From: Macrostomum lignano
Lineage: Eukaryota
DNA: 31,340 nt
NCBI GenBank assembly: GCA_002269645.1
Contig: NIVC01002654.1
Span: forward strand, 121,371-152,710
Reading direction: 5' to 3'
The translations under genes were made by a program, and so were the position numbers. Positions 1 through 31,340 of the stretch are shown piece after piece. Numbering within the stretch: position 1 is the first letter of the stretch; the number at the start of each line of letters is the position of its first letter. The notes below the pieces were generated by a model that made no database searches, was not told where the DNA came from, and saw nothing but the letters and a program-made list of their open reading frames with translations.

Positions 1-777
1 TGGGGCCTATCCGACACTGATGTTGCTTATCCATCTCGACTGCGCTCCAGCGGAATTTTCGCTGGAACTGATAACCTGGCTTACGATTTGTCCATTCAAG
101 GCTGCTCTCGCATCAATTATTCGGGATTCCTTGATGACTTTTTATCCACGTACTATCTGTCCTGCGTTGCAAAGTGCACAGCGCCAGGAACTTCTTGTTC
201 GAACTGTGCGACTCCAAGTCGAGACTGTCGCTCATTTTTTCTGCCCTCTTGTCGCTATATGTGCTCGCGCAGAGTGCGTATTAAACATCGGAACCATTCT
301 ACAGATGCTGATCATCGGTTACATCAGGAGTTTTACCGTCCAGACCTCGACCTAGATTGGTGCCACAACGACGGCCTAGTACCAATTGCCAGTCAGCGTT
401 ATCCTATTGGCGGCTCGCACTCTATTGGCGGCGAGTTGAGTTCGGAGCAGCCAGAACAGGGTCGCTGGTACTACACAAACGCTACTGATCTGGCTGGCGT
501 ACAGCCGAATCTGTCCTGGGACCACGCCGACTTTACAGTGCTGCGTAGTCCTCTTCTTAGCTTGGCTTTTCCAGCCAATAGCAGTATTTGCCGATTTCTG
601 CGATGCGGCCGTAAGGGCAGTCTAGCGCCAGCTCGTGCTCCATTGAAAGATGCGGAGCTTAATACAAACGAAAAATCTGACCCCGATGCTGATGCTGAAT
701 CTGGCGGGACAGTGACACGTTGCATGCAGCGCTCCTTCTATGAGCGGCTGTACCGCCATCTGAGCGGCCTGTCTTAG
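1..777 (+). CDS. Partial open reading frame ending at stop 775-777. Frame 1 has no stops from base 1, so this is a possible terminal coding exon of an unknown protein. The listed ORF start at 88 is a TTG.
   Basis: About 259 codons without a stop in moderately GC-rich DNA, followed by AT-rich sequence. The translation is Cys-rich, but I recognise no domain. The frame-1 translation from base 1 was done by hand. Confidence 0.25.
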   Translation, partial: WGLSDTDVAYPSRLRSSGIFAGTDNLAYDLSIQGCSRINYSGFLDDFLSTYYLSCVAKCTAPGTSCSNCATPSRDCRSFFLPSCRYMCSRRVRIKHRNHSTDADHRLHQEFYRPDLDLDWCHNDGLVPIASQRYPIGGSHSIGGELSSEQPEQGRWYYTNATDLAGVQPNLSWDHADFTVLRSPLLSLAFPANSSICRFLRCGRKGSLAPARAPLKDAELNTNEKSDPDADAESGGTVTRCMQRSFYERLYRHLSGLS

Positions 778-1343
778 GTTACATTGGTTTAACGCAAACC
801 CTTTTGCCGAAGAAACATTTTGTTACAGATAAGTTGAATTTGAAACTTGGAAAATATTTTGTTTCTTTCATTATTTTTCAGTTTATGCTTAGCCATATTG
901 CTTTTTAAAATACCACATTATTTGTACTCCAATGAAACTTTTCCTGGAATACGCCGAGGCGCCCAATAATTTATTGTTCAAACTTAATTATTATGATGCT
1001 TTACGCTCTTTTGACCTGAAATATACGAGCTACCATTGACTTTTGCTTCCATCAGAAGCATGCGGTTTCGAGTTAATCTTTATTTTGCGATTATTGTACC
1101 TTAAAAATTGCTAGTGAAGGTACTTACGAGCGTAGTCTCGTTGCTCGTAGATGTATGCTTTTGTTTCAGAATCAGAATCTAAAGAATCTTAGCTCTATCT
1201 ACTCGTCATTGCGTTTGGCAGTTATTTATAGTCGTAATTTGTCGATTTACATTTAGTTTTCAAACGAAGTTAGTGAAATGTTTTCAAGGTGGCGACAATA
1301 AAGTGAATTTAAATATATTTTCGTTTCCGTTTCTTATGCCTGC

Positions 1344-3767
1344 ATGCCTAAAATGCCGCGTCAGCAATCGTCGTCCTCTGAGGACTCATCATCCGAAGAT
1401 GAGAAAGTGAAAAAGCCAACAACCCCTGGAGGCAAAGTGATCCCGAGTCCCAGCAAGACTGGATCAGCTGCAAAAAAACCACAGAAGCGTCCTGTGCCTG
1501 CCGAATCATCAAGCGATTCTGATTCTGATTCGTCTGACGCTAAGCCGCCAGTCAAAAAGGCTGCGCCTGTCAAGCCCGTTGGTAAGAAGGTAGTGGCTGA
1601 GGACTCATCAACCGACTCGTCTTCTGAGAACGAGAAGCCACCAGCCAAGAAGCCAGCTGCTGCCACTCCTGCAGCCAAGCCAGCTGCTGCCACTCCTGCA
1701 GCCAAGACACCCAAAAAGACACCGGTAAAAAAGCAGGAGTCGTCGTCAAGCGACTCGTCTTCTGAGGACGAGAAGCCACCAGCCAAGAAGCCAGCTGCTG
1801 CCACTCCTCCAGCCAAGACACCTAAAAAGACACCGGTAAAAAAGCAGGAGTCGTCATCAAGCGACTCGTCTTCTGAGGACGAGAAGCCACCAGCCAAGAA
1901 GCCAGCTGCTGCAACTCCTCCAGCCAAGACACCCAAAAAGACACCGGTAAAAAAGCAGGAGTCGTCATCAAGCGACTCGTCTTCTGAGGACGAGAAGCCA
2001 CCAGCCAAGAAGCCAGCTGCTGCTACTCCTGCAGCTGCAGCCAAGCCAGTCACAAAAACACCGGCAAAGAAGCAGGAGTCGTCATCAAGCGACTCGTCTT
2101 CTGAGGACGAGAAGCCACCAGCCAAGAAGCCAGCTGCTGCTACTCCTGCAGCTGCAGCCAAGCCAGTCACAAAAACACCGGCAAAGAAGCAGGAGTCGTC
2201 ATCAAGCGACTCGTCTTCTGAGGACGAGAAGCCACCAGCCAAGAAGCCAGCTGCTGCTACTCCTGCAGCCAAGCCAGCTGCTGCCACTCCTGCAGCCAAG
2301 ACACCCAAAAAGACACCGGTAAAAAAGCAGGAGTCGTCGTCAAGCGACTCGTCTTCTGAGGACGAGAAGCCACCAGCCAAGAAGCCAGCTGCTGCCACTC
2401 CTCCAGCCAAGCCAGCCACAAAGACACCGGTAAAGAAAAAGGAGTCGTCATCAAGCGACTCTTCTTCTGAGGATGAGAAGCCAACAGCTAAGAAAGTAGC
2501 TCCTGCTGCTGCCACTCCTGCAGCCAAGACACCCAAAAAGACACCAGTAAAGAAGCAAGATTCTTCATCCAGTGATTCTTCGGATGATGAACAGCCGCCA
2601 CCAAAAAAGATCGCCCTTACTAACAACGCCAATAAAAAGTCGCCCGTGTCAGAAAAGCTGCCAAACGGAAAGCATATTGTGCCAAAAGCGACGCATTGCC
2701 TTCTGCTAAGCAATCTGGATCCTTCCATCACTCGAAAGGACCTGTCCAACTTTTTGGACGACAAAGACATTGCTCGTCTTGACGCAGGTTTAGTCAGTGC
2801 TCCGATTGCAATGATCTGCTTTGAAAGTAAATCTGATGCAGATGCTGCGGCCTCTAAGTGCCAAAATGCGTCTCTAAAGAATCGACAGTTCAGCATTAAC
2901 ACTTTGTCCGGACCGGTGGATCATCTCCAAGTACTACTTGGAGACGGTGCACCGAAGGTTTCAGCTCCAATGACGAATGACTTTTCTCAGAAAGACAAAT
3001 CTCGCGAAGAACTGCGCGGACAGGCTCGCTCTGTTATTTTGCTAAATGTGCCTGCCGATGCAGAGGAATCAGATGTGCGCGCTGCTTTTCCAGGGGGTTC
3101 TCGCTACAATGTTAAGACTCGTCCCGGTTCTGACACAGGCGTCTGCTTTGTGGATTTTGATTCAGAGGCTGACTGCTCTGCCGGTTTTGACGAATTCCGC
3201 GGCGTTGGACAATTCGGCGGTCGCGAGGTTGCTGTCGCCTTCGTTGCGCCAAGGCCGGAAAGGAAGTCATTTGGTGGCGGTGGCGGGGGCGGTCCTGGTT
3301 CAGATAATCCTCCGTCAAAAACTGTTGGCGTGTTTAATCTTCCGTACAGTGCCACTGTCGAACAGTTGTGGGAGTATTTCCCTAAAGCACAAGATCTGTT
3401 TATTCCTAAAGGCGATGATGGCCGCAGCCGCGGATTTGCTTTCGTCACGTTTGACTCGATTGATAGCGCCAGCGAGGCTGTCAACGCTGGACTGACTCTG
3501 GACGGTCGGCAGACCCGGATCGAGTATCGCGAAGATCGCAGTGGAGGCGGACGTGGCGGTGGCCGTGGCGGCGGCCGCGGTGGATTTGGCGGTGGCCGTG
3601 GTGGCTTTGACAGTGGGCGTGGCGGTGGCCGAGGTGGCGGCTTTGGCGGTGGTCGTGGCGGTCGTGGTGGAGGCCGCGGTGGACGTGGAGGCTTTGGCGC
3701 TCCCAAGCCTCGCATAGAGATCGATACAGCCAAGCAGAGCCGCAAGTTGGATTCTGACTCGGATTAA
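1344..3767 (+). CDS. NCL: Nucleolin-like nucleolar RNA-binding protein, single uninterrupted 807-aa ORF. N-terminal acidic Ser/Asp/Glu clusters alternate with basic K/P/A/T repeats. Three RRM-like domains follow (RNP1-like RGFAFVTF in the last), then a C-terminal Gly/Arg-rich (RGG/GAR) domain.
   Basis: Direct reading of the translation gives the repeat EDEKPPAKKPAAATPAAKTPKKTPVKKQESSSSDSSS about 9 times. RRM-like blocks include KTVGVFNLPYSATVEQLWEYF...RGFAFVTFDS. The tail is (GGGRGG)n. This matches the known nucleolin/NSR1 domain order. The antisense 513-aa ORF is a repeat artefact. Confidence 0.8.
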   Translation: MPKMPRQQSSSSEDSSSEDEKVKKPTTPGGKVIPSPSKTGSAAKKPQKRPVPAESSSDSDSDSSDAKPPVKKAAPVKPVGKKVVAEDSSTDSSSENEKPPAKKPAAATPAAKPAAATPAAKTPKKTPVKKQESSSSDSSSEDEKPPAKKPAAATPPAKTPKKTPVKKQESSSSDSSSEDEKPPAKKPAAATPPAKTPKKTPVKKQESSSSDSSSEDEKPPAKKPAAATPAAAAKPVTKTPAKKQESSSSDSSSEDEKPPAKKPAAATPAAAAKPVTKTPAKKQESSSSDSSSEDEKPPAKKPAAATPAAKPAAATPAAKTPKKTPVKKQESSSSDSSSEDEKPPAKKPAAATPPAKPATKTPVKKKESSSSDSSSEDEKPTAKKVAPAAATPAAKTPKKTPVKKQDSSSSDSSDDEQPPPKKIALTNNANKKSPVSEKLPNGKHIVPKATHCLLLSNLDPSITRKDLSNFLDDKDIARLDAGLVSAPIAMICFESKSDADAAASKCQNASLKNRQFSINTLSGPVDHLQVLLGDGAPKVSAPMTNDFSQKDKSREELRGQARSVILLNVPADAEESDVRAAFPGGSRYNVKTRPGSDTGVCFVDFDSEADCSAGFDEFRGVGQFGGREVAVAFVAPRPERKSFGGGGGGGPGSDNPPSKTVGVFNLPYSATVEQLWEYFPKAQDLFIPKGDDGRSRGFAFVTFDSIDSASEAVNAGLTLDGRQTRIEYREDRSGGGRGGGRGGGRGGFGGGRGGFDSGRGGGRGGGFGGGRGGRGGGRGGRGGFGAPKPRIEIDTAKQSRKLDSDSD
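1630..2560 (+). repeat. In-frame coding tandem repeat inside the nucleolin-like gene, with units of 111, 117 and 138 bp and about 8-9 copies, many identical to the base.
   Basis: The motif cgactcgtcttctgaggacgag recurs at 1751, 1862, 1973, 2090, 2207 and 2345, giving spacings of 111, 111, 117, 117 and 138. Confidence 0.85.
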
Positions 3768-3857
3768 TTTATGTTTCATCTAACTTTCCTAAGCTGCGAC
3801 GCTTTTTGAAGCTTTATTTTCCATCTTTTTGTGTCTGCTGAATTTCAGCACATTATT

Positions 3858-3863
3858 AATAAA
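3858..3863 (+). promoter_or_regulatory. AATAAA polyadenylation signal about 90 bp downstream of the nucleolin-like stop codon.
   Basis: The hexamer aataaa within cattattaataaaagc. No genomic poly-A tract follows. Confidence 0.4.
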
Positions 3864-5720
3864 AGCAAAACAGTTTAATGCTTCAAATACTATCTTTGTT
3901 ACTGTATTTGTGGTTTGCTAAATTTGATTAATTCGTATTTTTGGGTGTTTTCCTCTTACATCGTCGCTCATTGGTCGCGATTTTGTTTAATGTCATCCTT
4001 GCAGTTGAAAATTTGCTAACAGACCAATTTTTTAAACTAAAACTTTTTAAATTGTATTGTTCAACAAATTTTCAACAAAATCGGCAAATTATTAATGCTG
4101 TACTTATTACAGTTTGGTACAATTATTCTCCTATTTCATACTGCAAACCTTTTCTGTCGTGACTAAAATTTTTTTCGGTTTGTTGTGAGACGGCTAAAAA
4201 GGCCGGTCGCTTAGAGCGTTTTAAGCCTAAAAAACATCTTTTTCACGAGGCGGCATTTTGCATTTGCACCATTACCAGTCCCTGTCTATCTAAGCATTGT
4301 TCGTTTTAATAATTCTCAATGGATAGGCGGGGTAATAAATTTGACATTTATTGTGCCTATCGCAGAAGAGCAAACGCCGTGTTTTACTGTGGCAACGCGC
4401 AACAGTGCTATTGGAATAAAAAAAACTGTGCCATTGGAGGCATATCCTTTGTTGTCTTGTCTTTTCTGTCAAATGTTTTAAAGGACTGAACTCTAGTTGA
4501 TGAAGTAGACTGGGTTATGATATATTATTGATAGAAATCCTATTTTAGATTCTAGTCTAGTTCATTGTGCACTTCATGTAGCTAGAAGTGATGCTCTAGA
4601 AGTGCTTGCTTTGGTTTTTATCTACGTTCTGTCAGCCAAAACAACTGAATCCCTCTATACAAAAAATTTACATCACTGCATATTTCTTTCATCATATCCA
4701 ATAAAATTGCTTGTCTAAATCTTTAAGATTTGCGTCTATCCCGCTCTAGAATTAAAGCTTCTATGCAGATACTAAACCGCTAGACGGGGACCTTAGGCTG
4801 CACGAGTAATGTCTCACTTTTTCTGCCTGGTGCGTCCTTCTTGACACATTTTGCCGTGCATCGTCATTTGATCTTGCATCTGCGGTGTTTCAATCGTCTG
4901 ATATAGCACTTCATCGCCCTAAATCTCGAAGTTGCGTCACTTGGTCCATTGCGGTTGCTGTCTCGGCGTTGGCCTACTCTGCACCATCCGCTGAAGGATC
5001 TAAGCCGACCAAATGAGGCTGTGCATGCTGCTATATCTGTTCAGTCTCTCACTTTTGATGGCGAGCAGCAGTGACCTGCTATCGGATAAGATGAGCGCGC
5101 TTCGCGGTCCCTTTTCCTCCAGCAGTTCGAGGGCGAGGTGCAAGGCCGCGTCGTACTTTAACCGTCATATGCAGGCTGATTATTGACATCATCATCAACA
5201 GAAACGTCGCTGAAGAGGATCGACTCACCTATAGTGGCCCCGATACGTCTGAAGCGATTGATGTCTCCTTTCTTGGAACCCCGAAACTGGAGCTCGGGGT
5301 AGATAATGGTGCCGTTTTATCAACCGTAGCCATTGAGGTGTCTGATGGTCGCAGACAGCTCCCTGGGAGCGTGACTGATCGACTGAGTCACTGACCGAAC
5401 CCGCTCGCGCCAGCCCTTGTTGGCTTTGAGGCATTGAGGGACGGTGGGCTCGCAGAGCTGCCTCAGGATGTTGAGTGTGGTTTAATAATCGCTTTCTCCC
5501 ATTCCATAACGCACGTATAGCGCGCCCTGTAGATGGTGGAGGAGGTGCCTCCAGATAGACTATTGTCTCCAGATAGACGGCCTCTGTCAGGGTGGATCGA
5601 ACGAGACCAGCCGTTATCCGCAGCCACTCTTTGAACTCTTTTTTTCCATATTCGTTTTAGAGATCCAAGGTAACCAAGCAGATGCGCAGTACCAAAAACG
5701 CAGCTTTTAACCACTGCCTT

Positions 5721-6081
5721 TTTTATTAGAGGCAGGGGGGTTGTGTGCACCCTGGCGCACTTTAAGCGACATAGGCACACAACCGGCGAGAGGCATTACT
5801 TCCCATTCCGCCGACTCCCCTGAGCAGGCATACAAGCGCGCGGATACGTACGCAGGCACACACTCACACAGGAGTGCACAGCGCGGCCCTAACTTTATAT
5901 TATCGTTAGGCATGTACACTTCACTGCGCCTGGGGGGGTTGGCTCTCAAGGCCGTTAATTGCACGAGCAGAGCCAAGCCGAGATTCCAATTCAGCCCCAA
6001 ATTAATGTGACTGCACTTGGAATCGAGCCTGGGTCGCTGGCACACCAGAGCCTGCGCTAGACCGCTGGGCTATGGCCCCCC
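5721..6081 (-). mobile_element. tRNA-derived SINE of about 360 bp, minus orientation, flanked by 13-bp target-site duplications TAACCACTGCCTT at 5708-5720 and 6082-6094. A T-run (the A-tail on the element strand) sits at the left end.
   Basis: The minus strand begins GGGGGGCCATAGCCCAGCGGTCTAGCGCAGG...GGCTCGATTCC. It has an A-box-like TAGCCCAGCGG and a B-box-like GGCTCGATTCC. A perfect 13-bp direct repeat flanks it. Confidence 0.5.
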
Positions 6082-9000
6082 TAACCACTGCCTTGTGAAT
6101 GTATATTTTTTATCAAACACTCCATCCGCCACCCTTGATCAGTATTAGCCAGCACTCTGATCATACAACTTCTCTTCCTCTTTTTCTCCACGGCGTAGTC
6201 AGTCAGTCTGCTTTGAAATTTCAAGCCGAGTGCGCACTCTGAGGTACTTACACGTAAGCGAGCTTTTGCATTCTATGGTATTGCCAATTGCCATTTATCA
6301 CTGCACTATGTTGGGGATGGTGGACTTGTCCCTGGGCGAGCGGCTAAAAAGCAGGTCTCGCACTCACGTAGTTGAGGTCAATCCTTAATCCAGTGGCCTA
6401 GCAGCCGATGTTGTCCAACGCCTGCATGCTGTCCCTGATTTTATTAACTGTGTCGCCGCTCGTCTATATTGTCGGCAAAACCGCCATATTCAACTCAACC
6501 TTCAGACCATCCCAGTTGTTCACATAGATCAGAAAGAGCACAAAGGAACTCAACTGGCCGCTCTCTGGGGGAGGCCCTCCTGGTACCTCGGGTGTTTACT
6601 GTGCCCATTGCCCAAATGAACCCTGGCCTTGAAGCTGGCAAACAATTTCGTGAAGCTCCCTCATCCATGATTCTTTTGAGCAGACTCACTCAGGACTCAG
6701 AGGAGTTTTTAAGTGACCGTTTCAATCCGAGAGTCTATGACTCTCGCGCAGGCAGACCGAGACCGGTTTTGCCTTGTATATATCTGCCTTCGTCAGTGAG
6801 CCATAGCCACACACCATCCTCTCCCACCACTTTGTGTGCACAAACGCATATTTTTTGCTTATATGGCGACATTTTTCAGGCTATGGTGAGATCGATATTT
6901 TTATGATTCAAACCTTTATTTGTCTACTTTTCTCAATAGTAGTCTAAATTGAATTTCTCACAAAGTTCTTACACTAATCAAGGAGCACCACTTATGAGCT
7001 CACAAAATGCACCCGCCAATAGAATATTTTAGTTCATATATACGCAACAACATTAAAAAGTCGCCACTTTTGACTTTTGAGTGACGCAACTTGCGCCACG
7101 CGACGCAGAGTTGGGTTGGGTGAGGAGGGATTGGGAAGAGCGGAGGGCGAAGATTGGATGGATTGAAGCTTCCGCCCGGTTTTCATTGTTTTTCAAGCAT
7201 TTTTCATTATCAAAATGGTTGGCCAGGTGATAGAAGCTGATCGACACTGCTCACTGGGGAAAAAGGGTGTCGACTCTTCAATGTTGCTAAGTATATATAC
7301 TCGCACGTTCGATGCCAATCTCATATACTAAAAATCGGTCCTAAAACTTATAGAAGAAATTTGAGTAGCTATTAGTTAGATGTCTGCTATCTAGTTATAT
7401 GCATCTTTAACGTAAAACTTTAAAAGAAAATTGAAGTTTATTTACTCAGAATTAATTTGGTCATCTGAATTCGATTATTGAATGTACTTTTAAACTTTTC
7501 ATAAGAAATCTATCGAATTGTTACTGTACATGTAAAGTTGGTCACAATGCTATAGGCAAAAGTTAAAGAGTAAAGCTTCTCTCTATAATCGACTTGAGGA
7601 CTTAGCGATATGAACTTGGCATCAGCGAGTTTTGCGAACTATGCTGGAACAAATTTCCTTTTCTTTCTCGCATGCACCGTACAAAAAGAAGAGAATCCAG
7701 AGAGAACCTGGAAGGGCAAGAAGGGAAGAGATGGGAGGAAGAGAGTCTGCAGTTTCGGAACTGGCTGCTCTCAACGCAGACTCAATCTCTCCCTTAACTC
7801 TTTCCCCTTGCTTCCTACGCACCCAACGCGAATCCAGGGCCCCCTTGCCCTTCCTCTCGCAGCTCCCTCATCCTTCCTCTCCCAAACGGACGAGATTGAG
7901 CGGCTGCCCGGTTCAAATTCCCCCGGCCAATCCCGGGGGCGAATAGAGGCTTTGGATCGGACCATGACTGCATGGCTTGCCAGTTGGCAACGGAGATGGC
8001 GAGTTGGGCGGGTGGGGGCTGCAAATCCAGACGCGACTCAAACACCGAGAGAGGGGGAGAGAGACCGATGGGTGAGGCTGTGGGCGAAACATCCTTGCAG
8101 AAGAACCTCTGCCTTTGAAGGAAGGAGGCAGAGAAATAGAAGGCGGAAGAGACCGGATTAAATCTGAACGGCGAAATCCGCGTGCGCCTAGACCTTCCAA
8201 GTTCTAGCTCCATCATCTATTGTTACAGCTGCTGCGTGTTACGTTAGGTTCTACTTTTCGTTGCTTTATCAGTTTGCAAGGTAAGTGTGCATCACTCCTA
8301 TTTCTTGCGAGTTTGTTGCAGTTCAATTATTTATTCATAATTTGTAGCAGTTCTACCCAGTTGGCCTCCAAAAACGAATGACAAAAGCTCGAACTTTGCC
8401 ACCTCTGACGTGACATCCACCGGCCTAGATGTGGGTAGGGGCGCCATGAAGTTGCGCCATGAGGTTGCGGCCCCTCCGATTAAAATTCCTGTGTACGCCA
8501 CTGATGTACGACTCGTACAGCTATAATCTATTCATTTAGCTGGCGCAATGTTGTTAAAAGTAAAATTAGTAAAATTAATTAATTAATTTCTAGTAAAATT
8601 ATTTCCTGAATCCCTGGCATGGACTCAGAGCTATATCCACCAGTCTTATTCGGACTGCAATAAAATTGTGACAGCTGCATCTGCAGTCAATCAAGTTTAC
8701 TAGCGACAATCAGTAGCTGAGATAGAATGTTTGAGTAGAGTTTTGGGACGCATGAGTCAATTATCTCTCCTAAAATATGAGAGCGCTGAGACTGCTTACT
8801 GCTTAACAAAAACAGTCTAAAGCTGCTACATGGCGTTTTACATTCCGATTGGAATTCATCGATCCAAAGTGTAGATTTAACTCACATCAATCGAAGATTG
8901 GTACCTAATCTCATTGTTAAATTGTCAAATGCCTTTGGGAAGTTTAATTATCCCTCGTACGCAGTGGCGTAATGGGAGGCATAAGAGCTTTAATAATCCG

Positions 9001-9503
9001 AAAATAGCATTTCTTTTTTGTTTAAATCAATGCCAGAGCATCGAAAACTTTTTATTTCTCGTTAGATATTTTTGCACGGAAATTGACTTGTGATTACACA
9101 ACGAGCAGGTGATTGACAGTACGTTCATCCTGATCGCCAACCCTCAAGATAGCAGGTGTTCATGTTTACTCGTACATGCCTAACTATGAGAAAGTCGTGT
9201 GAGCTACATGTAGTGTGTCCGTCTGCGTGCATATACGTGTGTGTGTGCACATCAGCTGTGTGATTTGATTGCGGAGCGAACGAGCCTTTTCTTTCTCGAG
9301 AATAAGCTCTCGTATAGCTACATGTATTTTGCTTGCGGACGTAGAAAATTCCTGAAACAAAGTCTAAAGCACTGTCCCGGAGCAGAAAATTTTCGCTTCA
9401 TTTCCCATCGCAAAGAATCCACAGAATTAACTGATTCCCGTGCACTTTTAATGTATTCATTATCTGTCTCCGTCCCTCTCCAGTCCCAGAGTAAGAATTA
9501 ATT

Positions 9504-9521
9504 GCTGCTGCTGCTGCTGCT
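9504..9521. repeat. (GCT)6 microsatellite.
   Basis: gctgctgctgctgctgct. Confidence 0.9.
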
Positions 9522-10317
9522 ATTCAAATATAGGAGCCCATAGTCTCCGGGGGTGGGGGCGAGTCTCAAGAAAATCCATATCCAGCTAATATAAAGACCT
9601 GCTATGGGTGCGCCTACATTCAATTTGAGCGATAAAGAAGAAATGGCGGATAGGCACTTTTGCTAATCTCCTCCCCCTTTTTCTCTGTCCTCTCCTGGCA
9701 TACGCGAATGAGTGCGCGCGTATCTCCACGGATCGTCGACAGTCCGCACTCCCCCAGCCCTTCAACTGCGAAGGCGAACGATATACGATTGACTGTGTAG
9801 CCAAATTATCCCTCCCCTGATCTCTGTGTGTCGCCGGGTCTGCCCTAGCACTCGCCGACTGTACGCTTGGCGTCCCCTAAACTCTGCTGTTCCCCGTCCC
9901 CCCGCTCTGTATCTGTCTTGTTTCTAGCCACCAACCCTCACTTTGATATTCAACAGGCAGGCTTGGAGAAAGAAAACAGTTCTTTTGCAAAGATATCCCT
10001 TGCCAATTCGCTTCCCCCTAGCCCGAGTCGGGGAGAGGCAATCAATTCTAGTCCCTCTCTCTCACTGGGGAGGGCTGACACCAACCCCGGCCGGCAGGAA
10101 AAATTTCCCAATCTAGGCTACTCCGGCTGAGCGCGCAGCGGGACGGGGGTCGACGGAGCGTCTCAATTCCTGGACACAGCCGTCTTCTCTGGTGAGAACG
10201 GAGCGGAGAGCCTTGAATAGAAATAGCCAAGACAGTTTCAGCACTTGTTCTCAGCACAGCATTCCGATACTAAAGAAGAAATAACTCAGGTGAGAACCGT
10301 TTTCCCTATCTCTAACC

Positions 10318-10580
10318 GGATAGAAATGGCACTCATCCTGTTAGATAGGCAATGCCATCATCCAATGGAAGTGGCACTCATCCTGTTAGATAGGCAATGA
10401 CATCATCCAATGGAAGTGGCGCTCATCCTGTTAGATAGACAATAGCATCATCCAATGGAAGTGGCACTCATCCTGTTAGATAGGCAATGCCATCATCGAA
10501 TGGAAGTGGCACTCATCCTGGTAGATAGACAATGGCATCATCCAAAGGAAGTGGCGCTTATCCTGCTAGACAAAAGCAGA
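10318..10580. repeat. 45-bp minisatellite with about 5.5 copies and the unit ggaagtggcactcatcctgttagataggcaatgccatcatccaat. It ends about 15 bp before the KCNMB-like start codon.
   Basis: The motif actcatcctg recurs at 10331, 10376 and 10422, giving a 45-bp period. Confidence 0.9.
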
Positions 10581-10595
10581 TAATGCAATCAATGT

Positions 10596-11033
10596 ATGGA
10601 TCTCTATCACTATTTGCAGAGCCGAGAAGCAATCTCCGCACTGATGGCTCTGGAGCCTCACGGTGTGTGCCACACACTGTGCATAAAATGGAGCGTTGCC
10701 AAGATCATCTATCTCCTATCCGGCTCGCTAATTGTATGCGGCTTCACCGTGGAGATGATTGTCATCGGCATGATAGTGGCGCCCTACCTCAGGGAGGCCG
10801 AGTTCGTGGAGGCCAGTTGCCAGTTTAACTCCAGTCGGTATACCGGCTACACAGACTGCCAAGATGTGAATAGAAAGCCAAATAACAACTTCCCTTGTCT
10901 AGAGGTGCTGGTCAACTTTTTCCCCCACAGTTCCAGTAAATTGCCAGTAAATTCCAGTAAATTGTTCGGAGGCGGAGTGGCCACCATCTACTCCGTGCTG
11001 TCGTACTATGAGGAGTCTTCTAGTACGTCAAAG
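10596..11033 (+). CDS. Exon 1 of KCNMB-like paralog 1 (BK-channel beta-subunit-like two-TM protein). It has a short N-terminus, TM1 (IIYLLSGSLIVCGFTVEMIVIGMIV) and a Cys-containing extracellular loop. It ends at the donor AAG|gtgagc, phase 0.
   Basis: The motif PYLREAEFVEASCQFNS resembles the PALQDLQATEANCTVLS region of vertebrate KCNMB4 as I recall it. The donor GTGAGC immediately follows the last in-frame codon before the stop. An internal Met 17 codons downstream of the start (MALEPHG...) is an alternative start. Confidence 0.6.
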
Positions 11034-11698
11034 GTGAGCTGAAACAGTTTGACTGCCTCACCCGTAAACTGCGCCTTCGCCTGTCTCCTCAGCCGTAAGT
11101 TCACAAGGCCTGTTGCCTAAGTGCTTCTTCGTCCTTGAGCTGTCTTTTCCTATAAAGCAGGTTTTTTTCTAAGAGTCTACATTGTATCTCCTATAGACAG
11201 TTCAGACGGATGAATAATTTCCTACCTCTGTTTCATTTTTTGGCTGAAAATATGCTTCAATTTTAGTGTAGTGACTAGCAATTTGCGCCCCCTTTGGGAG
11301 GCAACAAAGAAAGAAGATTTTTTTTGAATCAGCTACATGTAAGATTTGACTTTGGCAATACAATTGCTATTGTTAATTTATTGAAGCTTGTTAATCCTAC
11401 TGAATTTGAGAAATTCCCCTCTTCCATAAACCTTGCCACCTCAACAATTCTTTTCTTGAGTCCTTACAGCATTTGGACGAATAAGTTCCTCCTTTTTAGC
11501 TGTCTACTACGTGTCCCTTCTCTACGCTCGCTTTCCCTCAGCTATCGGCTCCTGATAATAGATAGCGTCCCACCGAAAGCGACTTCCGTAGGGCTGTATT
11601 TTATCGTATGTTTGACTTTTTAAGTCTTCGCCTAAAATTAATCTTCAAAATTTTTAACCGCCACTTCTGTGTAATTTCCCCAATACAACAATCTACAG

Positions 11699-11980
11699 TG
11701 CAGCTCGAGAATCTGCTACCGAGACAGCTACATGAACGCTAAACAGATTGCCAACCTAAACGTGACGCTCTACAACAACCAGGCTGCATATCAGTGCTAC
11801 GTCCGTCAGGAATGGGCCGCCAGCACGTTTGTCGCCTTGCGTAGCAGAGAAATTGACGAAGCAAAAGTATTCCACTGTCTACTGTGGCCGGCGCTGGCCT
11901 TCGGGTTTGGCGGATTAGTATTCTGGAGCGTCTATTGCTGCTTGGGCTGCAATATCTGGCCTAAAGAGATGGCAGTATGA
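11699..11980 (+). CDS. Exon 2 of KCNMB-like paralog 1. It follows the acceptor atctacag|, phase 0, and encodes the remainder of the loop plus TM2 (LLWPALAFGFGGLVFWSVYCCLGC), ending at a stop.
   Basis: The intron 11034..11698 is GT..AG with frame continuity. HCLLWPALAFGF...CC resembles the KCNMB HCFLWPLVTFVVG TM2 region. Confidence 0.6.
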   Translation, partial: CSSRICYRDSYMNAKQIANLNVTLYNNQAAYQCYVRQEWAASTFVALRSREIDEAKVFHCLLWPALAFGFGGLVFWSVYCCLGCNIWPKEMAV

Positions 11981-12860
11981 GGAGTGACGGACTCTGTGGC
12001 ATATACGTATGAGGAGGCATCAATACAGTATGTCTATGAGGAGTAATCTGCGCGAGTCACTTCACTGACTTTTTCTCCATTCAACCGACCAAATTTCTAA
12101 TGTCTTCCCGGAGCTGTGTTTGCTTCTGTTGTACTGAATAAACGCGCGTAGTTTGTTTTCCTTTTGTTTGGCTGTATTTTCTGTTTGCTGGTCAGTACTC
12201 GTACTCGTATATCAATCAGTCGTTATCCGAAAGCTTTATCGGTTATGTGGAGGTACGGCGAGACACTTTCGGGCGATGAGGCTCTTTTTCTTAAAAGACA
12301 ACCACATAGGATAGGCAGAAATGCAGTCAGGGTTTCCAAAACGGGCGGTTCGTTGAGCTAATTAACTTGATTAAATCTCTCTCCATCCAGCGAGAGTCGG
12401 TCCGATCTACGCTACTCTCGCCTTTTTCCTAGGTCCATCAAATACGCTATAGCTTGTACGGCGGTCGTGCTTCTAAAAATAGCCCTCTGTATCGATTCCA
12501 CCGTATCGAGCCCGGCTCTTGACCGGGTCTCCCGTTCTGTCAACAAAATAATCTCGCGCGGAAGCCGCCAAAGGATTAGCCAAGTCTGGACTAATCTAGA
12601 AAGAATAGAAAGAATAAAATGGTTGCTGAGATTCCAATTTTTAATATCAATATCGAAAATATGCCGATTAAAAAACCTACGGTTGCGCTGAAACTATAAA
12701 TTTATAATATACGAGCTACATGCTATAAATTTGACTTTGCGATTCTAAGAAATCCAGCGTTTCTTGATCAAGACACGGTCTCTAAAAGCTGACACACACA
12801 ATGTGCTAGTGCGAGCTCGTATTTCAGCCATTATTTAACTCAGCTAAACAAGTAATAACC

Positions 12861-13003
12861 AGATGTGCAACCGACAGCTCAGCCGCAGCAATTGCGCGGC
12901 GCATCTGAAGGCTGCCCTATACGGCTGTTCAGTCCGGGGGTCGCCACACCCTCAATTACCTTAGCTAATGCTTTTATGCATTTTACATCTGGGTGAACTA
13001 AAG
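12861..13003 (-). mobile_element. Truncated copy, 3' body only, of the same SINE family as 16274..16546 and 18450..18699. It ends exactly where the foldback element begins.
   Basis: The sequence agatgtgcaaccgacagctcagccgcagcaattgcgcggcgcatctgaaggctg... aligns with the other two copies. Homology stops at gggtgaactaaagg|ggtacc. Confidence 0.5.
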
Positions 13004-14352
13004 GGGTACCTCTCATTTCGCCGATTCTCGTTTCGCCGAATCTCATTTTGCAGATTCTCGTTTCGCCGAATCTCATTTTGCAGATTCTCGTTTCGCCGAC
13101 ATTATCATTTCGCCGATTCTCGTTTCGCCGAAATTAATTTCATAACCATCTGGACATTAGACCATAGACAACTACACTAATGCCAAGTGTGATTTGGATG
13201 TCTATGGCTTGAAAAAGAAAGTTAAAATTAAGAATTCTTCCTTCTGCATAATCCATGGTAAAAAGTCTATAGCCAGTGGTATATATGTATGGTATAGGAG
13301 GTTGTGAAATACAAAAATGCCGATTGAAATCGTTTCTGTTGGCTTTTCTGGTGAAATAAATAAGTGGTTTTATTGCATTGACTTCTGAATTGAATGAGTT
13401 AAAACTACGCTCGTAATGCTGGTAAGCTAACGAAATTAAGCTGCAAAAAGGCTACGATACTAGCGCAATATTACTATAGCTTTTTGCAGCCCATTTGGGC
13501 TTACGCGCATTGAATTTAATCCAAGATGTTTGTCAAAGTAACGGAGCTTTTGTCTATGGTAGCAAGGCTGGCACAGCGGCATTTAATTTGGTCCAACAAG
13601 CATCAATTTGGTCCATTTAGTTCATTTGCAGCTCAGTCCCAGAATTGTGGACCATATGCTAGGCTGTTGAACGAATGTCATTGGCTTGTGATCGAAGCAC
13701 TCGACGGAGGTGAACACCCAAAGGACATTGCAAGGTTGCTGAATGTAAAAGAAAAGGTGGTTTACAACATCCAGCAGCGCCTTGAAACTCTGCCGGCAGA
13801 GATTGCCTGCGAAAGGGTGGCAATCGCCAAGGAAAGTTGCTCGAGAGCCTCAGGTCAACTGCTACTCGATGCAGTGGAGACGAACCCTTTGTTGACGTTG
13901 CCGAAATGCAGCAGAAGTTGAGGGAACAGCTCCAGTTGGTTATCAGATTTTGACTATCAGCAGAGCTCTGAAAAAGCAACTGAAAATTGCTGGTAGAGAC
14001 GCTGACATTCCAGCGGTGCGCAACAACCTGCAGACAGTTGAGAGAAGGCAAGAGTGTCCAATGGCTCACGAGTGTTTGGACCAAATTGATGCTTGTTGGA
14101 CCAAATTAAATGCCGCTGCGCCAGCCTTGCTACCATAGACAAAAGCTCTGTTACATTGGCAAACGTATCTTGGATTAAATTAAATGCGCGTAAGCCCAAA
14201 TGGGCTGCAAAATGCTATATTACATTACTTTATTTTTCAAGCCATAGACATCTAAATCACATTTGCATTAGTGTAGTTGTCTATGGTCTAATGTCCAGAT
14301 GGTTATTAAATTAATTTCGGCGAAACGAGAATCGGCGAAATGAGAGGTACCC
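13004..14352. mobile_element. Foldback-like DNA transposon of about 1.35 kb with GGTACC-containing termini. The outer terminal inverted repeats (TIRs) are 13004-13217 and 14231-14352. The left TIR carries a 34-bp subterminal tandem expansion. The inner inverted repeats of about 145 bp are 13475-13617 and 14087-14230. A roughly 240-bp left-side insertion lies between the left outer and inner repeats. The unique core carries an ORF.
   Basis: The reverse complement of 14087-14352 matches 13004-13030, then 13150-13217, then 13475-13617 by eye. The 34-bp unit cgccgattctcgtttcgccgaatctcattttgcagatt is repeated in the left arm only. Confidence 0.55.
13526..13921 (+). CDS. ORF remnant in the foldback element core, with a helix-turn-helix-like segment (ECHWLVIEALDGGEHPKDIARLLNVKEKVVYNIQQRL) reminiscent of the Tc1/mariner or pipsqueak-type transposase N-terminal DNA-binding domain. 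Probably non-functional.
   Basis: It has the residue pattern R..IV....G.....IA..L.V....V..I..R. Its first 30 codons lie inside the inverted repeat and are mirrored by minus ORF 13957..14199. At 131 aa it is too short for a transposase. Confidence 0.2.
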   Translation: MFVKVTELLSMVARLAQRHLIWSNKHQFGPFSSFAAQSQNCGPYARLLNECHWLVIEALDGGEHPKDIARLLNVKEKVVYNIQQRLETLPAEIACERVAIAKESCSRASGQLLLDAVETNPLLTLPKCSRS

Positions 14353-15877
14353 GAATTGGATAGATAATAAAGGTGAAAAGCAGTCACGTGTTTAAATTTT
14401 TACATTGGTATGCCACTGGAATAATGTGGCTAAAACTATTGTCTGGGTCAATTAAAGTATAATTACGTGTACAAACGTAATTCATTCATCGACTCTAATT
14501 GTTTTAGGCGTTGGTTTGATTATTAAAAGATTTTGAATCACCCTTATCATCTTATCTCGACTCGGCCCTCTGCGCGCATAATGAATGTACATCAATACTC
14601 ACTGCCCAAGTAACCAATCAGTTCACCCAAGCCATTTCTCTCGTCCAATCAAATTCAATCGGTCACATTATCTACGAGTATAAGCTTCGGCAATCAAACA
14701 ATCATATTATCGTACTACTTCGATAATTGAGTACGATACCCACGCACCCTATGAGATTATCCACACATGGAGATCTCACCTCAGAGATGACCCAGTCTTT
14801 TATATAGAATATCTTTAGGTGGGGACCTTATTTAGGATTTTCTAAGTGCCATTCTAAGTGAAAAAATGCCAAATATCAATTTTTTTCGTTGGTCTCTCAT
14901 ATTAAACTGAAAAAAAGTCTACGCGCGTATAGTTAAAAAAGTTACTCAGTTTTTTGCGCTAACAATTGAACAATAAATTAAAGCTATTTATTGTATAAAA
15001 GTGGGTTGCAGAGGCAATAGCCGTGATTTATAGCGTCGACGCACAGCTGCCGCACCGCAATATTTTCTCTCAAAATCGTTGCTTTGGGAAAAAGAAAAAA
15101 ATTGAGCAAAAATATGGGAAAAATGAGGGAATCCGCTGGCCGCTTCGTAAAAGTACAAATGTCAGAGCTCTGCAACTCCCACCCTAGCAAAGGAACGAAT
15201 AAGGTAGGAGACTGAGATCGGCTGATGGAAATGAAATGCCTCCTGGGACCTGGGGCAGAGCGAGAGGTGCGGCAGAGATTGCCTCAACATCTCATTTCCG
15301 ATTGCCAAATAACCAAATAAAAGAGAGGCAGTGGGTTCAGTGGAGCGCTGCCCCCCCCTCTCCAACTCTGCACAGCCTCCCGCGGCTGCCGATCCCAGAT
15401 TCCCAATCACACCGCCATCAAATGAGGACATCAGTCGCGTGATTCGATAGCTCTATTGATGGTTGTGTGTAAGAGCCTCAAGCCTGTCAATCAAGCCTGT
15501 AACACGGAATGTAACAGCCTCGAACCTGTAACACAAGCTTAGATACGGTACATTGTAAATACTGTAAAGCACTGTAAGATACTGTAAAACACTGTAAAAC
15601 AAAATCGGACTCTCAAAGACCGAATATCCTAATTTTTGGCCAACCATTCCTCGTAAGAGGCACTCAAACGGATTGAGTCAACCAGAGGGTCGCCAGCACA
15701 GTAAAGTTAAGCATAGTTGGCCGCGGTTAGTGCATCAGTCAAAATGGCTTTCATTCTTCCATCAGAAACAAAGCGTCCCTTCTTACTTCTTTATTCATCC
15801 TGACTGGGTAAGCAATAACCTATTCTTTGTAAACTAAGCTAAAAACGTTCTCAATATTTTAGCCAGGCAAAACTCTC

Positions 15878-16213
15878 ATGGCGTTGAAACGCTGCGACCG
15901 CCTATGCAATGTTCACGGCCTGGCCAAGCTCATCTTCCTGGCCTGCATCACTCTCATCACCTGTGGCGTAATTGTTGGCACAATCCTGGTGCCGCTGATC
16001 ATCCTGCCGTACTCCAGAGAGAGCCGCTTCGCCGACGCCAACTGCACCTATCTGACCGAGCACCTCATCGCCAAGCTGCCCTGCGAGAGCAAGTGCAGCA
16101 AAGACAAGAGCAGCTTCCCCTGCTACAGCATTCGGGTCAGCATCAGCCAGACCAATCAAACCGGGATGCTGTACGAGAACTTCATCACGTTTTCTGAGCG
16201 ACACGACGAGCCG
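15878..16213 (+). CDS. Exon 1 of KCNMB-like paralog 2, containing TM1 (LIFLACITLITCGVIVGTILVPLIIL) and the loop start, with donor CCG|gtaaga, phase 0.
   Basis: PYSRESRFADANCTYLTEH and FPCYSIRVS resemble the ATEANCTVLS and YPCVQVYVN regions of KCNMB4 as I recall it. Exon size and intron phase match paralog 1. Confidence 0.55.
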
Positions 16214-16273
16214 GTAAGAACTGTGGTCTAGATAATTTTATTTTGCTGGAGCCGGTGCAACATTTTGATAGAA

Positions 16274-16546
16274 GATGTGCAACCGACAGCTCAGCCGCAG
16301 CTATTGCGCGGCGCATCTGAAGGCTGCGTACGGCTGTTCAGTCGAAGGATTGGGGGGTCGCCAACCACACCATCAATTACCCCAGCTAATGCTGGCACCC
16401 ATTTTACAGCTGGTTGAACTGAAGCAATGCAGAGTTAAATGTACATGTATTTCTCAAGGACACAAATTTTGGCGAGTGGATCGAGAATCGAACCCCCGAC
16501 CTTTCATTCGCGAGTCCGACGCTCTAACCACTAGGCTACAACCCCA
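16274..16546 (-). mobile_element. tRNA-derived SINE, full-length copy in minus orientation, inside the intron of KCNMB-like paralog 2. Its head resembles tRNA-Arg. The central region GTCCTTGAG..ACATTTAACTCTGCATTGCTTC.GTTCAACCAGCTGTAAA.TGGGTGCCAGC is conserved between copies.
   Basis: The minus strand reads GGGGTTGTAGCCTAGTGGTTAGAGCGTCGGACTCGCGAATGAAAGGTCGGGGGTTCGATTC.... The D-arm and anticodon segment resemble GCGTCTGACTTCGGATCAGAAG of tRNA-Arg(TCG). The body is shared with the copies at 18450 and 12861. Confidence 0.6.
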
Positions 16547-16885
16547 TTTGTAAGGATTTTATCGTAACACTAATACTTCGTCAGCGGAGTCAGCGGAATG
16601 GGCAGAATTGCCGTCAGCGATGGTTGTGTGCGCAGCCCTCCAGCGGACATAACAATAATTATGTTTACTACTAGTAATATAATAATTTATCGATTCACAA
16701 GTTTACCTACCTACAGTTTAGAGACCAGGTGGTAACCAAATGTCAAGCCAAGTGACCAATCTCTGACACACACTGAAGTTTTTTCCTGAAATTCGGATTC
16801 TCTTCGGCGCGCGTGTTCCCTGACTTCTGTCGTCTCATTCCCCTGTCAGATCAATCAGTGCGGCACCGCTCCCTGCCTGTCGCAG

Positions 16886-17146
16886 GCGGCCGAGAACGTC
16901 GCCATGACAACCAGATTTATCAGGACCCTGCGCAAGAGCCGCAGCTTCCCTTGCCACTACCAGCCGGCTTCGAAGCCCGGCGGCCCGACCCCAGTGCTGC
17001 TGCACCGCATCTTCTCCAGGCGGCAGGCGACTCACTGCATCATCTGGCCGGCTGTGGCGGTGGCCGCCGGCCTGTCGCTGCTGGTGAGCACCTATTACTG
17101 CGCCGGCTGCACGGTGTGGACGCAGGACAAAACTGTCATAGCCTGA
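16886..17146 (+). CDS. Exon 2 of KCNMB-like paralog 2, following the acceptor ctgtcgcag|, phase 0. It encodes the rest of the loop and TM2 (IIWPAVAVAAGLSLLVSTYYCAGC), ending at a stop.
   Basis: The intron 16214..16885 is GT..AG and frame is conserved. The motif C.Y...HC..WPA...CC.GC..W is shared with exon 2 of paralog 1. Confidence 0.55.
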   Translation, partial: AAENVAMTTRFIRTLRKSRSFPCHYQPASKPGGPTPVLLHRIFSRRQATHCIIWPAVAVAAGLSLLVSTYYCAGCTVWTQDKTVIA

Positions 17147-17947
17147 CGGAGTTCTGCTATGCCCAAAAATGTATTAACAGCCACTACTGAGGAATACAGG
17201 GGTGGGTGCACTGCCAGGTTAATGAGGGCTAGATCCCCTAGGCTTGGCTTGGCTTTTCGCGAGTGTCAGACCGTCGTCAATCTGAGAGAGAGAAAGCCAT
17301 GCACCAACCTGCAGATTCTGTCACAAAAGACAGACCGATAAGCTACTCGTGCGATCTCATTAGGAAGTCTTGATTTAGTCTTGATTGCACGTCTCTTTCT
17401 CAAAGCTGTCCCAAGCTTTAAGGTTGATCTTTTATTAGTTTCTATCATTCTCATGCAGATGCACTTTTTCAAGGACTTTTTGGCGATGTATCTGTTTAAG
17501 AAATGTTGTTATTAAGCCTGGCAGCCCGAACTAGCTGTAGTATTGTAATTTATCACTTTGCTTATTCCATCATAGATAAGATTCCTGTGCAATATTTTAT
17601 TCGATAAATTTTCCCAAAGTGATTTTATTCTTTCATTTACGAATAATTAATATAAATATACAATTATATAATTGCAAAACTCGAGAACAAAGGATCAAAA
17701 CGACTTCTGACACGTCAAAAGTTTGAAACGAAACGACATTCTTAAGCGTTAGACGGCTTCAATTTATTTTAATGAACTTCAACTTTTTGATGGGATGAAA
17801 AAATGAGCATTTTTGTGGTTGAAATAAATCAGCAAAAAATGCTTGAACCGCATTTGGCTTGAAAAAAAATAGAAAAATGAAATTAACTGGTCATCCGGTT
17901 TTTCTGGTCGCCATGGGTTTAATTAGTTACTCAGTAGGCAACCGTGC

Positions 17948-18187
17948 TCAAGTCAGCGGCTGAGTAATCCGCACAATGCCGGCTGTCTGCAGGAAGTTGG
18001 TGCAGTTGAACTGCAGGGTGGAGTTGTCCATGAGCACCGGGTGGCACGCGTAGCGCATGAAGTCCGGCAGCAGGTCCTCCATCTCGAGGACGGCTCGCAC
18101 GATTCTGTCCCAGCTGGCGGCCCGCACGATGACCACACGCCTGGGCAATGACTTGTACAGCTCCAGGCTGCCCAGGCTGATGCGCGC
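17948..18187 (-). CDS. Putative terminal exon of an unknown two-exon gene: ARISLGSLELYKSLPRRVVIVRAASWDRIVRAVLEMEDLLPDFMRYACHPVLMDNSTLQFNCTNFLQTAGIVRITQPLT*
   Basis: The acceptor cacaatacgcag| is in phase 0 with the ORF, and the upstream in-frame stop lies just before the acceptor. I recognise no domain. Confidence 0.3.
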   Translation of the reverse strand, partial: ARISLGSLELYKSLPRRVVIVRAASWDRIVRAVLEMEDLLPDFMRYACHPVLMDNSTLQFNCTNFLQTAGIVRITQPLT

Positions 18188-18449
18188 CTGCGTATTGTGC
18201 GCGGGCAGATTGTGCAGAGATTGTGGTTACTCTCCGTGAATAAGATACGAGTATCCGAATTTTGATAAATCCTATACTTGCTCCATCGAAAAGGATCGAT
18301 GTTCCATTTCGGACATTAAAACGGTAAAAGAAACTGTTGGGTACACTACTTAGAAGTAGTAAGAAATGATTTTTGACGCTTCAGGCTGGTAGATGAAATG
18401 AGCTTCAACCGATTGCTGCTGGACAGCGTGCTGGATAGTTAGCTAGCAA

Positions 18450-18699
18450 GTTGTAGCCTAGATGGGGATGTAGCCTCACGTCGGGGGTTCGATTCCCGAT
18501 CCTACTGGAACAATATGTGTCCTTGAGCAAGACATTTAACTCTGCATTGCTTCGGTTCAACCAGCTGTAAATGGGTGCCAGCATTAGCTGGGGTAATTGA
18601 GGCTGTGTGTGGCGACCCCCAGTCCTTGGACTGAACAGCCGTACGCAGCCTTCAGATTCACCGCGCAATAGCTGCGGCTGAGCTGTCGGTTGCACATCT
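18450..18699 (+). mobile_element. Second copy of the SINE family, plus orientation and inverted relative to the copy at 16274. The head is rearranged: GTTGTAGCCTAG is partly duplicated and the D-arm and anticodon segment is deleted.
   Basis: GTTGTAGCCTAGATGGGGATGTAGCCTCACGTCGGGGGTTCGATTCCCGATCC is followed by a body collinear with the reverse complement of 16274-16546, ending ggttgcacatct. Confidence 0.55.
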
Positions 18700-18948
18700 A
18701 GCGAAATTGGGGCCTGTGTAGTCAATTACGAGCGTATTATTATTATCTAGCAAGTCAAAGGGGGCAGTAAAATCCAGGCCAACGAAGAGGCAAGCAGTCA
18801 CATCCGCTCCTCGGTGACCCCTGGCAATCATTTTCTAGGTTAATCGCGAGTTTGAATCTGTATAACTATTAATTTCAAGGATTAGTACAGAATACACTTC
18901 TCGTAATACGAACAGTTAAGGATCTTTTTATGATTATAAGATGTTCCG

Positions 18949-19085
18949 GCTCAACTCCAGGTGAGGGACTCAGGACCTGCTCAACTCCAGGTGACGGACT
19001 CAGGACCTGCTCAACTCCAGGTGAGGGACTCAGGACCTGCTCAACTCCATCCAGGTGAGGGACTCAGGACTCAGGACCTGCTCAC
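18949..19085 (+). repeat. Short array of about 4.5 copies of the 30-bp satellite ctgctcaactccaggtgagggactcaggac. The terminal unit supplies the GTGAGC donor of the putative exon at 19086.
   Basis: Direct reading shows the same family as 19900-20510 and 22231-23215. Confidence 0.9.
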
Positions 19086-19403
19086 CCCTGATTTGTTCAT
19101 GATGACCAGAAGTCGCCTATCGGTAGCGAACCGCTTGTCCAAGTCCATGAACGGCGCCATCAGACGGTCTACCTCGGAGCTGTACAGATAGACGTAGAAC
19201 CAATAGTGCACTCGAAAGTCGGTGGTATCCGTTGGCTGAGACGGCTGCAGGCTGCGGTAGGGAAACGGCAGGCAGCCAGGCTTGGTCAGAACTCTGGTCT
19301 GTTCGGCCTTGTCCGCGTTGCCATTCTCCGTGTTCAACGACTTTGGATCGGCTAAGCGGTTCCTCTGCAGCCGGGCTCGGCGAGGCGTCTTTTCCTGCGA
19401 CAT
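19086..19403 (-). CDS. Putative first coding exon of the unknown minus-strand gene: ATG at 19403-19401, then MSQEKTPRRARLQRNRLADPK...DFRVHYWFYVYLYSSEVDRLMAPFMDLDKRFATDRRLLVIMNKSG, with donor GGG|gtgagc, phase 0.
   Basis: A true ATG. A canonical GTGAGC donor sits 3 codons before the ORF stop, and its phase matches the acceptor at 18187. Confidence 0.3.
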
Positions 19404-19899
19404 TGGCTTTATGCTCTATTTGGTGTATAAATATTTATACTATATAGCTGGCCTGACGTGCCCCAGCTGATCCTTTCACTGCGACTGTTGTTAGCCTAAA
19501 GCGTCTTCAAACCATGGACGTAGGAAAGAACTTGACCGTTAGAAGTTTGAGCTTACCTAGGAAATGCCATAGACATTTACATGTATAGCTGTCGCTCACA
19601 CTCTGCCAGCTGCTTATTAATTCGGATATGTATTCATGTATGTATTCATTATGTATTCATATTCGGATATGTATTATGTATTCATGTCGTAAAACTTTTT
19701 ACCATAGACAACTCATAAACGTCTGGGGGGGAGAGAGAGTCAGAGTTTATACACAGAGCATAAAAGTGCAATCAAAGTTGGCCGGACAGGTGGAGAATGT
19801 ATACCGTATTTCTTATAAGTTTCGGCAGTCTTTTTCGGCTGTCTGGGTGGAAATATTCTACAGTTCTTTTCAATTTTTATAAAATCTCCCAAAGGCGTG

Positions 19900-20510
19900 G
19901 GTTGAGCAGATCCTGAGTCTCTCACCTGCAGTTGAGCAGGTCCTGAGTCGCTCATCTGCAGTTGAGCAGATCCTGAGTCTCTCACCTGCAGTTGAGCAGG
20001 TCCTGAGTCGCTCATCTGCAGTTGAGCAGATCCTGAGTCTCTCACCTGCAGTTGAGCAGGTCCTGAGTCCCGCATCTGGAGTTGAGAAGGTCCTGAGTCG
20101 CTCATCTGCAGTTGAGCAGATCCTGAGTCTCTCACCTGCAGTTGAGCAGGTCCTGAGTCGCTCATCTGCAGTTGAGAAGGTCCTGAGTCGCTCATCTGCA
20201 GTTGAGCAGATCCTGAGTCCCGCATCTGGAGTTGAGAAGGTCCTAAGTCCCTCATCTGGAGTTGAGAAGGTCCTAAGTCCCTCATCCGGAGTTGAGAAGG
20301 TCCTAAGTCCCTCATCCGGAGTTGAGAAGGTCCTGAGTCCCTCATCCGGAGTTGAGAAGGTCCTGAGTCCCTCATCCGGAGTTGAGAAGGTCCTGAGTCC
20401 CTCATCCGGAGTTGAGAAGGTCCTGAGTCCCTCATCCGGAGTTGAGAAGGTCCTAAGTCCCTCATCTGGAGTTGAGAAGGTCCTGAGTCCCTCATCCGGA
20501 GTTGAGCAGG
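19900..20510 (-). repeat. 30-bp satellite array of about 20 copies in reverse orientation, unit ctcacctgcagttgagcaggtcctgagtcg, with ordered subvariants.
   Basis: Direct reading. The reverse complement equals the unit of 22231-23215. The 263-aa ORF over it is a periodicity artefact. Confidence 0.9.
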
Positions 20511-20522
20511 AGTAGTGGAATG

Positions 20523-20680
20523 AGGTGTCACTGGAGTGTCAGAAAGGAAAGTGTCAAAAACTGTGGTGTCAAAAGGGAGGTGTCAGAATGGGAGGTGTCA
20601 AAATGGGAGGTGTCAGAATGGAAGGTGTCAGTATGGGAGGTGTCAGAACGGGAGGTGTCAGAACGAGAGGTGTCAGACGG
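20523..20680. repeat. 15-bp minisatellite of about 10 copies, unit ggaggtgtcagaatg.
   Basis: tgtcagaatg at 20581 and tgtcaaaatg at 20596 give a 15-bp period. Confidence 0.85.
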
Positions 20681-21159
20681 AAGAGTTGACAAAAAGAAAG
20701 TTGCTGTGTCTATAGATACCTTTGTGACTACTGGTTGAACTAGGGCAGTCTATGTTTTCAAAAATGTGAAGCATTAAAATGACTCTGAATTTTTAAAAGT
20801 AATAGAACAAAACTGATACAAACTTTTCTGACAACAACGGAGGCAGTTAATTTTATAAGCATTGTCGATTTCAAAACGGAATATATTTAATAAATAACAA
20901 TTTTTATTTAGACGCTCAACTCCGATAACATGCGGGCTGGAGGTGCTTCATCTCAAACAGAAAAAAAACGGTGCGTCCATTCTCTTTCAAAGAATTCAAA
21001 AAACACCTTATAGTGCACAGTCTAACAAAAATTTACAACGCACAGAGGCAATGTTATGAGAAATGAGTGGAGCAGGATGAACTGTTTCTTAGGAAAAGCA
21101 ACGGCTTAAAGGATAACACCCTGGCAGTACTGCCGTGGACAGCGAAAGTATAAGGGTGC

Positions 21160-21355
21160 CTGCACTGAGCATCTCACCCTGCACTGAGCATCTCACCCTG
21201 CACTGAGTATCTCACCCTGCACTGAGCATCTCACCCTGCACTGAGCATCTCACCCTGCACTGAGCATCTCACCCTGCACTGAGTATCTCACCCTGCACTG
21301 AGTATCTCACCCTGCAATGAGTATCTCACCCTGCAATGAGTATCTCACCCTGCGC
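21160..21355. repeat. 21-bp minisatellite of about 9-10 copies, unit ctgcactgagcatctcaccct, with gagc/gagt/aatg variants.
   Basis: Direct reading. Confidence 0.85.
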
Positions 21356-21626
21356 TGAGAAAGTTATTGCGCTGAAAATAGAAAAAAATTGTATTTCAAA
21401 AGCGATGAATCGATGGTAATGTTTCGGGTGTTGCGTCCTTCTGCTTTGGTTGTCCGCGAGTTGCTACTGCTAATAAAATTCATAAGTAGTATACATATTT
21501 ACTATAAGAATAATTAGAGCTAAACTTTACAGTTATAAAGATCCGGCCACCAGCTGCCACCTCGCATGTGACTTTACTCGCATTGCATATGCTCATTCAA
21601 AAATGTCCACAGGCCATAGCAACGGG

Positions 21627-22151
21627 TCATCGGGAAGCTGCGGCGAAGGTCAACCCGTCATCTCGGCGAACCTCCGGCTCCGGCTCGGGCAGAGACGCAC
21701 CCGATTCTTCGTTGGCTTCACGCAGTCCAGCCTCCTCGCGATCGGCTTCATCGTCCTCTCCGAGTTCCTGCTCCTCCTCATAGTCTGCGTCGGCATCACA
21801 GGCGTATTTGCCGAGCTCTGCCGAGTCGGCGGCGAACAGGCTCTGGTAGGCGCCAACGAGCTGCTGGAACAGCGGCTGCTGCTGTGAGCTGTCGGCCTCG
21901 CTGTGAGCCAGAGTCGCAGTCTCCACAACGTGGCACCAAGGCGCCGAGGCTGCAGCGGCGGCAGCAGCGGCCGCGGCGGCTGCGGCAGCGGCTGAATAGG
22001 CCGACTGAGCATCCTGCTGCTGCTGCTGATGCTGTTGCTGAGAATGATGAAGATGGCTAGGATGCTGCAGATGATGCTGGCCGCCAAGGTGCTGTCTCGG
22101 ATCGTGTCTGACAGGCGATGACGCAATCATTGGTATGCCGTTCAGAGTGCG
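21627..22151 (-). CDS. ISL: Islet LIM-homeobox gene, C-terminal coding exon. It follows the acceptor cttgtcttacctctccccag|, phase 0. The translation is RTLNGIPMIASSPVRHDPRQ...polyQ, polyA...QQQPLFQQLVGAYQSLF...acidic tail, then a stop.
   Basis: LNGIPMIASSPVRHD and QPLFQQLVGAY match vertebrate ISL1 IQGMTGTPMVAASPERHD and QPAFQQLVNF as I recall them. A strong polypyrimidine acceptor is present, and the phase is continuous with the homeodomain exon. Confidence 0.75.
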   Translation of the reverse strand, partial: RTLNGIPMIASSPVRHDPRQHLGGQHHLQHPSHLHHSQQQHQQQQQDAQSAYSAAAAAAAAAAAAAAASAPWCHVVETATLAHSEADSSQQQPLFQQLVGAYQSLFAADSAELGKYACDADADYEEEQELGEDDEADREEAGLREANEESGASLPEPEPEVRRDDGLTFAAASR

Positions 22152-22230
22152 CTGGGGAGAGGTAAGACAAGCTTTCCATGCATTTTGTTTATTGCAGTTA
22201 AATATGACGCTATCATGTTAAATCTTCTCA

Positions 22231-23215
22231 GTTCCCGGTTAAGGACTCAGGATCTGCCCGAATTCAGATGAAGGCCTCAGGATCTGCTCAACTGCAGGTA
22301 AGAGACTCAGGATCTGCTCAACTGCATGTGAGGGACTCAGGACCTGCTCAGCTCCCGGTGAGGGACTCAGGACCTACTCAACTGCGGGTGAGGAACTCAG
22401 GATCTGCTCAAATTCAGGTGAGGGACTCAGGATCTGCTCAACTTCAGATGAGGAACTCAGGATCTGCTCAACTGCAGGTGAGGGACTCAGGACCTGCTCA
22501 ACTGCATGTGAGGGACTCAGGACCTGCTCAACTTCAGATGAGGAACTCAGGATCTGCTCAACTGCAGGTGAGGGACTCAGGACCTACTCAACTGCGGGTG
22601 AGGAACTCGGGATCTGCTCAAATTCAGGTGAGGGACTCAGGATCTGCTCAACTTCAGATGAGGAACTCAGGATCTGCTCAACTGCAGGTGAGGGACTCAG
22701 GACCTGCTCAACTGCATGTGAGGGACTCAGGACCTGCTCAACTTCAGATGAGGAACTCAGGATCTGCTCAACTGCATGTGAGGGACTCAGGACCTACTCA
22801 ACTGCGGGTGAGGAACTCAGGATCTGCTCAAATTCAGGTGAGGGACTCAGGATCTGCTCAACTTCAGATGAGGAACTCAGGATCTGCTCAACTGCAGGTG
22901 AGGGACTCAGGACCTGCTCAACTGCATGTGAGGGACTCAGGACCTGCTCAACTTCAGATGAGGAACTCAGGATCTGCTCAACTGCAGGTGAGGGACTCAG
23001 GACCTGCTCAACTGCGGGTGAGGGACTCAGGACCTGCTCAACTGCATGTGAGGGACTCAGGACCTGCTCAGCTCCCCGGTAAGAGACTCAGGATCTGCTC
23101 AACTGCGGGTGAGGGACTCAGGACCTGCTCAACTGCATGTGAGGGACTCAGGACCTGCTCAGCTCCCCGGTAAGAGACTCAGGATCTGCTCAACTCCCGG
23201 TGAGAGACTCAGGCT
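22231..23215 (+). repeat. 30-bp satellite array of about 32 copies, plus orientation, unit ctgctcaactgcaggtgagggactcaggac, with a higher-order pattern of variants. It lies in the Islet intron between the homeodomain and C-terminal exons.
   Basis: Direct reading. The 301-aa RDSGPAQLQV ORF is a periodicity artefact. Confidence 0.9.
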
Positions 23216-23809
23216 GCACTCCCGCACACTGAAAGCAGGTGCACTAGCCGGTCGCTGCGCAATTGTTGGTGGTGGAGTCAAAATTCGGGGGGGGGGCAAT
23301 AATAGTGAGGGCTTGGGCGAGCGTAACTAGAAAAAGATTAGCGACCGCGTCTCTTGGTCTCTTCCGGCACTGCCAGGGGTCTTGTTTGGTCAGGCCTTGC
23401 CAAACGCCTCCTTCCGCCGTCGCCCCCCCCCTCAAATCAGCCCGGCTGCTGCGGTTTCTGGGATCTGCTGCGACCCCCCCCCCCTCGGGCTAGTGGGTGG
23501 ACTCAAACAAGCTGGCTGGGGAACACGGCATAGAATCCCATTATTCAGCTATTTCAGTCGGCCAGGTGTTTACGCAGCTGAGATCTCATCCTCAGGGGGG
23601 CGTGGAGCTGCACTGTGGATTTCTGCTGCTTCTGGTTCGGCAACCTCGGGGTGGACAATTTCACTGCACCTAAGCCGACCTGCACACTGCTTGTCACTCT
23701 GTCTGTCTGCCAGTACGTAAATCAATTTTTAACTGCTATTTGGTTTTGCTATTGACGTCTCATTTCTATTAAGTTGTTCTCAGAGGAGAGTTTCCCGCCA
23801 TTAGAAAGG

Positions 23810-24300
23810 AATGAATGAATAGAATGGATTGCTAATCTAGCCAACATCACGGATGCAGGAATAGAATGGATTGCTAATCTAGCCAACATCACGGATGCAG
23901 GAATAGAATGGATTGCTAATCTAGCCAACATCACGGATGCAGGAATAGAATGGATTGCTAATCTAGCCAACATCACGGATGCAGGAATAGAATGGATTGC
24001 TAATCTAGCCAACATCACGGATGCAGGAATAGAATGGATTGCTAATCTAGCCAACATCACGGATGCAGGAATGGAATGGATTGCTAATCTAGCCAACATC
24101 ACGGATGCAGGAATAGAATGGATTGCTAATCTAGCTAACATCACGGATGCAGGAATAGAATGGATTGCTAATCTAGCCAACATCACGGATGCAGGAATGG
24201 AATGGATTGCTAATCTAGCCAACATCACGGATGCAGGAATAGAATGGATTGCTAATCTAGCCAACATCACGGATGCAGGAATAGAATGGATTTGCTAATC
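23810..24300. repeat. 42-bp minisatellite of about 11.5 copies, unit gaatagaatggattgctaatctagccaacatcacggatgcag. It lies in an Islet intron and ends 50 bp from the homeodomain exon donor.
   Basis: Direct reading. Units are nearly identical. Confidence 0.9.
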
Positions 24301-24351
24301 TGTCTTATAAATAATGAACAAAAAAGATTACCTTCTGATAGACATCCTCAC

Positions 24352-24731
24352 CTTCTGCTGCTGGTGCTCCATCTGTTTCATGAGCAGCTGTTTCTTCTTG
24401 TCCTTGCACCGCTTGTTCTGAAACCAGACCCTGATGACTCGCGGGCTCAGGCCGGTCATCTCCACCAGCTGCTCCTTCATCAGCGCGTCCGGCCGAGGAT
24501 TGGCCGCGTAGCAGGTGCGCAGCGTGTGCAGCTGCTTCTCGTTCAGCACCGTCCGGACTCGGGTCGCTTTGCTGCTGTCCTTGCCGCCGCCGCCGCCGCC
24601 GCCACAGACGGTTTTTCCGCGCTTCCCTCCGCCTGCGGCGGCGCCACTTGAAGCGCCGGTTCCACTGCCGACACCGTTGGACACAGCAGGCTCCGACGCC
24701 GTTGACTGACTCGCTGAATCCTCGTCGTTGC
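24352..24731 (-). CDS. ISL: Islet LIM-homeobox gene, homeodomain exon. It follows the acceptor aacctgataaacag|, starts in phase 1 with 2 bases, and ends at the donor CAGAAG|gtgagg, phase 0. It encodes ...[72 protein letters not shown]
   Basis: The homeodomain is identical over about 57 residues to vertebrate ISL1 ([57 protein letters not shown]) as I recall it. The ORF-track Met at 24684 is actually a GTG. Confidence 0.9.
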
Positions 24732-25145
24732 CTGTTTATCAGGTTAAGGGAGCGAGTCGTACGTTTCCCCAAATCAGGAGCATCTTGCATCATTTGCCGT
24801 CTTGTTCGCCAACAATATGTATTAAGCCCGAAAGGAAATGGCGCCCAGCTACCGGTCTGAGGGAATTTCGAATAGAAAAATCATTGTCCGCCCGCCAATA
24901 CGAGGCCTCCGAGATCGCGTCCTGTCCTGTCTTGTCTTGTCTTGGCTTGTCTTGGCCTGTCCACCTTAATCCCTCGCTGGTGGGCTGGCACAGAAGCAGC
25001 AACAGCAGCACAGCAAGAGAAGGCAGCAGTTGGAGCAGCAGACGCCGCCACGGCCGCCGCCACCAAGTCCCGCCAGCAGACGAGGAGTCTCCTCCATCCC
25101 CCGTCTCCCCAGCAGAAAGTGGATGCCTAAAAGTATTAAAGAAAG

Positions 25146-25163
25146 AACACACACACACACAAA
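25146..25163. repeat. (AC)n microsatellite.
   Basis: acacacacacacacaaac. Confidence 0.8.
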
Positions 25164-25579
25164 CAGGCACGCACGACTAAACGTCTAGTCTTGCTTTTCT
25201 GTATGTCGTCTGATCCTTTAGACTGTGGGGTGGGTGGGTGGTCCTGTCAGGCCCTTGGGGTGGGGCTCTTGCTAGGGCACGAATGGGGGTCCCGACTGCC
25301 TGGCCCCCTGCTACAAAGAAGCCCATTAATCACCCCGGGAAGTCCGCCTTTTTCAAGCCGGGGCGAAACGACGGTGCAGAGGATAACCTGCCCGGTCCAT
25401 CCCCACACTGCTTTCCCAGATCCCACTTGTCAGTCAGGCAGTAAAGGCCAAATGTTCATGTAGGCATGACAATGGCCTGCTTTATCAACTGGACATTGGA
25501 GGTAGCTGAACCACCTGAATGCGCTCGGCAGCACAACTGAGAATTTTCAGAAATTTCACTGAGATTAAGGTTTCTTTAA

Positions 25580-26338
25580 CACAATCTGCGGACACAATCT
25601 AGGCAAATCTGCAGACACAATCTTGACATAGCTGGAGACACAATCTTGACATAGCTGGAGACACAATCTTGACAAATCTGCAGACACAATCTCGGCAAAT
25701 CTGCAGACACAATCTCGGCAAATCTGCAGACACAATCTAGGCAAATCTGCAGGCACAATCTCGGCAAATCTGCAGACACAATCTTGACAAATCTGCAGAC
25801 ACAATCTCGGCAAATCTGCAGACACAATCTCGGCAAATCTGCAGGCACAATCTCGGCAAATCTGCAGACACAATCTTGACAAATCTGCAGACACAATCTC
25901 GGCAAATCTGCAGACACAATCTTGACAAATCTGCAGACACAATCTTGACAAATCTGCAGACACAATCTTGACAAATCTGCAGACACAATCTTGACAAATC
26001 TGCAGACACAATCTCGGCAAATCTGCAGACACAATCTTGACAAATCTGCAGACACAATCTAGGCAAATCTGCAGGCACAATCTCGGCAAATCTGCAGACA
26101 CAATCTCGGCAAATCTGCAGACACAATCTAGGCAAATCTGCAGACAATCTCGGCAAATCTGCAGACACAATCTAGGCAAATCTGCAGGCACAATCTCGGC
26201 AAATCTGCAGACACAATCTCGGCAAATCTGCAGACACAATCTTGACAAATCTGCAGACACAATCTCGGCATATCTGCAGACACAATCTCGGCAAATCTGC
26301 AGACACAATCTTGACAAATCTGCAGACACAATCTCGAC
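25580..26338. repeat. 23-bp minisatellite of about 32 copies, unit caaatctgcagacacaatctcgg, with cttgac/ctaggc/ctcggc variants. It lies in the Islet intron between the LIM2 and homeodomain exons.
   Basis: Direct reading. The minus-strand ORFs rich in RLCLQICRDCVC are artefacts because 3 x 23 = 69. Confidence 0.9.
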
Positions 26339-26992
26339 ACAGCCACAGACACAAGCTTAGCACAAGTCACAGACACAAGCTTAGCACAAGCCACAGACAC
26401 AAGTTTAGCACAAGTCACAGACACAAGCTTAGCACAAGTCACAGACACAAGCTTAGCACAAGTCACAGACAAGTTTAGCACAAGTCACAGACACAAGCTT
26501 AGCACAAGCCACAGACACAAGTTTAGCACAAGTCACAGACACAAGCTTAGCACAAGTCACAGACACAAGCTTAGCACAAGTCACAGACACAAGCTTAGCA
26601 CAAGTCACAGACAAGTTTAGCACAAGCCACAGACACAAGTTTAGCACAAGTCACAGACACAAGCTTAGCACAAGTCACAGACACAAGCTTAGCACAAGTC
26701 ACAGACAAGTTTAGCACAAGTCACAGACACAAGCTTAGCACAAGTCACAGACAAGTTTAGCACAAGCCACAGACACAAGTTTAGCACAAGTCACAGACAC
26801 AAGCTTAGCACAAGTCACAGACAAGTTTAGCACAAGCCACAGACACAAGTTTAGCACAAGTCACAGACACAAGCTTAGCACAAGCCACAGACACAAGTTT
26901 AGCACAAGTCACAGACACAAGCTTAGCACAAGTCAGAGACAAGTTTAGCACAAGCCACAGACACAAGTTTAGCACAAGCCACAGACACAAGC
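26339..26992. repeat. 24-bp minisatellite of about 27 copies, unit acacaagcttagcacaagtcacag, with 21-bp deletion variants. It is directly contiguous with the 23-bp array and shares the CAGACACAA core.
   Basis: Direct reading. The +-strand ORF translating to repeated HRHKLSTS is an artefact. Confidence 0.9.
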
Positions 26993-27570
26993 TCAGAAGT
27001 CTCAATGCACCCCATATGCCAATATTCTATGATTGAGACCATCGAGCTTTTGCAGTCAAATTGAAATAGGAATCCTAGCGCCGACTATTCGCTATCGCAA
27101 TCCTGTTTGAACTGCAAAAGCCAGCGCTGAATCTCAGTCCAGACCTCCTCAGGATCGTGACTAAACCGCGATTTCAAAGTGACGGCCGTGCTCTAGCCAA
27201 AAATGAAATTGGAAAGTTTTATAAAGTCAAGTTGGGGATATAAAATATTGGGATTTAGATTGGCGTGGTGGGGGGGGGGATAATCTCGACGCGAGTGGCT
27301 CTCGGCAGATGCCAGATATAAACCCGGGACTTCACAAATTATCTGCCCATAAGAGGCTCTTCATGCTGATGCAATTATCAAACACTTCTCTTATCAAATT
27401 GATGGGAAGCGATGAGAACCTTCTGTTTTGGCAGTTTACCCTCAAATTGCATCTGCAGGGCCTACTTGATGTTGGCTGACAGTTTCAGGTCAATAAAATT
27501 CAATTTTCACCTATTGATAGATGAAGCTGTCAAATTGAAACCATCATTTTGTTGTCAATCTGCTGTCTGC

Positions 27571-27935
27571 TATCAACCTGAAGCTATCAACCTGAAGCTA
27601 TCAACCTGAAGCTATCAACCTGAAGCTATCAACCTGAAGCTATCAACCTGAAGCTATCAACCTGAAGCTATCAACCTGAAGCTATCAACCTGAAGCTATC
27701 AACCTGAAGCTATCAACCTGAAGCTATCAACCTGAAGCTATCAACCTGAAGCTATCAACCTGAAGCTATCAACCTGAAGCTATCAACCTGAAGCTATCAA
27801 CCTGAAGCTATCAACCTGAAGCTATCAACCTGAAGCTATCAACCTGAAGCTATCAACCTGAAGCTATCAACCTGAAGCTATCAACCTGAAGCTATCAACC
27901 TGAAGCTATCAACCTGAAGCTATCAACCTGAAGCT
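27571..27935. repeat. 14-bp tandem repeat of about 26 near-perfect copies, unit tatcaacctgaagc.
   Basis: Direct reading. Confidence 0.9.
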
Positions 27936-28165
27936 AGCCTGAAACTAGCAACCTGAAGCTAACCTGAAACTAAAACCTGAAGCTAGCCTGAAACTGTCAA
28001 CCTGAAGCTAGCCTGAAACTGTCAACCTGAAGCTAGCCTGAAACTGTCAACCTGAAGCTAGCCTGAAACTGTCAACCTAAAGCTAGCCTGAAACTGTCAA
28101 CCTGAAGCTAGCCTGAAACTGTCAACCTGAAGCTAGCCTGAAACTGTCAACCTGAAGCTAGCAAC
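27936..28165. repeat. 25-bp minisatellite of about 8 copies, unit gaagctagcctgaaactgtcaacct. It is derived from and contiguous with the 14-bp unit.
   Basis: Direct reading. Confidence 0.85.
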
Positions 28166-28216
28166 TGTACATTCTTCATCTGTACTGTCACAAGCCCAGC
28201 GGAGCCAATTGCTCAC

Positions 28217-28554
28217 ACTCCATACCCGGGTGCAGCTGGTTCACCCCGCTGCTGCCAATGCTGTCGCCCGGGCTGCCAACGCCGACAATGTGCGACGGCG
28301 GCTGCTGTTGCGGCGACCTCTGCGTTGTCGACGACGCGTCGACGAAATCTCCAGTGAGCAGCGCGTCAAAGTCGGCCCGACAGTAGATGCCGCCGTCGTC
28401 GCGTCTAACGCCGAATTCTTCGCCTGGAACCAGCTGCCTCGCGCAGGCCTGGCAGCGGAAGCAGGTCACGTGATAGAGCCGGGACTGGGCGCGCATCACC
28501 GGCTCGGACTTGACCAGGGCGACGCTGCACTTGGCGCACCGGCTGCCGAACAGC
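28217..28554 (-). CDS. ISL: Islet LIM-homeobox gene, LIM2 exon. It follows the acceptor ctctcacctctccag|, phase 2, and encodes (R)LFGSRCAKCSVALVKSEPVMRAQSRLYHVTCFRCQACARQLVPGEEFGVRRDDGGIYCRADFDALL... The donor is either GAGT|gtgagc, giving a 3' end of 28217, or CCGG|gtatgg, giving 28226. Both are phase 1 and compatible with the homeodomain exon.
   Basis: Matches the ISL1 LIM2 region [63 protein letters not shown] as I recall it. Exon phase arithmetic was checked by hand. The 207-aa ORF 28188..28811 contains it, and its upstream part is minisatellite. Confidence 0.8.
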
Positions 28555-28614
28555 CTGGAGAGGTGAGAGCGAGGCGAGCGGTTTGAGTGAGGGGAGAGGG
28601 TAGGCAAAGGGAAT

Positions 28615-28838
28615 GGAGATGATGCAGAGGAGAGGGCGGAGATGATGCAGAGGAGAGGGCGGAGATGATGCAGAGGAGAGGGCGGAGATGATGCAGAGGA
28701 GAGGGCGGAGATGATGCAGAGGAGAGGGCGGAGATGATGCAGAGGAGAGGGCGGAGATGATGCATCGGAGAGGTCGGAGATGATGCGGAGGAGAGGTCGG
28801 AGATGATGCATCGGAGAGGTCGGAGATGATGCGGAGGA
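28615..28838. repeat. 23-bp minisatellite of about 9.5 copies, unit ggagatgatgcagaggagagggc. It starts about 60 bp upstream, in the intron, of the Islet LIM2 exon acceptor.
   Basis: gatgcagagg at 28621 and 28644 give a 23-bp period. Confidence 0.9.
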
Positions 28839-29439
28839 AAGACGATAAAAAAATCGTCTCTAAATTTTTCCCAATTAGCTCGTACTGAGAGAATTTTTAG
28901 TGAGACAGCAGGGAGACGGTGAAGGATGGGATAAAAGTAAACGGACATTCGATAGGGTATTTATCGTTCTGCGTTGTGAGATACGCGTTCATTTGAATAG
29001 AGATATCCACAATCTACATGGACTTGGTGGTCCATGACTGGCGAGTCCAGGTCTACGTAGCAGAGGGCAGAGGCCCTTATCCACTTAAGACTTCCCCTTT
29101 CCTATAAGGAGTTTGGCGCAGCGCATGAGGTAAGGGAGGCAGGCAGATGAGCCGGTCTGTAAGCTCGTGCATGTTCTCTCGTTTGTATGCCGCATGCCCC
29201 CCAGGAAGGCGGAAGCGTTTTTCAATGGCCCAGACTGTGTAGGGTCACCTCCGGTATTTCTGAGTACAGTTGCATGCTGCAGCTGGGTCTCCAAGATGCT
29301 TTTGCTCCATCGTTTGGCAATTTTAGAGGAGAAAGCGAGTGTCCATTTTGTTTGCCTCACGGCATCGGGGCCTGGGGGATGCGTGGGCTGAAGGCGTGAA
29401 AAGTTTCTAAACTATAAGATGGCTAAGCTCAGACTATAT

Positions 29440-31340
29440 GCTCATGCTAATACCCGATGACTACTTATTGATCATGCTCATAATACCACATGAGTATTAA
29501 TTGATCATGCTCATAATACCATATGACTATCAATGATCATGCTCATAATACCATATGACTATTCAATGATCATGCTCATAATATCAGATGACTATTCAAT
29601 GATCATGCTCATAATACCAGATGACTATTCAATGATCATGCTCATAATACAGATGACTATTCAATGATCATGCACATAATACCAGATGACTATTCAATGA
29701 TCATGCTCATAATACCAGATGACTATTCAATGATCATGCTCATAATATCAGATGACTATTCAATGATCATGCTCATAATACCAGATGACTATTCAATGAT
29801 CATGCTCACAATACCAGATGACTATTCAATGATCATGCTCATAATACCAGATGAGTATTAATTGATCATGCTCATAATACCATATGACTATTCAATGATC
29901 ATGCTCATAATATCAGATGACTATTCAATGATCATGCTCATAATATCAGATGACTATTCAATGATCATGCTCATAATACCATATGACTATTCAATGATCA
30001 TGCTCATAATACCAGATGACTATTCAATGATCATGCTCATAATATCAGATGACTATTCAATGATCATGCTCATAATACCAGATGACTATTCAATGATCAT
30101 GCTCACAATACCAGATGACTATTCAATGATCATGCTCATAATACCAGATGAGTATTAATTGATCATGCTCATAATACCATATGACTATTCAATGATCATG
30201 CTCATAATATCAGATGACTATTCAATGATCATGCTCATAATATCAGATGACTATTCAATGATCATGCTCATAATACATATGACTATTCAATGATCATGCT
30301 CATAATACCAGATGACTATTCAATGATCATGCTCATAATACCAGATGAGTATTAATTGATCATGCTCATAATACCATATGACTATTCAATGACCATGCTC
30401 ATAATACCATATGACTATTCAATGATCATGCTCATAATACCAGATGAGTATTCAATGATCATGCTCATAATACCAGATGATATTCAATGATCATGCTCAT
30501 AATACCAGATGACTATTCAATGATCATGCTCATAATACCATATGACTATTCAATGACCATGCTCATAATACCATATGACTATTCAATGATCATGCTCATA
30601 ATACCATATGACTATTCAATGATCATGCTCATAATACCAGATGACTATTCAATGATCATGCTCATAATACCAGATGACTATTCAATGATCATGCTCATAA
30701 TACCAGATGACTATTCAATGATCATGCTCATAATACCAGATGACTATTCATGATCATGCTCATATTACCATGACTATTCAATGATCATGCTCATAATACC
30801 ATATGACTATTCAATGATCATGCTCATAATACCATATGACTATTTCAATGATCATGCTCATAATACCAGATGACTATTCAATGATCATGCTCATAATACC
30901 ATATGACTATTCAATGACCAGCTCATAATACCATATGACTATTCAATGATCATGGCTCATAATACAGATGACTATTCAATGATCATGTCATAATACAGAT
31001 GACTATTCAATGATCATGCTCATAATACCAGATGACTATTCAATGATCATGCTCATAATACCAGATGACTATTCAATGATCATGCTCATAATACCAGATG
31101 ACTATTCAATGATCATGCTCATATTACCATGACTATTCAATGATCATGCTCATAATACCTATGACTATTCAATGATCATGCTCATAATACCATATGACTA
31201 TTTCAATGATCATGCTCATAATACCAGATGACTATTCAATGATCATGCTCATAATACCAGATGACTATTCAATGATCATGCTCATATTACCATGACTATT
31301 CAATGATCATGCTCATAATACCATATGACTATTCAATGAT
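29440..31340. repeat. 33-bp satellite of about 58 copies, unit accagatgactattcaatgatcatgctcataat, with ccag/ccat/tcag variants and occasional 1-bp indels. It runs off the window end and presumably lies in the Islet intron upstream of LIM2.
   Basis: accagatgac at 29681 and 29714 give a 33-bp period. The MIMLIIPDDYS ORFs are artefacts. Confidence 0.9.

What the first reader, a model, noticed from the sequence alone, without database searches (positions are those of the whole stretch)
1344..3863. Intronless nucleolin-like gene with near-identical in-frame tandem repeats: a possible functional retrogene
The complete domain series (acidic/basic repeats, 3 RRMs, GAR tail) is encoded in a single 2.4-kb ORF with an AATAAA about 90 bp downstream. 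Animal nucleolin genes are normally multi-exonic and host intronic snoRNAs, so an intron-free copy suggests retroposition. The ORF is intact, so it may be expressed. The N-terminal 111/117/138-bp repeats are nearly identical at the DNA level. That means recent expansion or concerted evolution, so the copy number is likely polymorphic or mis-assembled.
Basis: partly seen in the sequence, partly recalled or inferred. Interest (0 to 1): 0.5.

Follow-up and report, generated by a model that had tools for sequence, protein, structure and literature searches.

The report
Intronless nucleolin gene in a flatworm
This is an intact nucleolin-family gene of the flatworm Macrostomum lignano, encoded without introns and carrying a recently expanded in-frame repeat array; nothing shows it is a recent retrocopy, so it is a fairly ordinary, if tidy, case of a gene that lost its introns.

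Summary
One 807-codon ORF (1344-3767, +) encodes ten acidic Ser/Asp/Glu clusters alternating with basic Lys/Pro/Ala stretches, three RRM folds, a 10-RGG tail and a short acidic C-terminus. AATAAA lies 90 nt after the stop codon. Eight in-frame tandem units of 111-138 bp fill 1602-2564, and two of them are 100% identical.

The window is Macrostomum lignano DNA. The best named relatives are nucleolins, and the protein is collinear with the three-RRM snail nucleolin, whose gene has at least 14 exons. The coding region here has therefore lost all its introns.

The retrogene reading is only partly supported. M. lignano does have a second, divergent nucleolin (four RRM-like modules, about 50% identical over the last two). 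I could not retrieve its DNA, so its intron status is unknown. There is no poly(A) remnant, no target-site duplication above chance and no spliced-leader remnant. Any RNA-mediated origin must therefore be old.

The 99%-identical annotated copy from the published assembly has two units instead of eight, plus a 1-nt frameshift in a short homopolymer.

Verdict: a probably functional, single-coding-exon nucleolin paralogue. It is a new member of a known kind and of modest interest.

The parts
1344..3767 (+). Complete single-exon coding sequence (807 codons plus TAA) of a nucleolin-family protein of Macrostomum lignano. A second in-frame ATG at 1353 has a better -3 A context.
1344..1601 (+). Non-repeated N-terminal acidic/basic segment (aa 1-86) with two Ser/Asp/Glu clusters.
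1602..2564 (+). Eight in-frame tandem units (138/111/111/117/117/138/111/~120 bp). Each encodes (E)SSSSDSSSEDE plus a KPPAKKPAAATP...TPKKTPVKK basic stretch. Units 4 and 5 are identical.
2562..2693 (+). Last, degenerate acidic cluster (SSSSDSSDDE) and the linker to RRM1.
2694..2909 (+). RRM1 (aa 451-522), a divergent RRM fold.
   Evidence: PF00076 at 23.2 bits; AlphaFold module E27-E98 of the query; 34% identical to RRM1 of paralogue P0122
3030..3245 (+). RRM2 (aa 563-634).
   Evidence: PF00076 at 18.3 bits, just under the cut-off; AlphaFold module 139-210; matches nucleolin chain 9cb5_A
3321..3530 (+). RRM3 (aa 660-729), a canonical RRM with RGFAFVTF as RNP1.
   Evidence: PF00076 at 43.1 bits; AlphaFold module 236-305, pLDDT about 90; matches NCL chain 2fc9 at 9e-13
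3540..3698 (+). Glycine/arginine-rich (GAR/RGG) domain with 10 RGG motifs.
3699..3767 (+). C-terminal tail ending ...KLDSDSD plus stop. The same kind of tail occurs in the M. lignano paralogue (KKFDSDSD), in Biomphalaria nucleolin (MTFDDSD) and in P0084 (LTFDNDSD).
3858..3863 (+). AATAAA polyadenylation signal 90 nt after the stop codon. It is followed by ordinary sequence, not an A-tract.
1164..1169 (+). Candidate 3' splice or SL trans-splice acceptor (ttttgTTTCAG|), 175 nt upstream of the ATG. No GTRAG donor lies upstream of it within 777-1360. This is inferred only.
   Evidence: motif [T/C]TNCAG from PMC8629364

Best explanation
Positions 1344-3767 hold a genuine, probably expressed nucleolin-family gene of Macrostomum lignano, here called paralogue A. 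Its whole protein is encoded in one exon.

By homology, the protein should work as nucleolins do. The N-terminal acidic Ser clusters (CK2-type sites) alternating with Lys/Pro/Ala stretches carrying TPxK (CDK-type) sites form a disordered, phospho-regulated module that binds chromatin and histones. The three RRMs bind pre-rRNA or other RNA. The RGG tail mediates nucleolar protein and RNA interactions.

Intronlessness is a derived state, because the mollusc orthologue is multi-exonic. It most probably came from one old RNA-mediated event. That event was either retroposition or replacement of the locus by cDNA, and the present data cannot tell which. It is not a recent retrocopy.

The near-identical 111-138-bp units are a coding minisatellite kept homogeneous by unequal recombination or slippage, in a genome that is full of minisatellites. 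Their number differs between assembled copies.

Shown: the ORF, the domains, the family assignment, the repeat structure, the absence of retroposition hallmarks, and the existence of a divergent paralogue. Inferred: expression, molecular function, and the mode and age of intron loss.
For: Species: the top hit is M. lignano BOX15_Mlig016750g1 at 99% identity.

Family:
- Named relatives are nucleolins from fish to amphioxus and snails.
- The best solved structure by sequence is nucleolin 9cb5_A, E=1.1e-27.
- The protein is collinear with the three-RRM-plus-GAR Biomphalaria nucleolin and shares its acidic C-terminal tail.

Three RRM folds.

Intact gene:
- 807 codons are open, while the other forward frames of the non-repeat part carry 7 and 25 stops.
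- AATAAA follows the stop codon.
- Units 2 and 3 differ only by synonymous changes.

Derived intron loss: the Biomphalaria gene has at least 14 exon blocks. M. lignano genes average 3-5 introns (PMC5730564; PMC10468722). The neighbouring Islet-type gene in this window is split by kb-sized introns.

Old event: the nearest paralogue, P0122, is only 50% and 34% identical. No poly(A), TSD or SL remnant is present.

Repeat dynamics: identical units, 2 against 8 units in P0001, and many other minisatellites in the window.
Against: - No transcript evidence could be obtained, so expression, the 5' end and any 5'-UTR intron are unknown.
- Two upstream out-of-frame or short ATGs (1278, 1336) lie just before the start codon.
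- The only other annotated copy (P0001) is frameshifted in RRM3. This could mean that at least one copy is decaying.
- RRM1 and RRM2 are divergent, and RRM2 falls below Pfam's cut-off.
- Intron loss could in principle have been stepwise rather than RNA-mediated.
Confidence: 0.7

Rival explanations
1. Old functional retrogene. An mRNA of an intron-containing ancestral nucleolin was reverse-transcribed and inserted at a new locus. The four-RRM paralogue B (P0122 / BOX15_Mlig030448g3) would be the lineage of the parent. The copy acquired a promoter, lost one RRM and evolved Ser-rich repeats.
For: - The whole CDS lacks introns although the orthologue has at least 14 exons.
- A second nucleolin locus exists. 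In the exhaustive search it is the closest relative apart from the near-identical copy P0001, which points to a lineage-specific duplication.
- Paralogue B keeps the fuller four-RRM, D/E-rich architecture.
Against: - No poly(A) tract, TSD or SL remnant is present. An old insertion would have lost these, so their absence is weak evidence.
- The intron status of paralogue B is unknown.
- The three-RRM layout equals that of mollusc nucleolin, so paralogue A could equally be the ancestral form.
Confidence: 0.35
2. Ancestral locus with in-situ intron loss. This is the original nucleolin locus. Its introns were removed either stepwise or by gene conversion with a cDNA, with no relocation.
For: - It has the same three-RRM architecture and C-terminal tail as mollusc nucleolin.
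- No insertion hallmarks are present.
- Highly expressed housekeeping genes are the classic substrates of cDNA-mediated intron loss (general knowledge).
Against: Complete loss of a dozen or more introns in a genome that keeps 3-5 introns per gene is unusual without a full-length cDNA event. No synteny data are available.
Confidence: 0.3
3. Recent processed retrocopy or pseudogene with no function.
For: The CDS is intronless. The P0001 copy carries a 1-nt frameshift.
Against: - The 807-codon ORF is intact and has a polyadenylation signal.
- No parent gene of high identity exists: the only near-identical sequence is another copy of the same intronless gene, and the next relative is about 50% identical.
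- No poly(A) tract or TSD is present.
- M. lignano is a recent polyploid with 79% duplicated BUSCOs, which explains the P0001 copy.
- The frameshift lies in an AAA/GG homopolymer of a long-read assembly.
Confidence: 0.05
4. The repeat array, or its count of eight units, is an assembly artefact rather than biology.
For: Units are 97-100% identical over 111-138 bp. Such arrays are easily expanded or collapsed, and the other assembled copy shows only two units.
Against: - The array keeps the reading frame.
- It has an ordered mix of three unit types (138/111/117) with private substitutions.
- It is flanked by degenerate older units.
- Collapse in the older assembly is at least as likely as expansion here.
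Confidence: 0.15

Closest known systems
Metazoan nucleolin (NCL), in particular the three-RRM spiralian form such as Biomphalaria glabrata nucleolin (P0045) and the Candidula unifasciata protein (P0176)
   Same: Same order of parts: acidic/basic N-terminal domain with TPxK sites, tandem RRMs, an RGG/GAR tail and a short ...FD(x)DSD-type C-terminus. The protein is collinear over all three RRMs. The best named sequence and PDB matches are nucleolin.
   Different: - It has no introns in the CDS, against at least 14 exons in Biomphalaria.
- Its acidic blocks are Ser-rich (SSSSDSSSEDE), not pure D/E runs.
- Identity to the Biomphalaria nucleolin is only about 26%.
- Vertebrate NCL has four RRMs and hosts intronic snoRNAs. 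No snoRNA or other Rfam family is found in this window.
M. lignano nucleolin paralogue B (PAA92341.1 BOX15_Mlig030448g3 = P0122; PAA75234.1 = P0002)
   Same: Same species. It is the closest relative apart from the near-identical copy P0001. It is 50% identical over the last two RRMs and 34% over RRM1, with the same GAR tail and KKFDSDSD ending.
   Different: - Paralogue B has an extra RRM-like module between RRM1 and the next RRM.
- It has D/E-rich acidic runs and KQQTPVAK repeats instead of the Ser-rich units.
- Its gene structure is unknown.
Nopp140 / Srp40 (NOLC1) family
   Same: The N-terminal half looks and probably behaves like Nopp140's central domain, with about ten Ser-acidic CK2-type clusters alternating with Lys/Pro/Ala basic stretches. 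Srp40-domain proteins, including one from the flatworm Cichlidogyrus, are hit by this half.
   Different: It has no Srp40 C-terminal domain (PF05022) or LisH N-terminus, and it has RRMs plus a GAR tail instead. The similarity is compositional and is not evidence of shared descent.
Yeast Nsr1 / S. pombe Gar2 and plant nucleolin-like proteins
   Same: Ser-rich acidic N-terminus, RRMs and a GAR tail. This rests on my own knowledge, plus fungal hits.
   Different: Those have two RRMs, and sequence identity is lower than to animal nucleolins.

Membership tests
Nucleolin family | N-terminal domain of alternating acidic and basic stretches with TPxK-type sites | tested here: met
   10 acidic clusters, 14 [ST]PxK sites and 42 S/T-x-x-D/E sites
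Nucleolin family | Central tandem RRMs (2-4) | tested here: met
   Three RRM folds. The middle one is below Pfam's cut-off by sequence but clear in the model.
Nucleolin family | C-terminal GAR/RGG domain | tested here: met
   10 RGG motifs in aa 730-790
Nucleolin family | Closest named relatives are nucleolins, with a collinear alignment | tested here: met
   A formal reciprocal best-hit test or phylogeny was not done.
Nucleolin family | Nucleolar localisation and pre-rRNA binding | not testable with these tools
   Needs experiment
Retrogene (retroposed gene copy) | Lacks the introns of its parent or orthologues | tested here: met
   Uninterrupted CDS against at least 14 exon blocks in Biomphalaria
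Retrogene (retroposed gene copy) | An intron-containing parental paralogue elsewhere in the same genome | tested here: inconclusive
   A divergent paralogue exists, but its DNA and exon structure could not be retrieved
Retrogene (retroposed gene copy) | Poly(A) tract remnant at the 3' end | tested here: not met
   No A-run of 6 or more between 3768 and 4228, and none next to the AATAAA at 3858
Retrogene (retroposed gene copy) | Flanking target-site duplications | tested here: not met
   The longest shared exact word between the flanks is 9 nt. The shuffled mean is 9.4 and the maximum 13. The 17-nt near-match D15 lies about 600 nt beyond the AATAAA at 3858.
Retrogene (retroposed gene copy) | Spliced-leader remnant at the 5' end. 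This would be expected only if the parent mRNA was SL trans-spliced. | tested here: not met
   No match with up to 3 mismatches. The best local alignment score is 9, equal to the shuffled mean.
Retrogene (retroposed gene copy) | New genomic location, meaning broken synteny relative to outgroups | not testable with these tools
   No Macrostomum or other flatworm genomic DNA could be reached

The most novel reading that the evidence does not exclude
Paralogue A is an old, functional retrogene that arose within the macrostomid lineage from a four-RRM, intron-containing nucleolin. It then lost one RRM and built a Nopp140-like, rapidly evolving Ser-rich repeat domain. On this reading it is a retro-duplicate that split or took over nucleolar functions, with repeat number varying between homeologues of the recently polyploid genome.
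Probability: 0.3. Interest if true: 0.35.

Novelty: new member of a known kind. Interest (0 to 1): 0.25.

Why it matters
It gives M. lignano researchers a clean, complete model of a nucleolin gene. The published annotation holds it only as a partial, frameshifted, repeat-collapsed entry.

It also documents a complete loss of coding introns in a core nucleolar gene of an otherwise intron-bearing genome. The coding minisatellite has a copy number that differs between assembled copies, which matters for assembly quality control, primer or RNAi design, and studies of homeologue divergence after the recent genome duplication.

It does not open a new biological question.

Tried and rejected
Look-ups and searches that led nowhere:
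- Exact-protein look-ups for the window protein, P0001, P0002 and P0122 all returned "not on record". No M. lignano genomic or transcript DNA outside the window could be read. The gene structure of paralogue B and all transcript evidence are therefore missing.
- A word-indexed search with the RRM region alone found only P0001.
- A search with the N-terminal half gave only compositional matches, to Nopp140/Srp40 proteins and protist nucleolin-like proteins.
- An Rfam scan of the window found no snoRNA or other RNA family, so there is no host-gene role. No tRNAs were found.
- Literature searches for Macrostomum with nucleolin, and for Macrostomum with retrogene, found nothing relevant.

Tests for retroposition hallmarks, all negative:
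- Spliced-leader remnant.
- Poly(A) tract and target-site duplication. The 17-nt near-repeat D15 (1273 and 4468) is at chance level and in the wrong position.

Readings rejected:
- That the N-terminal repeats make this a Nopp140 orthologue. It has no Srp40 domain, and it has RRMs plus a GAR tail.
- That P0268 (862 aa) is informative. It is a chimeric gene model fused to NAD(P)-binding-like repeats.
Full report
**What is there**

The + strand carries one open reading frame from the ATG at 1344 to the TAA at 3765-3767. It is 807 codons long. A second in-frame ATG at 1353 has the better aaaATG context. A short out-of-frame ATG lies at 1336 and a 7-codon one at 1278.

The frame is closed 42 nt upstream by a TAA at 1299-1301 (read directly). 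No AG lies between that stop and the ATG except the one at 1302-1303. The protein therefore cannot be extended upstream by a nearby coding exon.

AATAAA lies at 3858-3863, 90 nt after the stop codon.

**Domains**

- **N-terminal half (aa 1-422).** It is 19% Lys, 18% Ser, 17% Ala and 16% Pro. It holds ten Ser/Asp/Glu clusters such as ESSSSDSSSEDE, 14 [ST]PxK sites and 42 S/T-x-x-D/E sites.
- **RRMs by sequence.** Pfam finds RRM_1 on the whole protein (E=1.3e-18). Tested separately, the three candidate segments score 23.2, 18.3 and 43.1 bits against a 20.7-bit cut-off.
- **RRMs by structure.** An AlphaFold model of aa 425-745, built on a 15-sequence alignment, gives three separate beta-alpha-beta-beta-alpha-beta modules at aa 451-522, 563-634 and 660-729. 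Block pLDDT is 72-93, and the linkers are disordered. The top Foldseek matches in the PDB are three-RRM proteins (raver1, SHARP, Prp24), aligned over about 295 columns.
- **Tail.** It has ten RGG motifs and ends in KLDSDSD.

"Acidic/basic repeats, 3 RRMs, GAR tail" is therefore confirmed. The caveat is that RRM1 and RRM2 are divergent.

**Repeats**

TRF reports a 111-bp-period array at 1696-2569 with score 1076. Anchoring on the acidic block gives eight in-frame units of 138, 111, 111, 117, 117, 138, 111 and about 120 bp between 1602 and 2564.

| Units compared | Difference |
|---|---|
| 4 and 5 | identical (117/117) |
| 3 and 6 | 1 nt plus a 27-nt indel |
| 2 and 3 | 3 nt, all synonymous |
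| 1 and 8 (outer units) | the most divergent from the rest |

. This is the pattern of a coding minisatellite homogenised by unequal exchange.

The window holds many other minisatellites, with periods of 14-45 bp and up to 57 copies. This fits the published figure of 15% simple and tandem repeats in this genome (PMC5730564).

**Whose genome, and which family**

The best database hit is the partial protein BOX15_Mlig016750g1 of the flatworm Macrostomum lignano, at 99% identity (P0001).

All other named hits are nucleolins from fish, amphibians, birds, mammals, amphioxus and snails. The best solved structure by sequence is human nucleolin, 9cb5_A, at E=1.1e-27.

BLASTP against Biomphalaria glabrata nucleolin is collinear over RRM1, RRM2, RRM3 and the GAR tail. 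The odd acidic C-terminal tail is shared: MTFDDSD in the snail, KKFDSDSD in the other M. lignano paralogue, and LTFDNDSD in P0084.

I therefore file the gene as a nucleolin-family member. The N-terminal half also resembles Nopp140/Srp40 repeats, and Srp40-domain proteins are hit by it. That similarity is compositional. There is no Srp40 domain here.

**Is it intronless, and is that unusual?**

The CDS is uninterrupted, all three RRM modules fold complete, and BLASTP matches them in order against relatives.

The Biomphalaria gene spans 12.4 kb for 623 codons, and tblastn resolves at least 14 exon blocks. At least five of its introns fall within the RRM/GAR region.

M. lignano genes average about 3-5 introns of about 1.1 kb (PMC5730564; PMC10468722). 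The Islet-type LIM-homeodomain gene on the minus strand of this same window has its LIM and homeodomain exons about 3.5 kb apart.

**Is it a retrogene?**

*Evidence in favour*

An exhaustive HMMER search showed a second M. lignano nucleolin, P0122 (PAA92341.1, BOX15_Mlig030448g3; the same gene as P0002). Apart from the near-identical P0001, it is the closest relative of the window protein.

It is 50% identical over the last two RRMs and 34% over RRM1. It has D/E-rich acidic runs and an extra RRM-like module after RRM1. A "second nucleolin locus" therefore exists, and the duplication looks lineage-specific.

*Evidence against, or missing*

- The DNA of that paralogue could not be obtained, so whether it has introns is unknown. 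This is the decisive point.
- No A-run follows the AATAAA. The nearest runs of six or more As are at 4229 and 4418.
- The longest word shared by the 5' and 3' flanks is 9 nt, against a shuffled mean of 9.4.
- The 35-nt M. lignano spliced leader (PMC8629364) has no remnant upstream.
- At 34-50% protein identity to its nearest paralogue, the gene is old. The missing hallmarks therefore exclude only a recent retrocopy.
- Paralogue A has the same three-RRM layout as mollusc nucleolin, so it could equally be the ancestral locus that lost its introns in place, for example by recombination with a cDNA.

I put about 0.35 on old retroposition, about 0.3 on in-situ loss and about 0.05 on a dead retrocopy. 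In either of the first two cases the gene is best described as a functional single-coding-exon nucleolin paralogue.

**Function**

The frame is open for 807 codons. In the non-repeat part the other two forward frames carry 7 and 25 stops. The RNP-type motifs and folds are kept, the C-terminal tail is conserved, and a polyadenylation signal is in place.

By homology, I infer the following:
- The Ser-acidic clusters are CK2-type sites and the TPxK motifs are CDK-type sites, in a disordered regulatory and chromatin-binding domain.
- The RRMs bind pre-rRNA.
- The RGG tail, which in other nucleolins is arginine-methylated, supports nucleolar interactions.

None of this is tested here.

**The 5' end**

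A good acceptor-like site (ttttgTTTCAG|) lies at 1164-1169. It has no GTRAG donor upstream within 777-1360. That configuration favours SL trans-splicing in this species (PMC8629364). Without reads, this is only a candidate.

**Copy number and the frameshift**

P0001 is the annotated copy in the published assembly. It has two repeat units where the window has eight.

P0001 also switches to the +1 frame after ...DLFIPK. That corresponds to the loss of one base in cctAAAGGcg at about 3408-3413.

M. lignano is a recent hidden polyploid, with 79% duplicated BUSCOs among its annotated genes (PMC10468722). P0001 may therefore be a homeologue, a haplotig, or the same locus with long-read errors. A real decaying duplicate cannot be excluded.

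**Verdict**

This is a new member of a known kind. Its main value is as a corrected gene model and a small case study of intron loss and coding-minisatellite dynamics.

Noticed in passing
window 24328-24684 (-) and 28188-28811 (-): An Islet-type LIM-homeodomain gene lies on the minus strand. The homeodomain exon matches PF00046 at 1.5e-16 and a LIM exon matches PF00412 at 8.5e-13. They are separated by about 3.5 kb of intron packed with minisatellites.
   Followed up: partly
window 10596-11042 (+) and 15878-16231 (+): Two ORFs resemble each other and the BK-channel beta subunit family (CaKB, PF03185; E=0.0068 and 6.8e-8). They may be tandem paralogues.
   Followed up: partly
window 19901-20510 and 22243-23213: Two 30-bp minisatellite arrays of the same unit lie in opposite orientation (20 and 32 copies). 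They flank a polyQ/polyA-rich ORF at 21627-22130 (-), and both give long artefactual ORFs.
   Followed up: no
window 29448-31340: A 33-bp tandem repeat of at least 57 copies (94% matches, AT-rich) runs off the end of the window.
   Followed up: no
window 23817-24301, 25583-26993, 27569-28165, 28615-28838: Further minisatellites have periods of 42, 23/24 (with 70/94-bp higher order), 14 and 23 bp. The last one overlaps the ORF that contains the LIM exon.
   Followed up: no
window 13526-13921 (+): An ORF has a weak winged-helix/HTH_29 match (E=1.1e-4). It may be a transposase remnant.
   Followed up: no
window 88-777 (+): A 229-codon ORF ends 567 bp upstream of the nucleolin ATG and has no Pfam match. 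It is unclear whether it is the last exon of an upstream gene, which would bear on an operon or trans-splicing arrangement.
   Followed up: partly
protein P0268 (UniRef A0A1I8GJ39, M. lignano): This public gene model fuses the C-terminal half of nucleolin paralogue B to three copies of an unrelated repeated segment, each beginning ANKMPMKLAILGATGPTG... It looks like a chimeric annotation across tandem genes.
   Followed up: no

What the first reader, a model, noticed from the sequence alone, without database searches (positions are those of the whole stretch)
12861..14352. Foldback-like DNA transposon with nested inverted repeats and an asymmetric subterminal tandem expansion, inserted next to a truncated SINE
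Outer inverted repeats of about 120-210 bp and inner inverted repeats of about 145 bp flank a roughly 470-bp core whose ORF has a Tc1/pipsqueak-like helix-turn-helix motif but no catalytic domain. It is a probable non-autonomous deletion derivative. The left arm alone carries an extra 34-bp tandem unit and a roughly 240-bp insertion. The element's terminus abuts the break-point of a truncated SINE copy, so it probably inserted into a pre-existing SINE. That gives a relative age order of SINE first, then foldback element.
Basis: seen in the sequence. Interest (0 to 1): 0.5.

Follow-up and report, generated by a model that had tools for sequence, protein, structure and literature searches.

The report
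Two nested cut-and-paste transposon relics
The hairpin-like structure is real, but it is best read as two ordinary DNA transposon relics, one inserted inside the other, in a repeat-rich, probably flatworm genome, and not as a single foldback element.

Summary
The inverted repeats, core ORF, left-arm tandem expansion and abutting SINE fragment are all present at the stated coordinates and far exceed chance.

The "nested inverted repeats" are best explained as two unrelated elements.

- **Inner element (13479-14215, 737 bp).** It is flanked by TA on both sides. Its 137-139-nt terminal inverted repeats (TIRs) align end to end with the TIRs of intact 1.6-kb elements on metagenome contigs. Those elements encode IS630/Tc1/mariner-type (Pfam DDE_3) transposases and are flanked by TA.
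- **Shared terminal features.** The inner element shares their terminus TA|GCATTTTGCAG. It also shares a 15-nt motif repeated at fixed positions in each TIR, an IR/DR-like layout.
- **Core.** It retains only a decayed copy of the transposase's N-terminal DNA-binding domain (about aa 20-161). The catalytic domain is deleted.
- **Other copies.** Three Macrostomum lignano proteins derive from other copies of this element.
- **Outer element (13004-13478 plus 14218-14352, about 610 bp).** It is MITE-like, with about 126-nt arms that begin with 15-nt tandem units (8 on the left, 2 on the right). The "240-bp left-arm insertion" is its own interior. Its superfamily is unknown, because a palindromic junction hides the target duplication.

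The claim that the element split a pre-existing SINE is not supported, because the missing SINE half is not on the far side. This is an ordinary finding: a new member of a known kind.

The parts
12861..13003 (-). SINE fragment. It is the 3' 152 nt of a 273-nt SINE and lacks the tRNA-like head.
   Evidence: It aligns to 16273-16424 of the full copy with score 197 and 81% identity (E=1e-38). The similarity ends at 13003.
13004..13222 (+). Left arm of the outer MITE-like element. If the target duplication is TA, the arm starts at 13009.
   Evidence: It forms inverted repeats with 14227-14352 (pairs I2, I4, I5). The unique part is 113/118 identical.
13011..13132 (+). Terminal tandem array of the outer left arm. 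The unit is 15 nt, TCTCRTTTCGCCGAW, in 7.9 copies (4 x 30 nt).
   Evidence: Tandem Repeats Finder gives score 191 for period 30. The right arm has only 1.9 units, at 14317-14345.
13223..13476 (+). Unique interior of the outer element.
   Evidence: It has no partner in the right arm, no other copy in the window and no protein match in six frames.
13477..13478 (.). TA flank of the inner element on the left. It is the inferred target-site duplication.
   Evidence: The sequence reads ..ATTACTA TA|GCTTTTTGCAG. Autonomous relatives carry TA at the same position.
13479..13615 (+). Left TIR of the inner non-autonomous IS630/Tc1/mariner-type element.
   Evidence: It is 131/139 identical to the right TIR. 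It aligns end to end with the 151-nt TIR of the 1638-bp autonomous element in L002, z=10 against shuffles.
13508..13522 (+). Outer copy of the 15-nt motif CAWTNAATTTRRTCC in the left TIR, at +30 from the terminus. It is a putative transposase-binding repeat.
   Evidence: The window has 4 matches, all inside the inner TIRs, against 0.09 expected. L002 has a motif copy at the same +30 position.
13580..13594 (+). Inner copy of the 15-nt motif in the left TIR, at +102. A one-base-shorter copy follows at 13600-13613.
13526..13921 (+). The 131-aa ORF. Its first 30 codons lie in the left TIR. The rest is the first helix-turn-helix and part of the second, and it ends where the ancestral frame is lost.
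   Evidence: ORF list. Pfam HTH_29 at E=1.1e-4, below the cutoff. Another M. lignano copy, P0001, is 94.5% identical over 110 aa.
13640..14054 (+). Decayed remnant of the transposase N-terminal (paired-like) DNA-binding domain, with at least one frameshift.
   Evidence: In tblastn, transposase residues about 20-106 match 13640-13900 in frame 2. Residues about 125-161 match 13953-14054 in frame 3. Nothing matches beyond residue about 165. phmmer of P0001 against P0003 gives E=5.9e-10.
14077..14215 (-). Right TIR of the inner element. It holds motif copies at 14098-14112 and 14172-14186.
   Evidence: Its terminus GCATTTTGCAG is identical to that of the 1619-bp autonomous element in L008/L009.
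14216..14217 (.). TA flank of the inner element on the right.
   Evidence: The sequence reads CTGCAAAATGC|TA TATTAC.
14218..14226 (+). The last 9 nt of the outer element's interior, to the right of the insertion site.
   Evidence: It lies between the inner TA flank and the start of the outer right arm.
14227..14352 (-). Right arm of the outer MITE-like element. If the target duplication is TA, the arm ends at 14347.
   Evidence: Inverted-repeat pairs I2, I4 and I5. BLAST E=2e-49.

Best explanation
The region holds two cut-and-paste DNA transposon relics, one nested inside the other.

**1. The outer element came first (inferred from the nesting).**
- It is an about 610-bp non-coding, MITE-like element: 13004-13478 joined to 14218-14352.
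- It has about 126-nt terminal inverted repeats whose tips are 15-nt tandem units. It landed 0-5 nt from the 5' end of a SINE fragment.
- The array in the left arm has since grown, or the one in the right arm has shrunk, by three 30-nt doublets. Replication slippage or unequal exchange is the likely cause.

**2. The inner element inserted later.**
- It is a 737-bp non-autonomous member of the IS630/Tc1/mariner superfamily (13479-14215).
- It inserted at a TA in a TA-rich site, 9 nt from the inner edge of the outer element's right arm, and duplicated the TA.

**3. What the inner element is.**
- It is an internal-deletion derivative of an about 1.6-kb autonomous element.
- It keeps both about 138-nt TIRs. 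Each TIR carries the family terminus GCWTTTTGCAG and copies of a 15-nt motif at +30 and +102, an IR/DR-like layout.
[quoted passage not shown] It lacks the whole DDE catalytic domain.

**4. How it moves (inferred).**
- It could move only if a family transposase supplied in trans bound the repeated motifs, paired the ends and cut at the TA|GC junctions.
- The 131-aa ORF is most likely a pseudogene fragment.

**5. Consequence for the finding.**
- The inner element sits close to one arm of a palindromic host element. The two pairs of inverted repeats therefore look like one foldback with an asymmetric insertion.

**Shown versus inferred**
- Shown: the repeats, the homology of the TIRs and the DNA-binding domain to autonomous elements, the TA flanks, and the absence of a catalytic domain.
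- Inferred: the order of events, mobility of the outer element, and binding of transposase to the motif.
For: **Inner TIRs match those of autonomous elements**
- They align over their full length with the 151-nt TIR of the 1638-bp element in L002/L004. Alignment scores are 42 and 52, against a shuffle mean of 6 (z=10 and 13).
- That element encodes P0003/P0008/P0014 (378 aa). P0003 hits Pfam HTH_29, HTH_32 and DDE_3 (7e-20). It also hits the NCBIfam IS630 family model at 136.6 bits, above the curated cutoff of 100.

**Termini and flanks**
- Five different left flanks and two right flanks of that element end in TA next to GCATTT.
- A second relative, the 1619-bp element in L008/L009 encoding P0019, has the terminus TA|GCATTTTGCAG. 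This is identical to the window's right inner terminus.
- In the window the inner repeats are bounded by TA at 13477-78 and 14216-17.

**Repeated motif**
- CAWTNAATTTRRTCC occurs 4 times in the 31-kb window, all in the inner TIRs at mirror positions, against 0.09 expected.
- It occurs 6 times in L002, also only in the TIRs, with one copy at the same +30 position.

**Coding remnant**
- tblastn shows that only transposase residues about 20-161 are represented, in two frames.
- The alignment places the break just before the first catalytic aspartate motif, YVDETGF.

**Outer arms are unrelated**
- They show no similarity to the inner TIR or to the L002 TIR (z=0.05 and -0.14).

**Other copies**
- Other copies of the inner element exist in Macrostomum lignano at three levels of divergence: P0001/PAA62401.1 at 94%, P0004/PAA72754.1 at 86% and P0002/A0A1I8IMR6 at 69% amino-acid identity.

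**Known range**
- Long TIRs with two binding repeats per end are a known Tc1/mariner layout (PMC5224488). TIR lengths up to 1.9 kb are reported for the superfamily (PMC10379824).
Against: - No second copy of the outer element, and no copy of the inner element in a different DNA context from the same genome, could be inspected. Independence of the two parts rests on homology to termini seen in other organisms and on the lack of similarity between the two repeat pairs.
- The TA flanks lie in a TA-rich, partly palindromic stretch (TACTATA|GC ... GC|TATATTA). The exact boundary is therefore uncertain by 2 nt, and a TA on both sides is not very improbable by itself.
- The arms of the inner element (131/139 identical) are no more similar to each other than those of the outer element (113/118). 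Arm divergence therefore does not independently show that the inner element is younger.
- No full-length transposase of this family was found among M. lignano proteins, so a source of transposase in this genome is undemonstrated.
- The closest autonomous relatives share only 32-39% amino-acid identity in the DNA-binding domain.
Confidence: 0.8

Rival explanations
1. It is a single foldback-like element with one long (about 276-nt) inverted repeat. The left arm later acquired a 249-nt insertion and extra tandem units, and the unit transposes by its outermost ends.
For: The right arm is nearly continuous: only 4-9 nt separate the outer and inner repeat segments. The whole element folds into one long hairpin. 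The arm tips are tandem repeats with unequal copy number, as in foldback elements.
Against: - The boundary between the "outer" and "inner" segments coincides exactly with the TA|GCATTTTGCAG terminus of autonomous relatives. The inner segment alone matches their complete TIR.
- The outer segment has no counterpart in those relatives and no similarity to the inner segment.
- The 249-nt block has no TIRs or target duplication of its own and no other copy in the window.
- No 9-bp direct repeat flanks the whole element.
Confidence: 0.08
2. The origin is nested, but the composite is now a single mobile unit. Alternatively the outer arms are not a transposon at all, but a local inverted duplication formed around the inner element, for example by hairpin-primed repair.
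For: The outer termini are intact and 93-98% complementary. No independent copy of the outer element was found in any searchable resource.
Against: - The resources searched do not include the source genome, so absence of copies means little.
- A repair-generated palindrome would be symmetric around the inner element. Here 254 nt lie on one side and 9 nt on the other.
- 15-nt terminal tandem units and sharp ends of complementarity at 13004 and 14352 are typical of TIR elements.
Confidence: 0.07
3. This is the sub-claim on age order. A full-length SINE was present first and was split by insertion of the (outer) element.
For: SINE similarity stops at 13003, within 0-5 nt of the outer terminus. 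The fragment is the only one of three SINE copies in the window that lacks the head entirely.
Against: - The missing about 121 nt, which include the tRNA-like head, are not on the other side of the element. The best alignment of 14345-14800 to the SINE scores 32 on the plus strand and 22 on the minus strand, against 197 for the left fragment.
- They are not elsewhere near the element either.
- A cut-and-paste insertion separates the two halves of its target without deleting one.
- SINE copies truncated at the 5' end during retrotransposition are common (general knowledge). A fragment that was already truncated, or that arrived later, fits equally well.
Confidence: 0.2

Closest known systems
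IR/DR-type Tc1-like elements (Sleeping Beauty, Tdr1, Bari3) and their internally deleted derivatives
   Same: - TA target duplication.
- Long TIRs, about 138-151 nt here against about 230 nt in Sleeping Beauty, with repeated putative binding motifs near the outer and inner ends of each TIR.
- A transposase with an N-terminal bipartite paired-like helix-turn-helix domain followed by a DDE domain.
- Non-autonomous copies arise by internal deletion (PMC5224488).
   Different: - The related transposases score best with the IS630/DDE_3 models, and phmmer finds no match to any solved Tc1/mariner structure.
- Motif-based spacing between the second D and the E is 33 residues, not 34.
- The motif and TIR sequences are unrelated to those of Sleeping Beauty.
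- Transposase binding to the motif is untested.
Bacterial IS630 family and eukaryotic IS630-like Tc1/mariner lineages
   Same: The autonomous relative P0003 exceeds the curated NCBIfam IS630 cutoff (136.6 bits against 100). It also has a TA duplication and the conserved PPYSPFLNPVE block.
   Different: - The named relatives come from eukaryotes: Macrostomum, the brittle star Amphiura, and the fungi Mucor and Rhizopus.
- The TIRs are about 150 nt, far longer than the short IS630 ends (general knowledge).
- The window copy has no transposase gene.
Drosophila Foldback (FB) elements and foldback-like elements
   Same: Inverted repeats take up most of the length (888 of 1349 nt). The arm tips are made of short tandem units whose number differs between arms. 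The single strand folds into a long hairpin.
   Different: - Only the terminal 29-121 nt are tandem repeats, not most of each arm.
- The repeats fall into two unrelated pairs, and the inner pair has its own TA flanks.
- There is no 9-bp target duplication.
- The core derives from an IS630/Tc1/mariner transposase.
MITEs with long TIRs (for the outer element)
   Same: It is small (about 610 bp), non-coding and bounded by about 126-nt TIRs with sharp ends.
   Different: Copy number and target duplication could not be established. The junction palindrome GGGTACCC allows TA, GTAC or GGTACC as the duplication. No superfamily can be assigned.

Membership tests
IS630/Tc1/mariner superfamily (inner element 13479-14215) | TA target-site duplication | tested here: met
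   TA lies at 13477-78 and 14216-17, directly outside the TIRs. Autonomous relatives show TA at seven sequenced junctions. Caveat: this is a single copy in a TA-rich context, so the boundary is uncertain by 2 nt.
IS630/Tc1/mariner superfamily (inner element 13479-14215) | TIRs homologous to those of an element that encodes a DDE/D transposase of the superfamily | tested here: met
   The inner TIRs align end to end with the L002 TIR (z=10-13). They share an 11-nt terminus with L008. Those elements encode DDE_3/IS630-type proteins.
IS630/Tc1/mariner superfamily (inner element 13479-14215) | [quoted passage not shown] | tested here: met
   phmmer of P0001 (another copy) against the full transposase P0003 gives E=5.9e-10 in a library of 1.84 billion proteins. 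tblastn places transposase residues 20-161 at 13640-14054. The Pfam HTH_29 match alone is below the cutoff.
IS630/Tc1/mariner superfamily (inner element 13479-14215) | DDE/D catalytic domain (required for an autonomous member) | tested here: not met
   Nothing in the element matches transposase residues beyond about 165. The copy is therefore non-autonomous. This does not exclude membership as a deletion derivative.
IR/DR subgroup of Tc1-like elements | Two transposase-binding direct repeats per long TIR | tested here: inconclusive
   Two or three copies of a 15-nt motif lie in each TIR at conserved positions. Binding was not tested. The related transposases are IS630-like and not in the Sleeping Beauty clade.
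Foldback (FB) elements | Arms composed largely of tandem subrepeats | tested here: not met
   Tandem units occupy 121 of 612 nt of the left arm and 29 of 276 nt of the right arm.
Foldback (FB) elements | One continuous pair of inverted repeats bounded by a 9-bp target duplication | tested here: not met
   There are two unrelated repeat pairs, and the inner pair has its own TA flanks. No 9-bp direct repeat lies at 13004 and 14352.
MITE (outer element) | Small size, TIRs and no coding capacity | tested here: met
   It is about 610 bp with about 126-nt TIRs. A six-frame translation has no protein match among 5.8 billion sequences.
MITE (outer element) | Many dispersed copies with a consistent target-site duplication | not testable with these tools
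   No eukaryotic genome collection is searchable. The window has no other copy, and the metagenome scan with the terminal 31-mer gave 0 hits. The junction palindrome makes the duplication ambiguous.
tRNA-derived SINE (fragment 12861-13003) | tRNA-like head with pol III A and B boxes, plus multiple dispersed copies | tested here: inconclusive
   There are three copies in the window. By eye, the full copy has a tRNA-like head on the minus strand (GGGGTTGTAGCCTAGTGGTTAG...GGTTCGATTCTCGATCC). However, ARAGORN and Rfam report no tRNA. The fragment next to the element lacks the head.

The most novel reading that the evidence does not exclude
Two versions remain open.

1. The composite has become a functional unit in its own right: a lineage-specific foldback-like element. 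On this reading a Tc1/mariner-type MITE captured inside a palindromic MITE now moves by the outer ends.
2. The TIR-to-TIR ORF, which encodes only the DNA-binding domain, makes a truncated transposase that regulates the family. It is intact over 203 aa in another M. lignano copy, P0001.
Probability: 0.07. Interest if true: 0.4.

Novelty: new member of a known kind. Interest (0 to 1): 0.2.

Why it matters
The main value is for annotation.

- An apparent exotic foldback element dissolves into two ordinary TIR transposons. This matters for repeat libraries of very repeat-rich flatworm genomes, where nested insertions can be mistaken for new element types.
- The work defines the ends, the TA flanks, the putative binding motif and the autonomous relatives of an IS630-like Tc1/mariner family. 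No named family could be assigned with these tools, and no repeat database such as Repbase or Dfam was available to check whether it has been described.
- At least one Macrostomum lignano gene model, the UniProt entry A0A1I8IMR6 (a PDZ-domain protein), contains a copy of this element.

No new biology is implied.

Tried and rejected
- **One long inverted repeat with a left-arm insertion.** I considered this first, because a global alignment of the arms fits it. I dropped it once the inner boundary proved to be a family-typical transposon terminus.
- **SINE continuing on the right flank.** Local alignments on both strands, and of the reconstructed empty site, show no continuation.
- **Other copies of either element in the window.** None were found.
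- **Termini in public collections.** The outer 31-mer and an inner 22-mer each gave 0 hits in JGI metagenome contigs (one search was a server failure). These collections are not expected to hold flatworm DNA, so this says little.
- **Six-frame translation of the outer element against 5.8 billion proteins.** No hit.
- **Exact look-ups to locate the source contig or other copies.** Nothing is on record for the window ORFs or for P0001, P0002 and P0004. The species is therefore inferred only from near-identical transposon-derived proteins of Macrostomum lignano.
- **Rfam and ARAGORN on the window and on the SINE head.** No tRNA or other RNA family was found.
- **Sequence search of P0003 against solved structures.** No match.
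- **Possible right-end-like fragment at 13415-13454 in the outer element's interior.** It is not significant: 45 of 500 shuffles score as high.
- **Literature search for a named "DD33E" family.** Nothing useful.
Full report

Yes. The repeat finder, BLAST and a global alignment reproduce the structure.
- The outer arms are 13004-13222 and 14227-14352. The unique part is 113/118 identical (E=2e-49).
- The inner arms are 13472-13615 and 14077-14222, 93.8% identical over 146 nt (E=1e-59).
- The core between them, 13616-14076, is 461 bp.
- As single-stranded DNA the 1349 nt fold into one long interrupted hairpin, MFE -388.7 kcal/mol.
- The 131-aa ORF is at 13526-13921.

Two details need correcting.
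- The tandem unit is 15 nt (30 nt as a doublet), not 34 nt.
- The left arm has 7.9 units against 1.9 on the right, so it carries about 90 extra nt.

The left-only block is 13223-13471.

The sequence left of the element (12861-13003) matches the first 152 of 273 nt of a repeat.
- The full copy of that repeat lies at 16273-16545, and a third copy at about 18455-18699.
- The match ends at 13003, one base before the element.

**2. What the core is**

The ORF alone gives only a sub-threshold Pfam HTH_29 match (E=1e-4 to 1.7e-5; 25.2 bits against a cutoff of 28.1).

A frameshift-corrected translation found one close relative among 5.8 billion proteins.
- It is the Macrostomum lignano hypothetical protein PAA62401.1 (P0001, 203 aa).
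- P0001 begins and ends in residues encoded by the inner repeats, so it is another copy of the same element.

An exhaustive HMMER search with P0001 found further relatives.
- Two more M. lignano copies turned up: P0004/PAA72754.1, and a copy embedded in the gene model A0A1I8IMR6 (P0002).
- It also found P0003 at E=5.9e-10, a 378-aa protein from a metagenome contig.

P0003 is a complete transposase.
- It hits Pfam HTH_29, HTH_32 and DDE_3 (7e-20).
- It hits the NCBIfam IS630 family model at 136.6 bits, above the curated cutoff of 100.

A profile search found about 35 relatives.
- They are 330-400 aa long, nearly all on 1.3-2.5-kb metagenome or read-assembly contigs.
- A few carry names from a brittle star and from Mucorales fungi.
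- None is a full-length protein from M. lignano.

tblastn of these proteins against the window shows what survives.
- Residues about 20-106 match 13640-13900 in frame 2.
- Residues about 125-161 match 13953-14054 in frame 3.
- Nothing matches beyond residue about 165.

The alignment places the break just before the first catalytic motif, YVDETGF.

**3. Why I read it as two elements and not one**

The contigs that encode P0003, P0008 and P0014 (L001-L006) hold a 1638-bp element with 151-nt TIRs.
- Five different left flanks and two right flanks diverge immediately outside TA|GCATTTCCC....
- The window's inner repeats, taken from 13479 and from 14215, align with that TIR over its whole length. 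Alignment scores are 42 and 52 against a shuffle mean of 6 (z=10 and 13).

A second, more distant autonomous relative is the 1619-bp element in L008/L009, which encodes P0019.
- It starts TA|GCATTTTGCAG.
- This is identical to the window's right inner terminus.

In the window the inner repeats are bounded by TA at 13477-78 and 14216-17.

A 15-nt motif, CAWTNAATTTRRTCC, supports the same reading.
- It occurs four times in the 31-kb window, against 0.09 expected.
- All four copies are in the inner repeats, at +30 and +102 from each terminus.
- L002 has six copies, all in its TIRs, and one is at the same +30 position.
- Two binding repeats per long TIR is the layout known as IR/DR in a subgroup of Tc1/mariner elements (PMC5224488). 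Long TIRs are within the known range of the superfamily (PMC10379824).

The inner part (13479-14215, 737 bp) is therefore a complete non-autonomous transposon by itself. In contrast, the outer arms show no similarity to the inner TIR or to the L002 TIR (z about 0).

The simplest account is a nested insertion.
- The host is an older, about 610-bp MITE-like element (13004-13478 plus 14218-14352). It has about 126-nt TIRs and 15-nt terminal tandem units.
- It received the 737-bp element at a TA 9 nt from the inner edge of its right arm.
- The "240-bp insertion in the left arm" is simply the interior of the outer element.
- The near-continuity of the right arm is a consequence of where the insertion happened to land.

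**4. The outer element**

It has no coding capacity and no detectable relatives.
- The six-frame protein search found nothing.
- The window has no other copy.
- The metagenome scan found nothing.

Its junctions read ..AAAG GGGTACC TCTC.. and ..GAGA GGTACCC GAAT.. . The palindrome can be read as a TA, GTAC or GGTACC duplication, so the superfamily cannot be assigned from one copy. That it is mobile is inferred from its sharp TIR ends and its terminal tandem units.

**5. The SINE claim**

- The fragment is the 3' part of a SINE lying on the minus strand. The head-bearing 121 nt are missing.
- They are not found to the right of the element, where alignment scores are 32 and 22 against 197 for the left fragment. 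They are not found elsewhere nearby either.
- A cut-and-paste insertion would leave both halves of its target in place.
- The data therefore do not show that the element split a SINE. A fragment that was already 5'-truncated, or a later event, fits as well.
- The only age order that can be read from this locus is outer element before inner element.

**6. Source organism**

- Exact look-ups of window ORFs found nothing.
- The only near-identical relatives of the inner element are M. lignano proteins, with 94% amino-acid identity to P0001.
- The window is therefore probably from Macrostomum lignano or a close relative. This is an inference from transposon copies only.

**7. Comparison with known families**

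- The inner element works like an internally deleted Tc1/mariner element with IR/DR-type ends. It meets the testable membership criteria of the IS630/Tc1/mariner superfamily: TA flanks, TIR homology to autonomous DDE_3 elements, and a remnant of the paired-like domain.
- It lacks the catalytic domain, which makes it non-autonomous.
- By motif positions, the related transposases have 33 residues between the second D and the E. This was not checked against a structure.
- I could not assign them to a named family.
- The structure fails the defining features of Foldback elements. The arms are mostly unique sequence, there are two unrelated repeat pairs, and there is no 9-bp duplication.

**8. Verdict**

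It is partly wrong on the single foldback element and on the SINE-first order. The locus shows ordinary nested transposon insertions. It is a new member of a known kind and of low interest beyond repeat annotation.

Noticed in passing
window 18949-19070, 19901-20510 and 22243-23213: A 30-nt minisatellite occurs as large arrays in opposite orientation. There are 20 units at 19901-20510 and 32 units at 22243-23213, about 85% complementary and about 1.7 kb apart. A 4-unit array lies at 18949-19070. Structurally this is closer to a foldback (arms made of tandem repeats) than the finding itself.
   Followed up: no
window 23727-31340: This stretch is almost continuous minisatellite DNA. The array periods are 42, 23, 24/70/94, 14, 23 and 33 nt, and the last array (57.8 units or more) runs off the end of the window. 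There are also a 19-nt array at 21159-21359 and a 45-nt array at 10275-10615.
   Followed up: no
window 1344-3767 (+): An 807-aa ORF has eight acidic Ser/Asp/Glu-rich repeats of 111-138 nt, one RRM domain (Pfam RRM_1, 1.3e-18) and a Gly/Arg-rich tail. It looks like a nucleolin-like RNA-binding protein gene.
   Followed up: partly
window 16273-16545 (-), about 18455-18699 (+) and 12861-13003 (-): A 273-nt SINE-like repeat has three copies. The full copy lies just after an apparent exon/intron boundary (..gagccg|gtaaga at about 16214). The second copy has a deletion within the head. ARAGORN and Rfam do not call the head a tRNA.
   Followed up: partly
window 13415-13454: Within the outer element's interior, the stretch ..AATGCTGGTAAGCTAACGAAATTAAGCTGCAAAAAGGCTA resembles the last 36 nt of the inner element's right TIR in the same orientation. 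It could be a trace of an earlier insertion, but 45 of 500 shuffles score as high.
   Followed up: yes
P0002 (UniProt A0A1I8IMR6, Macrostomum lignano), residues about 268-403: A predicted PDZ-domain protein contains a diverged copy of the inner element, TIR-encoded residues included, inside its coding sequence. This is probably a gene-model artefact or an exonised transposon.
   Followed up: partly
L001-L006 (1638-bp element), L008 and L009 (1619-bp element): Intact autonomous relatives with open 361-378-aa transposase genes assemble almost identically in several ENA metagenome samples (ERZ27309172-ERZ27309373 and ERZ28655790), with different flanks. This suggests a recently active family in an unidentified eukaryote present in those samples.
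   Followed up: partly

Follow-up and report, generated by a model that had tools for sequence, protein, structure and literature searches.

Three arrays of a 30-bp tandem repeat, one of them inverted, beside exons of Islet and Mlig023104 in Macrostomum lignano

Introduction

Three arrays sharing one 30-bp tandem repeat unit lie within 4.3 kb of Macrostomum lignano DNA, one of them flipped, raising the question of what kind of element they represent and what they mean for the genes beside them. An initial annotation of the window (the whole stretch of DNA analysed, 31,340 nucleotides) had described them as a single satellite family forming a kilobase-scale inverted repeat around the 3' exon of Islet. 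The evidence presented here favors, with a probability of roughly 0.8, an ordinary non-coding minisatellite family that has spread locally in a tandem-repeat-rich genome. In M. lignano, about 15% of the genome consists of simple and tandem repeats (PMC5730564); tandem repeats occupy 26.7% of the window, where Tandem Repeats Finder (TRF) detects at least 15 unrelated arrays.

Results and Discussion

Identification of the repeat family

All three arrays (Table 1) were resolved by TRF at a period of 30: A1 at 18949-19070 (3.9 copies, 93% matches), A2 at 19901-20510 (20.3 copies, 92% matches) and A3 at 22243-23213 (32.3 copies, 85% matches), with the A2 consensus reverse-complementary to those of A1 and A3. 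When the unit proposed in the initial annotation was scanned in a fixed register over the whole 31 kb, allowing up to 8 mismatches, 3 + 31 plus-strand units and 20 minus-strand units were recovered, all within the arrays and none elsewhere in the window. Self-BLAST placed A1 and A3 in direct orientation and A2 inverted relative to both. These three analyses bear out one family in three arrays and both orientations, the two large arrays opposing each other as had been claimed. Mean unit identity across arrays is 82-87%, and head-to-tail copies in several arrays of one unit are as expected of a minisatellite family. The kilobase-scale inverted repeat is equally real: in many 30-nt registers, an inverted-repeat search recovered A2/A3 arms that are 607-610 nt long and 84-86% complementary. 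The spacer between them measures 1713 nt by array edges (20511-22223) and at least 1714 nt in the search. Screening of the whole window with Rfam (gathering thresholds) and ARAGORN returned no match and no tRNA.

Table 1. Positions of the repeat arrays and gene features in the window (a slash marks a splice junction).
Feature	Position	Strand	Description	Basis
Mlig023104 exon 2, including stop codon	17948-18187	-		tblastn, junction sequence
Mlig023104 intron 1	18188-19085	-	898 nt, GTGAGC...CGCAG	
Array A1	18947-19085	+	about 4.5 units	TRF, register scan, unit listing, junction sequence
Mlig023104 exon 1	19086-19403	-	106 codons	100% identity to M. lignano protein BOX15_Mlig023104g1
Array A2	19900-20510	-	20 units	TRF, register scan
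15-bp array (GTGTCAGAATGGGAG)	20536-20677	+	9.5 copies, adjoins A2	TRF
Predicted poly(A)-signal hexamers	AATAAA 20908-20903, ATTAAA 20891-20886	-		motif scan only
19-bp array	21159-21359	-	10.6 copies, in probable Islet 3' UTR	TRF
Islet C-terminal exon, coding part	21627-22151	-		ORF, frame, acceptor, ISL-1 ortholog alignment
Last Islet intron	22152-24351	-	2200 nt, donor AAG/GTGAGG at 24351	
Array A3	22224-23215	+	about 33 units	TRF, autocorrelation, intron coordinates
Islet homeodomain exon	24352-24684 (5' end = ORF limit)	-		Pfam Homeodomain 1.5e-16

Gene context of the arrays

As judged by sequence comparison, the A2-A3 spacer contains a genuine Islet C-terminal exon. Its stop codon lies at 21627-21629 and its acceptor reads ctctccccag/CGC, the final intron base being 22152; alignments with sea-urchin and mite ISL-1 cross the predicted junction into NGIPMIASSPVRHD, APW and PLFQQLV. 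The homeodomain encoded upstream also matches ISL-1 of PDB 1bw5 (9.7e-36). Together, the homeodomain match and the junction-crossing alignments uphold the claim that the large arrays bracket this exon. The same holds for the probable 3' UTR: the two hexamers in Table 1 are the only minus-strand A[AT]TAAA motifs from the Islet stop to the neighbouring gene, and both precede A2, so that the 3' UTR probably spans about 720-740 nt and ends before that array.

A3 lies within the last Islet intron and ends 71 nt upstream of the acceptor; together with a 42-bp array at 23817-24301, tandem repeats account for about two thirds of this intron. Overall, minisatellite DNA makes up between one third and two thirds of the Islet introns at this locus. 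A homologue search with the Islet homeodomain and C-terminal peptide returned 772 Islet orthologues, among which no M. lignano gene model was present. The arrays may explain this missing model, because the GenBank annotation dropped transcripts overlapping repeats.

A2 is intergenic: it lies beyond the predicted Islet poly(A) signals and precedes the Mlig023104 start by about 500 bp. At its 5' end, intron 1 of Mlig023104 contains A1. Islet and its neighbour Mlig023104 share the minus strand and are 2.2 kb apart; A1 and A3 are therefore antisense to their host introns. Mlig023104 intron 1 also holds a SINE-like element.

Comparison of the 30-mer with 11 other repeat units of the window pointed to possible relatedness for the 19-bp unit only. 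Local alignment of TGCTCA-GTGCAGGGTGAGA with TGCTCAACTGCAGGTGAGG gave z=3.8 (p about 0.003 by shuffling, uncorrected for the 11 comparisons), which is suggestive only; the 19-bp array may have derived from the 30-bp unit, in the A2 orientation, by an 11-nt deletion. The 15-bp array that adjoins A2 has no similarity to the 30-mer (z=-0.2). Elsewhere in the window, self-BLAST detected a foldback-like inverted repeat at 13011-14345 with 15-bp tandem repeats at both tips.

Absence of a carrier element

The arrays might instead be the tandem-repeat arms of a foldback-type DNA transposon such as Drosophila FB or Tetris, or independent insertions of a repeat-carrying mobile element in either orientation. 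The long inverted A2/A3 arms, built of tandem repeats as in Tetris (PMC4079207), agree with such an origin, and the foldback-like repeat of the same window indicates that elements of this type exist in the genome. However, where a foldback element would have a central domain of its own, the A2-A3 spacer holds a conserved host exon in the right orientation and phase for the upstream Islet exons, and the A1-A2 spacer holds exon 1 of Mlig023104, whose exon 2 lies outside the pair. Moreover, self-BLAST and direct reading of the flanks revealed no shared non-array sequence, conserved outer termini, target-site duplication or carrier element around the arrays, which argues against any larger duplicated or mobile unit, and the lengths of A1, A2 and A3 are very unequal (139, 611 and 992 nt). 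A transposon origin is thus unlikely.

Amplification in place

Each array has an internal structure of its own. Three of the 30-bp units in A1 are clean; a further unit has minor internal duplications, and there is also a partial unit of 8 nt. A2 carries 60-bp dimer variants resembling A3 at 19910-20209 and a homogeneous CTTCTCAACTCCGGATGAGGG variant at 20210-20509, while A3, degenerate at both ends, is organised as a higher-order repeat of 210 bp, or 7 units (autocorrelation 0.96 at lag 210), two higher-order copies being 99% identical. Abundant 12-mers are frequently private to one array (63 of 103 in A2, 42 of 80 in A3), and the longest exact match is 228 bp inside A3, 119 bp inside A2 and at most 29 bp between arrays. 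A1, A2 and A3 were each amplified in place, and the dimers and heptamers show the homogenisation and higher-order structure of a minisatellite family.

The same data bear on whether the arrangement is an assembly artefact, with a repeat block mis-oriented or duplicated when long reads from a repeat-rich and partly duplicated genome were assembled. Error-free bases by REAPR amount to only 64% in Mlig_3_7, an assembly with much redundancy (PMC5730564), and the sequence near 23290-23480 contains homopolymer runs suggestive of long-read error. Yet exact matches that are long within arrays and short between them argue against any array being an assembly duplicate of another, as do their private variants and their separate higher-order structures. 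In addition, the sequence joining the arrays is unique and carries genes whose reading frames are intact and whose splice phases are correct, and at 0.6-1 kb the arrays are well inside long-read length. An artefact, the outcome that would have overturned the initial annotation, is accordingly not indicated and must be considered quite improbable.

Splice-site motifs

The arrays interact concretely with a gene at one point only, the 5' splice site that begins intron 1 of Mlig023104. Its donor GT (19085-19084) falls in array-derived sequence: GGG/GTGAGCAG, with the intron read downwards from 19085, reverse-complements the truncated unit at the array edge ('ctgctcac') and corresponds to the unit tail GTTGAGCAG less one T. 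The proposal that an array unit supplies the donor at 19086 therefore stands as regards its derivation, but the site lies on the opposite strand and is not the cagGTGAGg motif that had been invoked. Nor does every unit contain this motif, as had been stated, since cagGTGAG occurs in only about a quarter of them. AGGTRAG was counted in 3 of the about 4.5 units of A1, 4 of 20 in A2 and 9 of 33 in A3; 14 of the 20 A2 units read GATGAG, and 25 of the 33 A3 units have some form of GTRAG. Given that Islet is on the minus strand, A3 presents acceptor-like rather than donor-like motifs to it, with 17-18 tccctcacctgcag/t sites in the Islet sense. The splice-like motifs stem from a unit in which the palindrome CTGCAG stands beside GTGAGG. 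The Mlig023104 donor shows that the 30-bp family can matter for gene structure and provides a worked example of a splice donor in repeat-derived sequence.

Pairing of the inverted arms

Arm pairing is plausible only in single-stranded nucleic acid. Cofolding of A2 with A3 under DNA parameters predicted 554 intermolecular base pairs and a net energy of -361 kcal/mol, compared with -6 when the control arms had the same orientation. The hairpins suggested earlier are in this sense conceivable, whereas a spacer of 1.7 kb and arms that diverge by 14-16% make cruciform extrusion from double-stranded DNA implausible (PMC10164571). Although the arms exceed the homology of at least about 75% that characterizes fragile inverted repeats, cruciforms depend on spacers of tens of bp, and in yeast a spacer extended from 12 to 20 bp is enough to cut recombination about 40-fold (PMC10164571). 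Yeast Alu inverted repeats, in turn, interact in single-stranded DNA at spacings of up to 30 kb, with heterology suppressive only beyond 25% (PMC10164571). By length (~610 nt), divergence and spacer the A2/A3 pair falls within this interacting range, yet its multi-register repeat arms have a different geometry from single-copy Alu arms. Inversion between the arrays by homologous recombination, also proposed at first, is disfavored by exact identity that never exceeds 29 bp.

Intronic inverted repeats can promote back-splicing into circular RNA, and hairpin-RNA loci can give rise to endogenous siRNAs. As in such loci, the inverted repeats here flank an exon of a gene on the same strand; unlike them, the flanked exon is terminal and one arm lies past the predicted poly(A) site. 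A role in RNA is conceivable if Islet and Mlig023104 share read-through or polycistronic precursors: an imperfect A3/A2 duplex of roughly 600 bp would then loop out the terminal Islet exon, with effects on splicing or 3'-end processing, or with small RNAs as products. The arms lie on the strand of both closely spaced genes and pair strongly in silico, multi-gene precursors constitute about 7% of M. lignano transcripts (PMC5730564), and in the Islet sense the acceptor-like sites of A3 are accompanied by 4 consensus donors in A2. On the other hand, the predicted poly(A) hexamers intervene between the Islet exon and A2, a TATA-like sequence just upstream of the Mlig023104 ATG suggests a promoter of its own, array turnover is rapid and array-private rather than conservative, and comparable arrays fill the genome. 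It is thus very improbable that precursors of this kind are affected, and just as doubtful that a minisatellite with splice-site-like motifs actively shapes RNA processing through an A3/A2 duplex. If it did, the duplex could tune usage of the LIM-interaction-domain exon or serve as a source of small RNAs. Nothing here indicates polymorphism or RNA activity of the inverted pair; were either to occur, the locus would lend itself to testing how inverted repeats that are divergent and far apart behave beside an essential developmental gene.

Coding potential

The arrays contain ORFs of 263 and 301 aa, long because the 30-nt unit is stop-free in some frames. As the initial annotation anticipated for a unit that is a multiple of 3, these are spurious: no homologue of the translated A3 ORF was found among 5.8 billion proteins, and the codon-position test gave no third-position bias, variation being greatest at codon position 1 and 9 DNA variants yielding 8-9 peptide variants. 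The idea that they encode a real decapeptide-repeat protein, resting on long stop-free frames and a Pfam DUF2807 match of the A3 ORF at 2e-17, can be dismissed almost entirely, as this ORF is antisense within an Islet intron, nearly every DNA variant alters the peptide, and the Pfam matches scatter over eight unrelated families, as repeat bias predicts, instead of forming one coherent domain with real homologues. With their intronic or intergenic placement in the gene models built here, the arrays are as non-coding as a minisatellite family is expected to be, and for annotation they account for both of the spurious long ORFs as well as for the misleading Pfam match.

Proposed origin and relation to known systems

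Under the preferred reading of a locally spread minisatellite family, short unit seeds would have landed at three neighbouring non-coding sites, one in intron 1 of Mlig023104, one in the last Islet intron and one in the intergenic region separating the two genes. There they may have been amplified and homogenised through replication slippage and unequal exchange, processes that would generate the array-private variants, the 60-bp dimers of A2 and the 210-bp heptamers of A3. The flip of A2 would most likely reflect a small neutral inversion, or re-insertion of an inverted seed, in the intergenic region. Division of a single ancestral array was rejected, since the arrays are separated by exons belonging to two genes. 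Three same-family arrays in 4.3 kb, each beside an exon boundary, form a non-random arrangement, and a purely neutral model accounts for this clustering by short-range spread only. Neutrality, a genome-wide distribution and the origin of the flip are what we infer, and the sequence evidence points to no demonstrated function. The family is previously undescribed: no published description was found in a literature search. An exact scan of metagenomes with the unit core gave 0 matches.

In their long inverted arms of tandem repeats the arrays resemble Drosophila FB and Tetris of D. virilis, whose arms can seed satellite arrays (PMC4079207), but their loop is a host Islet exon and they have unequal arms with neither conserved outer termini nor shared flanks. 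The closest likeness is to the dispersed short tandem-repeat arrays of Tribolium castaneum (PMC4675708) and Crassostrea gigas (PMC7492417), which also consist of non-coding, head-to-tail units of tens of bp, occur as several short arrays near or within genes and exhibit array-specific homogenisation with higher-order periodicity. In contrast to the Helentron-borne arrays of the oyster (PMC7492417), the 30-bp family has no detected carrier transposon, and it differs from the families of both species in that its three arrays crowd into 4.3 kb and one of them is inverted.

Organization of the 30-bp arrays

The initial annotation described a single 30-bp tandem-repeat family occurring in three arrays (A1, A2 and A3) and two orientations, a description on which Tandem Repeats Finder, a fixed-register scan, an inverted-repeat search and self-BLAST agree. 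The A2 consensus obtained by Tandem Repeats Finder is the reverse complement of that of A1 and A3, and self-BLAST gives the same relative orientations for all three pairs. Scanning the whole 31,340-base window with the 30-bp unit as query (at most 8 mismatches) recovered 34 plus-strand and 20 minus-strand units, all within the three arrays and none outside them. The inverted arms of A2 and A3 measure 607-610 nt, with 84-86% complementarity in many 30-nt registers, and are separated by a spacer of 1713 nt, as measured from the array edges.

Repeats, repeat-like elements and additional ORFs of the window
Feature	Position	Orientation	Unit or copies	Remarks
A1	18947-19085 (Tandem Repeats Finder, 18949-19070)	+	period 30, 3.9 copies	93% matches
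A2	19900-20510 (Tandem Repeats Finder, 19901-20510)	reverse	period 30, 20.3 copies	92% matches
A2, first block	19910-20209		mostly alternating 60-bp dimers	CTGCAGGTGAGAGACTCAGGAT + CTGCAGATGAGCGACTCAGGAC
A2, second block	20210-20509		nearly uniform variant	CTTCTCAACTCCGGATGAGGGACTCAGGAC
A3	22224-23215 (Tandem Repeats Finder, 22243-23213)	+	period 30, 32.3 copies	85% matches
Islet-intron minisatellite	23817-24301		42 bp, 11.5 copies	
Islet-intron minisatellite	25583-26993		23 bp, 33.7 copies	grades into 24-bp unit, 29.5 copies
Islet-intron minisatellite	27569-28165		14 bp, 44.6 copies	
Islet-intron minisatellite	28615-28838		23 bp, 9.7 copies	adjoins LIM-domain exon
Islet-intron minisatellite	29448-31340		33 bp, 57.8 copies	runs past window end
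Foldback-like element	13011-14345			13105-13222 and 13472-13615 pair with 14343-14227 and 14222-14077
Its 15-bp repeat tips	13011-13131		7.9 copies	
	14317-14345	reverse	1.9 copies	
Its ORF	13526-13921			
~230-bp element	12861-13003	+		
	16273-16500	+		
	18480-18699	-		
Nucleolin-like ORF	1344-3767	+		807 aa
CaKB-like ORF	10596-11042	+		Pfam CaKB 6.8e-3
CaKB-like ORF	15878-16231	+		Pfam CaKB 6.8e-8, above cutoff

Units are on average 82-96% identical within arrays and 82-87% identical between them. A3 has a higher-order repeat of seven units (210 bp), with an autocorrelation of 0.96 at lag 210 versus about 0.87-0.90 at other multiples of 30 and 99% identity between two higher-order copies, and A2 is a mosaic of two variant blocks. 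The longest exact repeat spans 228 bp inside A3 and 119 bp inside A2, but only 22-29 bp between arrays. Abundant 12-mers are array-private in 63 of 103 cases in A2 and 42 of 80 in A3, and no non-repeat flanks common to any two arrays were found by self-BLAST. These higher-order repeats, private variants, short between-array matches and unshared flanks indicate that each array was amplified and homogenised in place after separation from the others, and that recent exchange between them is absent. A 19-bp array in the putative Islet 3' UTR (21159-21359) resembles the 30-mer in A2 orientation minus 11 nt (z=3.8, p about 0.003 before correction for 11 comparisons), a kinship that is suggestive only.

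The arrangement is best explained by an ordinary, locally spread minisatellite family, seeded at three sites and expanded independently (probability about 0.8). Seeds would have come to lie at three neighbouring non-coding sites and would each have grown by slippage and unequal exchange, independence being shown by the higher-order repeats and private variants. The A2 flip would most likely have arisen by a small neutral inversion or an inverted re-insertion inside the intergenic region. Of the two halves of A2, the one nearest A1 resembles A3 (G at unit position 11, with 1-2 mismatches to A3 units) and the one nearest A3 has the C typical of A1, so that the variant order would be collinear if A2 were flipped, a weak hint of such an event. 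More than half of the M. lignano genome is repetitive, with simple and tandem repeats making up 15% (PMC5730564); in the window, Tandem Repeats Finder places tandem repeats on 26.7% of bases, in at least 15 unrelated arrays.

Host genes and splice-like motifs

Islet and Mlig023104, the genes around the arrays, share the minus strand, which makes A1 and A3 antisense to their host introns. The Islet homeodomain exon (ORF 24684-24328, minus strand; Pfam Homeodomain 1.5e-16; PDB 1bw5, ISL-1, 9.7e-36) ends at base 24352 with the donor CAGCAGAAG/GTGAGG, and the C-terminal exon begins at 22151 after the acceptor ctctccccag/. Both boundaries of this last intron are in phase 0, and the joined peptide aligns through the splice junction with sea-urchin and mite ISL-1, over NGIPMIASSPVRHD (the Islet-specific region after the homeodomain), APW and PLFQQLV. 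The phase-0 junction and the alignment through it indicate that the C-terminal exon, initially annotated as bracketed by the arrays, is genuine. A3 lies wholly within the last intron (2200 nt), 71 nt from the acceptor. The Islet stop is at 21627, and a motif scan found minus-strand A[AT]TAAA hexamers before the next gene only at 20908 and 20891; the 3' UTR is predicted to span about 0.7 kb and to end short of A2, so that A2 is probably intergenic.

Among 772 Islet homologues retrieved, none was an M. lignano protein for this locus (21627-28600, minus strand), the best match being from a rotifer (53% identity), and the Islet exons here look intact. From the published GenBank annotation, transcripts that overlapped repeat annotations were dropped (PMC5730564), a step that may explain the missing protein. 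Runs of G or C, 8-11 long, adjoin A3 in the last intron (23290-23300, 23425-23435, 23475-23490) and may be genuine homopolymers or else homopolymer noise of long reads. The upstream introns are packed with unrelated minisatellites, several of which create long spurious ORFs.

The minus-strand ORF at 19403-19086 matches the first 106 residues of BOX15_Mlig023104g1, a GenBank hypothetical protein of Macrostomum lignano, with 100% identity, which identifies the window as M. lignano DNA. The remaining residues of the protein are encoded at 18187-17948, and its gene model derives from transcriptome-based annotation (PMC5730564). A1 constitutes the first 139 nt of intron 1 of this gene (19085-18188, GTGAGC...CGCAG), which starts GGG/GTGAGCAGGTCCTGAG... 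on the minus strand. A TATA-like tatatagtataaata (minus strand, window 19420-19450), about 20-45 nt upstream of the ATG, suggests that Mlig023104 is transcribed from a promoter of its own, with a very short 5' UTR.

The donor at 19086 had been attributed to an array unit. It is true that the 5' splice site falls within sequence derived from the array, namely the unit's minus-strand tail GTTGAGCAG without one T, but it is on the strand opposite to the cag/GTGAGg motif invoked. Nor is that motif present in every unit, as had been stated: AGGTRAG occurs in only 3 units of A1, 4 of 20 in A2 and 9 of 33 in A3, with GATGAG instead in 14 of the 20 A2 units. In the Islet sense A3 carries 17-18 acceptor-like tccctcacctgcag/t sites, and donors in gene sense are offered by A2 only. 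The splice-like motifs and the array ORFs follow incidentally from the unit itself, which has CTGCAG beside GTGAGG and whose length is a multiple of 3.

Pairing of the inverted arms

Cofolding of A2 and A3 with DNA parameters yielded 554 intermolecular base pairs and a net -361 kcal/mol, versus -6 for the same-orientation control; the arms would thus pair when single-stranded. In yeast, long ssDNA lets inverted repeats interact across up to 30 kb and despite heterology of up to 25%, and in dsDNA an increase of the spacer from 12 to 20 bp lowers inverted-repeat activity about 40-fold (PMC10164571), which argues that cruciform extrusion across 1.7 kb is not credible. Of the hairpins or cruciforms first envisaged, only single-stranded pairing is therefore retained. 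Recombination-mediated inversion between A2 and A3, also proposed, is disfavoured because identity tracts between arrays never exceed 29 bp; it would flip the terminal Islet exon, presumably with deleterious effect.

Alternative explanations

It is unlikely that A1-A3 are arms of a foldback transposon. In its arm architecture the A2/A3 pair agrees with this reading, and the same window contains a real foldback-like element whose tips are tandem repeats. Between A2 and A3, however, the "loop" consists of a conserved host exon that keeps phase with the rest of Islet; the loop between A1 and A2 is formed by exon 1 of a gene that has its exon 2 outside the pair; and the arrays have no terminal sequences in common. 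An assembly artefact is quite improbable: with 64% error-free bases by REAPR the assembly is imperfect (PMC5730564), yet the array-private structure argues against one array being a duplicate of another, and the genes between the arrays are intact. Very doubtful, too, is an RNA-level function through an A2/A3 duplex in read-through or polycistronic precursors; both genes lie on one strand and multi-gene precursors account for about 7% of M. lignano transcripts (PMC5730564), but the predicted poly(A) site falls between the two arms. That the arrays encode a real repeat protein can be dismissed, in line with the initial view of their ORFs as spurious, as those of 263 aa and 301 aa have no homologues among 5.8 billion proteins, vary most at codon position 1 (9 DNA variants giving 8-9 peptide variants) and match Pfam DUF2807 (2e-17) as one of eight unrelated repeat-bias matches.

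Other elements of the window

The arms of the foldback-like element are 94-96% identical, the left one with a 250-bp insertion, and the 15-bp tandem repeat TCTCATTTCGCCGAT lies at both outer tips. Its ORF has a weak HTH_29 match only (1.1e-4, below cutoff), and the element is possibly a decayed DNA transposon. A dispersed element of about 230 bp, in three copies 81-89% identical, ends in GGATCGGGAATCGAACCCCCGA. Read in reverse complement, this sequence is a tRNA T-arm/box-B-like motif, and on this basis the element is probably a tRNA-derived SINE; ARAGORN and Rfam report nothing for it. One copy shares the Mlig023104 intron with A1. In the uninterrupted nucleolin-like ORF, an acidic/serine-rich coding repeat of 111 bp (37 aa) is present in 7.4 copies, together with an RRM (Pfam 1.3e-18) and, at the C terminus, an RGG tract; the ORF has no exactly matching product on record. 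Two further ORFs resemble a calcium-activated potassium channel beta subunit and probably belong to such genes, as tandem paralogues or as exons.

Comparison with known repeat systems

A literature search found no publication on the 30-bp unit. The practical use of the arrays is in annotation, where they bear on spurious ORFs, on Islet introns crowded with repeats and on a splice donor that lies in repeat-derived sequence. A1-A3 lack two of the defining features of foldback transposons, and A2/A3 lack one of those of fragile palindromes; every defining feature of a minisatellite family that could be checked within the window is present, and the arrays behave like the euchromatic satellite-like arrays of Tribolium (PMC4675708) and oyster (PMC7492417).

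What the first reader, a model, noticed from the sequence alone, without database searches (positions are those of the whole stretch)
21627..31340. Islet LIM-homeobox gene whose introns and 3' flank are saturated with at least 12 distinct tandem minisatellite arrays
Three Islet exons (LIM2, homeodomain, C-terminal) are recognisable on the minus strand with consistent splice phases. Almost all non-exonic DNA between and around them is tandem repeat, with units of 14, 15, 21, 23, 23, 24, 25, 30, 33 and 42 bp. Several arrays end within 50-100 bp of splice sites: the 42-bp array is next to the homeodomain donor and a 23-bp array is next to the LIM2 acceptor. Developmental transcription-factor loci normally have introns rich in conserved non-coding elements, not satellites. 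Such arrays are expected to be length-polymorphic and hard to assemble. The LIM1 exon and first exon are missing and must lie beyond the 33-bp satellite that runs off the window.
Basis: partly seen in the sequence, partly recalled or inferred. Interest (0 to 1): 0.75.

Follow-up and report, generated by a model that had tools for sequence, protein, structure and literature searches.

The report
Flatworm Islet gene with minisatellite-filled introns
This is the 3' two-thirds of the Islet developmental gene of the flatworm Macrostomum lignano; about two-thirds of its intron DNA is short tandem repeats, a strong local excess but of a kind already known to make up about 13% of this genome.

Summary
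The three minus-strand exons are real. They are LIM2 (28554..28226 or 28217), homeodomain (24731..24352) and C-terminal (22151..21627). They have AG/GT sites and matching phases and splice into one open frame. That frame hits Pfam LIM and Homeodomain, and its best solved-structure match is the ISL1 homeodomain (E 2.3e-35). A neighbouring gene is 99% identical to a Macrostomum lignano protein, so the window is from that flatworm or a very close relative.

The arrays are also real, but the description overstates them. Inside 21627-31340 there are eight substantial minisatellite arrays (units 30, 42, 23, 24, 14, 25, 23 and 33 bp) and one marginal array. That is not "at least 12", and no 21-bp array exists. 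Arrays cover 66% of intronic DNA, not "almost all". They stop 50-91 bp from four of the five splice sites.

Published figures for M. lignano give 13.1% tandem repeats genome-wide and note that repeats hamper assembly. The locus is therefore about 5-fold enriched, but not different in kind. I found no shared core motif, no transposon flanks and no sign of function. The best reading is neutral in-situ minisatellite expansion, limited by the need to keep splice signals. Interest is low.

The parts
28217..28554 (-). Islet LIM2 exon. The acceptor AG precedes 28554 (phase 2 relative to the missing upstream exon). The donor is at 28226 (CGG|GTATGG) or 28217 (AGT|GTGAGC).
   Evidence: Sequence; splice and frame check; Pfam LIM E 1.9e-12; ISL1 LIM2 in 4jcj E 5.5e-20; all eight zinc ligands present, C-x2-C...H-x2-C-x2-C-x2-C...C-x2-D.
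24352..24731 (-). Islet linker and homeodomain exon. Acceptor AACAG|GC (phase 1), donor AAG|GTGAGG (phase 0).
   Evidence: Pfam Homeodomain E 1.3e-15; rat ISL1 homeodomain 1bw5 E 2.3e-35, identical across the 60-residue core apart from one flanking substitution.
21627..22151 (-). Islet C-terminal exon, ending in stop codon TGA (21629..21627). It contains the Islet-type motifs GIPMIASSPVRHD and QQPLFQQLV, plus polyQ and polyA tracts.
   Evidence: tblastn of five Islets hits 22148-22065; C-terminal BLAST hits to Islets of sea urchin, molluscs and mites.
20903..20908 (-). The only canonical AATAAA downstream of the stop codon, 719 nt away. If it is used, the 19-bp array lies within the 3'UTR.
   Evidence: Motif scan. 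Inference only; there is no transcript data.
29448..31340 (.). 33-bp minisatellite, 57.8 copies, 94% matches. It runs off the window end, in the intron upstream of LIM2.
   Evidence: TRF; the repeat finder D2/D4 show higher-order variant structure.
28615..28838 (.). 23-bp minisatellite (GGAGATGATGCAGAGGAGAGGGC), 9.7 copies. It ends 60 bp upstream of the LIM2 acceptor.
   Evidence: TRF; distance.
27569..28165 (.). 14-bp minisatellite. About 27 copies at 27569-27932 are 100% identical. It grades into a 25-bp derivative array (27949-28165, 99% identity). It ends 51-60 bp from the LIM2 donor.
   Evidence: TRF; the repeat finder D6 and D12; distance.
25583..26993 (.). Two abutting arrays: 23 bp x33.7 (25583-26354) and 24 bp x29.5 (26300-26993, with 70/94-bp higher-order periodicity). 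Both units contain CAGACACAA.
   Evidence: TRF; D1 and D7; unit comparison.
24919..24961 (.). Marginal 5/10/15-bp micro-repeat, 187 bp upstream of the homeodomain acceptor.
   Evidence: TRF, scores 51-54.
23817..24301 (.). 42-bp minisatellite, 11.5 copies, 98% matches. It ends 50 bp from the homeodomain donor.
   Evidence: TRF; D9; distance.
22243..23213 (.). 30-bp minisatellite, 32.3 copies, 85% matches. It starts 91 bp upstream of the C-terminal exon acceptor. It belongs to a family present three times in the window.
   Evidence: TRF; D3 and D8; consensus comparison.
21159..21359 (.). 19-bp minisatellite, 10.6 copies, in the probable 3'UTR (outside the finding's coordinates).
   Evidence: TRF; D11.
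20536..20677 (.). 15-bp minisatellite, 9.5 copies, in the 3' flank.
   Evidence: TRF; D13.
19901..20510 (.). 30-bp minisatellite of the same family as 22243-23213 but inverted (about 610 nt, 86% complementary). Together the two arrays bracket the last Islet exon and 3'UTR.
   Evidence: TRF; inverted repeats I1-I25; consensus differs at 2 of 30 positions.
18949..19070 (.). Third, short (3.9 copies) array of the 30-bp family, in direct orientation.
   Evidence: TRF; D8.
23214..23816 (.). Unique, non-repetitive intronic block of 603 bp. Similar blocks lie at 24962-25582 (621 bp), 26994-27568 (575 bp) and 28839-29447 (609 bp). These are the only places where intronic regulatory sequence could sit.
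   Evidence: Autocorrelation scan: no periodicity above the background of 0.43-0.52. Self-BLAST shows no similarity among them.

Best explanation
The region is the 3' part (LIM2, homeodomain and C-terminal exons) of an intact, apparently unannotated Islet/Tailup-class LIM-homeobox gene of Macrostomum lignano or a very close relative. Its introns (2.2 kb, 3.5 kb and more than 2.8 kb, against a published genome average of 1.1-1.4 kb) and its 3' flank have been inflated by about a dozen independent minisatellite amplifications.

The arrays most likely arose and turn over in place, by replication slippage and unequal exchange. They are tolerated as neutral intron filler. Selection shows only in that every array stops at least 50 bp from a splice site, which preserves the donor, branch-point and polypyrimidine signals, and that the exons are repeat-free apart from codon repeats.

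Shown here: exon structure, protein identity, array anatomy, coverage, and source organism. Inferred: the amplification mechanism, neutrality, actual use of the splice sites, and the poly(A) site.
For: Gene:
- The spliced frame is open in one frame only, with canonical sites.
- Pfam LIM and Homeodomain both hit.
- The best PDB matches are ISL1.
- All 120 homologues listed (of 865 found) are LIM-homeodomain proteins, and nearly all that carry a name are called Islet or Tailup.
- The zinc ligands are intact.

Organism: the adjacent nucleolin-like ORF is 99% identical to NCBI M. lignano BOX15_Mlig016750g1.

Genome background (PMC5730564): tandem repeats 13.12% and simple repeats 1.34% of the genome, average intron 1.1-1.4 kb, and assembly hampered by simple repeats.

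In-situ growth and turnover:
- Neighbouring arrays have related units. The 23- and 24-bp units share CAGACACAA, and the 14-bp unit has a 25-bp derivative.
- Array ages differ. Identity is 100% over about 27 copies of the 14-mer and 98% for the 42-mer, against 85% for the 30-mer.
- There are higher-order periodicities of 70/94 bp.

Boundaries: arrays end 50, 51-60, 60 and 91 bp from splice sites and never enter exons.

No indication of other content: no Rfam family or tRNA, no hidden repeats, and no TE-like shared flanks.
Against: The locus is about 5 times richer in tandem repeats than the published genome average and about 20 times richer than the adjacent 15 kb. Pure neutrality does not explain why the repeats are concentrated here. 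I could not obtain the genome-wide distribution, transcript data or a second assembly of the locus. The four unique spacers have oddly similar sizes (575-621 bp), which is unexplained. No M. lignano Islet protein is in the 5.8-billion-protein database, so expression of this model is unverified.
Confidence: 0.85

Rival explanations
1. Assembly artefact: the arrays, or their lengths, order and orientation, are mis-assembled products of a repeat-rich, partly duplicated genome.
For: Published assessment of M. lignano assemblies found only 64% error-free bases in Mlig_3_7 and 32% in ML2, plus extensive duplicated blocks (PMC5730564). The NCBI model of the neighbouring gene differs from the window by 7-aa and 39-aa gaps inside a 111-bp coding tandem repeat and by a frameshift. 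So assembly versions or haplotypes do disagree at tandem repeats. The inverted duplication of the 30-bp array around the last exon is the kind of structure assemblers can create.
Against: The exons are in the correct order and orientation with consistent phases. Each array has unique flanks and its own internal variant pattern and higher-order structure. Eleven different unit sequences cannot arise from collapse of one repeat. Copy numbers may be wrong, but the arrays' existence is very unlikely to be an artefact.
Confidence: 0.07
2. The arrays are functional: tandem binding-site arrays acting as enhancers or silencers, chromatin or pairing elements, or small-RNA sources. On this view they have taken the place that conserved non-coding elements occupy at Islet loci in other animals.
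For: There is strong local enrichment (66% against 3.4% next door and about 13% genome-wide). The arrays cluster exactly over a developmental regulator and its 3' flank. Satellite-like repeats near genes have been proposed to modulate expression in other invertebrates (abstracts of PMC3411249 and PMC4675708, seen; not read in full).
Against: There is no shared core motif among unit families: TGCAG occurs in 5 of 11, a result reached by 270 of 5000 shuffles. There is no Rfam hit. Units are unrelated in sequence and arrays differ widely in age, as expected for random turnover. No conservation or expression data are available. One window cannot show specificity to developmental genes.
Confidence: 0.05
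3. The arrays were delivered by mobile elements that carry internal tandem repeats (for example Helitron/Helentron-type or MITE-like non-autonomous elements) rather than generated in place.
For: The 30-bp family occurs at three sites within 4.3 kb in both orientations, with consensus units differing at only 2 of 30 positions. Elsewhere in the window a foldback element carries subterminal 15-bp tandem repeats. Helentron-borne satellite-like arrays are documented in oyster (abstract of PMC7492417, seen).
Against: The flanks of the three 30-bp arrays share no detectable similarity (blastn-short). Self-BLAST of the window finds no dispersed copies of any sequence flanking the Islet arrays. All other unit families are single-site in the window.
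Confidence: 0.1

Closest known systems
Islet / Tailup LIM-homeodomain transcription factors (vertebrate ISL1/ISL2, Drosophila tup, planarian islet1/islet2)
   Same: The LIM2 domain has all zinc ligands. The homeodomain is essentially identical to rat ISL1 (1bw5, E 2.3e-35). The Islet-type C-terminal motifs (G-I/T-P-M-V/I-A-S-S-P-x-R-H-D and Q-P-x-F-Q-Q-L-V) are present.
   Different: LIM2 is at most about 60% identical to any of the 120 retrieved Islets. The linker is long and rich in Gly and Ser. The C-terminus has polyQ and polyA tracts and an acidic tail. The region corresponding to VEVQSYQPPWKALSDFAL is strongly diverged. LIM1 and the first exon are not in the window.
Minisatellites (VNTRs) of animal genomes, including the tandem-repeat fraction already reported for M. 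lignano (13.1% of Mlig_3_7)
   Same: Units are 14-42 bp, head-to-tail, with tens of copies, internal variants and higher-order structure, in intronic or flanking positions.
   Different: Local density is exceptional: 8-9 arrays in 8.5 kb of intron, 66% coverage. There is no common GC-rich, chi-like core of the kind described for classical human minisatellites (my own knowledge of Jeffreys 1985; tested, not significant).
Satellite-DNA-containing gigantic introns (Drosophila Y-linked kl-3/kl-5; PMC6508621)
   Same: Introns are composed largely of tandem repeats that must be transcribed through.
   Different: The scale differs by three orders of magnitude (2-3.5 kb here against megabases). Here there are many different units rather than simple satellites. 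Nothing suggests a dedicated expression programme.
Euchromatic satellite-like arrays near genes in Tribolium and oyster (PMC4675708, PMC3411249, PMC7492417)
   Same: Short arrays of tandem repeats are dispersed in gene-rich euchromatin, sometimes in introns.
   Different: Those arrays are typically about 170-bp monomers or TE-borne families present at many loci. Here the units are 14-42 bp, and no TE flanks were detected.

Membership tests
Islet (ISL/Tup) LIM-homeodomain family | Islet-type homeodomain | tested here: met
   Pfam Homeodomain E 1.3e-15. The best PDB match is the ISL1 homeodomain 1bw5, E 2.3e-35, against 4.7e-12 for the next LIM-HD class (Lhx4). The 60-residue core is identical.
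Islet (ISL/Tup) LIM-homeodomain family | Second LIM domain with a C2HC + C4/C3D zinc-ligand pattern, closest to Islet LIM2 | tested here: met
   Pfam LIM E 1.9e-12. ISL1 LIM2 in 4jcj E 5.5e-20, better than Lhx3/4 or LMO4. The ligand regular expression matches. Identity to other Islets is only 52-60%.
Islet (ISL/Tup) LIM-homeodomain family | First LIM domain N-terminal to LIM2 | not testable with these tools
   There is no LIM1-like hit anywhere in the window (tblastn, E up to 10). The upstream intron runs off the window inside the 33-bp array.
Islet (ISL/Tup) LIM-homeodomain family | Islet-specific C-terminal motifs (PMVASSPxRHD, and QPxFQQLV) | tested here: met
   GIPMIASSPVRHD and QQPLFQQLV are present in the translation. 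tblastn of five Islets aligns to 22148-22065. C-terminal-only BLAST hits Islets. The intervening conserved stretch is poorly preserved.
Minisatellite arrays | Head-to-tail arrays of 10-100 bp units with multiple copies | tested here: met
   TRF scores 385-3283 for seven arrays; periods 14-42 bp; 9.7-57.8 copies. Confirmed independently by the repeat finder.
Minisatellite arrays | Length polymorphism between alleles or individuals | not testable with these tools
   No second copy of the Islet locus could be retrieved. The only indirect hint is that the coding 111-bp repeat at 1696-2569 differs in copy number from the NCBI model.
Minisatellite arrays | Shared core motif among families (as in classical human hypervariable minisatellites) | tested here: not met
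   The best shared 5-mer, CTGCA/TGCAG, occurs in 5 of 11 families, and 270 of 5000 shuffles reach this. The 6-mers and 7-mers are at chance level.
TE-borne satellite-like arrays (Helentron/MITE type) | Arrays embedded in conserved, dispersed flanking sequence | tested here: not met
   There is no similarity between flanks of the three 30-bp arrays and no dispersed matches to array flanks in the window. A genome-wide test was not possible.
Satellite-containing gigantic introns | Introns of hundreds of kb to Mb made of satellite DNA | tested here: not met
   Complete introns are 2,200 and 3,485 bp. The third is more than 2,786 bp but truncated by the window.

The most novel reading that the evidence does not exclude
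In Macrostomum lignano, tandem arrays preferentially accumulate in developmental regulator loci and serve a function there. For example, they could act as repeated binding-site modules or chromatin or pairing elements that replace conserved non-coding elements. Alternatively, the 610-nt inverted 30-bp arrays that bracket the last Islet exon could mediate regulated inversion or dsRNA formation that controls Islet output.
Probability: 0.04. Interest if true: 0.65.

Novelty: new member of a known kind. Interest (0 to 1): 0.2.

Why it matters
There is modest practical value. The window gives a clean partial gene model for a flatworm Islet orthologue that appears to be missing from public protein sets. 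A possible reason is that the GenBank annotation of Mlig_3_7 discarded transcripts overlapping repeat annotations (PMC5730564). Islet is a regeneration and patterning gene in planarians, so users of the Macrostomum model may want the model.

The locus also illustrates how far minisatellites can fill the introns of an essential gene while keeping at least 50 bp of splice-signal buffer. It flags a region where assemblies and genotyping will be unreliable. It does not reveal a new type of element or mechanism.

Tried and rejected
1. Shared core motif among the 11 unit families. TGCAG looked promising (5 of 11 families), but the result is not significant after accounting for all k-mers.

2. Cryptic splice sites created by the arrays on the sense strand. 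Acceptor-like sites reach 6.8 per kb in the 30-bp-array intron, against 2.6-3.1 per kb in control DNA. There are essentially no donor-like sites, so nothing is compelling.

3. TE carriage of the 30-bp family. No shared flanks were found.

4. Hidden degenerate arrays in the inter-array gaps. None were found.

5. Independent copies of the locus. Exact-protein look-ups of six window ORFs and of the NCBI M. lignano protein all failed. A homology search with the CaKB-like ORF found nothing. Two metagenome scans, with the 30-bp tandem core and the 33-bp unit, found nothing.

6. Rfam and tRNA scans of the whole window found nothing.

7. The Wasik et al. 2015 genome paper could not be read because it is not held. 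Its content is cited only as relayed by PMC5730564.

8. The closest Islet-like genomic locus retrieved (L001, an unnamed Logan assembly) has a very short LIM2-homeodomain intron and only 43 bp of tandem repeat in 16.7 kb. It is useful only as a contrast, since its species is unknown.

Full report
**Observation.** The minus strand of 21627-31340 carries three exons with canonical splice signals.
- A LIM2 exon begins after CTCTCCAG at 28554. It ends at either of two in-phase donors, 28226 (CGG|GTATGG) or 28217 (AGT|GTGAGC).
- A linker and homeodomain exon runs 24731..24352 (AACAG|GC ... AAG|GTGAGG).
- A terminal exon runs 22151..21627 (CCCCAG|CGC ... TGA).

Joining them gives one frame with no internal stop and two frames with 8-12 stops. 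An in-frame TAA two codons upstream of 24731 pins that acceptor (read).

**Protein identity.** The 410-residue product hits Pfam Homeodomain (1.3e-15) and LIM (1.9e-12). Its best solved-structure matches are the rat ISL1 homeodomain (1bw5, 2.3e-35, identical across the 60-residue core) and ISL1 LIM2 (4jcj, 5.5e-20). The large protein database returns 865 homologues; the 120 listed are all LIM-homeodomain proteins, and nearly all that carry a name are called Islet or Tailup. The eight zinc ligands of LIM2 are intact. The Islet C-terminal motifs GIPMIASSPVRHD and QQPLFQQLV are present. LIM1 is not in the window.

**Arrays.** TRF and an independent repeat finder agree on the following arrays inside the stated coordinates:

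| Unit | Copies | Coordinates | Note |
|---|---|---|---|
| 30 bp | 32.3 | 22243-23213 | 85% matches |
| 42 bp | 11.5 | 23817-24301 | 98% matches |
| 23 bp | 33.7 | 25583-26354 | |
| 24 bp | 29.5 | 26300-26993 | 70/94-bp higher-order period |
| 14 bp | about 27 | 27569-27948 | 27569-27932 perfectly homogeneous |
| 25 bp | | 27949-28165 | derivative of the 14-mer |
| 23 bp | 9.7 | 28615-28838 | |
| 33 bp | 57.8 | 29448-31340 | runs off the window |
| 5/15 bp | | 24919-24961 | marginal |

That is eight substantial arrays, not twelve. No 21-bp array exists, and an autocorrelation scan shows nothing hidden in the gaps. Twelve to thirteen arrays are reached only by including the real 3' flank. For a minus-strand gene that flank lies below 21627, outside the stated range. 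It holds a 19-bp array (21159-21359), a 15-bp array (20536-20677), an inverted 30-bp array (19901-20510) and a short 30-bp array (18949-19070).

Arrays cover 66% of intronic bases, 66/59/76% for the three introns. Coverage is 41% in the 3' flank and 3.4% in the neighbouring 15 kb. They stop 50, 51-60, 60 and 91 bp from four of the five splice sites; the nearest repeat to the homeodomain acceptor is 187 bp away. Four unique intronic blocks of 575-621 bp remain.

**Source organism and background.** The RRM half of the nucleolin-like ORF at 1344-3767 is 99% identical to NCBI 'hypothetical protein BOX15_Mlig016750g1 [Macrostomum lignano]'. The window therefore comes from this free-living flatworm or a very close relative or homeologue.

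The annotated genome paper (PMC5730564) reports the following:
- Tandem repeats make up 13.12% and low-complexity or simple repeats 1.34% of the assembly (Supplementary Table 4).
- The average intron is 1.1-1.4 kb.

Against that background the Islet locus is a hot spot, about 5 times the genome average, but it is made of an element class already known to be abundant there. The same paper states that the GenBank annotation excluded transcripts overlapping repeat annotations. This is a plausible, though untested, reason why no M. lignano Islet protein appears among the homologues.

**How the arrays got there.** Several features point to local amplification and turnover:
- Adjacent arrays have related units. 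The 23- and 24-bp units share CAGACACAA, and the 14-mer grades into a 25-mer.
- Array homogeneity ranges from 100% and 98% (14-mer, 42-mer) down to 85% (30-mer), which implies different ages.
- Higher-order periodicities are present.

The three arrays of the 30-bp family differ at 2 of 30 consensus positions but share no flanking sequence. Self-BLAST finds no dispersed copies of array flanks. Nothing in the window therefore supports delivery by transposons. A candidate common core (TGCAG in 5 of 11 families) is not significant: 270 of 5000 shuffles reach it. The arrays do not add a meaningful excess of splice-like motifs on the sense strand, and no RNA family or tRNA is present.

The most economical explanation is neutral in-situ minisatellite expansion by slippage or unequal exchange. 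Expansion is limited by purifying selection on exons and on roughly 50 nt of splice-signal sequence next to them. This mechanism is inferred, not shown.

**Artefact question.** I could not retrieve a second assembly of the Islet locus. The NCBI model of the neighbouring gene is identical to the window in unique sequence, apart from one substitution and a frameshift near the 3' end of the NCBI model. It lacks 7 and 39 residues inside the 111-bp coding tandem repeat. Tandem-repeat copy number at this locus therefore does differ between versions, through either polymorphism or assembly error. Copy numbers in the Islet arrays should be treated as provisional. The existence of eleven different unit families with unique flanks, and the correct exon order, argue against an artefactual origin.

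**Comparison and verdict.** The gene is a member of the Islet family by every feature that could be tested; LIM1 is outside the window. Its LIM2 domain is unusually divergent (at most 60% identity) and its homeodomain is invariant. The repeats are ordinary minisatellites at unusually high local density. They are not comparable in scale to the satellite-filled megabase introns of Drosophila Y-linked genes (PMC6508621), and they do not match the TE-borne or ~170-bp euchromatic satellites described in beetles and oysters. The closest Islet-like genomic locus I could fetch, from an unnamed organism, has a very short LIM2-homeodomain intron and almost no tandem repeat. Repeat saturation is thus a property of this genome rather than of Islet loci.

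The finding is real but largely explained by known properties of the M. lignano genome. I score interest at 0.2, and novelty as a new member of known kinds.

Noticed in passing
window 1344-3767 (+): An uninterrupted 807-aa nucleolin-like ORF. It has acidic Ser-rich repeats encoded by a 111-bp tandem repeat (1696-2569, 7.4 copies), RRM domains and a C-terminal GAR (RGG) domain encoded by another repeat (3541-3688). The NCBI M. lignano model Mlig016750g1 is identical in unique sequence, apart from one substitution and a frameshift near its 3' end. It lacks 7 and 39 residues inside the repeat.
   Followed up: partly
window 19901-20510 and 22243-23213: Two arrays of the same 30-bp family lie in inverted orientation (about 610 nt, 86% complementary, about 1.7 kb apart). 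They bracket the last Islet exon and its probable 3'UTR. This could allow hairpin or cruciform formation, or inversion of the terminal exon. With the AATAAA at 20908, the distal arm would lie outside the mRNA.
   Followed up: partly
window 23214-23816, 24962-25582, 26994-27568, 28839-29447: The four non-repetitive blocks left between the intronic arrays are all 575-621 bp long and unrelated to each other. The similar sizes are unexplained. They are the only candidates for intronic regulatory sequence.
   Followed up: partly
window 10596-11042 (+) and 15878-16231 (+): Two paralogous ORFs weakly match Pfam CaKB, the BK-channel beta-subunit/TipE-like family (E 6.8e-8 above the cutoff for one, 0.0068 below the cutoff for the other). 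A 45-bp x5.5 minisatellite (10323-10570) sits immediately upstream of the first ORF. The database word search found no homologue for the second.
   Followed up: partly
window 13011-14345: A foldback-like element. It has inverted repeats 13105-13222/14343-14227 (96%) and 13472-13615/14222-14077 (94%). It has subterminal 15-bp tandem repeats at both ends in opposite orientation (13011-13132 and 14317-14345). Its internal ORF (13526-13921) has a weak helix-turn-helix match (HTH_29, below the cutoff). It is probably a decayed DNA transposon.
   Followed up: partly
window 12861-13003, 16273-16500, 18480-18699 (inverted): Three copies (81-89% identity) of a dispersed element of about 150-230 bp, probably a SINE or MITE. 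ARAGORN finds no tRNA in it.
   Followed up: no
window 25000-28000: There is strong strand asymmetry over the intronic arrays: on the + strand, AT skew reaches +0.45 and GC skew -0.24. The Islet sense strand is therefore G+T-rich. Only a few unit sequences drive this, so it may mean nothing.
   Followed up: no
L001 112-408 and 5784-6689: The closest Islet-like genomic contig (Logan SRR23372229, organism unnamed) carries a second homeodomain-encoding ORF 5.4 kb upstream of the Islet-like gene. It has very short introns and has only 43 bp of tandem repeat in 16.7 kb.
   Followed up: partly
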